From positions 220,261 to 284,260 of the forward strand of contig NIVC01001165.1 in the NCBI GenBank assembly GCA_002269645.1: a DNA stretch of 64,000 bases. Reading direction: 5' to 3'. Below, piece after piece: positions 1-64,000 of the stretch. Each line of letters begins with the position of its first letter. Position 1 is the stretch's first letter. The DNA comes from Macrostomum lignano. Its lineage: Eukaryota. Position numbers and translations under genes: made by a program. Under the pieces are notes generated by a model. That model made no database searches. It was given only the letters and a program-made list of their open reading frames with translations, and was not told the origin of the DNA.

Positions 1-237
1 TGACCAACGCGGCTTTGTATCATCGCGCCGGCGTGGCGTTCATTCGCGACCTGGCCCTCTGGCTCACACAGGCAGCGAAGCAAAGCAGCTCTACTAGATT
101 GAGTCAATCGGCTTCTCCCTGCCAGATTCTGCCTCACCTGAGCTTCAGCCTGCAGTCTCAAGGGCTCGATTTGTAAAAATATTCGAAGTTAATTAGCTTT
201 CAGTTGATTTCTTTTTGAGATTCGTATATTACCTTTT

Positions 238-1052
238 CAGGACTGGCACCGGTTCTGAGTGTCCTTTAGGACTGGCACCGCTCCTGAGTGTCCTTCAGGA
301 CTGGCACCGCTCCTGAGTGTCCTTCAGGACTGGCACCGCTCCTGAGTGTCCTTCAGGACTGGCACCGCTCCTGAGTGTCCTTCAGGACTGGCACCGCTCC
401 TGAGTGTCCTTCAGGACTGGCACCGCTCCTGAGTGTCCTTCAGGACTGGCACCGCTCCTGAGTGTCCTTCAGGACTGGCACCGCTCCTGAGTGTCCTTCA
501 GGACTGGCACCGGTCCTGAACTGGCACCGCTCCTGAGTGTCCTTCAGGACTGGCACCGCTCCTGAGTGTCCTTCAGGACTGGCACCGGTCCTGAACTGGC
601 ACCGCTCCTGAGTGTCCTTCAGGACTGGCACCGCTCCTGAGTGTCCTTCAGGACTGGCACCGCTCCTGAGTGTCCTTCAGGACTGGCACCGCTCCTGAGT
701 GTCCTTCAGGACTGGCACCGCTCCTGAGTGTCCTTCAGGACTGGCACCGCTCCTGAGTGTCCTTCAGGACTGGCACCGCTCCTGAGTGTCCTTCAGGACT
801 GGCACCGCTCCTGAGTGTCCTTCAGGACTGGCACCGCTCCTGAGTGTCCTTCAGGACTGGCACCGCTCCTGAGTGTCCTTCAGGACTGGCACCGCTCCTG
901 AGTGTCCTTCAGGACTGGCACCGCTCCTGAGTGTCCTTCAGGACTGGCACCGGTCCTGAACTGGCACCGCTCCTGAGTGTCCTTCAGGACTGGCACCGCT
1001 CCTGAGTGTCCTTCAGGACTGGCACCGCTCCTGAGTGTCCTTCAGGACTGGC
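238..1052 (+). repeat. 29-bp minisatellite (CAGGACTGGCACCGCTCCTGAGTGTCCTT), about 28 units
   Basis: Direct tandem units with three 17-bp variant units (CTGGCACCGGTCCTGAA); no unique spacers. Confidence 0.97.
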
Positions 1053-2320
1053 TCCAGGGAACTCCAAGAGAATCGACCGTATTCCAGGGTCATTCATTCT
1101 TCCTCTTTGCTGTTGAGAGTGCGGAGCAGATCTCCTTGCTATTACTCGGCACAGCTCATCTCCCTCGGCACACACCCGGATTTCCCCAACGTTTTCGGAC
1201 CCGAGAACCAACGGCGCTACCCGCTACCTAAGGGCAACCGGGCGAGCGCCATCCACCCCCTGGACCACCGGATCTCCTTGCTTCCAGCTAAGCCCTTTCT
1301 GGACTTCTGATTGAAGATTTCAAGCATGTACTAAAAGCCTTCGATGCTCAACGGTGTTTTCAAAGTCTTCAGATCGATTTCATCAAGTGAGCACTTGTTC
1401 TGCATCATGACCGCACAAGCAGCTTCCCAAACAACATCAAAACCGATAGGTCGAGCAGACAGCTGATCAGGGCACCCGTGGCGAGTTCGCGTCTGCAGCT
1501 GTAACGGATTTATTTAGAGTCCCTTTTGACGTCATGTAGAGGCTCTGCAGCTGGGCTCCGCTAATACAGGGCCTGGGTCTTGACGTCTTTGATTGCTGCA
1601 TAACTATATTAAAAGAGAATCCAAATTGTACAACATCCAACACACAAAAATAAATGGCACAAAATCTTTTCAATCAATCATTCAATCTCGTGAAGCATTC
1701 ATTTCACACATCCACTGAAAAAAACTTGAGTACTTAAACTGGCAAAAAACCAAGATATTATTTAATCCAACGAATTACATTATTCATTACATTATTCATT
1801 ATCTGCCAGAGAACAGTATGATTAGGTCCACAAAATGACTAAAAAACTTTCATTTCTTTGAAACAAGGAATTACATTGAATTAAAAGGTACATTGAAAGG
1901 TGAGTAAGTATCAGGACTCTAAGCCAGAATTCAAAGAGAGAACTGCGTGCTTTGCCAAAACTTGAACATGCGCAGCTTACGGCCAGCCGCTCATATCCGA
2001 ACAGCATGAAATTTGAGTCTCCAACAGGACGCAAAGCTTTCGGGAGGAAAGCAGAGGGCAATAAATAACTGTGACACGACAAATTTCTCTGGCTGACTTC
2101 CGCTTCTACAATGTCTTGAACACAGAAGCGCATTCGCAAAGACTATCAAGGAAAGATTACGAGGAATTGAAACGTTTTGATAAAAAAGGTTGTTAAATTT
2201 CTGGACAAGAAAATTGAAGCGAAAAAGTTTAAATTCTTTGACATAATTTTTACCTCTAAATTGGGGTTCTTAAAGTTCGTCTTCTCTGCACAGTCGCAGC
2301 AGCACCTGTCGCATTCGCAC

Positions 2321-3081
2321 TCAGCGGCGGACAAAGAAGTCGCCGCTGCTGGCGCTGCTGAGCGCGGCCGGGACCGCAGCGAACTCCAGCAGGTGGCACA
2401 GGCGCTGCAGCTGGCTAAAGATCACCGCTTGGCAACCGGAGCGACACCGGTACAAGCACTCGGGCAGCCCAGCACACTGCAGTGTTCTGAAGGCGGGCGC
2501 ATCCGGGAAGCTCAGCTCAACGAACGTCCGGTTACCGGGGACGAACACGTTCCGGTCTGCAGATGTAGAATGGGGCCAGTTGCATTAATGCCAAGCATTT
2601 CTACACAGAAAGCAATTTTTACTTTTAACCTACTCATGCAAGCGTCTTCCGAACTGCCCGTGTAGCTCAGCCGGAGCACGCGGTTTCGAAATTCGCCTCC
2701 GCAGTTCTGGCTTGAGTTTCCACTGCAAACATGGCCGCACTCCCAGTAAGGAGCAGCGCCCAGCGACCCGTAGGAGTTGCCGCAGTAGCACCAGCGTATG
2801 GCCTGCAGAGCCGCGAACCGGAAGCCGCCCAGAGCGCAGGCGCTGCTGCACAGCTCGTGAGTCATCTGGCCGCTGTTGATAGCATAGTCTACCTGAGATA
2901 CGCCGGAGCTACCGATCCGTGTGAGTCCAATGTTCTTCATGCCATCTAAGTCTCTGATGCCATTCTTCGAGTAGTCAACGAAGCAGCCGAGGTCCGAGAT
3001 CTGGAACTGGCGGCAGAGAGCGGCGAAGATGAGGCAGCTCAGGATCGGAGCGCAGAAGCAGGTCCTGTACAGAGCCGGCAT
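2321..3081 (-). CDS. Secreted WSC-domain + PAN/apple-like protein, 2 exons (about 227 aa)
   Basis: Exons 3081-2634 and 2556-2321; the 77-bp intron GTAGGT...CTGCAG joins them in frame. Hydrophobic N-terminus; WSC cysteine pattern LGCFVD...MTHELCSSAC...FAALQ...CYCGN...EC...CSGNSSQNCGG; exon 2 CAGLPECLYRCRSGCQAVIFSQLQRLCHLL is PAN-like. Confidence 0.85.
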
Positions 3082-3699
3082 GGCAGGCTGATTGCCAGTG
3101 CGAATTTCAGAGAAAATTGGCAGAGTTCGGACTCAGAGTAGAGAGAGAGCGGATTCGCAGCGAGAGGCCTCATCGCAGCTGTTTCAAGCGTATTATTTTT
3201 GCTAGGAGAAAGACAATGGGCCTTCAATACAGAACCCATTACGGGTTCGCACAGCCGCGCGAGCCCTGATTGGAATCCGTTGGCTGCAGCCATTGCGTCA
3301 AAGCCAACAGGTGTGAATGAAAAATAGATTTAAATCCATGAATTCCTGGGCTGCAGTTTCAGAAATATTTGCAGCAACAAAGCTTGCTGTGGGCCCTTCA
3401 TCAAGGATGAGTTAGCACATATGAAATAACTGAGCGTCTAATTCAGACGCACAAGGATTTGTTGCACACCTTTGCTGCTCGCATATACTCGCGTTAGACG
3501 AGGCCAAGTAAGAAAAAAAGGGAAGTGAAGTGGCGCGCTTTATTTACTATAAATAATTTACATAATATAGAGAGAGCGATCGAGACAGTCCAATCAGAGG
3601 CTTCTGACGGACTGGTGCAAGGATTTTGCTAGAACTAGAACCTGGACTAGAAACTTTTTTGTGGGGGCGAACTATCTTAGGAATATTAATAGGAAATTA

Positions 3700-4745
3700 C
3701 TCGATCATATACGGCCCTGCTTGCACTTGCAAAACAAGTTCATTAGGTACCGAACCAAATGGTAGGGTATTCTACAGGTATACTTACGCAATCCATACTG
3801 ATACCCACAAAGAACGGAAGAAAAGACCCCGATTTGGATCAACCAAGTTCTTCGAAAAACTCTTCGATATATTTCTGAATTATAAGAATCGTAGAATAGA
3901 GGCAAAATTTGTGTTGCAAACCGCCGTAGGCAATACGAGTAACATTCAGGGCGCAACACAATTTTGTTGACGAGGCCCACAACCAAGAGCATGCGCTAAA
4001 AAGAATCGGATGCTACCACCGCGAGTCAGCTTGAAATACAATTAAAACAGCACCCATATACCACAGTGACCAGCACGAGGGTCCTGAAAAGCACATCAAC
4101 TGTAGGACTGTAGGTCCGATTTCGAAAATCCCCACATTTCCGTCCTATTCACCGTCTAATATTTTCGGGGGGGGACTTAAACTAAGCGATTCAAAATATT
4201 CCACGATTCGTCTTCCGCGACGACCCAACTCGTTTGCTTCTCACCCCTTACTATCCAATGCCTACAAGGAAGCTTCGAAGTGTCTGTATCTAAGGTAATC
4301 GTCGAAGACCTCTGAACGTGTCCTGAGGATGCACACCCAAAAAGACAACACCAAACAATCCCATACATAGATTTTTAATAATTGACCGCAAAAATCTATC
4401 ACTGACACCCTGCAACATATTCAGCTTCACTTCCATGCTTTACCCTGCACGACGTCGCGAAGCTCCGTGATCTGCAGCTGCTTGTCAAATAGACCGCCGA
4501 ATATTAAATTGTAGACAACGCTTGTTGCTTGAGCGAAACGCTACTGACACCCATCATCTCGTCCTTGCAGATACAAGCCCAACTGCTGCAGCAGATAGGC
4601 ATATTCTGTCACACAACTACCTGCACCAAAATTCGTCTTCAGATCTGCAGTCTGCGAACGTGCGAAGGGACCGGACTCCCATTCACAAACACACCAATGC
4701 TGTTGACATTTGCATGTTCAAAATTGAACTGATTTATATCTATAC
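3700..4745 (-). pseudogene. Decayed Polinton/Maverick (adintovirus-like) fragment: major capsid C-terminus, adenain-type cysteine protease, possible minor capsid N-terminus
   Basis: Manual translation across frameshifts and stops. Capsid-like: INQFNFEHANVNSIGVFVNGSPVP, LKTNFGAGSCVTEYAYLLQQLG. Protease motifs in order: FLGVHPQD, LDTDTSKLPCRHW, VEYFESLSLSPP, FQDPRAGHCGIWVLF. Then MLLVLPT...NISKSFSKNL...WVSVWIA, which is weakly minor-capsid-like. Confidence 0.7.
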
Positions 4746-4749
4746 TTAA

Positions 4750-5205
4750 CGCTCTCCTCAGCTTGAAAGGTCGTACGCCGCGTAGGATGGTTTCGACCAC
4801 CGCCTGCCACATCACTGAGCCTTCTGGCGGTCGGGCAGAGCTTCGGACTGGAGGACGGCTCGGATCGAACGGAAAGCCGCCCAGGCAAGTCCTCTGCGCC
4901 GCAGGACGTCCTTTCTAATCGTGGGGCACCACACCGCCGAGGTAGGTAACCACTGGCAGCGTGCGAGCTTGGTCATTTGCCCATCTGCGCCGCGGCAAGT
5001 CAGGTCCGCTGGGATGTCGGCCGGCAAGAACATTCAGCACCTCAATCTTCAGGGTGATGAAAACCAGACCGACGCTCGATGCCACCTCGACCAGCCTGCC
5101 GATTTGCTGCTGAGCGTTCTCAACGGACGAGGACAGGAGGGCGAGGTCGTCGGCGTAGCCAAACACTCTCGGGGCGCTTTTCGCCGTGGTGGCGACTGAT
5201 GCGTC
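4750..5205 (-). mobile_element. Degenerate non-LTR retrotransposon RT fragment (RTE-like)
   Basis: GYADDLALLSS...GL (YADD motif), YLGG, RRRGLAWAAFRSIRAVLQSEALPD.Q.A...QAVVETIL; frameshifted; homologous to the element at 39043-39743. Confidence 0.85.
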
Positions 5206-5756
5206 TGCGCAAATTAACAAAGCAAGAAAACTAAAAGGGAATTAAGAGAGTAGAAAACGAGATAAAATTGCAAAATTGGCCCGTTTACAGTGGGTTTGTG
5301 CAGATGAGCAAAAGCGGAAGGGACAGCTATAGCGGTCCTATGTACTGGAAGGGTACGTATCCAGCGGTTGGACCCGACATTTAGTCCAGGTGGAGCAATC
5401 AGATGGAAGGGAGGCCAACCCAAAGTAAAATAAATTCGCACTTTACAGGGTCCTCAGTTAATGTAGGCCCTGAATAAAGAGCCATTGACCTGCGAGTTTT
5501 TGTAATTTTGTAATTCATAATTTATTTATGATTCATTGTTTATATCTCATCTCCGCCCTCTTAGAAACACCGCGGCTTCGGCGGCAAGGGGTCAATATAG
5601 GGGAGCAAACAAACACTTAGCATCAAATTTACTCCTACTAAACATTGATTGATTTCGATTTAAAAACCGCGGGTCCCCGTGGGTCCCACAGTAAGTGTAG
5701 TGGCCCTGAAAAGGGATGTTTGAATGATTTACCTTTTACTTCTTCAAGCTAGTTTT

Positions 5757-6058
5757 TGAAAAGGTTCATGTTGAGAAGGATTCACATTGAGAAGGCTTCA
5801 TGTTGAGAAGGTTTCATCTGGAGAAGGTTTCATGTTGAGAAGGCTTCATCTTGGGAAGGTTTCATCTTGAGAAGGTTTCATCTTGAGAAGGTTTCATGTT
5901 GAGAAGGTTTCATCTTGAGAAGGTTTCATCTTGAGAAGGTTTCATGTTGAGAAGGTTTCATCTTGAGAAGGTTTCATGTTGAGAAGGTTTCATCTTGAGA
6001 AGGTTTCATGTTGAGAAGGTTTCATGTTGAGAAGGTTTCATCTTTTTTGAGAAGGTTT
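5757..6058 (+). repeat. 16-bp minisatellite (GAGAAGGTTTCAT[C/G]TT), about 18 units; duplicate at 14671-14972
   Basis: Direct tandem units visible. Confidence 0.95.
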
Positions 6059-7354
6059 GATCTGTGTTGCGAGGAACTTGAATCAACTCCCATGAACTGA
6101 ATGGCATGGCTGAATTCGAGTGCGAACTGCTTCAGAGAGCCCGTGACTCTGGCTCGCTGTCACAGCTATTATCACATAATACCTGGCATAAAAAGCCACT
6201 CCAACTGCCTGGCTGTAGGTTGACATTGGTTTCTACTGGTCTTGCCAAGGCAGAGTGCAAAGAGTATAATTGAATTTCAGTAATAATATTCTTAGTTGAA
6301 TCATTTGTTTAGTATTTTTGATATAGCATTAGAATTTTCGAAGTCGATTCTTCTAAGACAATTTAATACTGATAGTAGTACGCTCGTACTTGAGACGCAT
6401 TGCAGAGCTATATGCAGTCAGCAGATGCACAAATAAAATCAGTGGTAAATTTTCTTGTCCTCAATTTGATTCAAATTGTTTTATCTAACCATTAAGTTGG
6501 AAAATATGGGAAGCTACTCGGACGAGCTTAATAGAGAAAATGAAATGTAACGCAAGTGATAAATTAAAATTCTGATTAACAGTAGAAATACCAAGCCATT
6601 TTTCCACCCGTCGAACTACCAAGAGGGGGAGGGGGAGTTCCATGACAAATTTTTGCTGTGCCGCAACGGAGCAACGCAGGCACACAAAATTCAAATAAAT
6701 TTGGCTAAATTCGGGCGACATCGGGCTAAATTTTTGTTGTGATGAGGACGCACTTTTTCCCAAATCCCGCGCTAGCACATGGGCTCTGAATTTACTTGGC
6801 TACTAACAGTGGGCAGTGGGCATTTTTATCCTTTTTCTGCGAATTTTCATAAAATTTATACTAGATATTAATGTCTGGTCATACTAGTAGTCATAAAAAC
6901 ATAGGCGCAGCTTTTTGGGTCATAAATCATCGCTTTCGAAGCTGGTCTGACAGCCACCTGCGCCTCACTCAGTGTTTAGGCGGGTGCCAGATGGTCTGAG
7001 AGGATGCGGGCGGTAGCTTTTTTTCTCATCATTTTGACAGGCCATCAAGATTTATGAGGTCAGAGCCTATTGTTCGTGTTCACTCAAGCGTGTGACAGCT
7101 TTGACAGCTATGCGTTTTACCCCTAAAAGTACCTTGGGATTAGCGATTAGCGATTTCTCTTCATTATCTTCACTTTCTATTTAATAAGAGCTCTCTAATG
7201 TATATTTTTTCATTAATTTCTGTCAATCCTACGTGAAAAGTCATAAATCATTTTGTTGCGATTTTGAGTGATTTATGGCCGCACCTGTCATCTTTTTACG
7301 ACCCTGTGGGAACTGATAGGATCTCTCGGTCACGTGATTCTGGGTAGCAACAAG

Positions 7355-7470
7355 CTTAGCCAATCAGAAAATTCGGCGCTCATTTTAACAAAACGGCTCA
7401 GCCAATGAGAATCGACGTGTTCCATTATAACAAACTGCGGTCCAGTTGGCGGCTATTTAAACCGGAGTTT
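7355..7470 (+). promoter_or_regulatory. Promoter-like cassette (two AGCCAAT boxes + TATTTAAA); duplicate at about 16269-16384
   Basis: TTAGCCAATCAG and TCAGCCAATGAG followed by GGCTATTTAAACC and a GC-rich leader; probably the promoter of a mobile element. Confidence 0.45.
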
Positions 7471-8063
7471 TTGGCCCGCTCGGACTCAAATTTGGCTCGG
7501 GCCCAGCGCGCAACTTCTGGTTCCCAGAGCACGACCGTCGTTTCCTGATCCCCGGATTGCGACTTCCCCCATCATCATCAAGGACGAGTCCCCCGGTCGA
7601 CAGCAGCGAACATCAAGCAAAGATCATCACCTGCAGCTATCAGCGAAGATCGTGACAGCATCATCCCGAGTCTACAGCTGCGAAAAGCACTAAGCCGATT
7701 CGGTCACTGTGGATTACCTGGTCTCCAGCTGATGAGTTTCTGATTGGTTGGGTGAGAGGCTACCTAGGCTTGCTTGATTAGGTGATCCCCTATCTGTCCC
7801 CTGTTTCAGTAGCTGAATTAGGCGCACACTTTTGCTCATTTTGTTCAGTAGTGCTGTTGCTGAGGCAGAAATCATTCAATAATACTGCTAGTAGTCTAAG
7901 ACTCCAATTCAATCTGAAGTGTGAAGTGAACTAAGGAGAAGGTTAAATCTAACAGTTATTGTTATCGGTTTTATTTCTTTGTTCGCCGATGGCTCAGATG
8001 AGTAGCTAAGCTAGTAGGCGCCGGTCACAGTGGACCAATGGCAAGGCAGTCGACCAATCTATC

Positions 8064-8099
<36 letters not shown>

Positions 8100-8128
8100 T
8101 ATAGATAGATAGATAGATAGATAGATAG
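8064..8128 (+). repeat. (GATA)n microsatellite at the duplication junction
   Basis: Direct reading. Confidence 0.97.
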
Positions 8129-9242
8129 ATGAGTATTAGCATGAGTATTAGCTGGAGGCCGAGGACATCAAGCATGAGTATTAGCTGGAGTCCGAGGACA
8201 TCAAGCATGAGTATTAGCTGGAGTCCGAGGACATCAAGCATGAGTATCAGCTGGAGTCCGAGGACATCAAGCATGAGTATCAGCTGGAGTCCGAGGACAT
8301 CAAGCATGAGTATTAGCTGGAGTCCGAGGACATCAAGCATGAGTATTAGCTGGAGGCCGAGGACATCAAGCATGAGTATTAGCTGGAGGCCGAGGACATC
8401 AAGCATGAGTATCAGCTGGAGTCCGAGGACATCAAGCATGAGTATTAGCTGGAGTCCGAGGACATCAAGCATGAGTATTAGCTAGAGGCCGAGGACATCA
8501 AGCATGAGTATTAGCTGGAGTCCGAGGACATCAAGCATGAGTATCAGCTGGAGTCCGAGGACATCAAGCATGAGTATCAGCTGGAGTCCGAGGACATCAA
8601 GCATGAGTATTAGCTGGAGGCCGAGGACATCAAGCATGAGTATCAGCTGGAGGCCGAGGACATCAAGCATGAGTATCAGCTGGAGTCCGAGGACATCAAG
8701 CATGAGTATCAGCTGGAGGCCGAGGACATCAAGCATGAGTATCAGCTGGAGTCCGAGGACATCAAGCATGAGTATTAGCTGGAGGCCGAGGACATCAAGC
8801 ATGAGTATTAGCTGGAGGCCGAGGACATCAAGCATGAGTATTAGCTGGAGGCCGAGGACATCAAGCATGAGTATCAGCTGGAGGCCGAGGACATCAAGCA
8901 TGAGTATCAGCTGGAGGCCGAGGACATCAAGCATGAGTATCAGCTGGAGGCCGAGGACATCAAGCATGAGTATTAGCTGGAGGCCGAGGACATCAAGCAT
9001 GAGCATCAGCTGGAGGCCGAGGACATCAAGCATGAGTATCAGCTGGAGGCCGAGGACATCAAGCATGAGTATTAGCTGGAGGCCGAGGACATCAAGCATG
9101 AGTATCAGCTGGAGGCCGAGGACATCAAGCATGAGTATTAGCTGGAGTCCGAGGACATCAAGCATGAGTATCAGCTAGAGTCCGAGGACATCAAGCATGA
9201 GTATCAGCTGGAGGCCGAGGACATCAAGCATGAGTATCAGCT
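8129..9242 (+). repeat. 33-bp minisatellite (GAGTA[T/C]...AGCTGGAG[G/T]CCGAGGACATCAAGCAT), about 34 units
   Basis: Tandem units; the long ORFs over it are repeat artefacts. Confidence 0.97.
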
Positions 9243-9312
9243 ACGAGCGAGTGACCAACGCGGCTTTGTATCATCGCGCCGGCGTGGCGTTCATTCGCGA
9301 CCTGGCCCTCTG
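9243..9312 (+). mobile_element. Tiny internally deleted LINE remnant (also at 1-61)
   Basis: YERVTNAALYHRAG fused to VAFIRDLAL; both halves match the 39-kb LINE ORF (ERVTN...ALYHRAG and AAFVRAQAL). Confidence 0.7.
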
Positions 9313-9488
9313 GCTCACACAGGCAGCGAAGCAAAGCAGCTCTACTAGATTGAGTCAATCGGCTTCTCCCTGCCAGATTCTGCCTCACCTGAGCTTCAGC
9401 CTGCAGTCTCAAGGGCTCGATTTGTAAAAATATTCGAAGTTAATTAGCTTTCAGTTGATTTCTTTTTGAGATTCGTATATTACCTTTT

Positions 9489-9967
9489 CAGGACTGGCAC
9501 CGGTTCTGAGTGTCCTTTAGGACTGGCACCGCTCCTGAGTGTCCTTCAGGACTGGCACCGGTCCTGAACTGGCACCGCTCCTGAGTGTCCTTCAGGACTG
9601 GCACCGCTCCTGAGTGTCCTTCAGGACTGGCACCGCTCCTGAGTGTCCTTCAGGACTGGCACCGCTCCTGAGTGTCCTTCAGGACTGGCACCGCTCCTGA
9701 GTGTCCTTCAGGACTGGCACCGCTCCTGAGTGTCCTTCAGGACTGGCACCGCTCCTGAGTGTCCTTCAGGACTGGCACCGCTCCTGAGTGTCCTTCAGGA
9801 CTGGCACCGCTCCTGAGTGTCCTTCAGGACTGGCACCGCTCCTGAGTGTCCTTCAGGACTGGCACCGGTCCTGAACTGGCACCGCTCCTGAGTGTCCTTC
9901 AGGACTGGCACCGCTCCTGAGTGTCCTTCAGGACTGGCACCGCTCCTGAGTGTCCTTCAGGACTGGC
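9489..9967 (+). repeat. 29-bp minisatellite, copy 2 (336 bp shorter)
   Basis: Same unit as 238-1052. The length difference of 336 equals 11x29 + 17. Confidence 0.95.
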
Positions 9968-11235
9968 TCCAGGGAACTCCAAGAGAATCGACCGTATTCC
10001 AGGGTCATTCATTCTTCCTCTTTGCTGTTGAGAGTGCGGAGCAGATCTCCTTGCTATTACTCGGCACAGCTCATCTCCCTCGGCACACACCCGGATTTCC
10101 CCAACGTTTTCGGACCCGAGAACCAACGGCGCTACCCGCTACCTAAGGGCAACCGGGCGAGCGCCATCCACCCCCTGGACCACCGGATCTCCTTGCTTCC
10201 AGCTAAGCCCTTTCTGGACTTCTGATTGAAGATTTCAAGCATGTACTAAAAGCCTTCGATGCTCAACGGTGTTTTCAAAGTCTTCAGATCGATTTCATCA
10301 AGTGAGCACTTGTTCTGCATCATGACCGCACAAGCAGCTTCCCAAACAACATCAAAACCGATAGGTCGAGCAGACAGCTGATCAGGGCACCCGTGGCGAG
10401 TTCGCGTCTGCAGCTGTAACGGATTTATTTAGAGTCCCTTTTGACGTCATGTAGAGGCTCTGCAGCTGGGCTCCGCTAATACAGGGCCTGGGTCTTGACG
10501 TCTTTGATTGCTGCATAACTATATTAAAAGAGAATCCAAATTGTACAACATCCAACACACAAAAATAAATGGCACAAAATCTTTTCAATCAATCATTCAA
10601 TCTCGTGAAGCATTCATTTCACACATCCACTGAAAAAAACTTGAGTACTTAAACTGGCAAAAAACCAAGATATTATTTAATCCAACGAATTACATTATTC
10701 ATTACATTATTCATTATCTGCCAGAGAACAGTATGATTAGGTCCACAAAATGACTAAAAAACTTTCATTTCTTTGAAACAAGGAATTACATTGAATTAAA
10801 AGGTACATTGAAAGGTGAGTAAGTATCAGGACTCTAAGCCAGAATTCAAAGAGAGAACTGCGTGCTTTGCCAAAACTTGAACATGCGCAGCTTACGGCCA
10901 GCCGCTCATATCCGAACAGCATGAAATTTGAGTCTCCAACAGGACGCAAAGCTTTCGGGAGGAAAGCAGAGGGCAATAAATAACTGTGACACGACAAATT
11001 TCTCTGGCTGACTTCCGCTTCTACAATGTCTTGAACACAGAAGCGCATTCGCAAAGACTATCAAGGAAAGATTACGAGGAATTGAAACGTTTTGATAAAA
11101 AAGGTTGTTAAATTTCTGGACAAGAAAATTGAAGCGAAAAAGTTTAAATTCTTTGACATAATTTTTACCTCTAAATTGGGGTTCTTAAAGTTCGTCTTCT
11201 CTGCACAGTCGCAGCAGCACCTGTCGCATTCGCAC

Positions 11236-11996
11236 TCAGCGGCGGACAAAGAAGTCGCCGCTGCTGGCGCTGCTGAGCGCGGCCGGGACCGCAGCGAACT
11301 CCAGCAGGTGGCACAGGCGCTGCAGCTGGCTAAAGATCACCGCTTGGCAACCGGAGCGACACCGGTACAAGCACTCGGGCAGCCCAGCACACTGCAGTGT
11401 TCTGAAGGCGGGCGCATCCGGGAAGCTCAGCTCAACGAACGTCCGGTTACCGGGGACGAACACGTTCCGGTCTGCAGATGTAGAATGGGGCCAGTTGCAT
11501 TAATGCCAAGCATTTCTACACAGAAAGCAATTTTTACTTTTAACCTACTCATGCAAGCGTCTTCCGAACTGCCCGTGTAGCTCAGCCGGAGCACGCGGTT
11601 TCGAAATTCGCCTCCGCAGTTCTGGCTTGAGTTTCCACTGCAAACATGGCCGCACTCCCAGTAAGGAGCAGCGCCCAGCGACCCGTAGGAGTTGCCGCAG
11701 TAGCACCAGCGTATGGCCTGCAGAGCCGCGAACCGGAAGCCGCCCAGAGCGCAGGCGCTGCTGCACAGCTCGTGAGTCATCTGGCCGCTGTTGATAGCAT
11801 AGTCTACCTGAGATACGCCGGAGCTACCGATCCGTGTGAGTCCAATGTTCTTCATGCCATCTAAGTCTCTGATGCCATTCTTCGAGTAGTCAACGAAGCA
11901 GCCGAGGTCCGAGATCTGGAACTGGCGGCAGAGAGCGGCGAAGATGAGGCAGCTCAGGATCGGAGCGCAGAAGCAGGTCCTGTACAGAGCCGGCAT
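11236..11996 (-). CDS. Secreted WSC + PAN-like protein, duplicate copy
   Basis: Identical to 2321-3081 at +8915 (exons 11996-11549, 11471-11236). Confidence 0.85.
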
Positions 11997-12614
11997 GGCA
12001 GGCTGATTGCCAGTGCGAATTTCAGAGAAAATTGGCAGAGTTCGGACTCAGAGTAGAGAGAGAGCGGATTCGCAGCGAGAGGCCTCATCGCAGCTGTTTC
12101 AAGCGTATTATTTTTGCTAGGAGAAAGACAATGGGCCTTCAATACAGAACCCATTACGGGTTCGCACAGCCGCGCGAGCCCTGATTGGAATCCGTTGGCT
12201 GCAGCCATTGCGTCAAAGCCAACAGGTGTGAATGAAAAATAGATTTAAATCCATGAATTCCTGGGCTGCAGTTTCAGAAATATTTGCAGCAACAAAGCTT
12301 GCTGTGGGCCCTTCATCAAGGATGAGTTAGCACATATGAAATAACTGAGCGTCTAATTCAGACGCACAAGGATTTGTTGCACACCTTTGCTGCTCGCATA
12401 TACTCGCGTTAGACGAGGCCAAGTAAGAAAAAAAGGGAAGTGAAGTGGCGCGCTTTATTTACTATAAATAATTTACATAATATAGAGAGAGCGATCGAGA
12501 CAGTCCAATCAGAGGCTTCTGACGGACTGGTGCAAGGATTTTGCTAGAACTAGAACCTGGACTAGAAACTTTTTTGTGGGGGCGAACTATCTTAGGAATA
12601 TTAATAGGAAATTA

Positions 12615-13659
12615 CTCGATCATATACGGCCCTGCTTGCACTTGCAAAACAAGTTCATTAGGTACCGAACCAAATGGTAGGGTATTCTACAGGTATACTT
12701 ACGCAATCCATACTGATACCCACAAAGAACGGAAGAAAAGACCCCGATTTGGATCAACCAAGTTCTTCGAAAAACTCTTCGATATATTTCTGAATTATAA
12801 GAATCGTAGAATAGAGGCAAAATTTGTGTTGCAAACCGCCGTAGGCAATACGAGTAACATTCAGGGCGCAACACAATTTTGTTGACGAGGCCCACAACCA
12901 AGAGCATGCGCTAAAAAGAATCGGATGCTACCACCGCGAGTCAGCTTGAAATACAATTAAAACAGCACCCATATACCACAGTGACCAGCACGAGGGTCCT
13001 GAAAAGCACATCAACTGTAGGACTGTAGGTCCGATTTCGAAAATCCCCACATTTCCGTCCTATTCACCGTCTAATATTTTCGGGGGGGACTTAAACTAAG
13101 CGATTCAAAATATTCCACGATTCGTCTTCCGCGACGACCCAACTCGTTTGCTTCTCACCCCTTACTATCCAATGCCTACAAGGAAGCTTCGAAGTGTCTG
13201 TATCTAAGGTAATCGTCGAAGACCTCTGAACGTGTCCTGAGGATGCACACCCAAAAAGACAACACCAAACAATCCCATACATAGATTTTTAATAATTGAC
13301 CGCAAAAATCTATCACTGACACCCTGCAACATATTCAGCTTCACTTCCATGCTTTACCCTGCACGACGTCGCGAAGCTCCGTGATCTGCAGCTGCTTGTC
13401 AAATAGACCGCCGAATATTAAATTGTAGACAACGCTTGTTGCTTGAGCGAAACGCTACTGACACCCATCATCTCGTCCTTGCAGATACAAGCCCAACTGC
13501 TGCAGCAGATAGGCATATTCTGTCACACAACTACCTGCACCAAAATTCGTCTTCAGATCTGCAGTCTGCGAACGTGCGAAGGGACCGGACTCCCATTCAC
13601 AAACACACCAATGCTGTTGACATTTGCATGTTCAAAATTGAACTGATTTATATCTATAC
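12615..13659 (-). pseudogene. Polinton/Maverick-like fragment, duplicate copy
   Basis: Same sequence as 3700-4745 at +8915/+8914. Confidence 0.7.
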
Positions 13660-13663
13660 TTAA

Positions 13664-14119
13664 CGCTCTCCTCAGCTTGAAAGGTCGTACGCCGCGTAGG
13701 ATGGTTTCGACCACCGCCTGCCACATCACTGAGCCTTCTGGCGGTCGGGCAGAGCTTCGGACTGGAGGACGGCTCGGATCGAACGGAAAGCCGCCCAGGC
13801 AAGTCCTCTGCGCCGCAGGACGTCCTTTCTAATCGTGGGGCACCACACCGCCGAGGTAGGTAACCACTGGCAGCGTGCGAGCTTGGTCATTTGCCCATCT
13901 GCGCCGCGGCAAGTCAGGTCCGCTGGGATGTCGGCCGGCAAGAACATTCAGCACCTCAATCTTCAGGGTGATGAAAACCAGACCGACGCTCGATGCCACC
14001 TCGACCAGCCTGCCGATTTGCTGCTGAGCGTTCTCAACGGACGAGGACAGGAGGGCGAGGTCGTCGGCGTAGCCAAACACTCTCGGGGCGCTTTTCGCCG
14101 TGGTGGCGACTGATGCGTC
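13664..14119 (-). mobile_element. Non-LTR RT fragment, duplicate copy
   Basis: Same as 4750-5205 at +8914. Confidence 0.85.
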
Positions 14120-15493
14120 TGCGCAAATTAACAAAGCAAGAAAACTAAAAGGGAATTAAGAGAGTAGAAAACGAGATAAAATTGCAAAATTGGCCCGTTT
14201 ACAGTGGGTTTGTGCAGATGAGCAAAAGCGGAAGGGACAGCTATAGCGGTCCTATGTACTGGAAGGGTACGTATCCAGCGGTTGGACCCGACATTTAGTC
14301 CAGGTGGAGCAATCAGATGGAAGGGAGGCCAACCCAAAGTAAAATAAATTCGCACTTTACAGGGTCCTCAGTTAATGTAGGCCCTGAATAAAGAGCCATT
14401 GACCTGCGAGTTTTTGTAATTTTGTAATTCATAATTTATTTATGATTCATTGTTTATATCTCATCTCCGCCCTCTTAGAAACACCGCGGCTTCGGCGGCA
14501 AGGGGTCAATATAGGGGAGCAAACAAACACTTAGCATCAAATTTACTCCTACTAAACATTGATTGATTTCGATTTAAAAACCGCGGGTCCCCGTGGGTCC
14601 CACAGTAAGTGTAGTGGCCCTGAAAAGGGATGTTTGAATGATTTACCTTTTACTTCTTCAAGCTAGTTTTTGAAAAGGTTCATGTTGAGAAGGATTCACA
14701 TTGAGAAGGCTTCATGTTGAGAAGGTTTCATCTGGAGAAGGTTTCATGTTGAGAAGGCTTCATCTTGGGAAGGTTTCATCTTGAGAAGGTTTCATCTTGA
14801 GAAGGTTTCATGTTGAGAAGGTTTCATCTTGAGAAGGTTTCATCTTGAGAAGGTTTCATGTTGAGAAGGTTTCATCTTGAGAAGGTTTCATGTTGAGAAG
14901 GTTTCATCTTGAGAAGGTTTCATGTTGAGAAGGTTTCATGTTGAGAAGGTTTCATCTTTTTTGAGAAGGTTTGATCTGTGTTGCGAGGAACTTGAATCAA
15001 CTCCCATGAACTGAATGGCATGGCTGAATTCGAGTGCGAACTGCTTCAGAGAGCCCGTGACTCTGGCTCGCTGTCACAGCTATTATCACATAATACCTGG
15101 CATAAAAAGCCACTCCAACTGCCTGGCTGTAGGTTGACATTGGTTTCTACTGGTCTTGCCAAGGCAGAGTGCAAAGAGTATAATTGAATTTCAGTAATAA
15201 TATTCTTAGTTGAATCATTTGTTTAGTATTTTTGATATAGCATTAGAATTTTCGAAGTCGATTCTTCTAAGACAATTTAATACTGATAGTAGTACGCTCG
15301 TACTTGAGACGCATTGCAGAGCTATATGCAGTCAGCAGATGCACAAATAAAATCAGTGGTAAATTTTCTTGTCCTCAATTTGATTCAAATTGTTTTATCT
15401 AACCATTAAGTTGGAAAATATGGGAAGCTACTCGGACGAGCTTAATAGAGAAAATGAAATGTAACGCAAGTGATAAATTAAAATTCTGATTAA

Positions 15494-18250
15494 CAGTAGA
15501 AATACCAAGCCATTTTTCCACCCGTCGAACTACCAAGAGGGGGAGGGGGAGTTCCATGACAAATTTTTGCTGTGCCGCAACGGAGCAACGCAGGCACACA
15601 AAATTCAAATAAATTTGGCTAAATTCGGGCGACATCGGGCTAAATTTTTGTTGTGATGAGGACGCACTTTTTCCCAAATCCCGCGCTAGCACATGGGCTC
15701 TGAATTTACTTGGCTACTAACAGTGGGCAGTGGGCATTTTTATCCTTTTTCTGCGAATTTTCATAAAATTTATACTAGATATTAATGTCTGGTCATACTA
15801 GTAGTCATAAAAACATAGGCGCAGCTTTTTGGGTCATAAATCATCGCTTTCGAAGCTGGTCTGACAGCCACCTGCGCCTCACTCAGTGTTTAGGCGGGTG
15901 CCAGATGGTCTGAGAGGATGCGGGCGGTAGCTTTTTTTCTCATCATTTTGACAGGCCATCAAGATTTATGAGGTCAGAGCCTATTGTTCGTGTTCACTCA
16001 AGCGTGTGACAGCTTTGACAGCTATGCGTTTTACCCCTAAAAGTACCTTGGGATTAGCGATTAGCGATTTCTCTTCATTATCTTCACTTTCTATTTAATA
16101 AGAGCTCTCTAATGTATATTTTTTCATTAATTTCTGTCAATCCTACGTGAAAAGTCATAAATCATTTTGTTGCGATTTTGAGTGATTTATGGCCGCACCT
16201 GTCATCTTTTTACGACCCTGTGGGAACTGATAGGATCTCTCGGTCACGTGATTCTGGGTAGCAACAAGCTTAGCCAATCAGAAAATTCGGCGCTCATTTT
16301 AACAAAACGGCTCAGCCAATGAGAATCGACGTGTTCCATTATAACAAACTGCGGTCCAGTTGGCGGCTATTTAAACCGGAGTTTTTGGCCCGCTCGGACT
16401 CAAATTTGGCTCGGGCCCAGCGCGCAACTTCTGGTTCCCAGAGCACGACCGTCGTTTCCTGATCCCCGGATTGCGACTTCCCCCATCATCATCAAGGACG
16501 AGTCCCCCGGTCGACAGCAGCGAACATCAAGCAAAGATCATCACCTGCAGCTATCAGCGAAGATCGTGACAGCATCATCCCGAGTCTACAGCTGCGAAAA
16601 GCACTAAGCCGATTCGGTCACTGTGGATTACCTGGTCTCCAGCTGATGAGTTTCTGATTGGTTGGGTGAGAGGCTACCTAGGCTTGCTTGATTAGGTGAT
16701 CCCCTATCTGTCCCCTGTTTCAGTAGCTGAATTAGGCGCACACTTTTGCTCATTTTGTTCAGTAGTGCTGTTGCTGAGGCAGAAATCATTCAATAATACT
16801 GCTAGTAGTCTAAGACTCCAATTCAATCTGAAGTGTGAAGTGAACTAAGGAGAAGGTTAAATCTAACAGTTATTGTTATCGGTTTTATTTCTTTGTTCGC
16901 CGATGGCTCAGATGAGTAGCTAAGCTAGTAGGCGCCGGTCACAGTGGACCAATGGCAAGGCAGTCGACCAATCTATCAAATCAGTGAGCAAAACTGCCAG
17001 AAGTGCAGAATCGGCGCCAGAGATGTACTTTGTGCACTCTAGGGTAGCCAAGCGGCTCGGGTAAATGAATCATGCGGTCTCTGAAGTTCGAGTTAGCCTA
17101 TCATCAGCGCTATGAGAGGCTAGTTGGTGCGTTGAAGGCCAAAAGTACATATTTTCGTATTTAGCAATGTAATAGTACATGTAGCTACCCCATAGTCTCG
17201 CCACTGCAAGAATCCCCTGCACAAGTCCCCTCTGTACCTGCATGGCCAATGCGATCTAGTCCCAGCAGTGTCCCTTATCATCGGCTATGACTTCGAGATT
17301 GACAGCAAAAAGACACTAGTTGGCAGGTAAGTGCAAAGCCCCTTCTAGTCGGAAGCCCGATTTCGAGAGTCCCGGTGTGGTGAGCCAGGACGTACGGGCT
17401 GGTGGCAGCAAGTTAGTTGATCTGCGGATTAGCTAATTTCTACTTTCAAAATTCTCCCTGCTCGTCTCTCGCTGTCCCTCTCTTAGCTATAGGACCTAGA
17501 CTGCTCGCCACACGATCAAGCTACCATGGAGCTGACAATCTGACAGGAGTGGGGGGCCAGGACTCTAATTGATTTATTTCTGAGCCTGAGGCCCGAAGGC
17601 TTCCCTAACAAGGAGCCCGAAGGTCGAAACCCATCAGTTGCGCAATATCTCAACCAAGAATCAAGTCGCCAGCCCTCCGGACCGTCGAGATATTCGACGA
17701 TTCTGCCAGGTCGGATTTCTCCCTTAAGTGCTAGTGTATTCAGTACACCCCTGTGTGCCAATCAGCACTTCGCCTCAGAGCAGCCTTGCCAAGCCTCCAA
17801 ATTTCATCAGCACGTCGATCACATGTGTCTGCGTCAGCTCTACCTTCGTTAGTCACTGGCCTTTACCGAGACGGAGCTTCTAGACCTTCAACAGGTCGCA
17901 CCAGGTGACTATGGACACCCTGATACGAATTTCTCTAGTTTCGCTGATCAAGCGTCGACAGTGCAGGGCAAGCCTTAACTGCTAACATCATCAGCTTAGT
18001 CTCTCGAAAGCATTTTCCGTCATCACCTCAACGCCGTCGGCACCTTCAACAGATTACACCAGGTGACTATGAGCAGCCTGATGCGGATTTCTCTCATTGG
18101 CTGGGGACGGCGACTTGATTTTTGGTTGAGAAGAAGGTGCGCAACAATAAGTTAGCTCGTGAATTTCGTGTGCTTGCGTTACTCCGTTCCGGCGCAGCAA
18201 AAAATTGTCAGGGGGGGGGGGGGATTTCCCCCCTCTTGGTAGTTCTACTG
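15494..18250. mobile_element. Candidate TIR element with TTAA flanks
   Basis: 15494-15607 and about 18160-18250 are imperfect inverted copies (right arm internally deleted), both ending CAGTAGAA/TTCTACTG. TTAA lies at 15490-15493 and 18251-18254. Confidence 0.5.
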
Positions 18251-21200
18251 TTAAAAAATTATTTATCAAAAAAGATTCTCAGATGCATACACTGGAGATT
18301 TTCAATGTAGCCATATGCACTGGTTTAAAGTGGTGTCTTCGGCTGCAATTAACTTCATGCAGGCAGTTGGTGAGAAATAAAAAATTACATGTATATGTGC
18401 AAATTCACGGCAACAACATCATTGTCAAGTACTGGTCTTCTGCTCACTGAGCATTGTGTCTCACTTTGGCTTGCAAAACTGACTATCACCTTATATATAG
18501 CTCCTGATAGGAAGAATCATATGACTTTCCAAAATTTATGGCGCAGCGCATTTACCGCCTGAGCCTCGCTGCTGTACATGTACGTCGATATCTTATGAAG
18601 TCTTACGCCCCATTGTACTTGAAACACACCCGTCATATCGACATGCTGGTGTACAACCCCATTGCTGGATTTGAGTCAGTGCCTCCATACCTTTCTGCAG
18701 TTACGCGCTCTTTTCTGCTGTTTTGCATCCAACAGAAGAAAAGTGTTTTCATTTTCAGTACTCGCCGTCGCCTTCCTACACTACACAATAGATCCGATGT
18801 TGACAGCGCTCAAAATTAGGTAGCTAATATTTGCGAGAAGTTAAATGGTTACCCATATGGACAGGTTTCCAGATGCTAGAAATTGGTGCGGTCATAGGCT
18901 TAGAAACCAGCAACCTGGCATACAAAGCCACAATGGCTCCATGGCGCTTATGGCACTGCATGGCAACTGGTGCCCTCTAAATCCTCAGCATATGTGACAC
19001 TGCAGCCTTGGGGACCGCAGAAAGAGAGGCATGGGTTGCAAAAACGAAGAATAATACCACCTGATTATGTTCGGTTAAACGTCTATACAGTATATATCAA
19101 CGGTACTTGGATATTTTGTTTCGCAGCATGCAAATTCAGAGAAAAGGATGCCTGCACGGCACACAATTACTAAATAACAATGAGCAATATTCATGCAACT
19201 GAACAATAAAGATCAATCGGTCTGCTTAATTATAGGCAATAAATAATCCTTGATATAATATAGTCTTTGGATTGGATTCATGACCGATCGGATTTGCAGG
19301 GCATGCATGCAGGAACTAGAGAATGTTATTGCATGTGTCATAAGATCTTAGAGATCGGCCTTTAACTGGGTTACGAGAGCATTAATAGAAAAAAAGTGTT
19401 TGCCTTAATTACAATGTAATGTTGGCCTCATCCAGTTCCCAGAAATGTAAGGAGTAACAGTCACTATACAGACCCAATTACAATGTACCTCCAGACCAAT
19501 CAGTTATCGTTTAAAATAAAAAACTAAAGTATAATTTACTGCATTAGTTAGCAAAAAAAATTAAAAACTACCGTGATCTGATGAAAACTATTTTTGTTCA
19601 GAGTCAAGACTTAGGGTAAAAGTTAATGTTACGGTTGTTATAAATGGCGTTTGATGCATGAAATCAAATCTTGAAAAAATCTTATTTTTTATTTATCTAT
19701 TGACTATTTAACTTTTTACTTATCTTTTTTTACTATATTTACCCCGTCGGAGTTCTCCGATCTCCGCAAGTACAAGTGTACAACACAACATGAACGATAG
19801 GTCGAAATGATCAACTTCTTTCACAAGCTCTACAAATTACAGAGGTTGAGTGTTGCACAATGCACATGGCTACCCACGTTATAAAATATGTTTTGAATAT
19901 AAATGCGCCATTGTGACTAACTGGTCGGGTCGCTGGCCCTAGCCTAGGATCTAGATCTAGGATGCAAAGTCGCATCCTGGTATAATTTTAGTAAGCGATT
20001 TTAGTATATTTAGATAGGATTTGATATGTCAGAATGCTAGCCTATCTATAGCACTACCAATACCATTCCACAAAAACTTAGGCCTAGCCATTTAGACTTT
20101 AAGTTAGTATTATTCATTTCATATTAAGTATTATTACTATTGACATTGTATTATATTAGGTTTAAGGAAATTAGAGGCCTACCTAGTAATGTAGTGACTG
20201 CAATGATCTATTTTTAATGATTAGGCCCTAAATTCAAATTGGATCTTTGCCTTTTGACAAACTAGTATAACCTAGTAGTTAGGCCCTAGTGTTCTATATT
20301 ACTGCCATACCTTTGTACTTCTATAGCCATAGCTGTACTAAATTTTTGTTATGCCATATCCATAGCTGCAATTTGTTATGATTTAGATTGTCAAATCTCT
20401 ATATTCTATTTTTTGTAGCAATATTATAATTTAATGTTCTGCCATAAGGAGGGTCTATGTACTGAAGCCATACCATAGCCATAAGCAAAACTATGGCTTA
20501 TTCCAATTTTCCGTATTCCATAGCCATAGAAACCCCAAAATTACCATATTCCCATAGTTCCCATAGCTGTAGCCATAGTTTTAACAAAAAGTCTAAAAAC
20601 TAAAATATTTTGAATCAAGATGATAACCTAGTGCTTAAATAACTGCAAATTAAATAAAATTAGAAAATAAAAGAAACACTCAATTGCCTTTATAAGATAT
20701 TCACATATGCAAATAAATGAAAAAAATTCTATCCCTTTGATGACCCTGATCATGGAATTACCCAGATAGGCAGATAGTCTACTAGAGCCATCTTAATAGT
20801 TATTATATCTATTATATTGTTCTAATTAGGCCAAGGAAAGAAAATGCAACCTATTTTAGCAAAGGAATTTTTGGCAAAAATCTTGATCACATCAGTTTAG
20901 TAAAAAGATAGTTATAATTGCAAATTTACAAATAGTAAACCTATTTATTTGTAAATACTACTTTAATAATTGTAGTTATAATTTATTTATTCTTTTATTC
21001 TTTTATTAACACCTCCAAAAAATTGACAAAAATTTTTTGATTATTCTCAAAACTATGCTGGTGTTCCATCAATAAATAACTTTTTTAAATTGTGTAAAGG
21101 ACTCATTTCAGCTAATAATTTGTTTGATTTTTTTACTTTTTTGCCAATACTATTTGTAGTGAAAAATCCATACTGAAACATACAAATATTTGTTTAAATA

Positions 21201-21576
21201 CCTTATTATAAGCTTTACAAATCTAAAAAACTTGAAATTAATGCTTAAAATAAACTTTTTTATCTCTTTTCCACTTAACACTAAGTCTTCCATTTAATTC
21301 TATTATATGCACACCAAGTACACTCTTAGGAGTGATGCACGCCTATTGTGGCCTATCCAACCACTTTTGGATCAGCTATGTTGGTACTTTCAAGTATATC
21401 AACAAAATTTTGAAATTGCATTATAATTGAAATTTCTGTTAAAAATTGTATTCATATGCATATAGGCATTCTGTGAACAATTTAATTCAAGGAGACATGG
21501 TTAAATGGGACTGTTTAAAGCATTAATGAACTATCAATGTTAGAATTGCTCCATTCAAACCAACAATGATGTAGAA

Positions 21577-21769
21577 TAGCAGTTCTCAACCATTTTTTCA
21601 GATGACCCAAATTTATTCACTTGCATCATGTTTTAATGTTTGCAACCTTTTTTCATAATCAATATAATGCATCATCAAGTTTTTGATTATTATTTCTTAG
21701 TGCTTCAACCCCCAGAAAATTGTCACACAACCCCACTGGGGGTTGCAACCCACAAGTTGAGAACCCCTG
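21577..21769. mobile_element. hAT-type MITE (193 bp)
   Basis: TIRs TAGCAGTTCTCAAC / GTTGAGAACCCCTG; perfect 8-bp TSD ATGTAGAA (21569-21576, 21770-21777). Confidence 0.8.
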
Positions 21770-21873
21770 ATGTAGAAGGCTAGCATGGATGGCTCAAATA
21801 CCAGGCTTTGTGAGGCAGAATTCAATTTTAAATTTTCATCTACTTGTTGCCATTGACATTCAGTCATGCTTGG

Positions 21874-22021
21874 GCGTAACCTTGGGATTCACTCGGCCAT
21901 TTCTATTGGCAACACACACATGTAAGTCACTATTGGATGGAATAGTAGTCACGTGACTGCTCTCAGCCAATAGCGACTTGCATGTGTGTGTTGCCAATAG
22001 AAATGGATCCCAAGGTTGCGC
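21874..22021. repeat. Foldback / MITE-like palindrome
   Basis: About 40-bp inverted arms CCATTTCTATTGGCAACACACACATG.AAGTC.CTATTGG, outer arms GCG.AACCTTGGGAT, central AGTCACGTGACT. Confidence 0.8.
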
Positions 22022-22769
22022 ATGTATGCTTCAGTTAATTAATTTTACTGTATTATTGACTAATATGACTATATGATTCCTATTATATTAAGTTTTTGAC
22101 ATTGTGAACCTTTGACCTTATGAAAGTTTTAAAAGCTTATGAAATCCATTGCTAGAGTTTGCACTTGCAGCATTGTAAAATTCTGAGCTCAAATTAGGAA
22201 TCAATATTTTAATAGTAAAGAATAGAATCAGCAATCAAACTGTCAGTCAAATATGCTATATCACTATATGCTCATAGCTCAAATTTGACAGTTAAATACT
22301 TGAAACTCAGCCTGAGTCTATTAAAAATATGCTGGGCTGCACTCATGACAAACTATTGATGAGAAAATTTATTTAACAAAAGTCTAAATATTTACTAAAT
22401 TTTTAGCTATTGGCAATAAGTCATTCTCTAACTTTTAATAAATAGAAAAAAAAACTCATTCATAAAAGTTCTTATGAAAGTTTACATTACATTACATTTA
22501 CAAGAAAACTGAAAAATAGCTGATCATAAATTTGTCTTATTTTTGCTTTCTTTGATGTATCAAACATTAAACATTATTATAAACTAAGTAGTCATACATG
22601 CATGTGTCAATTAAAATTTTATCCTGGTAAATCATGTAAATCTGAGTTTAATATTATTATAGATAACCAATAATACATAATGCATACTCATTCCTGGCTT
22701 GATAAGGAATTATATTAAATTATATTAATAACATTCACATTATCTGTGTTGCTGCAGCAAAGCACTGCC

Positions 22770-25700
22770 ATGGCCGACCCAGAGCTGCTGGACTATGATG
22801 ATGAGGAGCAGGAGGCTGAGGCCGGAACCAACGTTGCCAAGGTATCGGAAGGCAAGAAGGCAGGTCACAAGGGCTCCTACGTGACAATCCACAGCTCAGG
22901 ATTCAGGGACTTCCTGCTGAAGCCGGAGCTGCTGCGGGCCATCGTGGACTGCGGCTTTGAGCACCCCAGCGAGGTGCAGCACGAGTGCATTCCGCAGGCC
23001 ATCCTGAGCATGGATGTGCTCTGCCAGGCCAAGTCAGGCATGGGCAAAACTGCCGTGTTTGTGCTGGCCACTCTGCAGCAGCTGGAGAGCGTTGATGAAG
23101 CCGAGCCGAGGGTTCTTGTGCTGTGCCACACCAGGGAGCTGGCCTTCCAGATCTCCAAGGAGTACGAGAGGTTCTCCAAGTACATGCCGGGGGTGAACAT
23201 CAGCGTGTACTTTGGCGGAGTGCCGGTCAAGAAGGACATCGAAGCGCTGAAGAAGTCGATGCCCCACATCGTTGTTGGCACACCTGGCAGGGTGCTTGAC
23301 CTCGTGCGCAACAAAGCGCTGAGCCTGAAGTCCGTGAAGCACTTTGTGCTGGACGAGTGCGACAAGATGCTGGACCAGCTGGACATGCGCAGGGATGTGC
23401 AGGAGATCTTCAAGATGACGCCTCATCAGAAACAGGTGATGATGTTCAGCGCCACGCTGAGCAAAGAGATCCGGCCAATCTGCAAGAAGTTCATGCAGGA
23501 CCCGCTGGAGATTTACATTGATGACGAGAGCAAGCTGACCCTTCACGGTCTCAAGCAGCACTACCTGAAGGTGAAGGAGAATGAGAAGAACCGCAAGCTG
23601 TTTGAGCTGATCGACGTTCTGGAGTTTAACCAGGTGAGAACAAAGCGGACTGGCAGCTGGGGTCTGCACAGATGAGGCTTGCTCAGCAATGCAGACAGCT
23701 GACTCAGTGAGCACAGATGAGGCCTGCTCAGCAATGCAGACAGCTGCTGACTCAGTGAGCACAGATGAGGCCTGCTCAGCAATGCAGACAGCTGACTCAG
23801 TGAGCACAGATGAGGCCTGCTCAGCGATGCAGACAGCTGACTCAGTGAGCACAGATGAGGCCTGCTCAGCAATGCAGACAGCTGACTCAGTGAGCACAGA
23901 TGAGGCCTGCTCAGCGATGCAGACAGCTGCTGACTCAGTGAGCACAGATGAGGCCTGCTCAGCGATGCAGACAGCTGCTGACTCAGTGAGCACAGATGAG
24001 GCCTGCTCAGCAATGCAGACAGCTGCTGACTCAGTGAGCACAGATGAGGCCTGCTCAGCAATGCAGACAGCTGACTCAGTGAGCACAGATGAGGCCTGCT
24101 CAGCGATGCAGACAGCTGACTCAGTGAGCACAGATGAGGCCTGCTCAGCAATGCAGACAGCTGACTCAGTGAGCACAGATGAGGCCTGCTCAGCGATGCA
24201 GACAGCTGACTCAGTGAGCACAGATGAGGCCTGCACAGCGATGCAGACAGCTGCTGACTCAGTGAGCACAGATGAGGCCTGCTCAGCGATGCAGACAGAC
24301 AGCTGCTGACTCAGTGAGCACAGATGAGGCCTGCTCAGCAATGCAGACAGCTGGTGACTCAGTGAGCACAGATGAGGCCTGCTCAGCAATGCAGACAGCT
24401 GACCTGCCGGCCCCAATTCCCGCAGGTGATCATCTTCGTCAAGTCCGTGCAGCGCTGCATGGCTCTGTCGCAGCTGCTTGTTGAGCAGAACTTCCCCGCC
24501 ATCGCCATCCACCGCGGCATGACTCAGGAGGAGCGGCTGGAGAAGTACCAGAGCTTCAAGAACTTCGAGAAGAGGATCATGGTGGCCACGAACTTGTTCG
24601 GTAGAGGCATGGACATCGAGCGGGTGAACATCGTCTTCAACTACGACATGCCCGAGAACTCGGACACTTACCTGCACAGGGTGAGCAGCTGGGATGATGG
24701 GGAATCTCGGACACTTACCTGCACAGGGTGAGCAGCTGGGATGACGGGGGATCTCGGACACTTACCTGCACAGAGAAGTGGAATCTCGGACACTTACCTG
24801 CACAGGGTGAGCAGCTGGGATGATGAGGAATCTCGGACACTTACCTGCACAGAGCGAGCAGCTGGGATGGGGGATCTCGGACACTTAGCTGCACAGGGTG
24901 AACAGCTGGGATGGGGAATCTCGGACACTTACCTACACAGGGTGAGGAGCTGGGATTGTTGGGAATCTCGGACACTTACCTGCACAGAGTGAGCAGTTGG
25001 GATTGGGGATCTCGGACACCTACCTGCACAGGGTGAGCAGTTGGGATGTTTGGGAATCTGAATCTCGGAAACTTTCCTGCACAGGGTGAGCAGCTGGGAT
25101 TGGGGATCTCGGACACCTACCTGCACAGGGTGAGCAGCTGGGATGGGGGATCTCGGACACTTACCTGCACAGGGTGAGCACCTGGGATGAATGGTAATCT
25201 CGGACACTTACCTGCACAGGATGAGCAGCTGGGATGATGGCATCTCGGACACTTTCCTGCACAGGGTGAGCAGCTGGGATGATGGCATCTCGGACACTTT
25301 CCTGCACAGGGTGAGCAGCTGGGATGATGGCATCTCCGACACTTTCCTGCACAGGGTGAGCAGCTGGGATGATGGCATCTCGGACACTTTCCTGCACAGG
25401 GTGAGCAGCTGGGATGATGGCATCTCCGACACTTTCCTGCACAGGGTGAGCAGCTGGGATGATGGCATCTCGGATACTTATCTGCACAGGGACGGGGAAT
25501 CTCGGTCTCGGACACTTAACTGTAAAGGTTGAACAGCTGGAATGGGGAATCTAAGATATTTTTTATGTAATCAAAACAATGCACTGAAATGTCTTACTGG
25601 CTACTGTCCAATTCACTCAGTAGTGCAGTTCGGACACGCAATCTAAATTATTTCCAATCTCTTCCCAGGTGGCCCGCGCAGGCCGTTTCGGCACGAAGGG

Positions 25701-25830
25701 CCTGGCCATCACCTTCGTGTCTGACGAGGCCGACGTGAAAATCCTCAACGATGTGCAGAACCGCTTCGAGGTGAACATCACGGAGCTGCCCGAGGAGATT
25801 GAGATCTCGTCCTACATCGAGGGCCGCTAG
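22770..25830 (+). CDS. DDX39: DEAD-box (DECD) RNA helicase UAP56/DDX39, 3 exons, 426 aa
   Basis: Exons 22770-23633, 24426-24680, 25669-25830, all phase 0 with GT-AG. Motifs [56 protein letters not shown]; N-terminal [24 protein letters not shown] is typical of the family. Confidence 0.97.
23660..24405 (+). repeat. 45/48-bp minisatellite filling DDX39 intron 1
   Basis: Unit CAGACAGCT(GCT)GACTCAGTGAGCACAGATGAGGCCTGCTCAGC[A/G]ATG, about 16 copies. Confidence 0.95.
24660..25520 (+). repeat. Tandem repeats of the DDX39 exon 2 / intron 2 junction (about 45-47 bp units)
   Basis: Unit TCGGACACTTACCTGCACAGG|GTGAGCAGCTGGGATGATGG...; contains the real 5' splice site. Confidence 0.95.
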
Positions 25831-26836
25831 GCCGCCGACTGGGTGTGTTGCAAGTCAGTCGCTTGCCTAATAATAACAAAACTACTTTCTAGTTCCATTT
25901 TTTTCCGGTGGGTTCGCCAGAGCTGCCTGCTTTAATAAATAGGATGTGTTTGTTATGGGGGTGAACTTAATATAAATTAATTAGCTTTACTTAGCAGTAC
26001 TAATAATGCAATTGTATCTTGTTTGGCCTGTGCGTTTGTTTTTACTGTCTAATCTGTGCTGGCTTTTTTTACTAAACATTATCTCTCATCAACTGAAAGT
26101 TCTTGTTGTACTTTTAATCTTGTTTTCGTTTTAGTGGCGGCTGCTGTGTAGGCAAAGCCGATGCCCAATTCTAAAATAAAATAATTTCAAATCGCTCGAG
26201 CCCAGCTGGCAGTTTGGCAACTCTAATTGAGTATGAAATTGACAAAAAACTGTAAAGCTTATATATTTATTTTATTTACTATATATCTGGTGCAAGCTGT
26301 TAAACTGCCAGTCTACAGGATAAAACTTTAAAATAGCAGAGCTTTGGAATGGTTGATTAATTTAAGCAGATATCAGTTTAGGCTTTAAATTAAACGACTT
26401 CGATCATTATGTTTGGTTAGGGTTGTTCAAAAAACAGTGATACTTTTGTTGGTATAGCTTGAATGCAGGGCTCGGCAAACTTAAAAAAAAATGTTTGGTC
26501 TTTAAAAAGCGGAAAATACGCTCGTAGCAGCTTTAATGTGTCAAAACATCCATTCTGATACGTTGGTTTAAACGTTTAAAACCCCCTCGTATATCAGAAT
26601 TTTTACTATCGATTTTTGTGCGCTAGTTGAGACAACTTGCCATCAACTGAAGACAATTGGCAGACAGAGCCTGATGTCTATGGCCAAAACTTGTGTTTAG
26701 TGGACCCATAGACATGACAACTTAAACGTTCCATAGACAATATGCGCTTACTGATAGAAAATGGGCTCATTATTGCCATAGACAATTGAGAAATCAAAGC
26801 AGCACACAACTGTTGTTAAAAAAGCTCTCCATTGTT

Positions 26837-29800
26837 TCATTCATCATGATCTAACGCCCGAAGTTTCATCTCAACTCGTCGGAAATTTTCCTCATCCTGT
26901 GTCTCCATGGCAACGTGACCCTGGTCCTTGACAATTTGAAATTGATTCATGCAGAACTGCAAATCGCTTGACCTGTCGCTGTAGTGAGCCAGAGTGAGCA
27001 GCTCCTCCAAGTCGGGGTCCTCTATCAGGTCTGGCAGCCAAGTTTCGAACTTTATTGCTCCACAGTTTTGGAGCAGCTCAGCCTGAAGACTCCAGCTCAG
27101 ACAGCGGAAGTTCACGTACAGGTGGGAGGACCGGGGCTGCGACAGCCTGGCTCTGAGCAGCGTCTGCGTGAACTTCGGCAGGAATTCAAAGCGAGGCTGT
27201 GCGCTGATGGGGAAGCAAAACCTCCATGCCCAGTCCACGCCCAGCGGGCACTTAAAGCTTTTGAGGCCGGATGTTTTGTTCCACTGGGTGTGCTGCTCCA
27301 TCTGCCAGCCTGAGGATATGCTGCAGTACTGCAGGTTAACGCTGATTCTCTTAGCCTTCTCAGTTTCTCCGAACTTCAAGTGCGTCATGACCATCAGGCA
27401 CGTGCTGGCGCATCGGCACCACTGCAAGCAGTCTAGATGACCCAGCTGCCTCGTCAGAGTTTCCTTATCGGCGGTGTCTGACTGCAGCTCTCGCAGGCAG
27501 TCGTGAATCATGCTGAAGCCATCGATTAGGTGCTGGCGCGATCTATAATCTGGCTCTCGAATTTGAGCAGTCACAGCTGGCAGCGGCTTCAGCGGCAGCA
27601 AAGTGAACGGGTGACAATAGAAACAGTCGGACTGCAAAGGCTGCACATGGCTCAGTAAGTGACCAACCACGATATTAATTGCATTTCTAAGCTCCTGCAG
27701 TCTGCTTCGAACTCTCGTCTTCGTGTCCTTAAAGTGTCTGCCGATGCCAGCATTCTTAAAGTACAACGGGGCGTCCTTCATGAAAAAGTGCGGTATGCAC
27801 TCGTCAGGCGAGCGGCTCGAATCAATGAAGCGCAGCATCATTGTGAGCGAATCCTTCAACAGTTGGACGAGATTGTCCGGCTGCCAGGCTGCAGCGTTGG
27901 AGACGCCGTGCTTTTCCAGCATGAAGAAGAGCAGAGTCTTGGCATGGTAGGTCTTCAATCCGGGTGTCGCGAAGTTGTCTGGCAGAAGGCGCTTGAATAT
28001 AAATTTGATGATCGTGAACAGCTGGCCCTGAACTGTGCTGAGGTTTCTTAGAATGACCTTCTCTTGGAAGCTGAAACTCAATCTAAGCTCATTATCCATC
28101 TGGGGCCGCGTGGCGCTGACGAGATGCACTTTGCACTTCTCAGCCGACTCCACCAGTTGGATGCCGCCGTCTGTGAAGCCGCTGCAGCACTGGAATGCGT
28201 GGCACCTGTCCTGGGAGGGCCTGACGCCACTGGCTGGGGATCTGACAGCTGGTTGACTGCCTGTGTGAAATTGCATGACCACTCTGACGCGTTCAGTGCT
28301 TCACTTACATATGTGATTGTTTCTAAGGATTGCTGTGGCGGTAGTTTCAAATCCGTATGAAATTAGATTGTGTATCTTGTATCTGACAGGACATTAGAGA
28401 CATATTGATGTTGTGTTGTGTCTGACGGGACATTAGAGACATATTGATGTTGTGTTGTGTCTGACGGGACATTAGAGACATATTGATGTTGTGTTGTGTC
28501 TGACGGGACATTAGAGACATATTGATGTTGTGTTGTGTCTGACGGGACATTAGAGACATATTGATGTTGTGTTGTATCTGACAGGACATTAGAGACATAT
28601 TGATGTTGTGTTGTGTCTGACGGGACATTAGAGACATATTGATGTTGTGTTGTGTCTGACGGGACATTAGAGACATATTGATGTTGTGTTGTGTCTGACG
28701 GGACATTAGAGACATATTGATGTTGTGTTGTGTCTGACGGGACATTAGAGACATATTGATGTTGTGTTGTGTCTGACGGGACATTAGAGACATATTGATG
28801 TTGTGTTGTGTCTGACAGGACATTAGAGACATTAATGTTGTGTTGTGTCTGGCAGGACATTAAGGACATTAATGTTTTGTTGTGTCTGGCAGGACATTAG
28901 AGACATTGATGTTGTGTTGTGTCTGGCAGGACATTAGAGACATTGATGTTTTGTTGTGTCTGGTAGGACATTAGATCGAGACATTGATGTTGTGTTGTAT
29001 CTGATAGGACATTAGAGACATTGATGTTGTGTTGTGTCTGGCAGGACATTAGAGACATATTGATGTTGTGTTGTGTCTGGCAGGACATTAGAGACATTGA
29101 TGTTGTGTTGTGTCTGATGGGACACTAAGGACAACCGGAATATTCAGAAGCCTTTAGCAGTTATCAACAATCAATAATGATCAACTTCTTCGTTCACCCG
29201 TACCTGTTCCAACTGGCACCTGCGCGTGGCCCTGTATGACGGCGAGTTTTCTGGCATCTCTGCACTCGACGCCTCTGTTAGTGCAGCCGCCCTCAATGTG
29301 AAACTGCCTCCCAGAGACCATGACCGTCCAGTCAATGTCCGAGTCGGCAGCTGTTCTGCCGTTCAGCTGCACCAGACTGCTGGCCCAGCCATCAGCGTAG
29401 CTGCCCGTCATCTGCCACTCTTCAGGCTTACTGAGCTCCTGAGCCAAGCCCTCAACCAGGTCAGCCAGCTCCTGCTGACTCCTGGCTCTGGACGCCGTGA
29501 ATCCCGCATTGCAAAGCTCTTGGTGCAGCTGAACGCTCTGGTCACGCTCCAGCTCTGCGTCCCGTTGGACTTCGACATCAAGAGGACATTTTATGCTGAA
29601 GAAAGGGGAGATCAGCATATAGGACTTGTTCATCACCTGAGCATCTTCACTGAATGATCTGCTCACCTCGCTATCCGACCAGGACTGAACAAATTCAGCA
29701 CATCCTGATGCTTGAACTTCTCAGCCAGATCCGCGCAGGTCAGCCCGCGCCCGTCCGCGTGGCTCGGATCGGCGCCCCGGTCTATCAGGCACTTGGCCGC

Positions 29801-31820
29801 TCGCACGTGGCCGGCCTCGCACGCGTGCGACAGCGCCGTCCTGCCCAGCTTGTCCTCAGCCAGGACGGACGCACCGTAGCTCAGCAGCTTGCCGACCAGC
29901 TGGTGGTGTCCGGCATCGGCTGCCAGCATCAGCGCCGTGGCGCCGCTGTCATCTGGCCAATCAACGTCCTGACGTCCGATCCGAGGGATCAGAATGAGAG
30001 CCAGAGCCACGTGACCGCAGGCGATGGAGAGCAGCAGCAGCTGGGCAATCTCAACCGACTGCATTCTGTCAAGAGTTTGGCTGACAATCCCATCGTCATT
30101 GGTGATGGCCTGAGTGGCTAAAAAGTTGAGAGTTGATGGGTCGCGGAACAGCCACTCGGGCTGGATGCCAACCTCTCGGACCAGCTTAGCTTGGCCTCGG
30201 AGAGCCGCCTGGGCGATCACCTTTAAATGATTTTAAGGACAAATGCGGTTTTGCAGAAACAGATACTTACAAGCGCACTCATTCAGGGTATACAGAGGTT
30301 TTGGCTGTCTAATCGTCAAGTCATGTATACTCCAAGGACTACTAAAGTAGAAGGACGCAACACTCGAAATCTCTGGATAGGATGGGAGGCAGATCCAGTG
30401 TTTATCTTTTGATATGTCGTGCCATTTTTATTGTTCAATCGATATTCATAAAGCTTTTCGTTCAGAAAATTAGGATTCTGTGTTAATTTTTTTGTACGTC
30501 CATTTCATCATGCACCTAAAAATCATAAAAATGCATGAATTTTGAAGCTCGAATCTTTGGTTTTAGGAATCTATTTTATCATCTCTGTTACACATTTTGT
30601 TAACACAGTAGTCAGTTAAGAATGACAAAATAGATTCATAATAAAACCATGTAATGAGCTGAGCCGTGCCATTTTAATGGTTTTTAGGCACATGACAGAT
30701 GCAATTGTACGCAGAATATGAAATTTACACATAATTTGCTGAAAAATGAACTTCCCATCTCCATACGTATAGTGTACTTTTTGGCGAAAAGTGGCCTTCA
30801 AAACTTTTTCCTTGAAACGTGAGTGTCGCGTCCTGGATATACGTTGCTTTAGTTGTCCTTGACACACTGTCTGCGCCTTGGAGGGCGGGTTGGCCTTCAT
30901 GGGAGTCAACAACCCCCCCCCCCCCCCAGCTAAGTTTCCTGCAGAAGCCCCATATGAATGCCTTCTGTTACCTTCTGTTTGCAGTCGTCTTTAACTCGAC
31001 TGTCCACAATGGAGTTCATGAAGCGATTCGCTATTTGGAGACTGCCAGCGCCAGCCGCGGCCGCTGCTGCGCCGACGCGGCAGTGGTCTCGCAGAGACTC
31101 GCTCGAGATCAGCCCGATGACAGAGTCGGTCATCTCCACCTCGCCATTTCTCACCGCTGTGGGAATCGTGTCCCGGTACCACTGATCACTCACTGCGGCG
31201 TCGGCTATGAGCCCAGTGTAGAACAGCACCTGTTGCACCTGTTTCCGCTCCATTGCTCTGCGCGCCGCCACAGCGCAGCAGCGGTTCCTGGTCTCAGGAT
31301 CGGCGATGACCTTCAGCAGCAGCGGTGTCGCCAGCTGCCAGCGAGCGGTCGTGGCCAGCAGTTCAACAGTTGTCGCGCACCAGCGATCGCTCTCAGGCCC
31401 ATCCGGCAGGTGGCGCAACAGAATCTCGGCGCTCTCGATCGGGCCTCGGGTCAGCGCGAGCTCCGCGGCCTCCCTGTGACACTGCGCTCGCTCCTCCGGC
31501 TCGATCAGCTGGCTGACGAAGGTCTGGAAGACTTGCAGATCGCCCCACTTGGCCGCCGTCAAGGCCAGGCGCTTGCCGCTGCTCCGCCTGCTCTGGGGGT
31601 CGCTGATGGATTCGGCCAGGAACTGCGCCACCGACCAGTGGCCCATGGCTGCAGCGGTCCTTGACGCTTCATCGCAGCACTCGTCGGCGAAATAAGGAGT
31701 AGCGACCCGAAGCAGCTCGGCCAGGCCGCTCTGCACCATGGCCATGTCGCCAGCCTGAGCTGATCGCATCAGGTCGCGCTGAAGCTGCACTTCGACGCTC
31801 TTTGAAGCGCGGCTCCCCAT
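26837..31820 (-). CDS. Ankyrin-repeat + Mab-21/cGAS-like nucleotidyltransferase (cGLR-like), 4 exons, about 1072 aa
   Basis: Exons 31820-30972, 30220-29667, 29595-29204, 28260-26837; phases 0/2/1 are consistent with GT-AG sites. ANK motifs GATALMLAADAGH and GRTALSHACEAGH; NTase TGSYADG...DSDIDW; Mab-21 C-lobe LRLSFSFQEK...KTYHAKTLLFFMLE...W...PHFF. An alternative upstream ATG lies at 31844. Confidence 0.85.
28375..29130 (+). repeat. 39-bp minisatellite in cGLR intron 3
   Basis: Unit GACATTAGAGACATATTGATGTTGTGTTGTGTCTGACGG, degenerating to 37-bp variants towards 29130. Confidence 0.95.
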
Positions 31821-32004
31821 GGATGTCCTGCAGGCGGGTTGCATCCGGTTTACAGATTGTATAAATTTGCGTGGCCTGCGTCACGTCAGCTCAGCACGAG
31901 GACATCTGCGGTAGACCAGGGGTCGGAAAACTCCGGCCCCCTGGTCACATGCGGAGAGGCGCGAAGCCTCTTTATCCGGCCCGCTTAAAGTTTGTGTCTA
32001 TTTT

Positions 32005-33150
32005 CTGCTCTCTTTCTCCTCTCTTTCTCCTCTTCTATCCTCTAATACCCCCTTCTCTCTCCTCTCCCCTCTTCTCTCTCCTCTTCTCTCTCCCCACTTC
32101 TCTCTCCCCTCTTCTCTCTCCCCTCTTCTCTCTCCTCTCTCCCCTATTCTCTCTCCTCTCTCCCCACTTCTCTCTCCCCTCTTCTCTCTCCCCTCTTCTC
32201 TCTCCTCTCTCCCGTCTTCTCTCTCCTCTCTCCCCACTTCTCTCTCCCCTCTTCTCTCTCCCCTCTTCTCTCTTCTCTCTCCCGTCTTCTCTCTCCTCTC
32301 TCCCCACTTCTCTCTCCCCTCTTCTCTCTCCCCTCTTCTCTCTCCTCTCTCCCGTCTTCTCTCTCCTCTCTCCCCACTTCTCTCTCCCCTCTTCTCTCTC
32401 CCCTCTTCTCTCTCCTCTCTCCCGTCTTCTCTCTCCTCTCTCCCCTCTTCTCTCTCCCCTCTTCTCTCTCCCCTCTTCTCTCTCCTCTCTCCCGTCTTCT
32501 CTCTCCTCTCTCCCATCTTCTCTCTCCTCTCTCCCCTCTTCTCTCTCCTCTCTCTCCTCACTTCCCCTCTTCCATCCTCTCTCCCCTCATCTCTCTCCCC
32601 TCTTCTCTCTCCCCTCTTCTCTCTTGTTACATCCGACTTCCGTTACCAACTCGAAGTCCAGGTGAATTATGGTTAGTAATCTCAAGCTTGGTAGCGGGCT
32701 CTTGCCATGCCGATGTTAACATTCATTTCCTTTATATTTGCTCTCCTTATATTAGCTTTAGAACGCAGGGTTAATAGGGGCAGTGTCTATGGCCAATGTG
32801 TGTGAAATGAAATATACTTTATATACGCATATACCACATCTCTCCTCTCTCCCGTCTTCTCTCTCCTCTCTCCCCTATTCTCTCTCCTCTCTCCCCTCTT
32901 CTCTCTTCTCTCTCCCCTATTCTCTCTCCTCTCTCCCCTCTTCTCTCCCTATTCTCTCTCCTCTCTCCCCTCTTCTCTCCCCTATTCTCTCTCCTCTCTC
33001 CCCTCTTCTCTCCCCTATTCTCTCTCCTCTCTCCTCTCTCCTCTCTTCCATCCTCTCTCTCCTCTCTCCCCTCTTCCCTCTCCTCTCTCCCCTCTTATAT
33101 CTTCTCTCTCCTCTCTCCCCTCTTCTGTCTTTTCTCTCTCATCTCCCTAT
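32005..33150 (+). repeat. CT-rich low-complexity tract (blocks about 32005-32625 and 32835-33150)
   Basis: (CTCTCCCCTCTT)-like units. Confidence 0.95.
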
Positions 33151-33964
33151 GCTTATATTATTGCATCTACACAGTGCATGAGACAACAGTCTAGCCTAGT
33201 GCTTAAAATAAAAGATGACAAGAGCCTTTTAGTAATTGCGAGAGATTATTGGCAGGCATGCTTGGCAAACAATTGCATGTAGGCCGAAAAGTTACGCGTA
33301 ATCAATAGCGTTAAAATTCATACACGAAGAACTGTATAAAATATTTCACTTACCAACTTTACTTGCAGCTTAGCTTAGTGTTTATCTCGGTTAGCTACTA
33401 TACTGCAAATGCTGTCAACATCGAAGCAAATTGCATGGAGTTGGAATAATACCTGTACAGATAGGAGATTCTGGCGTGGCTGTCATTCATGAATAGAGAG
33501 GGACAGAGAGAGAGACAGCGCTTATACTTGGAATCTCTGCTTCGGTCTGCTCGTGCAATTAACAGTAAAGTGTACAATGGTTAAACGATGATGAATTTGG
33601 TCCGCTGTACACTCCCGTGTGTTGCCATTCAGGGGAGTCGCGGTGGGCAGGCTCATAAATGCACAACCCCCATTTCTTTACACCCGGCCGCGTGCGGCTT
33701 ATTATTGACTTTTTGACCAAAAATACGACTTACCTATGGAAGAAACCTATAGGCAAAATTAACGTGATTGCATGGGTAAACGGTATAAGTAACTATATAC
33801 ATATCTCAAATGCCTGCATGGGATATGGTTCTAGAGTATTTTTTAACTCTTGCGTACTAACCGCGAAACCACAGTTATATTTGCTTAACTTTAATTTAAA
33901 AAAATCAGCTCGATAGCTATACTAATGAATGTACGGTAAACAAGGGCTCGTACCCGTAATTTGA

Positions 33965-34088
33965 TGTGGCTGTCTCAGCGTACTGCAGGGCGCACTGGGG
34001 TCAGTGATACGCAGAGCAGCATAGAAAAAGTCAGCCCAGCATCCTCAGCTTCATCTGCCGCAGCTAGGGAACGCCTCAAAAGACAACT
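33965..34088 (+). ncRNA. H/ACA snoRNA-like element, copy A
   Basis: Two hairpins, hinge ATAGAA (ANANNA), terminal ACA (3 extra nt before ACA in this copy); 3' pocket ATCCT / GGGAAC. Confidence 0.55.
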
Positions 34089-35329
34089 ACGAGCTAGCTA
34101 CAGTATTTGAGAATTTAACAAGCAATAATGGAGAGTGTTTTTGAATGACGATCGCTACAACTCAGTGTATAAATAATCAGCGGTCCCAGTGCGTCCCCGG
34201 TAGGCGCTCGCCAGACAATCGTTGTCACGTGCTGCGACCGCTGATTCTTTGCATTGTTTTTCTGTTTGACGATCCTACAGACAATGCATTGTTTGTAGTA
34301 ATGGATTGTTCTGCATTAAAAATATGAATAATGATCGTCAAATTGCTAAACAATGTAACAGTGTGAGGGCTGGTGGAACCTATGGTACGACAGAGACACA
34401 GAATCCACCAGAATGCTCAATCAGCTTCCAAATCGAAAGCTGAAATATAAAACCATAGACACTACTCCTGACGTGAAGAAGTGATAAGTAGTACTGAAAT
34501 TTGAGAAGTAGCAAGTAGTCACCTTTTTGTATGTCCATTCGAGGGGGGAAATTTTTCGTTGCATAAATTCTGTTAAATCACGCTCAAGACTGCACAAACT
34601 GCTTGATTTTCTATTCGTTTTACGTCACGCAAAGCCCTAAAAGAAACCTTTTGGCTTTTTATGATGAATCCATATCGTGATTGCTCTAGCAAAATTGGGA
34701 TTGCGCCATGGAATAAAATATAATAATTAAATCCCATACATTTTTGTAAGACTTTTTCCTATAATAAACTTTAGATTCTATCCGAGAAAAGTTTTTTGCA
34801 ATTATTTACACAAAAATGTAACATTTTATTTTTACTTTCTTCCGAAAATGTTTGTTGTGTTATTTTAATATTGTAGAGATTGTCCAAATTTAATTGTGTT
34901 ATTAAACTTTTTAAAATATTGTCTTCGATCAGTCTGCGTGACTCATAACTGCACAAATGAAAATGAAAAATTGCATTTTGTACGTTTATTAGCAGGTCAC
35001 AAGAACTCCACTAATTCCCTTTCATACTAGCTTCTACGAGCGTAACATATAATCTTGATAACTCGAAAAAAGTGTGGGCTACACTTTGAGGAAATTGTTC
35101 TAATCTTAATAGTAATTACTACATGATTTCATGTGCACCTGTGAAAAATTCCTGTTCGAATGTCTTCTGGTGCCGTCTGCTGAAGGTGCCCTGGATGATA
35201 CCGAGGCTTGATAAACTCGATGAGGCCCCAACACCCGCCGCCGTTGTCCCCTGTCGGATCAACCAGTAGATGACTTCAAAGCACTGGGAGAGGTGCATCA
35301 GCTGACGCCACCGACTGCCGGCAATCCCG

Positions 35330-35570
35330 CGCGGCTGTCCCCTGTCCTTTTCCCGCCCCCCCCGGCAGGGCCCCACTTGGACTCACCCGGAGGGACATCA
35401 GGGCGGTGACCATGGCCCTCTCGTATCATGGCTGTTTTGCCAGGCATCGTCACCTAAAGGGAAAAATCAGTAGCGAGGAATACCCATTCTGCCTCTCCGG
35501 TGTCGAGAGTGGGAGCACTTCATCTGTGATTTCCCGCCTTTACTCAGGACTGGCTCAGCCTCAGCCAAGT
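35330..35570 (+). mobile_element. Degenerate 3' end of a non-LTR retrotransposon ORF (C-terminal Cys/His region); second copy at about 47040-47295
   Basis: [14 protein letters not shown](Y/G)H(G/A)[18 protein letters not shown]...EHFICDFP across a frameshift resembles the GH...H....CP.C...EH...C motif of I-group-like LINEs. Confidence 0.55.
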
Positions 35571-36386
35571 AAGCAAGCAGTACCCTGTCTTGACTGTCAA
35601 CTTAAGCGCTCTGTGCAAAGGGTCCCCAAATTGTAAGCAAGTCTAAACACCAGGCAGTTCAGAATGGCTGCAGTTGAGCTCTTTCAGTCGAGTTTCTGAG
35701 CTTCTGTCGAGCTGAACTCCTGCCTCTCACGGCACCGAGCCCGATGCTTCTGCGTGATTGAGCATCAGCATAGCGGTGAGCAGCAGCACCAGCTACCCTT
35801 AGCGACATTCTCACAACCAACGTGCATCCGGAGCTGCTCTTATTTATTTCCGACCTTTCGACAGCTCGGAAACGACCACGACCGTCGAGCCACTTTCGGC
35901 AGCGCTCACTGCGCTGAACATGATGAAGAAGGCCTCCTTAACTTGCCCCTGACTGATCATGCAGCTTCTTGACGGCGGTGACGGCCAGCACAGCAGTTGA
36001 AATCGCAGCCCAGATGGACAGGCAGATGCGGGCCTTGGTGGAGAACTGACCGATCCGCTTATTCGTCATATTCGCAATGCCAGCGCATGCCGGGCTCGGG
36101 CGAATCTCGGCAATGCGAGCTGGGCTTTCTGTCTTGAAAGCGGTGTTTGCAGCAGCTCTGATGAGGCTTGGCAGAGCCTGGCCTGAGAGCACTGGCAGCT
36201 GCTGCGAATGAGCGGGACGATAAAGCCGCAAGCGAATTCCAAACTGACGACTCTGCTCCCCCGATGAGTCTTGCGTTGCGACTCAAATGACTCGATGCGA
36301 CTCTGAGCACATGAGACGAAAAGGGTGACCCAAAAGTTCGGTTCTGTTCCATGGAATCCCGTCTGATTGCATAAACCCTGAACACA

Positions 36387-37827
36387 CAGCACAATACTGA
36401 TAGAACAGACAGCACAATACTGATAGAACAGACAGCACAATACTGATAGAACAGACAGCACAATACTGATAGAACAGACAGCACAATACTGATAGAACAG
36501 ACAGCACAATACTGATAGAACAGACAGCACAATACTGATAGAACAGACAGCACAATACTGTTAGAACAGACAGCACAATACTGATAGAACAGACAGCACA
36601 ATACTGATAGAACAGACAGCACAATACCGATAGAACAGACAGCACAATACTGATAGAACAGACAGCACAATACTGATAGAACAGACAGCACAATACTGAT
36701 AGAACAGACAGCACAATACTGATAGAACAGACAGCACAATACTGATAGAACAGACAGCACAATACTGATAGAACAGACAGCACAATACTGATAGAACAGA
36801 CAGCACAATACTGATAGAACAGACAGCACAATACTGATAGAACAGACAGCACAATACTGATAGAACAGACAGCACAATACTGATAGAACAGACAGCACAA
36901 TACTGATAGAACAGACAGCACAATACTGATAGAACAGACAGCACAATACTGATAGAACAGACAGCACAATACTGATAGAACAGACAGCACAATACTGATA
37001 GAACAGACAGCACAATACTGTTAGAACAGACAGCACAATACTGATAGAACAGACAGCACAATACTGATAGAACAGACAGCACAATACCGATAGAACAGAC
37101 AGCACAATACTGATAGAACAGACAGCACAATACTGATAGAACAGACAGCACAATACTGATAGAACAGACAGCACAATACTGATAGAACAGACAGCACAAT
37201 ACTGATAGAACAGACAGCACAATACTGATAGAACAGACAGCACAATACTGATAGAACAGACAGCACAATACTGATAGAACAGACAGCACAATACTGATAG
37301 AACAGACAGCACAATACTGATAGAACAGACAGCACAATACTGATAGAACAGACAGCACAATACTGATAGAACAGACAGCACAATACTGATAGGACAGACA
37401 GCACAATACTGATAGAACAGACAGCACAATACTGATAGAACAGACAGCACAATACTGATAGAACAGACAGCACAATACTGATAGAACAGACAGCACAATA
37501 CTGATAGAACAGACAGCACAATACTGATAGAGCACACAGCACAATACTGATAGAACAGACAGCACAATACTGATAGAACAGACAGCACAATACTGATAGA
37601 ACAGACAGCACAATACTGATAGAACAGACAGCACAATACTGATAGAACAGACAGCACAATACTGATAGAACAGACAGCACAATACTGATAGAACAGACAG
37701 CACAATACTGATAGAACAGACTGCACAATACTGATAGAACAGACAGCACAATACTGATAGAACAGACAGCACAATACTGATAGAACAGACAGCACAATAC
37801 TGATAGAACAGACAGCACAATACTGAT
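36387..37827 (+). repeat. 23-bp minisatellite (CAGCACAATACTGATAGAACAGA), about 63 units
   Basis: Direct tandem units. Confidence 0.97.
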
Positions 37828-38162
37828 ACTGGATTGATACTAAATCAATACTGGAAATTACCATGCAATGATCAATTAATGTACAGAGAAATTCTGTCTG
37901 TTTGAGTAGCACAAATTTCTGATTTAGGTTGTTCAGCCTTTTATAATTGCTTATTGAGTATAAATATTGTTTTCACTTTTTATGCGCTCGAGTGTTTTCA
38001 GTCAGTAAAACTCTTGCAATCAGGGAGACATAAAAATTTTGTGCAGGTAATAATTAGCAGCAGCAGCAGGCTTGTTCGTCTCCTAAACGTGTTTTAGCAT
38101 AATTCCGAGAATCAGTATTTAAATCAACAGAGTGCACCACTGAGTTGCTCAATTTTTGATGC

Positions 38163-41100
38163 TCAAATCTGCAGCATTAGCCGCATTTCACGAAGAAGCA
38201 GCCAGACAGAGCCAGAGTACCAGATCATATAGCTGGTATCTGATCTCTCTCGCCAAGTTAAAAGTCCGTTAGGGTTAGTATTTAGGCAGTATTTAAACCA
38301 CCAGCCTCCTTTCCCATTTCTGTTTGAGCATGAATAACTCATTTCGTCATTGTCCCTGTCCATCGTGGAGAACCGCATTCCTTTGTGGGTCTCCAAAGCG
38401 TCAAAGCTGACACTGGACCTGTCCCTCAGCATCTCTCGGTACGTCATCCGATACCTAGTGCTGGCGTCTCCCACCTGGAATCCCGCGTACTCCAGATGCA
38501 GCTCAGAGCCGTTCCACAGCTTCATCTCCACTCTGAGGGTGGCGCCGCCTTGGCTGAGCGAGTGGATGGCGGAGAGACCTGCGGGAGGAGAGCGGCTGAG
38601 TCTGAGTCACTTCTGCTCGGCTTTTCGCCGCTGCTTCCATTCGGATTCTGAGATAAATATTTTACGAATGTGCGTTTCATAGCAGATGGTGGATCTAAAT
38701 TTGTTAATTGCCTAAATTATCCATTTTAAGCCTTCTGATATCCCAGCTGAGCTACCTGCTGTACTGAGACTGCAAGACGGGTTTTTAATTGTATCAGGTG
38801 AGGACTGAAGCAGAATGTCATCTGAATACTTCTGTTCTCTACTAAAAGAAAAGTTAATTTTAAGAGTCAGTCGATCAGTTGCAAGCACAAGCTGAAGAAC
38901 TGAGTCGGGAGGTGCTGCTCTGACTGGTGCTGCTCTGGCTGGTGCTGCTCTGGCTGGTGCTGCTCTGGCTGGTGCTGCTCTGGCTGGTGCTGCTCTGGCT
39001 GGTGCTACTTCGGCTAAAGAACTTGATTTTCGTAAAAGTCCACAACAACAACAACAACAACAGAGTACGCTGCCAGTTCGCAAAAAGCAGCGTCAGATGG
39101 CGCGCTTCAAAGCTTGGGCGCGAACAAAAGCCGCACCGCCGGCAGAGTCCGGGGCGCCGGCGTCAGCCAGCAGACAGTCGACGTAGCGCCGAGTCCTCGC
39201 CTGTCCCCGCCGGTAGGGTGCCTGCAACGTAAGTAGCAGCACCTCCTGCACCGGCTCCGGACAGTAGGCCTCGGCGCGGATGACGTGGCCTGCCAGCTGG
39301 AGTCGCCGACGGCGCAGCAGATCGCTAGGACGGGCCAGGCCGGCACGATGATAGAGCGCCGTGCAAGAACTCCTTGGCGCCGTGTTGGTGACTCGCTCGT
39401 TGCCGATCTTGAAGGCGGCGCGCAGCAGGCCAGAGTGCGCCGCGTCGACTTGAGTCTCGAGCGAGTCTGTCAGCGTCCAGGTCTCGGCGTTGTATAACAG
39501 GACGGTCTCGATCACCGCCTGGAACAGCGCCGCCCTCTGGCGGTCTGGTAGGGCCTCGGACTGCAGGACTGACCTTATAGAACGAAAGGCAGCCCAGGCA
39601 AGTAATCGGCGACGCAGCAGATCCTCGCGGATGTCGGGAACCAGACCGCCGAGGTAGACGAACTGGGTCGGTCCGGAGTGGCTGGGTCGGTCCGGAGTGG
39701 CTGGGTCGGTCCGGAGTGGCTGGGTTACCAAAGCAATAGCAACAAAAGTCCATCATATGGATCAAAATTTGCTATGTCCGACGAACATACTCTCAAAGTC
39801 ATTTGACGTCAGCATCGTCAAGATATTCAACGTACGATTCTTGTCGAAGACACTGGAGGCAAGGACAACCAACAATACACGTAAATTAAACATGTCTAGT
39901 TTGATGCATTGATAAAAAAGCACGATTATACAAGTATGGCGGTGTCAGCTCGTCGGGGCACTCCGTTGAAGGTCTCAAAAGTCGCCTGTATGTCTACAGG
40001 TCAGCCTAGAGGGTCGCCCAAGGCCTACTTAACAACACAGGACGTTACACTTGCAAATATTGGCAGAATTCTAAAAGGCCGCTTTGAATGCATGTGTCTA
40101 TGGTTTTAGTGGCCTTTTTGCATGTGTAAAATACATTAAAAGGCTATATTCACTATACTTTTGTCGTAACCTAGGTCGGTTTTGGTGCTCAGTCCCGAGT
40201 ACAATATATATTATACGTGATATAACAGGCGTTGTGACGCTCTGTCTGTACTTTTATGAATACGAGCTGGCGTAACGACGCTCTGCGATAATAGTCCGAT
40301 CCCTTTGGTGTTGTGACACTCAGAGTTCACGCTGTGGCTCGAGGTGTGGTGACACTCTGATCGAGTGCTTCTAGTCTCGATACTGTAGGTTGTACACACT
40401 ATATAGAGTAGACGGGTACAGTACTACAAAAGCTATATGATCTCCCGGCGTTATGACGCTCTGGCAAGAACCCGGCCTAACAAGCTCCCAGAAAGAAGGA
40501 TCTTAAGCAGCAGGCGGCTTACCAGTGGCCAAATCGCCGATACGTTTATTGATTCGCTCGTTGTACAGTGCAGGTTCTAACCTCCAAGATTCTTCTTAAG
40601 GCTCTTGTGTTTCTTTTCTCGTATTCAATAGCTAGAGTTGCTGTTTAACCGTCTAGTCTCGCACTTGTACTCTCCGAGCACACTAATTAATACCACAAAA
40701 CAGAACGAAGGGCGTGAGCAAGGCCCAGAGCCGCAATAAATAATAATTAAACCCTGGGGCCGATGGCCGCACCGGCTAAGCCCACCAACCAAGCTACCCC
40801 AACAAAATAGAGACTGGCCGCGCCGGCCCAGCCAATCAAAACCCCGCCTAGGGGGAGGGGCCGCACCCGCACCAAAGCTGGTCCGGCCGCAGCCAACCAG
40901 CTCTGAGCACGGGGCAGGGGCACGGCTCCAGGGGCACGCGCAAAGCCCGGCCGGCGGCCAGACCCTGCCACGCCCGCCAACCCCCCAACCAGCCCCAAAG
41001 TGCAACGCGCCCTGCCAACTGACAAGGGCGCATGCACTACACTTTTATTTCTATTAAGTGCATGTATTCCAGTCCTTTGTATTCTTTCAAAAAGATAAAC

Positions 41101-44100
41101 GAGGTGAAAATTTTTAACAAAGAAGAAATACCCGAAATAACGGAATTCCTAGATGCGTTTCTAATGTGTAGAAGCATCGAAAAAATTAGCTACGAAAGCA
41201 ACAAGAATGAATACCGAATGATAGGAACTGCACTTTATTCAATGATTATACGCTGGTATTATTGGTATGCTCATAGTGCGAATCCTGAACTTGTCTAAAA
41301 TGAAGCAACACGAAGGCACCAAAGATGACAATGAACTATCCTCAAAATGAAAGCGTCGAAAAAAACTTTGATTAGTAAAGACTTCAAGGGAAGTGGTCAA
41401 GTAAAGTAAAAGACAGTTAGTAAAGTGGTTGTCACACATAATATTCTGGATGAAGACTGTAAATAGTAGGGACGAGCCGGGCTACGAATACGGATGCCTG
41501 TACGGGCTAGCTTATCTGGAGTATCCTCTGGCTATCAAATGACGTGACACCCACGAAGACGCAGAGATGGTTGTACGCTCGTACGTAAATATCATCGAAT
41601 ATGGTTGAACAGTTGCGTTGTGAGAGAGTGCAGCGCTTAAGATGTGTCTCGACAATGTTTTGACAGCCATGTAGAAATCTGCCCCAACTGTTCCCATGTG
41701 CCGTTTTGAGAGTCGAGGCTCCGCTTGCTTCATTCTAGCATCCTCCGGCCAATACTTGCGGCATACGCCCATGTGTGCAGTGAAATGTTACCCTACCTTT
41801 GCTGCAATGGCAAAGCTTTCATCCAGGAGTCAACCTTCCTCTTCTTTCAGAAAAGTAATGTAATACACGGTGCACCTTTCACCGCTTTTGTAGTGCTGAT
41901 GCAGCCTGAAGTTGTTGTAGTTGTAGTTGTTGTTACAACTAACCCTAACAGGAGTCTGCAACACTTCTTCGGTATCTTGTATAACTTAACTGAATTTGAA
42001 GCAAAAAAATAAGAGATTCCGAGAACGCAAAGAAGTTAGCTGTTTGCTCTGTCTACTTGATGCTCTATGCTAGACTTATAGGCTATCATGCTGCGCTGCT
42101 ATGCGAATTACTAAGCAAAAATGGCACTAAAACCATAGACACTAGCGGCATTTTAAAGCGGCATTTTAAAATTCTATCAATATTTGCAAGTGTACCGTCC
42201 TGTGTTGTTAAGTAGTCCTTGGGTTGCCATTGTCCATTTCATTCACCGATTATGTCTACTGACAGAATTTTTGTTGCAGAAGAGGAATCTTCCATTTCAG
42301 TTTTGGGAATTCAGCCGTCTCTGAGATGCCGATCGGGTGCTATTGTTGAAGGTCCCGACGGTCGCCGCCGATGCTCCAGACGGGGATGAAGGGGGCCCTG
42401 GTGTCTGGGATGCTGAGAGCAACCCTGCGACTGATAAGCATAGTTTGTTGAGCCAACGTGGTGTCATGATGAAATTATTTAAGCCGAAAATTTTTGCCAA
42501 TGTTGGTGGTTTTTGCCACCAGACACCTACTTTCTACCGCCAATGCTTGATGCGAGCGATACCAAGTCAGCCACTAACGAATCTTTAACCGGGTGACTCC
42601 TTCGAAATACTTTGATTTCACTAAAAAAACATGCAACTCAATATTTTATGTTCATGTTAAAACTCTACGCTCGTAAATCATCTAAAAAAACATGGTGGAA
42701 TATGGATTCAGGTTTCTCCTCGAACTAAGAATCAAAGATGACAGTAACTCAACATTTTAAGTCAGCTGAGCAGCGAATCCTTCAATTCCCATTCCATCAA
42801 TTCAATGCATTCCGCCATTCACTTAGAATGAGTCACCTAGCCTTCGCTTAGAAGGAGCGGTTCGAAATCTGCTCCCACTACTGACACACAATATTAGCTG
42901 GTACGAGTACAAAACTGCCGCTCACCGATCCAGAAGTCAGTGCTGTCACCGAAGCCAGTCTCGTACTCAGTCCAATTTCGTTGGAAACTCACACTGCCAG
43001 TGAGTCGCTGCTGAATCTTCACAAACCAGCGACCGTCTGGCAGGAACGCCACTGTGCGTTGGGCAAAGGCACCTTGCAGTCTGACGCAGGACTTAAGACT
43101 GGAGCAGCTGACTGCACCTTCAGACGCTTTCATTCTCCATGATGAAGTGATTTTGCTGGACTTGGAGAGGCACTGCTCAGCAACTAGCGACGTAACCCGC
43201 CACTGCACGTGTCGCCACAGGTCAGCGGGCTCTGCCAGCACAGCAGACCCGGAAATTGTCAAATCCATTTTTAAACGGCACAGAAAAAATTTAAAAAGAA
43301 AAGAAACAAATACAAACGCATCGAAAGCCTGATCTGACCGCTCAATAGCACCCAAGCTGACACTAAAGAGATTTTGTATTACTCTCGCTAACACTCAAGA
43401 TGTCCTGTTAAGTAAACAGCATCTAAAAAACAAAACTGAAATTTCGAATTTGGTGCAATGAAATTTTAAAACCCCTCAGAAAAATCAGCCAACCTAAGAT
43501 GGCGGCACTCCGTCAAGGTTCTGCAGAGCAGCCGCAGCTGAGCGGACCTCCAGTCTGCCGACGCCATCAGCGGACCGACCTCGAACCGAGAACTCAGCGA
43601 AGAGCTCACCGATCTCTCAGCAGTCCACAGCCGCATGAAATCGACCGAGCGAGGCGACAAGTCGGCCAACTGAGTCCTCACAGCATCGCGTGTGGCCTCA
43701 TCTTGCAGCACCAGATCCAGCTTCAGATAGTGCATGTCTCGGCTGTAGTCATACCTGACTGACTCGCTGCTCAAGCTGGAGACGTTGTGGCACAGCAGAG
43801 GCTCGATGAGGAAATGGCCCTTGATGTCGAGTCTCTGGTGCACTCGGGCAGAGCAGTTCTCGAGATTGACGGTGCGGATGAATTTCAGCTGTCGGCATGT
43901 CGGCAGAGGTGAGAATCTTTGCTGGTGCAAGTCCAGATCGAAAATGCTGTCGTTTTGCAGCAGGACGCGGCTCTGAACCTCATGACAAGATCCGTTTGAA
44001 ACGATAAAAGCTGATAACTTTACTTTTTCAAGAGCCTCTCGTGGTGAGCTTTTAAAGTCATCAATGCGCTTCAGCTGGGCCCTTACTGATTGAAAATACC

Positions 44101-44635
44101 GGAGGGGTAAATTTTCCTTTAAAATCTTTGGACCTGAAACTTTACTTGAATCGTTCTTCAAAACAATCCTTTTGAAGCCGAGTCTCAGAGTGGCTACTGA
44201 CTCATTCGGAGTCCACAGAAAGCCCAAAACCCGAATCGATGAGCGGGTGTCGGCTGAGACGCTGATGTTGGTCACCGTGGCGAAGCTCACAGACCTCGGT
44301 GACAGATGCCGAAGTTGAAACTGAGCCTCTGCAAGCATCCCAGCATCCTTCATCAATACAGGAACGCTGAAGTACAGTTGCTGGGTGATGAAGTCGAATC
44401 GGGGAACAATGCCTCTCAGGCTGTCCGTCACGCACATGAGCGGCTCGACTGCCAAGTGCGGACCGTCGCTCGCTCCCGTGTCGTGCACGAACAGCGCGCA
44501 GCCGTTCACGCTGAGCTGCGCCACGAAGCGGAGCCGCGGAGAGTCAGCGGGAGCGCACTGGGAGACCTGGCCGGCTGCCAGCGAGCAGAGCAGCAGAGCC
44601 AACGCTGCAGAAACTCGCAACTGAAAGAGCTGCAT
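38163..44635 (-). CDS. Secreted fibrinogen-domain (FReD) protein, paralogue 1, 3 exons; intron 1 acceptor non-canonical
   Basis: Exons 44635-43494, 43248-42926, 38578-38163. Signal peptide MQLFQLRVSAALALLLCSLAAG; FReD motifs IQQR..GSVSFQRNWTEYETGFG...FWIG|LSAIH..., FSTMDRDND...C...GGWWF..C...NPNG. The expected acceptor reads CCGG rather than CAG. Confidence 0.75.
38920..39005 (+). repeat. 15-bp repeat (GGTGCTGCTCTGGCT) x5-6
   Basis: Direct reading. Confidence 0.9.
39043..39743 (-). mobile_element. 5'-truncated RTE-like non-LTR retrotransposon in FReD-1 intron 2
   Basis: ORF end YLGG...AWAAFRSI...FQAVIETVLLYNAETWTLT...LQLAGHVIR...LKRAI*; (TTG)n 3' tail at 39043-39061; candidate TSD AAAAGTCCA (39034-39042, 39744-39752); three 19-bp repeats at the 5' junction. 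Confidence 0.88.
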
Positions 44636-44705
44636 CGAGTCAACTTCGCCTTTCGTTGTTGTATCGGTAAGCTGAGAATTGCAGCTGCATCCTGTAAAAT
44701 GGCTG

Positions 44706-44713
44706 CATTTATA
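44706..44713 (-). promoter_or_regulatory. TATA box candidate for FReD-1 (FReD-2 has TATATAA near 54345-54351)
   Basis: TATATAAA about 75 bp upstream of the ATG. FReD-2 also has TGACTCA (AP-1-like) near 54414. Confidence 0.4.
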
Positions 44714-46475
44714 TACAGAAGAAGCATTCCCTGCCCATGGCATAAATTTCACGTGACTGCAGGCTGCACTTCGCATTCCAAACGCGTCACGCGGTTTGCC
44801 ATTTGCATCAGACTGTTTGCCTCAGCTGGGGATTCGGTTGGCCAGAATCTCGTGACTAAATGCACTTTTATCTCTGCCAGACAGTGTCTGGAATCCCGAG
44901 GCACTGCATGCGTCACTCGCAACCTTTGCGCCATGCAGCGCATCAATTTTACCTGCCTTGCTGCGGGAGTTTCTGTTTGTGCTGGATGACCTTTTGGAAG
45001 TTCTGGGGCTTTGTTTTTGCATTATTCAGTGCGAACTGTCTAAGTCTGTGTTTTTGGATTGATTCCATCTGCAGCATACGAAATGCTATCTTGTGCATGG
45101 TTTTTAAAAAAAGTTATTCACAATACTGTTGGTTTTTTGCGACAGCCAGGTAGCTTCTAAGGTGAGATTCCCTCCTTGTCGGATAATTTTTTTGATTCTT
45201 CCTATAGGCCCTGGTGTATTTATACACCTCTGTGCGCCCATGTCAGAGTTTCAATAATGAGAAAACCTCAACGGCTGGGACGTCTTTAGCCAGACTCTCA
45301 TTCAATCCGTCATCAGGGTGACGCAGTCGGCTTCTTGAAGTCATGGCAGCAAGGCAACTGCGCTAGTCTGAACCCTCGATGGTGATTGTTTATCGTATCA
45401 TTTATTTTTTTTTCAATTAAATTTTTGAATAAATGCAGGCCATAAAAGAGCTCAAGCTCATATTATCGTATTTTAGCTGTCACGATGTTGGCGTAGCGGC
45501 TAACTATGGCTATGACCCTTAAAAGGGCCGTTTTGACGAGAGTTGTAGTGAGTCGTAGCCCCAAAATAAGTTGAAGTCAACTCTTGTAAAGCGGATTTTG
45601 TAGCGGAGCACTTGGCGATAAAGGCAGGAACGGCCGTAGTTGGTTTTATTGGTAGTATCAATATTAGGCTTGTTTATTACTGTCAATACACAAACTATAG
45701 CTTTCTGGGCACTGGCGGCTGCAACAATGGTTTTTTGAAGATAAATTGGATATGAAGTCAAGTGACAGACGAATGGTGCAATGGCGACGTAACGTGATGA
45801 GCAATGGCAATGAGCACAGTGGAGGCGGTGAGTAGCAGTGGCGAGGTTGGCGTCAGTCGTGGCGTGAGATAAGGAGGCTCGAGGCAGCCAGACAGAGAGA
45901 AGGAAAACAAGGCTAGACAAGGCTGGCCAAACCAGACGGAAAACACAAGGCAGAAAAAACACAGGCAGTGAGGAGAGAGAGGCACGAGACTGGACAAGGT
46001 GAAGCCCCCAGCCCGCCAGGCGAGGGTTAATAAAGAGCGCAAAAGGGGGTAGCGTAAAACACGGACAGTTTTCATTGGCTGGCGAGAGAATTTGAAATTA
46101 TCGATCGTGCCAAAATTTACAGACGAGCGCAAGGCCTACCAAATACACAGTGATTTAGCAATTGATACAAATTATTTGCACGCTACTATAAGTAAACGTT
46201 AAAATAAACTATTGGAGAAATTAATATGAGAAATTGTGAGGGAAACTATAGTCCAACGGCCCTTTTGCGGGACCACTTAAACTAGCAACGTCACATAGCT
46301 TTACCAACTGCGAAACAGCATTGAGATCACTGTTGAACAAATTCAACCTATGATCAAGTAAAAAATAACCATTTAAACAAAAGACGAAGGAAGATAAACG
46401 CGAAATTAGGAAAGCTGCTCTTGATAACTCGAAAAAAAGTATTTACTAATTAAAGTAATTACAATTGAAAAATAT

Positions 46476-46836
46476 TGTATATTGAGGATCGTGCCGCGAC
46501 TTTCCTAGTTATTTCTTAGTTCAACCTTCACTTGTCTCTGTTAACAGCTGTTTTCGTTCTCTCTGTCTAGCTCAATCTTGTTGTTCTTATCTCTCTCTCC
46601 CTCCGCTGCCTTCTGATTGGCTCTCCATTCTCGCCCCTCTCTTCAGTCGCGCACCCCACCCCTCTCCTTATTATATTCTGGGCTCAACCCCCCTCAAGTT
46701 AAAGTTCAATAAATATACTAGTTTAAGCCCAGTACCCACTTGCTGGCTCCTCTTATTTTATTTATTCAATTTAATATCTAATTCAAATGTAGATAGCTTA
46801 TCTTAGTCTCCAGGTATTTTTCGACATGGCGCCCAA
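46476..46836 (+). mobile_element. LTR + primer-binding-site fragment
   Basis: TG...CA (46476-46826, left end tentative) with TATA-like and AATAAA motifs, followed immediately by TGGCGCCCAA (tRNA-Lys-type PBS); absent at the homologous position near 35115. Confidence 0.6.
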
Positions 46837-48074
46837 TCTTTTGATGATTTTAACTGATTTCATGTGCAACCTGTAAAAAATCTCATATGAATGTCCAGAG
46901 TCTCCTGCTGCTGTTTGCTGAAGGTGCCCACTGCGTCTGGATGATGACCGAAAGCTTGAGAATCTAGATGAGGCCTCAACCCATTGTCACCTGTCGGATC
47001 AACCAGTGGGTGACTTCAAAGCACTGGGAGAGGTGCATCAGCTGACGCCACCGACTGCCGGCAATCCCGCGCGGCTGTCCCCCCTGTCCTTTTCCCGCCC
47101 TCCGAAGGGCCCCACTTGGACTCCACCGAGGGGACATCAGGGCGGGGACCATGGCCCTCTCTGGACATGCCTGTTTTGCCAGGCATCGTCACCTCAAGGG
47201 TAAAATCCGTAGCGAGGAATACCCATTCTGCCTCTCCAGTGTCGAGAGTGGGAGCACTTCATCTGTGATTTCCCGCCTTTACTCACGACTGGCTCCTGTA
47301 AGCACTCTGGGCAAAGGGTCCCCAAATTGTAAGCGAATCTAAACGCCACGCAGTTCAGAATGACTGCAGTTGAGCTCTTTCAGTCGAGTTTCTGAGCTTC
47401 TGTCGAGCTGAACTCCTGCCTCTTCACGGCAACAAGCATCATGCTTATGTGTGACTGAGCATCAGCATAGCGGTGAGCAGCAGCACAAGCTACCCTTAGC
47501 GACATTCTCACAACCAACGTCCATCCGGAGCTTCTCTTGACGATTTCCTCAGCTCGGAAACGACCACGACCGTCGAGCCACTTTCGGCAGCGCTCACTGC
47601 GCTGAACATGATGAAGAAGGCCTCCTTAACTTGCCCCTGACTGATCATGCAGCTTCTTGACGGCGGTGACGGCCAGCACAGCAGTTGAAATCGCAGCCCA
47701 GATGGACAGGCAGATGCGGGCCTTGGTGGAGAACTGACCGATCCGCTTATTCGTCATATTCGCAATGCCAGCGCATGCCGGGCTCGGGCGAATCTCGGCA
47801 ATGCGAGCTGGGCTTTCTGTCTTGAAAGCGGTGTTTGCAGCAGCTCTGATGAGGCTTGGCAGAGCCTGGCCTGAGAGCACTGGCAGCTGCTGCGAATGAG
47901 CGGGACGATAAAGCCGCAAGCGAATTCCAAACTGACGACTCTGCTCCCCCGATGAGTCTTGCGTTGCGACTCAAATGACTCGATGCGACTCTGAGCACAT
48001 GAGACGAAAAGGGTGACCCAAAAGTTCGGTTCTGTTCCATGGAATCCCGTCTGATTGCATAAACCCTGAACACA

Positions 48075-48624
48075 CAGCACAATACTGATAGAACAGACAG
48101 CACAATACTGATAGAACAGACAGCACAATACTGATAGAACAGACAGCACAATACTGATAGAACAGACAGCACAATACTGATAGAACAGACAGCACAATAC
48201 TGATAGAACAGACAGCACAATACTGATAGAACAGACAGCACAATACTGATAGAACAGACAGCACAATACTGATAGAACAGACAGCACAATACCGATAGAA
48301 CAGACAGCACAATACTGATAGAACAGACAGCACAATACTGATAGAACAGACAGCACAATACTGATAGAACAGACAGCACAATACTGATAGAACAGACAGC
48401 ACAATACTGATAGAACAGACAGCACAATACTGATAGAACAGACAGCACAATACTGATAGAACAGACAGCACAATACTGATAGAACAGACAGCACAATACT
48501 GATAGAACAGACAGCACAATACTGATAGAACAGACAGCACAATACTGATAGAACAGACAGCACAATACTGATAGAACAGACAGCACAATACTGATAGAAC
48601 AGACAGCACAATACTGATAGAACA
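48075..48624 (+). repeat. 23-bp minisatellite, second locus, about 24 units
   Basis: Same unit and same left flank as 36387. Confidence 0.97.
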
Positions 48625-48937
48625 AAAAACACAGGATGGATAGAATAGTTGATTCGTAGATTACTTGCTAACCTTTTCTTGTTTGTTTATTGTCCAAAAT
48701 AGTTTGCGTCCATTAACTTAGGTTTGTTGAGTTAAAACTCGCAAAAATGTATTCAGTTTCTGTCCATAAAATTAAAGCTCTTGCAATTGGGGAGATTTCA
48801 GACAGCATTGTTTTGTAGCGACATTTGCATAAGCATGCATATAATTTCTGAAAAAAACATTTTAATAAAACTCCGACTCGATAACATTTTATTTCATTCA
48901 GCAGAGTGCATTGTTGAGTTGCTCAATTTTGATCTGC

Positions 48938-51900
48938 TCAAATCTGCAGCATCAGCCGCACTTCACAAAGAGACAGCCAGACAGGGCGAGAGTACCAGCA
49001 CATATAGCTGTGATCTGTTATCTTCCATCGACAAGAAAAAACTCCGTTAGGGTTGAAGTTATGACAGAAGTTGAACCACCAGCCTCCCTTTCCCTGTTTT
49101 TTTGAGCATGAGTAAGTTGCTTTGTCATTGTCCCTGTCCATTGTGGAGAACCGCATGCCTTTGTGGCGCTCCAAAGCGTCAAAGCTGGCACTGGACCTGT
49201 CACTCAGCATCTCTCGGTACTTCATCCGATACCCAGTGCTGGCGTCTCCCACCTGGAATCCCGCGTACTCCGCATGCAGCTCAGAGCCGTTCCACAACTT
49301 CATCTCCACTCTGAGGGTGGCGCCGCCCTGGCTGAGCGAGTGGATGGCGGAGAGACCTGCGGGAGGAGAGCGGCTGAGTCTGAGTCACGTCTGCTCGGCT
49401 TGTCGCCGCTGCTGTCAGGTGAGTGGCATTTCAAATGAAAACGCACAGGGTGTTACACTGAAGATAGTGCAGATAAATTCAGTTAAAATTTAGCTTTTTT
49501 GTGATGACAATCTGGATTAATGCGCAAATGAATTCTGCTGATTCATATATAGCTATGATTTTTTGCGATGATAAATTGAAAATACCAGTTATTGTGCTCC
49601 CGTTCTCCCGCAGCTTCACGCTCATGCACCACATGCATCATTTTGGCTTACTAGACTTTAAAAATTTACCATCTCTCTGCATTTATATTATTGCCTGAAG
49701 ATGCCGATTGTTCGGCGAAACATGTCGCACGAAGAATAATACCGGTAAATTGTAATTTGGCATTATTAAAGAAAAAATGCGAATGTTCGAATTTTTGCTT
49801 TCGTTCCCCAGGCTTTTCATGGCAATTATGGTTTAATATTTTTTGGAGATCCAGACCAGGGACAACTAAAACCCTCGGGACGCGAAACGAGCCAATTCAT
49901 GGCAAAAAATCTGAGGGGCTTGCTTAAAAGTATTGTTCTATGGCTTTTTCAAGTCTTCTCTGCTATCAGGCATTAACGGTTAGATTAAATAGTAAAGCGA
50001 GGCAATGTCGAGTATTTAATTTAAAGAATAGGAACCAGTGATATAACTACAATGTATTTACAATAAGGTAACCGCCATATCAACAAAAAACTCCAACGGC
50101 AAGAAGATAAAAGATGAAAGCGAAGATGAAACTCCAACGGCAAGAAGATAGAAGCAAATACGGTACTCCAAGGACAAGACGACACAAACAGTCAGTAGCT
50201 CGTACATAAAGGAAACGCTGGAACTTCACCTACTGAGCATCTAACTTCCGAAGCTTTCTATCATGGGATGTCGTCGGTATTGGTGGGAGTTTTGACGAGC
50301 GTCTTACTGGTCCTTTGAAAAAAACGTTGGCTAGCCGACGGGACACACTGTCCATGCTGAACTGTGTCTTAGTTGGAAAGTAAAAGTCCTTAATAACATA
50401 AAACAGCTTCTGCACGCGAGTTGCGCACGTAGGAGAGTGCAGAATAAAACTGCTGTAGCAGAGACAGGATAAGTCTAACAGCCATTGTGGAGGATGACAA
50501 AGCTTTCCAGGTAAACAAGTAAACATCTTCGTTCAGAATAGCTGTGTTCAGTGCATGTCGAGATACGACATCCGAATTTTTCACCTCAGCTCGAAAACTT
50601 TCCCATGCCGGCAAAAAATCAAGCAGCTGAAAAGCGTCCATCTCATCGATGTCGCCGCACCTCGCGTCAGAAAGAACACCGCGCTTTTCGGCCTGTCGGT
50701 CCTGGTCTAAAATAAGAGTAAAAATAAAAGTAAGATAATTGTGAGCGGCAAAATCGATATAGACGCTAAGTGTTGAGCAATCTTTAAGTTACGTACCTTG
50801 GTTCTGAACAAAACACGAGCTAGGAACTCCATTAAAAACAGAAGGAGGATTAATTGGCCTTTCGGTAGAGTTTTTCTTGACCATTGGAGCATCGCTTGGC
50901 CAATGCTTTACGCACACGCCCATATTGTCAGTCACTCTCTATAATAATTAATTTTGGGTTCCAAGTTGTTTGGACGAGACTGGCATGCAGAATTGAAGCG
51001 GAATTATGCAGCAGTAATGACAGCAAATGATCTGGTTTCTTACCTGGAGAATATTTGGCAGCGCCTTTCTCCATCGCTCTCGCTCCTGAGGATCTCTGGG
51101 AAATGCAAATGTCCGTGTTCGAACGGCTTCAGAGTTGTAATTTGACGAGCACGGAAATACGCTGCACTTTCTTGGCATTTCATCAAGTGAATAAAAAATG
51201 CTTCTCTTGATATAGTTCAGCTTAGCTTCACTGATGGCCGCAGCTAAAGCAATTTTAATTTGCCTGATAGCAGAGAAGACTTGAAAAAGCCATAGAACAA
51301 TACTTTTAAGCGAGCCCCTCAGATTTTTTGCCATGAATTGGCTCGTTTCGCGTCCCGAGGGTTTTAGTTGTCCCTGATCCAGACAAAGGAAAAATGTGTG
51401 TATTTGAAATGCACCTCCATGGTCTTTCTTCTGTCAATGCTTGAAGCGAGCGATACCAACTCAGCCACTAACCGATTTTTAACCAGGTAACTCCTTCGCA
51501 ATACTTTGGTTTCACTTGAAACATGCAAATAAATATACTTTTTGCAGCCCATTTGGGCTTACGCGCATCGAATTTAATCCAAGATATGTTTGTCAAAGTA
51601 ACAGAGCTTTTGTCTATGGTAGCAAGGCTGGCACAGCGGCATTTAATTTGGTCAACAAGCATCAATTTGGTCCATTTAGTTCATTTGCAGCTCAGTCCTA
51701 GAATTGTGGACCATATGCTAGGCTGTTGAACGAATGTCATTGGCTTGTGATCGAAGCACTCGACGGAGGTGAACACCCAAAGGACATTGCAAGGTTGCTG
51801 AATGTAAAAGAAAAGGTGGTTTACAGCATCCAGCAGCGCCTTGAAACTCTGCCGGCAGAGATTGCCTGCGAAAGGGTGGCAATTGCCAAGGAAAGTTGCT

Positions 51901-54219
51901 CGAGAGCCTCAGGTCCAACTGCTACTCGATGCAGTGGAGACGAACCCTTTGTTGACGTTTCAGAAAATGCAGCAGAAGTTGAGGGAACAGCTCCAGTTGG
52001 TTATCAGATTTCGACTATCAGCAGAGCTCTGGAAAAGCAACTGAAAATTTTTGGTAGAGACGCTGACATTCCAGCGGTGCGCAACAACCTGCAGACGGTT
52101 GAGAGAAGGCAAGAGTTTGTCCAATGGCTCACGAGTGTTTGGACCAAATGGATGCTTTTTGGACCAAATTAAATGTCGCTGCGCCAGCCTTGCTACCATA
52201 GACAAAAGCTCCATTACATTGGCAAACGTATCTTGGATTAAATTAAATGCGCGTAAGCCCAAATGGGCTGCAAAATGCTATATTTTATGTTCATGGTAAA
52301 ACTCAAAATCATCTAAAAACATGGTGGAGTATGGATTCAGGTCTCCTGAAACAAAAAATAAAAGAATTGATGGTCTCATCTTTTTGTCGCACTCGATAAT
52401 GGCAGCAGCCTCCAGAACACCAGTGATCCTGATGACAGTAACATGTTTTTAACTTTTAAAAAACATTTTTAATCAGCTGAGCAGCCAATCCTTCAATCAA
52501 CATTCCATCATCAGTTGAATGCATTCCGCCATTCACTTAGAATGAGTCACCTAGCCTTCGTTTAGAAGAAGCGGTTCAAAATCTGCTCCCACTACTGACA
52601 CACAATATTAGCTGGTACAAAACTGCCGCCCACCGATCCAGAAGTCAGTGCCGTCACCGAACCCAGTCTCGTACTCAGTCCAGCTTCGTTGGAAACTCAC
52701 TATGCCAGTAAGTCGCTGCTGAATCTTCAGGAAGCAGCGACCGTCTGGCTGCAGTTGAACCGCACTGGAAGAACCCGCTGTGCGCTGAGCAGAGGCGCAT
52801 TGCAGTCTGGCGCAGGATTTCAAACTGGAGCAGCTGGCTGCATCTTCAGACGCTTTCATTCTCCATGATGAAGTGATTCGGCTGGACTTGGAGAGGCACT
52901 GCTCAGCAACCAGCGATGTCACCCGCCACTGCACGTGTCGCCACAGGTCAGCGGGCTCCGCCAAAAGTGCAGTCCTGAATTTAGTAAAAATACATAAAAT
53001 TATTTTATACGTGCAAAAACGCGCTTTGATAAATAGATCGTGAAAAGAAAATCTTTATCGACAGCAAACACGCTGACCTGAGTTTGCGGCAACTCCTCAA
53101 GTTTCCGCAGAGCAGCCGCAGCTGAGCGGACCTCCAGTCTGCCGACGCCATCAGCGGACCGACCTCGAACCGAGCACTCAACGAAGAGCTCACCGATCTC
53201 TCAGCAGTCCACAGCCGCATGAAATCGACCGAGCGAGGCGACAAGTCGGCCAACTGAGTCCTCACAGCATCGCGTGTGGCCTCATCTTGCAGCACCAGAT
53301 CCAGCTTCAGGTAGTGCATGTCTCGGCTGTAGTCATACCTGACTGACTCGCTGCTCAAGCTGGAGATGTTGTGGCACAGAAGAGGCTCGATGAGGAAGTG
53401 GCCCTTGATGTCGAGTCTCTGGTGCACTCGGGCTGAGCAGTTCTCGAGATTGACGGTGCGGATGAATTTCAGCTGTCGGCATGTCGGCAGAGGGGAGAAT
53501 CTTTGCCGGTGCAAGTCCAGATCGAAAATGCTGTCGTTTTGCAGCAGGACGCGGCTCTGAACCTCATGACAAGATCCGTTTGAAACGATAAAAGCTGATA
53601 TCTTCACTTTTTCAAGAGCCTCTTGTGGTGAGCTTCCAAAGTCATCACTGCGCTTCAGCTGGGTATTTGCTGACTGCCAGTTCTGCAGCGAAAAACTTTT
53701 GTGTACCAGTTCTGAAACTGAAACTCCGCTTGGATTGTTCTTTGAAACAATCATTTTAAAGCCGAGTCTCAGAGTGGCTACTGGCTCATTCGGAGTCCAC
53801 AGGAAGCTCAAAACCCGAACCGATGAGCGGGTGTCGGCTGAGACGCTGATGTTGGTCACCGTGGCGAAGCTCACAGACCTCGGTGACAGATGCCGAAGTT
53901 GAAACTGAGCCTCTGCAAGCATCCCAGCATCCTTCATCAATACAGGAACGCTGAAGTACAGTTGCTGGGTGATGAAGTCGAATCGGGGAACAATGCCTCT
54001 CAGGCTGTCCGTCACGCACATGAGCGGCTCGACTGCCAAGTGCGGACCGTCGCTCGCTCCCGTGTCGTGCACGAACAGCGCGCAGCCGTTCACGCTGAGC
54101 TGCGCCACGAAGCGGAGCCGCGGAGAGTCAGCGGGAGCGCACTGGGAGACCTGGCCGGCTGCCAGCGAGCAGAGCAGCAGAGCCAACGCTGCAGAAACTC
54201 GCAACTGAAAGAGCTGCAT
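48938..54219 (-). CDS. Secreted fibrinogen-domain (FReD) protein, paralogue 2, 3 exons, about 633 aa
   Basis: Exons 54219-53078, 52974-52634, 49356-48938; phases 2/1 consistent, all GT-AG; same motifs as paralogue 1. Confidence 0.88.
49857..51376 (-). mobile_element. Non-autonomous THAP-containing DNA transposon (P-element-like), 1520 bp
   Basis: 116-bp TIRs starting CAGGGACAAC (one mismatch); perfect 8-bp TSD ATCCAGAC; internal THAP exon 51178-51044 MPRKCSVFPC...FAFPRDPQERERWRKAL|GT; degenerate ORF at 50230-50700. Confidence 0.9.
51538..52278 (+). mobile_element. Internally deleted Tc1/mariner (IS630-like) element
   Basis: About 125-bp imperfect TIRs, TA at both flanks, absent from the homologous FReD-1 intron (about 42640). 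Frameshifted HTH-like N-terminus IARLLNVKEKVVYSI...STISRAL...RNNLQTVERRQEF; no DDE core. Confidence 0.72.
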
Positions 54220-56104
54220 GGCTCGAGATGCAAGCGCCGGTTGACTTTATTTTGCTTTGATTTGCAGAATGGAGTTCTGATGCGTCTGGTAGTGTGTGGA
54301 CGCAGCGAAGTCAGAAGCGAAATGCGGGCTGTGCGCTGCACCGGCTTATATAGAGCTCACACAGGGTTGGGGGGGGGGACTGATGCCGTCTAATACTGAA
54401 AGTCGCAATGACGTGACTCAGTCGAAGACAGTGCATCCGAAACCTTTGCTACAGTGGCTAGATGTTTCGAAAATGAGTCTGCATACAGTATGCTAGCCGC
54501 CTGCTATTTCATAAAAGTTGTTTTTCTCTACTTTCGAAATTATCGATCTTTTTTCAAAGCTTATCTCTACCCCCCCCCCCCCCCTGTTCTCGAGCTAAAC
54601 CGTTCTGCATATGAAAATTATTGAATAACGGCTTGGTATTTAGCGAGAATACGAGCGTAGGCCACATAAAAATGTAGCCAAAGTAAATGAATCCAAAGTG
54701 AGCTGTGGTTAGGTTCGGAGAGCAATAAGTAAAGCTGAAAAAATAAGGTGCCTGAAACAAGTAGAGGTTGATGACTATGAAGCATAAGCATGACAAGAGT
54801 GAAAAAGCCACCACCCATTCCGGATGCCTGGCAAAGAGAGATGACGTCAGCGCCAGCTGAGGTACCAGACCGAGCCAGTTGGCTCGACTGTGCCAAGCAA
54901 AGCAAGACGGCGACAGATCGGGCCGACCGGAGAGTGAGGAGCAGCGACCGACCCCAAGGAGCATAGCAACTGAAGAGCTCGAACGGCGGTCCGATGCGCG
55001 CGAAAATTGTACTGACTGGACGATCCCTAATCACTTTAACCTAAAATAGTCAAAATAACTGATATCAAATGACTTCTCCCGCCCTGTAGAAGGATCACAT
55101 TTAATCTAATATAATTTAGGGACTATTGTAGGGCCATTTAGAAAAGGATTTAGGTTTTTATGCTAGGAAATTAGGAAATTTACGGTGTTATCAAAGCGTG
55201 GTTGAGTTTATAGCAGTTCTGTACAGCTGAGAACTCTTGCAAAAAGCCACAAAGCCACATTAACTTGATGACGGCATTGTAAAGGGTGAGTGCAGGCCGC
55301 CCTAAAAGTCTTTGGAAATTATTTGAAGCCGGGATTCAACCTGGGGAAACTTGGTTGCGTGGGGAAAACTTATAAATAATGCGATGGTTTGACATATATC
55401 CTACTCGGGTCCTTTTGAAACTTCGCAATAGCAATCCTACTCGCTTAAGGTTTATTGTGTCTCTTTTCTGCTCTCTTCTCTCTTCTTCCCCTCTTCTTCT
55501 CTCCCTTCTTCTCTATCGTCTCTCCTCTCTTGTCTCTGTGACACGACACACCGGTGTCACTGATGTCAGAGTAATTGCACAGATGTCACGTCTTAAAAAA
55601 ATTTGGCGTTGTTTTACTCGGCTGAATGAAATAGGACGACAAACATATTTGGGCAAATACTTTTCAGTTATCCAAACTTCTTTGGTCATCTTGAACTCTC
55701 TCACTTAGCAGAAACTATCTTATGCCCTTTTTTATTTCGTTTTAAAATATTCCGACAACATTGCAAGTAGACAATAAATTATTAATACGAGTACAAAGTA
55801 CATTTCAACAAAGGGACAACAACAATCCAGAACTGAATGAATTGTACACGTACACAAAATTAATTAATGCACTTTATAATATTATAAGCCTTGATGTGAA
55901 AAATAAATTAACCGCAAATAGCTAATAATTTAGACTGTCCTTAAGATAAATCCTGCACGTTTTAAAGATACGCAAATAAATTTCGAGCGTATGTTGAATT
56001 ATCAAACTTCCTTATCGTTTAAGTCCTACTTTCTAGATCTTCCCATTAAGTTTAAGCCTAAAATTACTCAAAATTACTCAGAAATTCTTGAAATAAACTA
56101 TTCG

Positions 56105-56340
56105 TGGTATTTCTTCAGGTGGTGGCCATTGATCGCTGTACATTTCCCTCTCGACTCTCGAGTCCGTACAGGTTGTTGCTTAGGACGACACGTTCGACCG
56201 TGTATATCTTGGTACACCACGGTGTCTTCAGTTTCGCCGCCTTTCCGATCGGCACGGACAAAGTTCCGCAGCAGCACCTTGTCACCACCGACTTTAAAGC
56301 TGAGGCTGCTGGCAGACGCGTACTTCTGAATCTGAACGTA
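56105..56340 (-). mobile_element. Gypsy/Ginger-type integrase C-terminal remnant
   Basis: Across two frameshifts: FKVGGDKVLLRNFVRADRKGG / KLKTPW..IYTVERV...NLYGL...G / INGHHLKKY. Confidence 0.6.
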
Positions 56341-57656
56341 CTTTGAAATTTCGTTAACAGACTCGCGGACAAGAATGCGCGCTTATAAAAGATTCGGCAG
56401 TATTCATTTACGTGATATCAGATCACGGCTAAAACAGTGATTATTGACTCGCTGACCTACGAAAGAAAACTAAGTAAAATTAACGCAACTTCGGGTAAAC
56501 GGCAGGAGTAACTATGGCTATTATTACGGCTAATTATGTCTTGTTATCTAATTAGCACAATGCAAGCTACTCAGCAAAACTGAAAAGTCGCCTCTATGCG
56601 CCAGTGAGCAATTTCTCTGGGACTAAATTGAAATAAAAGATGCCACAAAACTGATCGGTGTGGCTTTAATCCGTCCAAACCTCGCACACCGCTCCCCACT
56701 TCATTCCTCAACTCAAGTCTGCCTTGAGAGACTTTAGCTGCACTCTACGACCTTACCACCACAAAGGGAATCTTCTGTGATGGCGACTTTTCCAGATTGT
56801 GATAAAAACACAAGAAAAAACACTTGCCGACTGGTTTACAGTTAATCTTTCAGCAAAAAGCTATATAGTAGAAAAAATGTGGCGCTAAATCAGCTACTTA
56901 GCAAGTAGTCAGACAGACATATATCTATATATTTACATGCTTATATTCGGAAAAAAATCTTGTTAGACAAAAATTCGAAAATATAATCTAGGGGAAGAAA
57001 AGCAATAAAACTGAGTGCACCCTAGGCGAGTCTAAAAATAGCATTTTTATCATTTCATGTAAGAAGTCGAGCCCTCACTTTAATTGACGAGGCCAACCAT
57101 AAATTCAATCCAAGATTCAATCCATGCTTTGAAGATTGTCTATGGCCAAAACCGGGTATGGGAAGAACAGCTGAACTCGGACTTAACGGCTGTGTCCTTG
57201 AGGTCAAGATAATTGAGGGTGTTTTGACCATAGAAAAAAGCAGAATCCCTGGTTGAATCTGAATGGCAGTGCTTTAATTAAAATAAACGCTCAATCGATT
57301 TCTTAGATAAAATGAAAAATGCTACACAATTTACAGCTATAAACTAAAAAGCTGCAGTTACCGCACAGCTAGCTCTACTTATAGTAGGCAGCGGTAATCT
57401 AAAAAAACAGTATTTGTTGGAGCTATCACAGCACTGAAGTTTTGAAAAAAAGAAACAGCTGCTGGCAAAAGGCCAAAAAGCAGATGGCTGCAGAGTTTAT
57501 TATTGAGCAAAAACTATAAATATAAAAGTTTTCTAAAAATACGACACAAAGGCGATGTTCGAATGTAATTAAGGATAGGGATTTTCCCAAAACTACTTAA
57601 AGTAGGAAGACCAAACAAAAAGAAAAACAAAAAATAAAAAATCAACATCAAACCAA

Positions 57657-60600
57657 TCAGAAAACATCCTCCTCCTCAGTGTAGACTTCGACATTTTTAG
57701 TCAGCCGTGGTCGGTTTTCTGTTGTCGACACCGCCGTGGCAGGTCGATCTCGACGACGTCTGACGGCTGGAGGAGCGGCGGCCAGGACCGACAGACGCTG
57801 GCGGTTGGGCGAAATGCCGGTCGGCGACTTGGCTGAGGAGGGCGGCCAGTCCGACACGCTGGCGGGAGCGGGCGACGGAGCCAGTGACCGGCCAATGTCC
57901 GATGCAGCATCCAGACAGGCCTGCTTGAGCTTTATCATGTAGTCGGAGTGAAAGTGGCCGTCAGAGTAGTCCAGGAACCGCTTGTAGTCCGTCTGCAGGC
58001 TCTGGAATTCGCCCTCCACGTTGCGGCTCGTGTCCAGCAGGTGCTCAAAGTTTTTGTACAGGTCTTTGTACCTGCGGGCGGGGCGCGTTTTGAAGGCCGA
58101 TGTATGCCGACAGTTAACTGAGGTGAGAGCAGGACTGGCACACAAAAGTACATGTGGCTGTCTCAGCGTACTGCAGAGCGCACTGGGGTCAGTGATACGC
58201 AGAGCAGCATAGAAAAAGTCAGCCCAGCATCCTCAGCTTCATCTGCCACAGCTAGGGAACGCCTCAGACAGCTATTTGCGAATTAAGCTGACTGGGAGCT
58301 GTCCGTGGATTTGAACACTACTGCAGCTTAGTAGTATCTGAGACTCTGTGAGCGATCTGAGCCCCAGCCCCACTAGCTACTCACACTACTGCAGCTCAGT
58401 AGTATCTGAGACTCTGTGAGCGATCTGAGCCCCAGCCCCACTAGCTACCCACACTACTGCAGCTCAGTAGTATCTGAGACTGTGAGCGATCTGAGCCCCA
58501 GCCCCACTAGCTACCCACACTACTGCAGCTCAGTAGTATCTGAGACTGTGAGCGATCTGAGCCTCAGCCCCACTAGCTACTCACACTACTGCAGCTCAGT
58601 AGTATCTGAGACTGTGAGCGATCTGAGCCCCAGCCCCACTAGCTACTCACACTACTGCAGCTCAATAGTATCTGAGACTGTGAGCGATCTGAGCCTCAGC
58701 CCCACTAGCTACTCACACTACTGCAGCTCAGTAGTATCTGAGACTGTGAGCGATCTGAGCCCCAGCCCCACTAGCTACTCACACTACTGCAGCTCAGTAG
58801 TATCTGAGACTCTGTGAGCGATCTGAGCCCCAGCCCCACTAGCTACCCACACTACTGCAGCTCAGTAGTATCTGAGACTCTGTGAGCCCCGCAGCGGACA
58901 GCCGCAGACACGCAGGCCGCGAGTCTCTGAGGCAAAAATGCCGCACAGGGCCACCAACCGTCTGCCACAGAAGGAAAGCCTCGCTCGGCCACTGGGCGGA
59001 GCTGCTGCTGCCGCGGTGCCGGCAAGGGGCAAAATGTGGCCCATTACATCATATCACAATATACTCATATCGATAAACAGAAAACCCCAGCTTCTCACTT
59101 TATCATCCAGGACTCAACTTCTTCACGATGCCGCTTCCTGATGGCTGTCAGCTCTTCGTTGAACAGCTGTCGACACTCCTTCTTGGTCTTGTCCACCGTG
59201 TGCTGCTCGCGACGCTCGAAGGCCACCTGGGTGGCGTGGATGGTGAAGCTGTGAGATGATGGGGAGGCAGGGAGATGCTAGGGAGACAGGGAGATAATGA
59301 GGAGGCAGGGAGATGCTGGGTAGACAGGGAGATGCTGGGGAGGCAGGGAGATGCTGGGTAGACAGGGAGATGCTGGGTAGACAGGGAGATGCTGGGGAGG
59401 CGAGATGATGGAGAGGCAGGGAGATGCTGGGGAGGCAGGGAGATGCTGGGGAGACAGGGAGATGCTGGGGAGACAGATGGTAATGAATTTTCAACAGAAG
59501 CTGTTTTTATTTCTGATCCCAATACACCAGCTAACTGAGGGTTAAAGCAAGTGCAAAAAACAATTAAATTTTACTGTACATGTCTTCCCGTAATGGCAGA
59601 TTGCGCAATGAACAGGAGGGAGGGGAGAACGCAGCGCAGCATAGTGGGGCGTTGCTTCTCTTGCTTTATCTGCCACTGCCACACATAGAGAACACCTCAG
59701 AAAGCTATCAGAGATTTGAGGGTTGAAGCTGACAGAAAGCTGTCTGTGGACTGGGTAATTTTTTTAAATCCAGAAAAGCGTTTTTACTGGATTTTCGATA
59801 CATATCGGCAGAGTAAATTGGGTAATTGATAATGTTGTCAACGCACTAAAACGTGTGGTATTAGGTATAACGTAAATAACACTGCTCCACTACAAGGCTC
59901 TTTAAATAGCTAGCGTACTAACCACGACCAGTTAGCTTAATCTGCTTTACCATAACGATAATTTATGCAAGATATCCAATATTTGCACTGTAATGTGGCT
60001 GTCTCAGCGTACTGCAGGGCGCACTGGGGTCAGTGATACGCAGAGCAGCATAGAAAAAGTCAGCCCAGCATCCTCAGCTTCATCTGCCACAGCTAGGGAA
60101 CGCCTCAGACAGCCAATTTAACAATGCAAGCTGACTGGGAGCTGTATGTGGACTGACTAACAGAATATTAAAAAAGAAATCATCAGTCACAACCAAAACC
60201 TATGGACCACGATAGATATTAAAATGTTAAGGTGGACAACAAGAAGAACATCAAGAACAACAACAAGAACAACAAGACAGGGATGCCACAGGTGGACACA
60301 GATATCACCGATGGACACATGGATGTCAGGGTGGACACAAGAATGCCAGAGTGGACACATATCACCGATGGACACATGGATGTCAGGGTGGACACATATC
60401 ACAGATGTTCACAAGGATGTCACGGATGGACACAAGAATGCCCCAGGTGAAGACAAGGATGTCAGGGTGGACACAAGAATGCCCCAGGTGGACACAAGGA
60501 TGTCAGGGTGGACACAGATGTCACCGATGGACACATGGATGCCACAGATGGACGCAGAGATGTCACCGATGGACACAGGGATGCCACAGATGGACACAGG

Positions 60601-62858
60601 GATGTCACAGATGGACACAGGGATGCCAGAATGGAACCCAGGAATGCCAGAATGGACACAGGAATGCTACAGATGGACACAGAGATGTCACGGATGGACA
60701 CAGGGATGTCACGGACGGACACAAATGTCACAGGGATGCCACAGACGGACACAGGGATTAGGGATACCAGAACGGACATAGTGTCAGACACCAGCAGCCG
60801 CTCACCTCAGCTTCATCGAGCGCCTTCTGCACAGCCTCCGCCCGATCCGCAGCGGAGTTCTGTCTGGCCAGATGCCGCTCCTCCATCCTGGCCCGCTCAA
60901 TGGCATCCAGCCGCACAGTGTCCAGGTACTCGCGCTGCTGTCTCAGGGCGGCCTGCTTGTCCAGCTCGCAGGCGCGGCGAAGATCCCGCTTGGCCATGTC
61001 TTCGGCTTTGTCGCGCAGGGAGCACACCTGGGGGACAGGAGTGGGAAACAGAAATTGCACCTTCTCCGGTTCATTGGGTACAGGTACATGGATAGGACTG
61101 GGGGGGGGGTGTCGCCACAGACACCCTCAATTATCCCAGCTAATGCTGGCACCCATTTTACAGCTGGGTGGGTGAAGTGAAGCAATGCAGAGAGTTAAGT
61201 GTCTTGCTCAAGGACACAAACAGTTCCTAGTGGGATTGGGAATCGAACCCCCGACCTTCAAGTCGTAAGTCCGACGCTCAAACCACTAGGCTACAACCCC
61301 ATGTACAGTACAGCACATAGAAGCGCGCCAATACTGTGCGAAGGCAGCACCAATACACACGCTCACAGAGGGTGTACAGCGGCACTTTGACTCTCTGATC
61401 GTCAAGCATGTACAAAAAGATGACAAGTATGATTTGAATCAGTTGCAATGCACATTCACAAGCTCCGAACGAATGGAATCGAACTAGGGGATCGTTTGTG
61501 CGAAAGACAGAATACGCTTTTGACGCTGAGCTGCTTCCAGAATCTGATAATTTAACTAACAGATTTAATAAATATAGCTATTTATCTGAGTACTAACCGC
61601 GCCCAGCGCTGCTTAACTTGTATGAAAAATTACAATTATATATATATTTATATATTATTACATGTGGCTGTCTCAGCGTACTGCAGAGCGCACTGGGGTC
61701 AGTGATACGCAGAGCAGCACAGAAAAAGTTAGCCCCAGCATCCTCAGCTTCATCTGCCACAGCTAGGGAACGCCTCAGACAGCTATTTGAGAATTTAACA
61801 AGCTGACTAGGAGCTGTTTGTGGACAAAAGAGATTTGCAAAAACAAAGACCATAGGAAAGCTATTGATTACAGCATTGGTGCCACACAAAATAAAAGCCC
61901 CTAATTGACTGCGTACTAACCGTGATTAAGCTTGCTTAACCTACTTAAACAATAACGATATGATATTACTACTTTGATTCTAGGGCACTGGTAGTGAGAA
62001 ACAAAAGTACATGTGGCTGTCTCAGCGTACTGCAGGGCGCACTGGGGTCAGTGATACGCAGAGCAGCATAGAAAAAGTCAGCCAAGCATCTTAAAGCTTC
62101 ATCTGCCACAGCTAGGGAACGCCTCAGACAGTCAATTTAACAATGCAGGCTGACTGGGAGCTGTTTGTGGACAAAGAATTATTGCAAAAATCAAAGAGCC
62201 GTAATTAATTTCAATTAGATGTTTTATACAATATCGGCCATATTTAAAAGCGTACTAACCACGATAAGATTTGCTTAACCTACTTGAACATAACGATAAC
62301 ATATCAGATAGTTGTGTTATTAATAACTGCACTGTCATGTGGCTGTCTCAGCGTACTGCAGGGCGCACTGGGGTCTGTGATACGCAGTCGAGCAGCATAG
62401 AAAAAGTCAGCCCCAGCATCCTTAAGCTTCATCTGCCACAGCTAGGGAACGCCTTAAAACAGCTATTTGAGAAGCTGACTAGGAGCTGTCTGTGGATTGG
62501 TATGCCTGCAGTATGTTCCTTAATCCTTAATGCAGGGGTCAGGTAAACATCTTCACATCAAGAGCCAGATGAAAATAGAGGAGAGGCGAGTGATGGGATT
62601 CGAGAAGAGATAAGAGGGAAGAGAGAGACTATTGTAAAGTTTCAAAAGACGCGAAGGCCACATTGAAATAAGAAAATAGAGATTTTGCATGACTAACTAC
62701 ACATGCACAGAAACTCAGTAACGGTCAGGTGCAAATTTAACGCACATCAATGGAACACATAGAAAAGGTCAGCTCAGGATCCTTAGCTTTTCAGTAGTTA
62801 CTTACATACCCCAGTTTTCAATCGCAAAACAAGTAATAAGGTACCCGTCAAAAATTTC

Positions 62859-62889
<31 letters not shown>

Positions 62890-63838
62890 CATATTTTTCT
62901 ACTATAACCACGCTGGGAAAATATCTCACTAAGTCGGCTCACCTGATCCAGGTGCTTCTCGAACTCGGCCTTTTGTTCAGCCAGGGCTCGTTCCCGTTCA
63001 GCCTCCAATTCTTTGCGCAGAGATTCGCGAGCATTGCGCAAGTCCCGGTCAAATTTGGCCTGGGCCTGCTGCAACAGGCTGTCAATGTCTACACGGGAGC
63101 CGGCGGCTGGCTCCGCCACTGCTGGCAGGCTGTCATCGGCTGACACGTAGCGATCGCCCAGCTCTGAGCAGGCGAGGATGAGGATGATGAGAGACCCAGC
63201 TGCATTGACTTGGGATTTTAAAAAGACTTTAAACTACTCTTGACATAACATTGCTTCTAGAATTACGCATACTTTCGATACATATCGTTAGTCTGGTCTT
63301 AAAACCTAAATAAACCGAATTTCAAAGTCGACCATTGCAAAACAGAATTTGCACAGAAAACTGATCCAAAAATGCATGTGGCTGCCCTACATAAACTATC
63401 AGTGCCCTAGAAATTGATAGAAATAATAGAAATAATATCATATCCTTGTTTATGTAGATTAAGCAAACCTAATCGCGGTTAGTAGGCCAGTCAAATAAGA
63501 ACTTGTATTTTGTGTCGCACCAGCGCTGGAATTGCTAGAATAGTTTTTTTAATCATTTATTTTGCCGATATGTATCGAAAATGTAACTAAAATTAATTAC
63601 AGCTCTTTTGTTTTTGCAATAGTGAATTAGTAGGCAACTGCTACTAACAAGTACATGGGTTTCCAGCTGCTGGCTCACCCAGAATGTCCCGATGCGTGGC
63701 CCGCTGCACAGAGAGCACAGTTCTATTGAGCATAGACTCAAGCGAGGCCAGTTGTTGCTGTCGAATAAACTGCGGCTGTCTGGCAGTTTTCTGTCTGGCT
63801 GGCACCAGGTGCGGCGGCAGGCGGGTGCGGGCAGACAT
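57657..63838 (-). CDS. Coiled-coil protein of unknown function, 5 predicted exons (about 393 aa)
   Basis: Exons 63838-63679, 63199-62943, 61027-60806, 59226-59099, 58071-57657; phases 1/0/0/2 consistent with GT-AG; E/K/R/Q-rich heptads. The exon 4 acceptor is uncertain (alternative at 59248 would need an extra exon). Confidence 0.7.
58153..58273 (+). ncRNA. H/ACA snoRNA-like element, copy B
   Basis: Same architecture; ACA at 58268-58270. Confidence 0.65.
58312..58885 (+). repeat. 66/68-bp minisatellite, about 8.5 units (intronic)
   Basis: Unit GCGATCTGAGCCCCAGCCCCACTAGCTAC[C/T]CACACTACTGCAGCTCAGTAGTATCTGAGACT(CT)GTGA. Confidence 0.95.
59255..59480 (+). repeat. Degenerate 19-bp repeat (GGGAGATGCTGGGGAGGCA) next to an acceptor site
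   Basis: Direct reading. Confidence 0.9.
59994..60114 (+). ncRNA. H/ACA snoRNA-like element, copy C
   Basis: Same architecture; ACA at 60109-60111. Confidence 0.65.
60280..60790 (+). repeat. Degenerate about 21-bp repeat (GATGGACACAGGGATGCCACA) next to a donor site
   Basis: Direct reading. Confidence 0.9.
61055..61300 (-). mobile_element. tRNA-derived SINE
   Basis: A box TAGCCTAGTGG, B box GGTTCGATTCC, followed by GTCCTTGAGCAAGACACTTAAC...CACCCAGCTGTAAAATGGGTGCC, resembling the conserved Deu/Nin-type central domain; no CCA/acceptor stem. Confidence 0.8.
61663..61784 (+). ncRNA. H/ACA snoRNA-like element, copy D
   Basis: Hinge variant ACAGAA still fits ANANNA; ACA at 61779-61781. Confidence 0.65.
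62012..62133 (+). ncRNA. H/ACA snoRNA-like element, copy E
   Basis: Pocket variant ATCTT keeps pairing through G:U; ACA at 62128-62130. Confidence 0.6.
62338..62464 (+). ncRNA. H/ACA snoRNA-like element, copy F
   Basis: Most diverged copy, but H box, pocket and ACA (62459-62461) are retained. Confidence 0.55.
62862..62889 (+). repeat. (CA)n microsatellite
   Basis: Direct reading. Confidence 0.95.
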
Positions 63839-64000
63839 GCTTGCTGGCTGCGGGATGCGAGATTGCAATTAACATACAGACCTACTGCAAGTAGTGCGCC
63901 ACGGAAATACGATGCATTTTTTATCAAAGCGTCAAGTAACTTTTTCGACTTTCTTGATGGAATTTGAGAATCAAATGTGTTTATGAGGCTTCAATCAGAT

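Follow-up and report, generated by a model that had tools for sequence, protein, structure and literature searches.

A probable right-end fossil of a Polinton/Maverick element upstream of a WSC-domain gene in Macrostomum lignano

Introduction

The closest described systems to the locus reported here are the Polinton/Maverick elements and the alpha adintoviruses. Degraded Mavericks are the rule, making up 96% of vertebrate loci according to PMC8097293, and intact vertebrate Mavericks are described as intronless (PMC4028283, PMC8097293). The copy in the window, by which we mean the whole 64-kb stretch of DNA analysed, is a degraded fossil as are most vertebrate Maverick loci, and the comparison below concerns its full-length relatives in the same genome. 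These resemble Polintons/Mavericks, as described in the same two papers, in their length of 18.8-18.9 kb, in terminal inverted repeats with (AGT)2..(ACT)2 ends, in a 6-bp target-site duplication, and in encoding pPolB, an rve integrase, a putative ATPase, a predicted double jelly-roll major capsid protein (MCP) and a cysteine protease; the end motifs and the duplication length agree with the description in PMC8097293. They differ in the additional presence of a dUTPase, a deoxynucleoside kinase, a TBP-like gene and a predicted GT-AG intron in pPolB. TBP in Polinton-like elements is mentioned in a figure legend of PMC8502044, for non-animal elements.

The likeness to alpha adintoviruses, as these are presented in PMC8502044, consists of an animal host, a PF03175-type PolB, an rve integrase, an adenain-like protease, a parvovirus-type PLA2 and a pX-like ORF. 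The difference from that account is that PLA2 and the pX-like protein occupy separate ORFs here, with no single PLA2X. The adintovirus PolB is also described there as carrying an N-terminal OTU domain; for the family PolB the Pfam search gave PF03175 and no OTU family entry. The comparison is one of genes. In a search of the open literature, none of the best 20 of 231 papers listed mentions the genus Macrostomum, and no paper on Polintons in Macrostomum lignano was found.

Results and discussion

The interval 3682-4747 on the minus strand of the window very probably represents the right-hand terminal part, about 1.07 kb, of a Polinton/Maverick element, with the capsid C-terminus, the protease and the terminal repeat all broken or decayed; it is likely an inert fossil, carried along passively when the block containing the WSC gene was copied. 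The features of the locus are as follows.

4748 to 5211, minus strand: LINE reverse-transcriptase remnant, joined in mid-ORF to the capsid gene at 4748/4747 (dispersed copies, RVT_1 in relatives, junction alignment)
4430 to 4747, minus strand: C-terminal third of the MCP gene (residues about 305-441), frameshifted, with one in-frame stop and an internal loss of about 110 bp (tblastn, DNA alignment, stop count, fold of the family MCP)
4445 to 4540, minus strand: 32 capsid-derived codons forming an 'exon' of the UniRef model A0A1I8GM60 (mapping of the gene model)
3894 to 4436, minus strand: whole cysteine-protease gene with several frame-changing indels and stops (tblastn, alignment, family match to ASFV pS273R)
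3821 to 3893, minus strand: non-coding spacer between protease and terminal repeat (alignment to the non-coding 3' part of C2529, which has stops in all three frames there)
3682 to 3820, minus strand: decayed right terminal inverted repeat, shorter than that of C2529 by about one internal sub-repeat (blastn, end alignment, sub-repeat comparison)
2634 to 3081, minus strand: host WSC-domain gene, first coding exon; it has an ATG of its own and encodes a hydrophobic N-terminus (PF01822, E 6e-14; hydropathy)
about 12597 to 13661, minus strand: second copy of the relic in the 8.9-kb tandem unit (unit 595-8063 versus 9522-16977, 99.8%)

Manual and scripted translation of the minus strand over 3400-5000 gave capsid-like and then protease-like peptides, scattered over three frames with stops and including the motifs GVHPQD, DTDT..PCRHW, EYFES..PP and QDPRAGHCG. 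The earlier note had read capsid-like followed by adenain-like motifs in this order, and the reading is borne out by tblastn searches whose queries were same-genome relatives with open frames: MCP residues 305-441 match 4746-4430 (E 3e-26), and protease residues 1-186 match 4436-3894 (E 1e-25). The protease keeps its His (4260-4258), Gln (4086-4084) and Cys (4065-4063) codons, and the acidic position reads Glu (4192-4190), but these lie in different frames. Searches with foreign proteins were also positive for both capsid and protease. A foreign MCP profile, built from 90 homologues after removal of the own-genome entry and the three closest, scored 14.1 bits on the relic, whereas 200 shuffles, each read in six frames, reached at most 8.9; two of three foreign proteases matched (P0095, E 2e-9; P0096, E 2e-8), and the third, P0097, gave no match to the relic. 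Pfam on the three minus frames of the relic gave no capsid or protease family, the sole entry being a weak PAX match (E 0.13).

The relic is 76-84% identical to full-length elements in DNA alignment. By blastn, window 3745-4545 aligns at 76% into the 196-bp terminal repeat of C2529. Beyond this, 3739-3684 can be aligned with the terminal 75 nt of C2529 at a score of 40, reached by none of 500 shuffles; against the end of C889 the score is 30, reached by one of 500. The position of the relic, earlier given as 3700-4745, is hence right as to location, and its right end has to be moved, the element continuing past 3700 to about 3682-3684. A stretch of the terminal repeat had been taken for the weak start of a minor capsid gene, a proposal that fails: two penton-like proteins give no match to 3400-4000 (best E 0.94 and 1.3), and the stretch is terminal-repeat DNA. 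The candidate peptide itself, EYPTIW at about 3775-3755, sits within the repeat, and the penton-like gene of the family lies upstream, in the part that was lost. These results establish the capsid, protease and terminal-repeat identities of the parts of the relic and the loss of its coding capacity. The relic amounts to about 6% of the element length; pPolB and integrase are present in the family elements and absent from the window, and 14 other element proteins had no match anywhere in the 64 kb.

Searching the genome to which the window belongs (764 Mb) at the DNA level gave at least 50 matches from 40 scored candidates. The matches listed include both window copies, close copies on C1070 (94%) and C136 (96%), and, at 73-91%, many relatives. 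Two of the relatives are full-length:

C889, 26751 to 45674: 18.9 kb, terminal inverted repeats of 130 bp, target-site duplication GGGGAA
C2529, 17164 to 35936: 18.8 kb, terminal inverted repeats of 196 bp, target-site duplication CAGGTC

Both have AGTAGT..ACTACT at their termini, and a 6-bp duplication was found in two of two full-length relatives as well as in a short derivative, L019. The Polinton/Maverick origin put forward in the earlier note is thus confirmed by same-genome relatives with terminal inverted repeats, 6-bp duplications and core genes, and the intact relatives that it suggested looking for do exist, at 18.8-18.9 kb and with pPolB, integrase and a putative ATPase. The target-site duplication applies to these relatives only, since the left end of the window copy is gone.

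The gene order of the full elements is TBP-like, deoxynucleoside kinase, pPolB, dUTPase, PLA2, putative ATPase, penton-like, pX-like, a 236-aa ORF, integrase, a basic 143-aa ORF, capsid, protease and terminal repeat. The protease is the last gene, with only non-coding DNA and the terminal repeat beyond. Several of the assignments are supported by Pfam: pPolB of C889 by PF03175 (E 1.7e-21), the PLA2 ORF, separate from the pX-like ORF, by PF08398 (E 1.2e-9), and the pX-like ORF by PF05829 (E 7e-5). The integrase of C889 has a chromo-like tail and matches rve, PF00665, at E 2.6e-6; its 28.1 bits fall short of the cut-off, 32.6, which is exceeded by a homologue in L038 with 31% identity. The putative FtsK/A32-like packaging ATPase of the family matches Pox_A32 below the cut-off (E 0.0021) and contains a Walker A-like GPAMSGKT. 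The 331-aa ORF between the ATPase and the pX-like gene, for which Pfam gave no match, is one that we take from its motifs to be a putative penton gene.

Some further properties of the family were observed. In pPolB (frame L029:2436-6263, minus strand) an Endonuclease VII domain (PF02945, E 1.6e-9) directly precedes the polymerase domain. A short GT-AG stretch interrupts pPolB at the same place in both full copies (L029, about 2390-2470, minus strand; L032, about 5775-5850, plus strand), presumably between polymerase motifs B and C. Its sequence is unconserved and its flanks are conserved, and it is likely a spliceosomal intron, as predicted from sequence; six stretches spanning both full-length elements gave no Rfam match to a group I intron. 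The TBP-like protein of the full-length relatives (L031:8609-9595, plus strand; L029:6863-7774, minus strand; L051-L056) matches PF00352 at E 8e-7, above the cut-off in one copy, and its AlphaFold model, made without an alignment, is unusable (pLDDT 40). The TBP-like gene has 72 matches in the genome and lies beside pPolB sequence in all six sampled loci, with the deoxynucleoside kinase between them in five. By 6-mer count, the word TATAAG precedes two of 14 gene starts in C889 and the same two in C2529, and it is absent from 3082-4760 of the window. A 2.1-kb non-autonomous derivative (L019:18-2153, G000:C1729) retains the terminal repeats of both ends and a portion of the protease, with a 6-bp duplication, CCTAGA; at least about a dozen genome matches begin at query position 462, as this one does, and such short elements may form a family. 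A second, distant Polinton (L038:4859-10000, G000:C1070), with 31% identity to the first family in integrase and 33% in capsid, is situated on C1070 a few kb upstream of the block.

Open frames of 441 aa for the capsid and 187 aa for the protease were found in three relatives, C1390, C889 and C2529. The 441-aa MCP has 94 homologues in sequence search, and its fold, predicted with 93 of them as alignment, has a pLDDT of 91. A fold search with this model returned the capsids of Sputnik (3j26), PBCV-1 (Vp54) and mavirus (6g44) at E 2e-17 to 5e-16 and TM 0.57-0.68, and on the predicted structure the family protein is a double jelly-roll MCP. Its identification came from the fold search and not from the sequence searches: Pfam gave nothing on the MCP, and the profile search of PDB sequences gave nothing significant (three weak matches, E 0.26-0.81). 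The virophage and NCLDV capsids match in fold but with 12-14% identity, and of the family protein the relic retains the C-terminal third only.

The family protease matches ASFV pS273R (PDB 6lj9) at E 1.9e-6, and its motifs align with the NTD..G.HW, EYF.S.G..PP and Q....CG motifs of pS273R and the clan CE maturation proteases. In Pfam it has a weak match to Peptidase_C48 (E 0.033) and none to the adenain model C5, which the relative P0097 does match (E 0.0022). The adenain identity claimed earlier can therefore be kept in the sense of a clan CE, adenain-like protease, whereas the family protein lacks the specific C5 match. Unlike pS273R, the protease in the window is split over three frames and would yield no protein.

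On its other side the relic abuts a LINE remnant, 36 of whose 40 matches are dispersed copies at 87-88% and whose relatives contain RVT_1 (E 5e-15). In the junction alignment, LINE similarity extends to 4748 and the capsid starts at 4747. The LINE neighbour described in the earlier note is thus real, but its view that the fragment was cut there by a LINE is less favoured, as the LINE is broken within its frame, a few hundred bases before its usual 3' end. Since the LINE's own 3' end is missing and the break is in mid-ORF, a deletion junction is preferred over a LINE insertion, and a LINE body fused to the capsid gene by deletion is likely the simplest reading.

The codon positions tell something of the history of the relic. 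Relative to C2529, changes in the relic capsid are flat across codon positions (8/100, 8/99, 10/97), which fits neutral decay; two open-frame capsid copies differ at third positions only (0/136, 0/136, 8/136). The relic protease has a third-position excess (28/175, 17/174, 47/177), which suggests that part of its divergence predates decay and that the parent belonged to a diverged subfamily. The direct parent was not found in the DNA search of the genome.

The same block is present on three contigs in four copies. The window and C1070 copies have in common the large deletion in the capsid and five indels in the protease, the exact indel counts being alignment-dependent, and these shared lesions make it likely that the relic had already died when the WSC block was duplicated. 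The zones of the relic differ by 1.5-6% between copies, like the flanks. Divergence is among the lowest in the terminal-repeat zone (2/136 sites in both comparisons, which are small numbers), and it is equally low in a neighbouring host zone (3-4/281). In the C136 copy a Ty3/gypsy-type LTR element sits in the protease relic (L040:350-5448); it has 216-bp LTRs at 99% and a 5-bp duplication, and is a young insertion. As a separate observation, the WSC exon 2634-3081 is 11.7% different from C1070 (L037), where most neighbouring zones differ by 0-6% and the adjacent intron by 7.8%. For this exon pS is 0.165 and pN 0.106, the difference from C136 is 1.1%, and the divergence suggests that paralogous WSC genes have undergone gene conversion or recombination with one another.

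A sequence of events can be proposed from these comparisons. By means of its integrase, a member of a sister subfamily would have inserted itself some 600 bp upstream of WSC, and the inserted element would have decayed neutrally. A deletion would have taken about 17.8 kb of it and joined the remainder to a LINE body; neutral decay or deletion may have come first. Duplication of the LINE-relic-WSC block would then have given rise to the copies on C1070 and C136, which differ by a few percent; one of the copies would later have gained the Ty3/gypsy element, and the window pair would have arisen last.

That the block occurs four times, and that a short two-ended Polinton derivative exists (the 2.1-kb element with the CCTAGA duplication), might suggest that it is the cargo of a still-mobile non-autonomous unit, its movement aided by the Polinton end. 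We find this hardly credible: the block has a single terminal repeat with altered last bases, and similarity between the copies continues past the terminus in both directions, through host gene and flanks, until it dies out in satellite arrays, which is the pattern expected of segmental duplication. The copy boundaries examined so far never fall at the repeat end and are without a 6-bp duplication. Passive copying by segmental duplication is accordingly the reading kept here.

Amplification of the relic with the 8.9-kb unit, noted earlier, holds, the relic of the second copy differing by a single 1-bp gap and by no substitution. Over 1100-5750 as a whole the two window copies show no substitutions and small gaps only, and they are either a very recent duplication or an assembly artefact. 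The identity of the copies and the location of the unit borders within minisatellite arrays would suit an artefact in place of a tandem duplication, with the relic itself real, but the block is duplicated with real divergence on C1070 and C136, so the region does duplicate, and we consider an artefact rather unlikely. The identity of the relic is unaffected by this alternative. Further dispersed duplications occur in the window (35603-36936 versus 47299-48624, 97%; 43492-44635 versus 53076-54219, 95%), together with many minisatellite arrays. The only tRNA-like Rfam match in the window, at 61231-61300 on the minus strand (34.4 bits), may be a SINE head or a pseudogene.

The relic lies, as had been reported, about 600 bp upstream of the WSC gene on the same strand, the WSC ATG at 3081 being 600 bp from the element end. 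From this ATG the WSC gene encodes a hydrophobic leader, and a contig in run X12 joins across its first intron, GT-AG, at 2557-2633. The family capsid search returned UniRef A0A1I8GM60, labelled as a Macrostomum lignano WSC-domain protein. It maps to the block as LINE sequence, 32 capsid codons (4540-4445, matching the window at 100%), WSC exons and minisatellite, with no start Met, and looks like an artefact of gene prediction.

The model does make a capsid-WSC join, and one may ask whether the WSC gene has recruited the relic as a promoter or upstream exon, with a young putative donor at about 4443 linking WSC to the 32 capsid codons or to a 5' leader. Two recent substitutions in the window lineage would then have made a splice donor in a dead capsid gene, adding the leader or the 32 codons to a secreted WSC protein in these two copies only. 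The donor-like CAGG/GTAAAG is indeed two substitutions from the family sequence, and a pyrimidine-rich acceptor stands directly before the WSC ATG in three of three copies checked. However, the donor-like site is confined to the two window copies and missing from the sister copies on C1070 and C136, the WSC frame has an ATG and hydrophobic leader of its own, and the gene model, besides having no start Met, begins in the LINE and ends in translated minisatellite. Trans-splicing occurs in flatworms, and the acceptor could equally serve that process. Contigs from four presumed-RNA runs, of 24, contain no 4444-3132 join, which we do not count as evidence, contigs showing presence and not absence; the deeper contigs over the relic in these four runs carry family-type letters. 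Taken together, we regard co-option of the relic, and with it such exonisation, as very improbable, and prefer an inert fossil next to a WSC gene that starts at its own ATG.

Conclusions

The locus is a fossil of the ordinary sort, left by an element of a known kind, and to the extent of the tests made its family belongs to the Polintons/Mavericks of alpha-adintovirus type. As a fossil the relic is of little importance in itself; it marks a Polinton family with full-length, open-frame copies and short non-autonomous derivatives in this genome. It also explains the chimeric protein A0A1I8GM60, which could mislead capsid searches. If a capsid piece were truly spliced into the WSC gene, it would be a dated case of a relic of a DNA virus entering a host transcript.

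What the first reader, a model, noticed from the sequence alone, without database searches (positions are those of the whole stretch)
43494..44635. FREP-like architecture: two copies of an unrecognised domain in front of a fibrinogen domain
Seen: exon 1 of both FReD paralogues has an internal repeat about 190 aa apart (RLRFVAQLSVNGCALFVH / QLKFIRTVNLENCSARVH; HLAVEPLMC / HFLIEPLLC; RFDFITQQLYFSVPVLMKD / RYDYSRDMHYLKLDLVLQD; QLRHLSPRSVSF / QLADLSPRSVDF) with two conserved Cys. I do not recognise the family. Established: invertebrate FReD lectins carry variable N-terminal modules (IgSF in snail FREPs, collagen in ficolins). Inference: a beta-rich recognition or oligomerisation module defining a new FReD class.
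Basis: partly seen in the sequence, partly recalled or inferred. Interest (0 to 1): 0.7.

Follow-up and report, generated by a model that had tools for sequence, protein, structure and literature searches.

The report
Flatworm lectin genes with new stalk domain
Two neighbouring flatworm (Macrostomum) genes encode secreted fibrinogen-type lectins whose front half is two copies of a protein domain of about 170 residues, found only in this genus, that matches no Pfam family and no solved structure; the same domain also sits in front of C-type lectin heads.

Summary
Exon 1 (43494-44635, minus strand) encodes a signal peptide and two homologous units (blastp E 9e-11; profile-profile 98.2%). A paralogue lies at 53078-54219. 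The spacing is about 214 residues, not 190.

It has about 165-175 ordered residues, is alpha/beta rather than purely beta-rich, and is held by three inferred disulfides. Unit 2 runs across intron 1 into exon 2.

The unit matches nothing in Pfam or in PDB sequences. With a diverse 28-unit alignment, AlphaFold2 gives pLDDT 90.7. That model has no Foldseek match in the PDB. It has one borderline match, to an uncharacterised Medusavirus protein.

An exhaustive HMMER search of 1.84 billion representative proteins found the domain only in Macrostomum lignano and a few unnamed contigs. It occurs once or twice before a fibrinogen-related domain, and six times before a C-type lectin domain. A phase-2 intron sits at the same site in the units checked.

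I read it as a lineage-specific modular stalk that presents lectin heads (inferred, confidence 0.5).

Two side results. The hypervariable linker in unit 1 looks like an exonised intron. Intron 1 of paralogue A ends in GG, not AG.

Verdict: a new variant of a known kind, of moderate interest.

The parts
43494..44635 (-). Paralogue A, exon 1: signal peptide, unit 1, and unit 2 up to the start of helix alpha-2 (380 codons plus 2 nt, phase 2).
   Evidence: ORF and translation; donor AG|GT; gene model.
44570..44635 (-). Predicted signal peptide, aa 1-22 (MQLFQLRVSAALALLLCSLAAG|Q).
   Evidence: Read from the sequence (n-, h- and c-regions); no signal-peptide predictor was run. A/B DNA homology starts exactly at this ATG.
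43961..44557 (-). Unit 1, aa 27-225. Cys pairs C27-C217 and C46-C68 are inferred; the CX5C pair is lost.
   Evidence: HMM domain 27-154; unit alignment; Cys covariation; Cys positions.
44078..44173 (-). AT-rich hypervariable segment inside unit 1, about aa 155-186; probable exonised intron.
   Evidence: dN/dS 0.94 over aa 134-205 between A and B. GC is 0.35-0.40, against 0.57 for the rest of exon 1. It lies where P0015, P0018 and P0025 have an intron, and the genomic length matches exon plus 80-nt intron plus exon in P0015.
43494..43915 (-). Unit 2, exon-1 part, aa 241-381. Contains C247, C261-C282 and C371-C377.
   Evidence: HMM domain 241-372; AF2 model of the B equivalent, pLDDT 90.7.
43137..43248 (-). 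Unit 2 tail in exon 2, aa 381 to about 418: last helix, strands beta10-beta11 and C407, which closes the N-to-C disulfide.
   Evidence: Unit alignment; AF2 ordered to unit residue about 178; Cys 7-167 covariation.
43249..43493 (-). Paralogue A intron 1. It starts with GT but ends with GG (43249-43250) instead of AG.
   Evidence: No in-frame alternative acceptor was found when reading.
42926..43248 (-). Paralogue A exon 2: unit 2 tail plus the first part of the fibrinogen-related domain.
   Evidence: tblastn with P0001 and P0004; Pfam Fibrinogen_C positions 41-81; model.
38163..38578 (-). Paralogue A exon 3: rest of the fibrinogen-related domain, to the stop codon.
   Evidence: tblastn; sequence; model.
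53078..54219 (-). Paralogue B exon 1, same content as A exon 1. The first 399 nt are identical to A.
52634..52974 (-). Paralogue B exon 2; intron 1 is canonical GT..AG.
48938..49356 (-). Paralogue B exon 3: fibrinogen-related domain, C-terminal part, to the stop codon.

Best explanation
Each gene encodes a secreted multidomain lectin. The N-terminal two thirds are two tandem copies of a disulfide-clasped alpha/beta extracellular module known only from Macrostomum. The module has about 165-175 ordered residues and six Cys forming pairs 7-167, 21-42 and 131-137. A fibrinogen-related head follows.

I propose that the module is a modular stalk or scaffold. It spaces and presents the C-terminal carbohydrate- or acetyl-group-binding head, while ligand recognition is done by the head.

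The module multiplied by tandem duplication of a symmetric phase-2 exon, and is combined with either a fibrinogen-related or a C-type lectin head. In the subfamily present in this window, the intron inside unit 1 was lost by exonisation. This produced a Cys-free, fast-evolving linker between the two units.

Shown: the homology of the units, their predicted fold, the Cys covariation, the restricted distribution, the shared intron, and the two kinds of lectin head.

Inferred: secretion, the stalk function, and ligand binding by the head.
For: - Repeat homology.
- Confident single-domain model for unit 2 (pLDDT 90.7, pTM 0.82, all five models 89.5-90.7).
- Cys covariation across 28 units: positions 21/42 are 21 both, 7 neither, 0 discordant; 131/137 are 24/4/0; 7/167 are 19/4/5, and two of those five are truncated sequences.
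- The same unit occurs once (P0028), twice (most fibrinogen-type proteins) or six times (P0022 shows six; five are detected in P0035/P0036, with a gap where a sixth fits). P0022 has a Ser/Thr/Pro-rich N-terminus.
- hhalign of unit 2 against the C-type-lectin units: 99.9%, E 1.9e-34.
- A phase-2 intron lies in the 3rd-4th codon after the second Cys of CX5C in window intron 1, in four units of P0035, and in both units of P0025; it lies at the homologous alignment position in P0015 and P0018.
- The head keeps the FSTMDRDND and GGWWF..C..NPNG motifs and aligns to fibrinogen, angiopoietin-like and ficolin structures at E 1e-25 to 1e-20.
- Unit 2 is under purifying selection (dN/dS 0.16 between A and B).
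Against: - No experiment or expression data bear on function; I found no paper on these proteins.
- A stalk role is an argument from architecture only.
- The nearly invariant Glu-Pro in the 'EPL' motif could mark a functional site rather than a structural one.
- The oligomeric state is unknown.
- The structure is a prediction from 28 sequences, many of which are repeats from the same proteins.
- I could not inspect coordinates, so the disulfide geometry was not checked against the model.
Confidence: 0.5

Rival explanations
1. The unit is itself a recognition module, a flatworm counterpart of the immunoglobulin-type domains of snail FREPs. The hypervariable segment in unit 1 would give each paralogue its own specificity.
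For: - Large tandemly arrayed family: at least 21 clusters at 90% identity plus more divergent ones.
- Aa 134-205 evolves at dN/dS about 0.94, and differs in length and sequence between paralogues, while the flanks are conserved.
- Nearly invariant Glu-Pro across 28 units.
Against: - The variable segment has intron-like composition and lies at an ancestral intron site. It replaces a helix and a disulfide that other family members keep. This looks like relaxed constraint, not a designed binding loop.
- dN/dS about 1 is neutral, not positive selection.
- The first 133 codons are identical between A and B, synonymous sites included.
- The same unit serves two unrelated lectin heads.
Confidence: 0.2
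2. The units are an oligomerisation device. They would replace the collagen or coiled-coil regions that multimerise ficolins, angiopoietins and tenascins, giving avidity to weak lectin heads.
For: - No collagen-like or coiled-coil segment was detected by Pfam, or is evident on reading the sequence, anywhere in the protein.
- Fibrinogen-type lectins generally act as multimers (established knowledge).
- Paralogue B has an odd number of Cys in the mature chain, 19.
Against: - Paralogue A has an even number of Cys, 14, all accounted for by inferred intradomain pairs.
- The monomer model is compact and confident.
- Copy number varies from 1 to 6, which is unusual for a dedicated oligomerisation domain.
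- No multimer prediction could be run.
Confidence: 0.2
3. The feature has no biological meaning: the genes are decaying pseudogenes or annotation artefacts, and the 'domain' is not a functional protein module.
For: - Intron 1 of paralogue A ends in GG instead of AG.
- Several database models of relatives are fragmentary or frameshifted.
Against: - Paralogue B has all canonical splice sites and an intact 633-codon reading frame.
- Unit 2 has dN/dS 0.16.
- Units align across proteins only 14-30% identical, with covarying Cys pairs.
- A 4758-nt intron-free contig from a public sequencing run encodes a full six-unit C-type-lectin protein that is colinear with, and 49% identical to, the M. lignano one.
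- AF2 confidence is high.
Confidence: 0.03

Closest known systems
Snail FREPs (Biomphalaria glabrata fibrinogen-related proteins; PMC7588048)
   Same: Secreted proteins with a signal peptide, one or two N-terminal modules and a C-terminal fibrinogen-related domain. They form a large family of clustered paralogues. Family members here also carry one (P0028) or two N-terminal modules.
   Different: FREP N-terminal modules are immunoglobulin-superfamily domains joined to the head by an interceding region. Here the module is an unrelated six-Cys alpha/beta unit of about 170 residues with no Pfam match. No somatic diversification is known or testable here.
Ficolins, tachylectin-5, and angiopoietin-like or tenascin fibrinogen-related domains
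   Same: The C-terminal head aligns to these solved structures (E 1e-25 to 1e-20). It keeps the Asp-rich Ca2+-site motif region and the P-subdomain Cys pair.
   Different: There is no collagen-like or coiled-coil region. Only Pfam profile positions 36-215 of 221 match, and PDB alignments start at the 'WTVIQRR' equivalent, so the N-terminal A subdomain is reduced or divergent.
Uncharacterised protein A0A7S7YF07 of Medusavirus stheno T3 (BFVD predicted structure)
   Same: This is the only structural match found: Foldseek E 2.4e-4, probability 1.00, TM 0.52 normalised to the query, 172 aligned columns, rmsd 4.4.
   Different: Sequence identity is 15%. It did not appear in the exhaustive sequence search. 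The target is itself a prediction and has no known function. The TM score is borderline, so common ancestry is not established.
Stalked C-type lectins with repeated spacer domains (for example selectins with CCP repeats; established knowledge, not tested here)
   Same: A C-terminal or terminal lectin head carried on a tandem array of small disulfide-bonded extracellular modules, with variable copy number. P0022/P0035 carry six units and a C-type lectin domain.
   Different: The repeating module is a different, much larger domain, and is restricted to one flatworm genus as far as the searches reach.

Membership tests
Fibrinogen-related domain proteins (Pfam PF00147) | Match to the Fibrinogen_C profile above the curated cut-off. 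| tested here: met
   Paralogue B aa 455-628, 129.6 bits against a cut-off of 22, E 2e-37. Pieces of A and B also match.
Fibrinogen-related domain proteins (Pfam PF00147) | Conserved Ca2+-site region and P-subdomain Cys pair (FST.D.D.D ... C ... GGWW..C..N.NG). | tested here: met
   FSTMDRDND, SCS...GKGGWWFNFC.NFNPNG align with FSTFDRDAD, C...GGWWYNNC..ANLNG of fibrinogen-420 and ANGPTL2.
Fibrinogen-related domain proteins (Pfam PF00147) | Complete N-terminal A subdomain (profile positions 1-35, first disulfide). | tested here: inconclusive
   Pfam and PDB alignments start only at profile position about 36, the 'FLKIQQR' equivalent. A Cys-containing stretch of about 37 residues precedes it, but its model confidence is low (pLDDT 54-59).
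Snail-type FREPs (IgSF + fibrinogen-related domain) | One or two immunoglobulin-superfamily domains N-terminal to the head. | tested here: not met
   No Ig-type Pfam hit even at E <= 10. Foldseek matches to Fab chains have probability <= 0.16 and TM <= 0.21.
Ficolins | Collagen-like Gly-X-Y region N-terminal to the head. | tested here: not met
   No collagen Pfam hit and no Gly-X-Y run in the 626- and 633-residue products.
Any curated Pfam-A domain (for the N-terminal unit) | A significant profile match to the unit. | tested here: not met
   0 families for exon-1 proteins at E <= 1. 0 for the repeat halves at E <= 10; the only hit is TRPM_tetra on the inter-repeat segment (E 0.094, below cut-off). 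Across 28 units there are only scattered single hits at E 0.03-0.3. Profile-profile search against Pfam (HHpred) was not available.
Any solved structure (for the N-terminal unit) | Sequence or fold similarity to a PDB chain. | tested here: not met
   Profile searches of PDB sequences give nothing better than E 1.2. Foldseek with the pLDDT-90.7 model gives 0 hits at E <= 1e-3, best TM 0.25. AlphaFold DB was not available.
Proposed Macrostomum six-Cys alpha/beta unit (family defined here) | Three covarying Cys pairs (7-167, 21-42, 131-137) and the F.(I/L)EPL.C, SV.F and LR.xC-x5-C motifs. | tested here: met
   Unit 2 of A and B has all six Cys and all the motifs. Unit 1 has pairs 7-167 and 21-42 but has lost the CX5C pair.
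Proposed Macrostomum six-Cys alpha/beta unit (family defined here) | Phase-2 intron in the 3rd-4th codon after the second Cys of CX5C. | tested here: met
   Present in window intron 1 of unit 2 (C377-R-K-L-R|), in four units of P0035, and in both units of P0025; P0015 and P0018 have it at the homologous alignment position. Absent from unit 1 of the window genes, where it is probably exonised.

The most novel reading that the evidence does not exclude
The unit is a new protein fold that arose within macrostomid flatworms. It acts as a diversified recognition or assembly module for an expanded lectin repertoire, a flatworm counterpart of snail FREPs. The exonised intron in unit 1 would serve as a paralogue-specific variable loop, kept next to a 5' region that gene conversion homogenises.
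Probability: 0.12. Interest if true: 0.75.

Novelty: new variant of a known kind. Interest (0 to 1): 0.5.

Why it matters
Fibrinogen-related and C-type lectins are the main soluble pattern-recognition molecules of invertebrates. Their N-terminal partners (immunoglobulin-type, collagen, coiled coil) decide how they assemble and diversify.

Here a free-living flatworm genus, one that is a transgenic laboratory model, has built both lectin types on a module absent from Pfam. That module has no solved structural relative in the PDB. This gives:
- a candidate new extracellular fold, with a confident model and a clear disulfide map to test;
- a clean case of domain-array growth by duplication of a symmetric phase-2 exon whose boundaries lie inside the domain;
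- a probable case of an intron turned into a fast-evolving protein linker;
- a gene family of 40 or more models, open to RNAi and in situ work in M. lignano, about which I found nothing published.

It does not overturn any concept. The function remains inferred.

Tried and rejected
- **AF2 on the whole N-terminal region.** With only close paralogues (alignment A1, 18 sequences) the mean pLDDT was 39.9, which is unusable. I did not use that model for fold search.
- **Alignment queries to the search for homologous proteins.** A3 and the low-complexity-cleaned A4 returned only 3 and 2 already known fragments, so both were unproductive.
- **The search for related loci on metagenome contigs.** The single-protein query matched 363 patterns, but none was confirmed by tblastn.
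- **Odd UniRef names.** Some fragments are named EST3, PHM7_ext, SHR-BD or CAP10. Pfam finds none of those families on them, even at E <= 10. I treat the names as artefacts of chimeric or old gene models.
- **Low-scoring hits in the exhaustive search.** P0032/P0054 (the sponge Sycon; repeated 'EPLMCSTRI' low-complexity matches) and P0033 (a simple repeat) are rejected as spurious.
- **SEA-like or ferredoxin-like relationship.** Foldseek gives only low-probability partial hits to small alpha+beta proteins (TM <= 0.25), and the SEA 'G|SVVV' motif is absent.
- **Furin-type release of the head at 'RKLR'.** Rejected: the motif is not conserved between paralogues and lies inside a helix between paired Cys.
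- **Cys 167 pairing with Cys 7 of the next unit.** Rejected: P0018 loses both Cys within unit 1 while unit 2 keeps both.
- **Rescue of paralogue A's splice site.** I looked for an alternative in-frame acceptor or donor for intron 1 and found none.
Full report
**What is at the coordinates.** The window is eukaryotic DNA. On the minus strand, 43494-44635 is the first exon of a three-exon gene, paralogue A. Its exons are 44635-43494, 43248-42926 and 38578-38163, giving 626 codons. A tandem copy, paralogue B, lies about 9.6 kb away. Its exons are 54219-53078, 52974-52634 and 49356-48938, giving 633 codons. All of B's introns are GT..AG. Intron 1 of A is GT..GG, and I found no alternative in-frame site. 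A may therefore be mis-spliced or recently disabled, although its reading frame is intact.

All 21 word-indexed homologues are Macrostomum lignano proteins carrying PF00147, at 46-95% local identity. Over the full length, B is 93% identical to P0004. The window therefore comes from M. lignano or a very close relative.

**The observation.** The internal repeat is real:
- Smith-Waterman score 111 against 29.2 +/- 4.8 for shuffles (z = 17).
- blastp E 8.9e-11.
- Profile-profile 98.2%, E 2.7e-14.

The C-terminal fibrinogen-related domain is confirmed.

**What the repeated thing is.** Pfam finds nothing for the exon-1 proteins or for either repeat half. The inter-repeat segment gives only a TRPM_tetra hit below cut-off, at E 0.094. 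PDB sequences also give nothing. An HMMER profile search of 1.84 billion representative proteins with a merged repeat-1 plus repeat-2 profile returned only 16 proteins at E <= 1e-3. The real hits are M. lignano proteins, plus three unnamed contigs from public runs or metagenomes.

These hits changed the picture in two ways. First, the same module occurs six times in proteins of about 1440-1460 residues that end in a C-type lectin domain (P0022, P0023, P0035, P0036; PF00059). P0022 has a Ser/Thr/Pro-rich N-terminus. The module occurs once in P0028 and twice in the divergent fibrinogen-type proteins P0024, P0025, P0029 and P0030.

Second, the repeat period in the six-unit proteins is about 195-200 residues. 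After 'LR.xC-x5-C..L' come a helix, two strands and a final Cys. In the window genes, this tail of unit 2 lies in exon 2.

**Structure.** AlphaFold2 on the whole N-terminal region with close paralogues failed (pLDDT 39.9). With the diverse 28-unit alignment, unit 2 of paralogue B (aa 241-447) gave mean pLDDT 90.7 and pTM 0.82. All five models scored 89.5-90.7. The ordered part runs to about unit residue 178 and has about 11 strands and 3-4 helices.

Cys columns covary across the 28 units:

| Cys pair (unit positions) | both present | neither | discordant |
|---|---|---|---|
| 21 / 42 | 21 | 7 | 0 |
| 131 / 137 | 24 | 4 | 0 |
| 7 / 167 | 19 | 4 | 5 (two are truncated sequences) |

I infer three disulfides, one of which clasps the N- and C-termini of the unit. 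That clasp supports the unit boundaries.

In A and B, unit 2 has all six Cys (247-407, 261-282, 371-377). Unit 1 keeps 27-217 and 46-68 but has lost the CX5C pair.

Foldseek with this model found no PDB chain at E <= 1e-3; the best TM was 0.25. Among predicted viral structures there is one match, an uncharacterised Medusavirus stheno protein: E 2.4e-4, TM 0.52, 15% identity. This is a lead, not a classification. AlphaFold DB and HHpred were not available, so 'new fold' is not proven.

**Gene-level evidence that the units are one family.** Window intron 1 interrupts unit 2 in phase 2, in the fourth codon after the second Cys of CX5C (C377-R-K-L-R|).
- In the M. lignano C-type-lectin gene P0035, exons 5-7 each encode about 200 residues.
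- All four introns checked in P0035 sit at the same site and phase: C-A-G-L-R|, C-R-T-L-H|, C-R-D-L-S|, C-E-A-L-V|.
- P0025 has this intron in both of its units.
- P0015 and P0018 are tandem neighbours. Both have an intron at the homologous alignment position in both units.

So the array grew by duplication of a symmetric phase-2 exon whose ends lie inside the domain. Both kinds of lectin head are attached after a unit tail.

**The variable linker.** Between A and B, codons 1-133 are identical, including all 101 synonymous sites. Codons 134-205 have dS 0.24 and dN 0.23. Unit 2 has dS 0.065 and dN 0.010. DNA homology between the two genes starts exactly at the ATG and stops at the exon-1 donor. 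This mosaic suggests gene conversion of the 5' part.

The window genes lack the unit-1 intron and have about 27 extra residues at that spot.
- The genomic distance between flanking conserved codons is 228 nt. That nearly equals the roughly 226 nt of exon plus 80-nt intron plus exon in P0015.
- The segment has GC 0.35-0.40, against 0.57 for the rest of exon 1 and 0.30-0.35 for the neighbouring introns.

I infer an exonised intron that replaced helix alpha-2 and its disulfide with a freely evolving linker. This also explains why the repeat spacing here is 214 residues rather than about 190.

**The head.** The fibrinogen-related part aligns to fibrinogen-420, ANGPTL2, ficolins and tenascins (E 1e-25 to 1e-20). 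It has the Asp-rich motif and the P-subdomain Cys pair. The alignment starts only at the 'WTVIQRR' equivalent, so the A subdomain is reduced or divergent.

**Interpretation.** These are secreted lectin-type proteins; the signal peptide was read from the sequence. Their heads are carried on a lineage-specific, disulfide-locked module. The module is used with two unrelated heads and in one, two or six copies, and its folded core is conserved while only a degenerate linker varies. I therefore favour a modular stalk or scaffold role (confidence 0.5) over a recognition role (0.2) or a dedicated oligomerisation role (0.2). The pseudogene or artefact reading is very unlikely for the family as a whole (0.03), though paralogue A itself may be impaired.

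I found no literature on these proteins. The closest known architecture is the snail FREP (PMC7588048), but the N-terminal module is unrelated to immunoglobulin-type domains.

**Verdict.** The finding is real, and the domain is unrecognised by every library available here. It is a new variant of a known kind: invertebrate lectins with a novel N-terminal module. It is of moderate interest, with function still to be tested.

Noticed in passing
window 43249-43250 (minus strand, end of intron 1 of paralogue A): The acceptor dinucleotide is GG instead of AG; paralogue B has AG at the same place. No in-frame alternative site was found, so A may be mis-spliced, use a non-canonical site, or the base may be an assembly error.
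   Followed up: partly
window 44237-44635 and 53821-54219: The first 399 coding nucleotides of the two paralogues are identical, including all synonymous sites, while later parts differ (dS 0.065-0.24). A/B homology starts exactly at the ATG. This suggests recent gene conversion of the 5' end.
   Followed up: partly
window 36380-37828 and 48068-48624: A 23-nt satellite (GAACAGACAGCACAATACTGATA; 63 and 24 copies, 98-99% matches) lies just downstream of each lectin gene. The whole gene-plus-satellite block was therefore duplicated in tandem.
   Followed up: no
window 39093-39731 (minus strand, inside intron 2 of paralogue A): A 212-residue ORF with a reverse-transcriptase-like look (my reading of '...LLYNAETWTL...'), but no Pfam hit at E <= 0.01. 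It is probably a retrotransposon fragment, and would account for A's longer intron 2 (4.3 kb against 3.3 kb in B).
   Followed up: partly
window 2512-3081 and 11427-11996 (minus strand): Two identical 189-residue ORFs with a WSC domain (PF01822, E 5e-14). With the flanking 29-nt and 16-nt tandem repeats (236-1052 / 9568-9967; 5756-6044 / 14670-14958), they mark a second tandem segmental duplication of about 8.9 kb.
   Followed up: partly
window 26837-28282, 29181-29666, 29663-30220 (minus strand): A long ORF with a Mab-21 C-terminal domain (PF20266, E 8e-6) lies next to ORFs with ankyrin repeats (PF12796, E 1e-26). This may be one gene for a Mab-21/cGAS-like protein with ankyrin repeats.
   Followed up: no
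window 22746-23675 (plus strand): A DEAD-box helicase exon (PF00270, E 6.6e-43) that looks like UAP56/DDX39 by eye. It is followed by a 45-nt tandem repeat at 23666-24403.
   Followed up: no
L003 (M. lignano NIVC01001149.1) 6698-8933, 10001-12054, 13400-14450, 15778-16176: P0018 and P0015, which are only 46-60% identical to the window proteins, are tandem neighbours, with further partial family copies beside them. Divergent subfamilies are therefore clustered too.
   Followed up: partly
L001 (Logan SRR30276812 contig, 4758 nt), ORF 199-4587: An intron-free, transcript-like contig encodes a six-unit C-type-lectin protein that is colinear with, and 49% identical to, M. lignano P0035. It is presumably an orthologue from another species, whose identity I could not determine.
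   Followed up: partly
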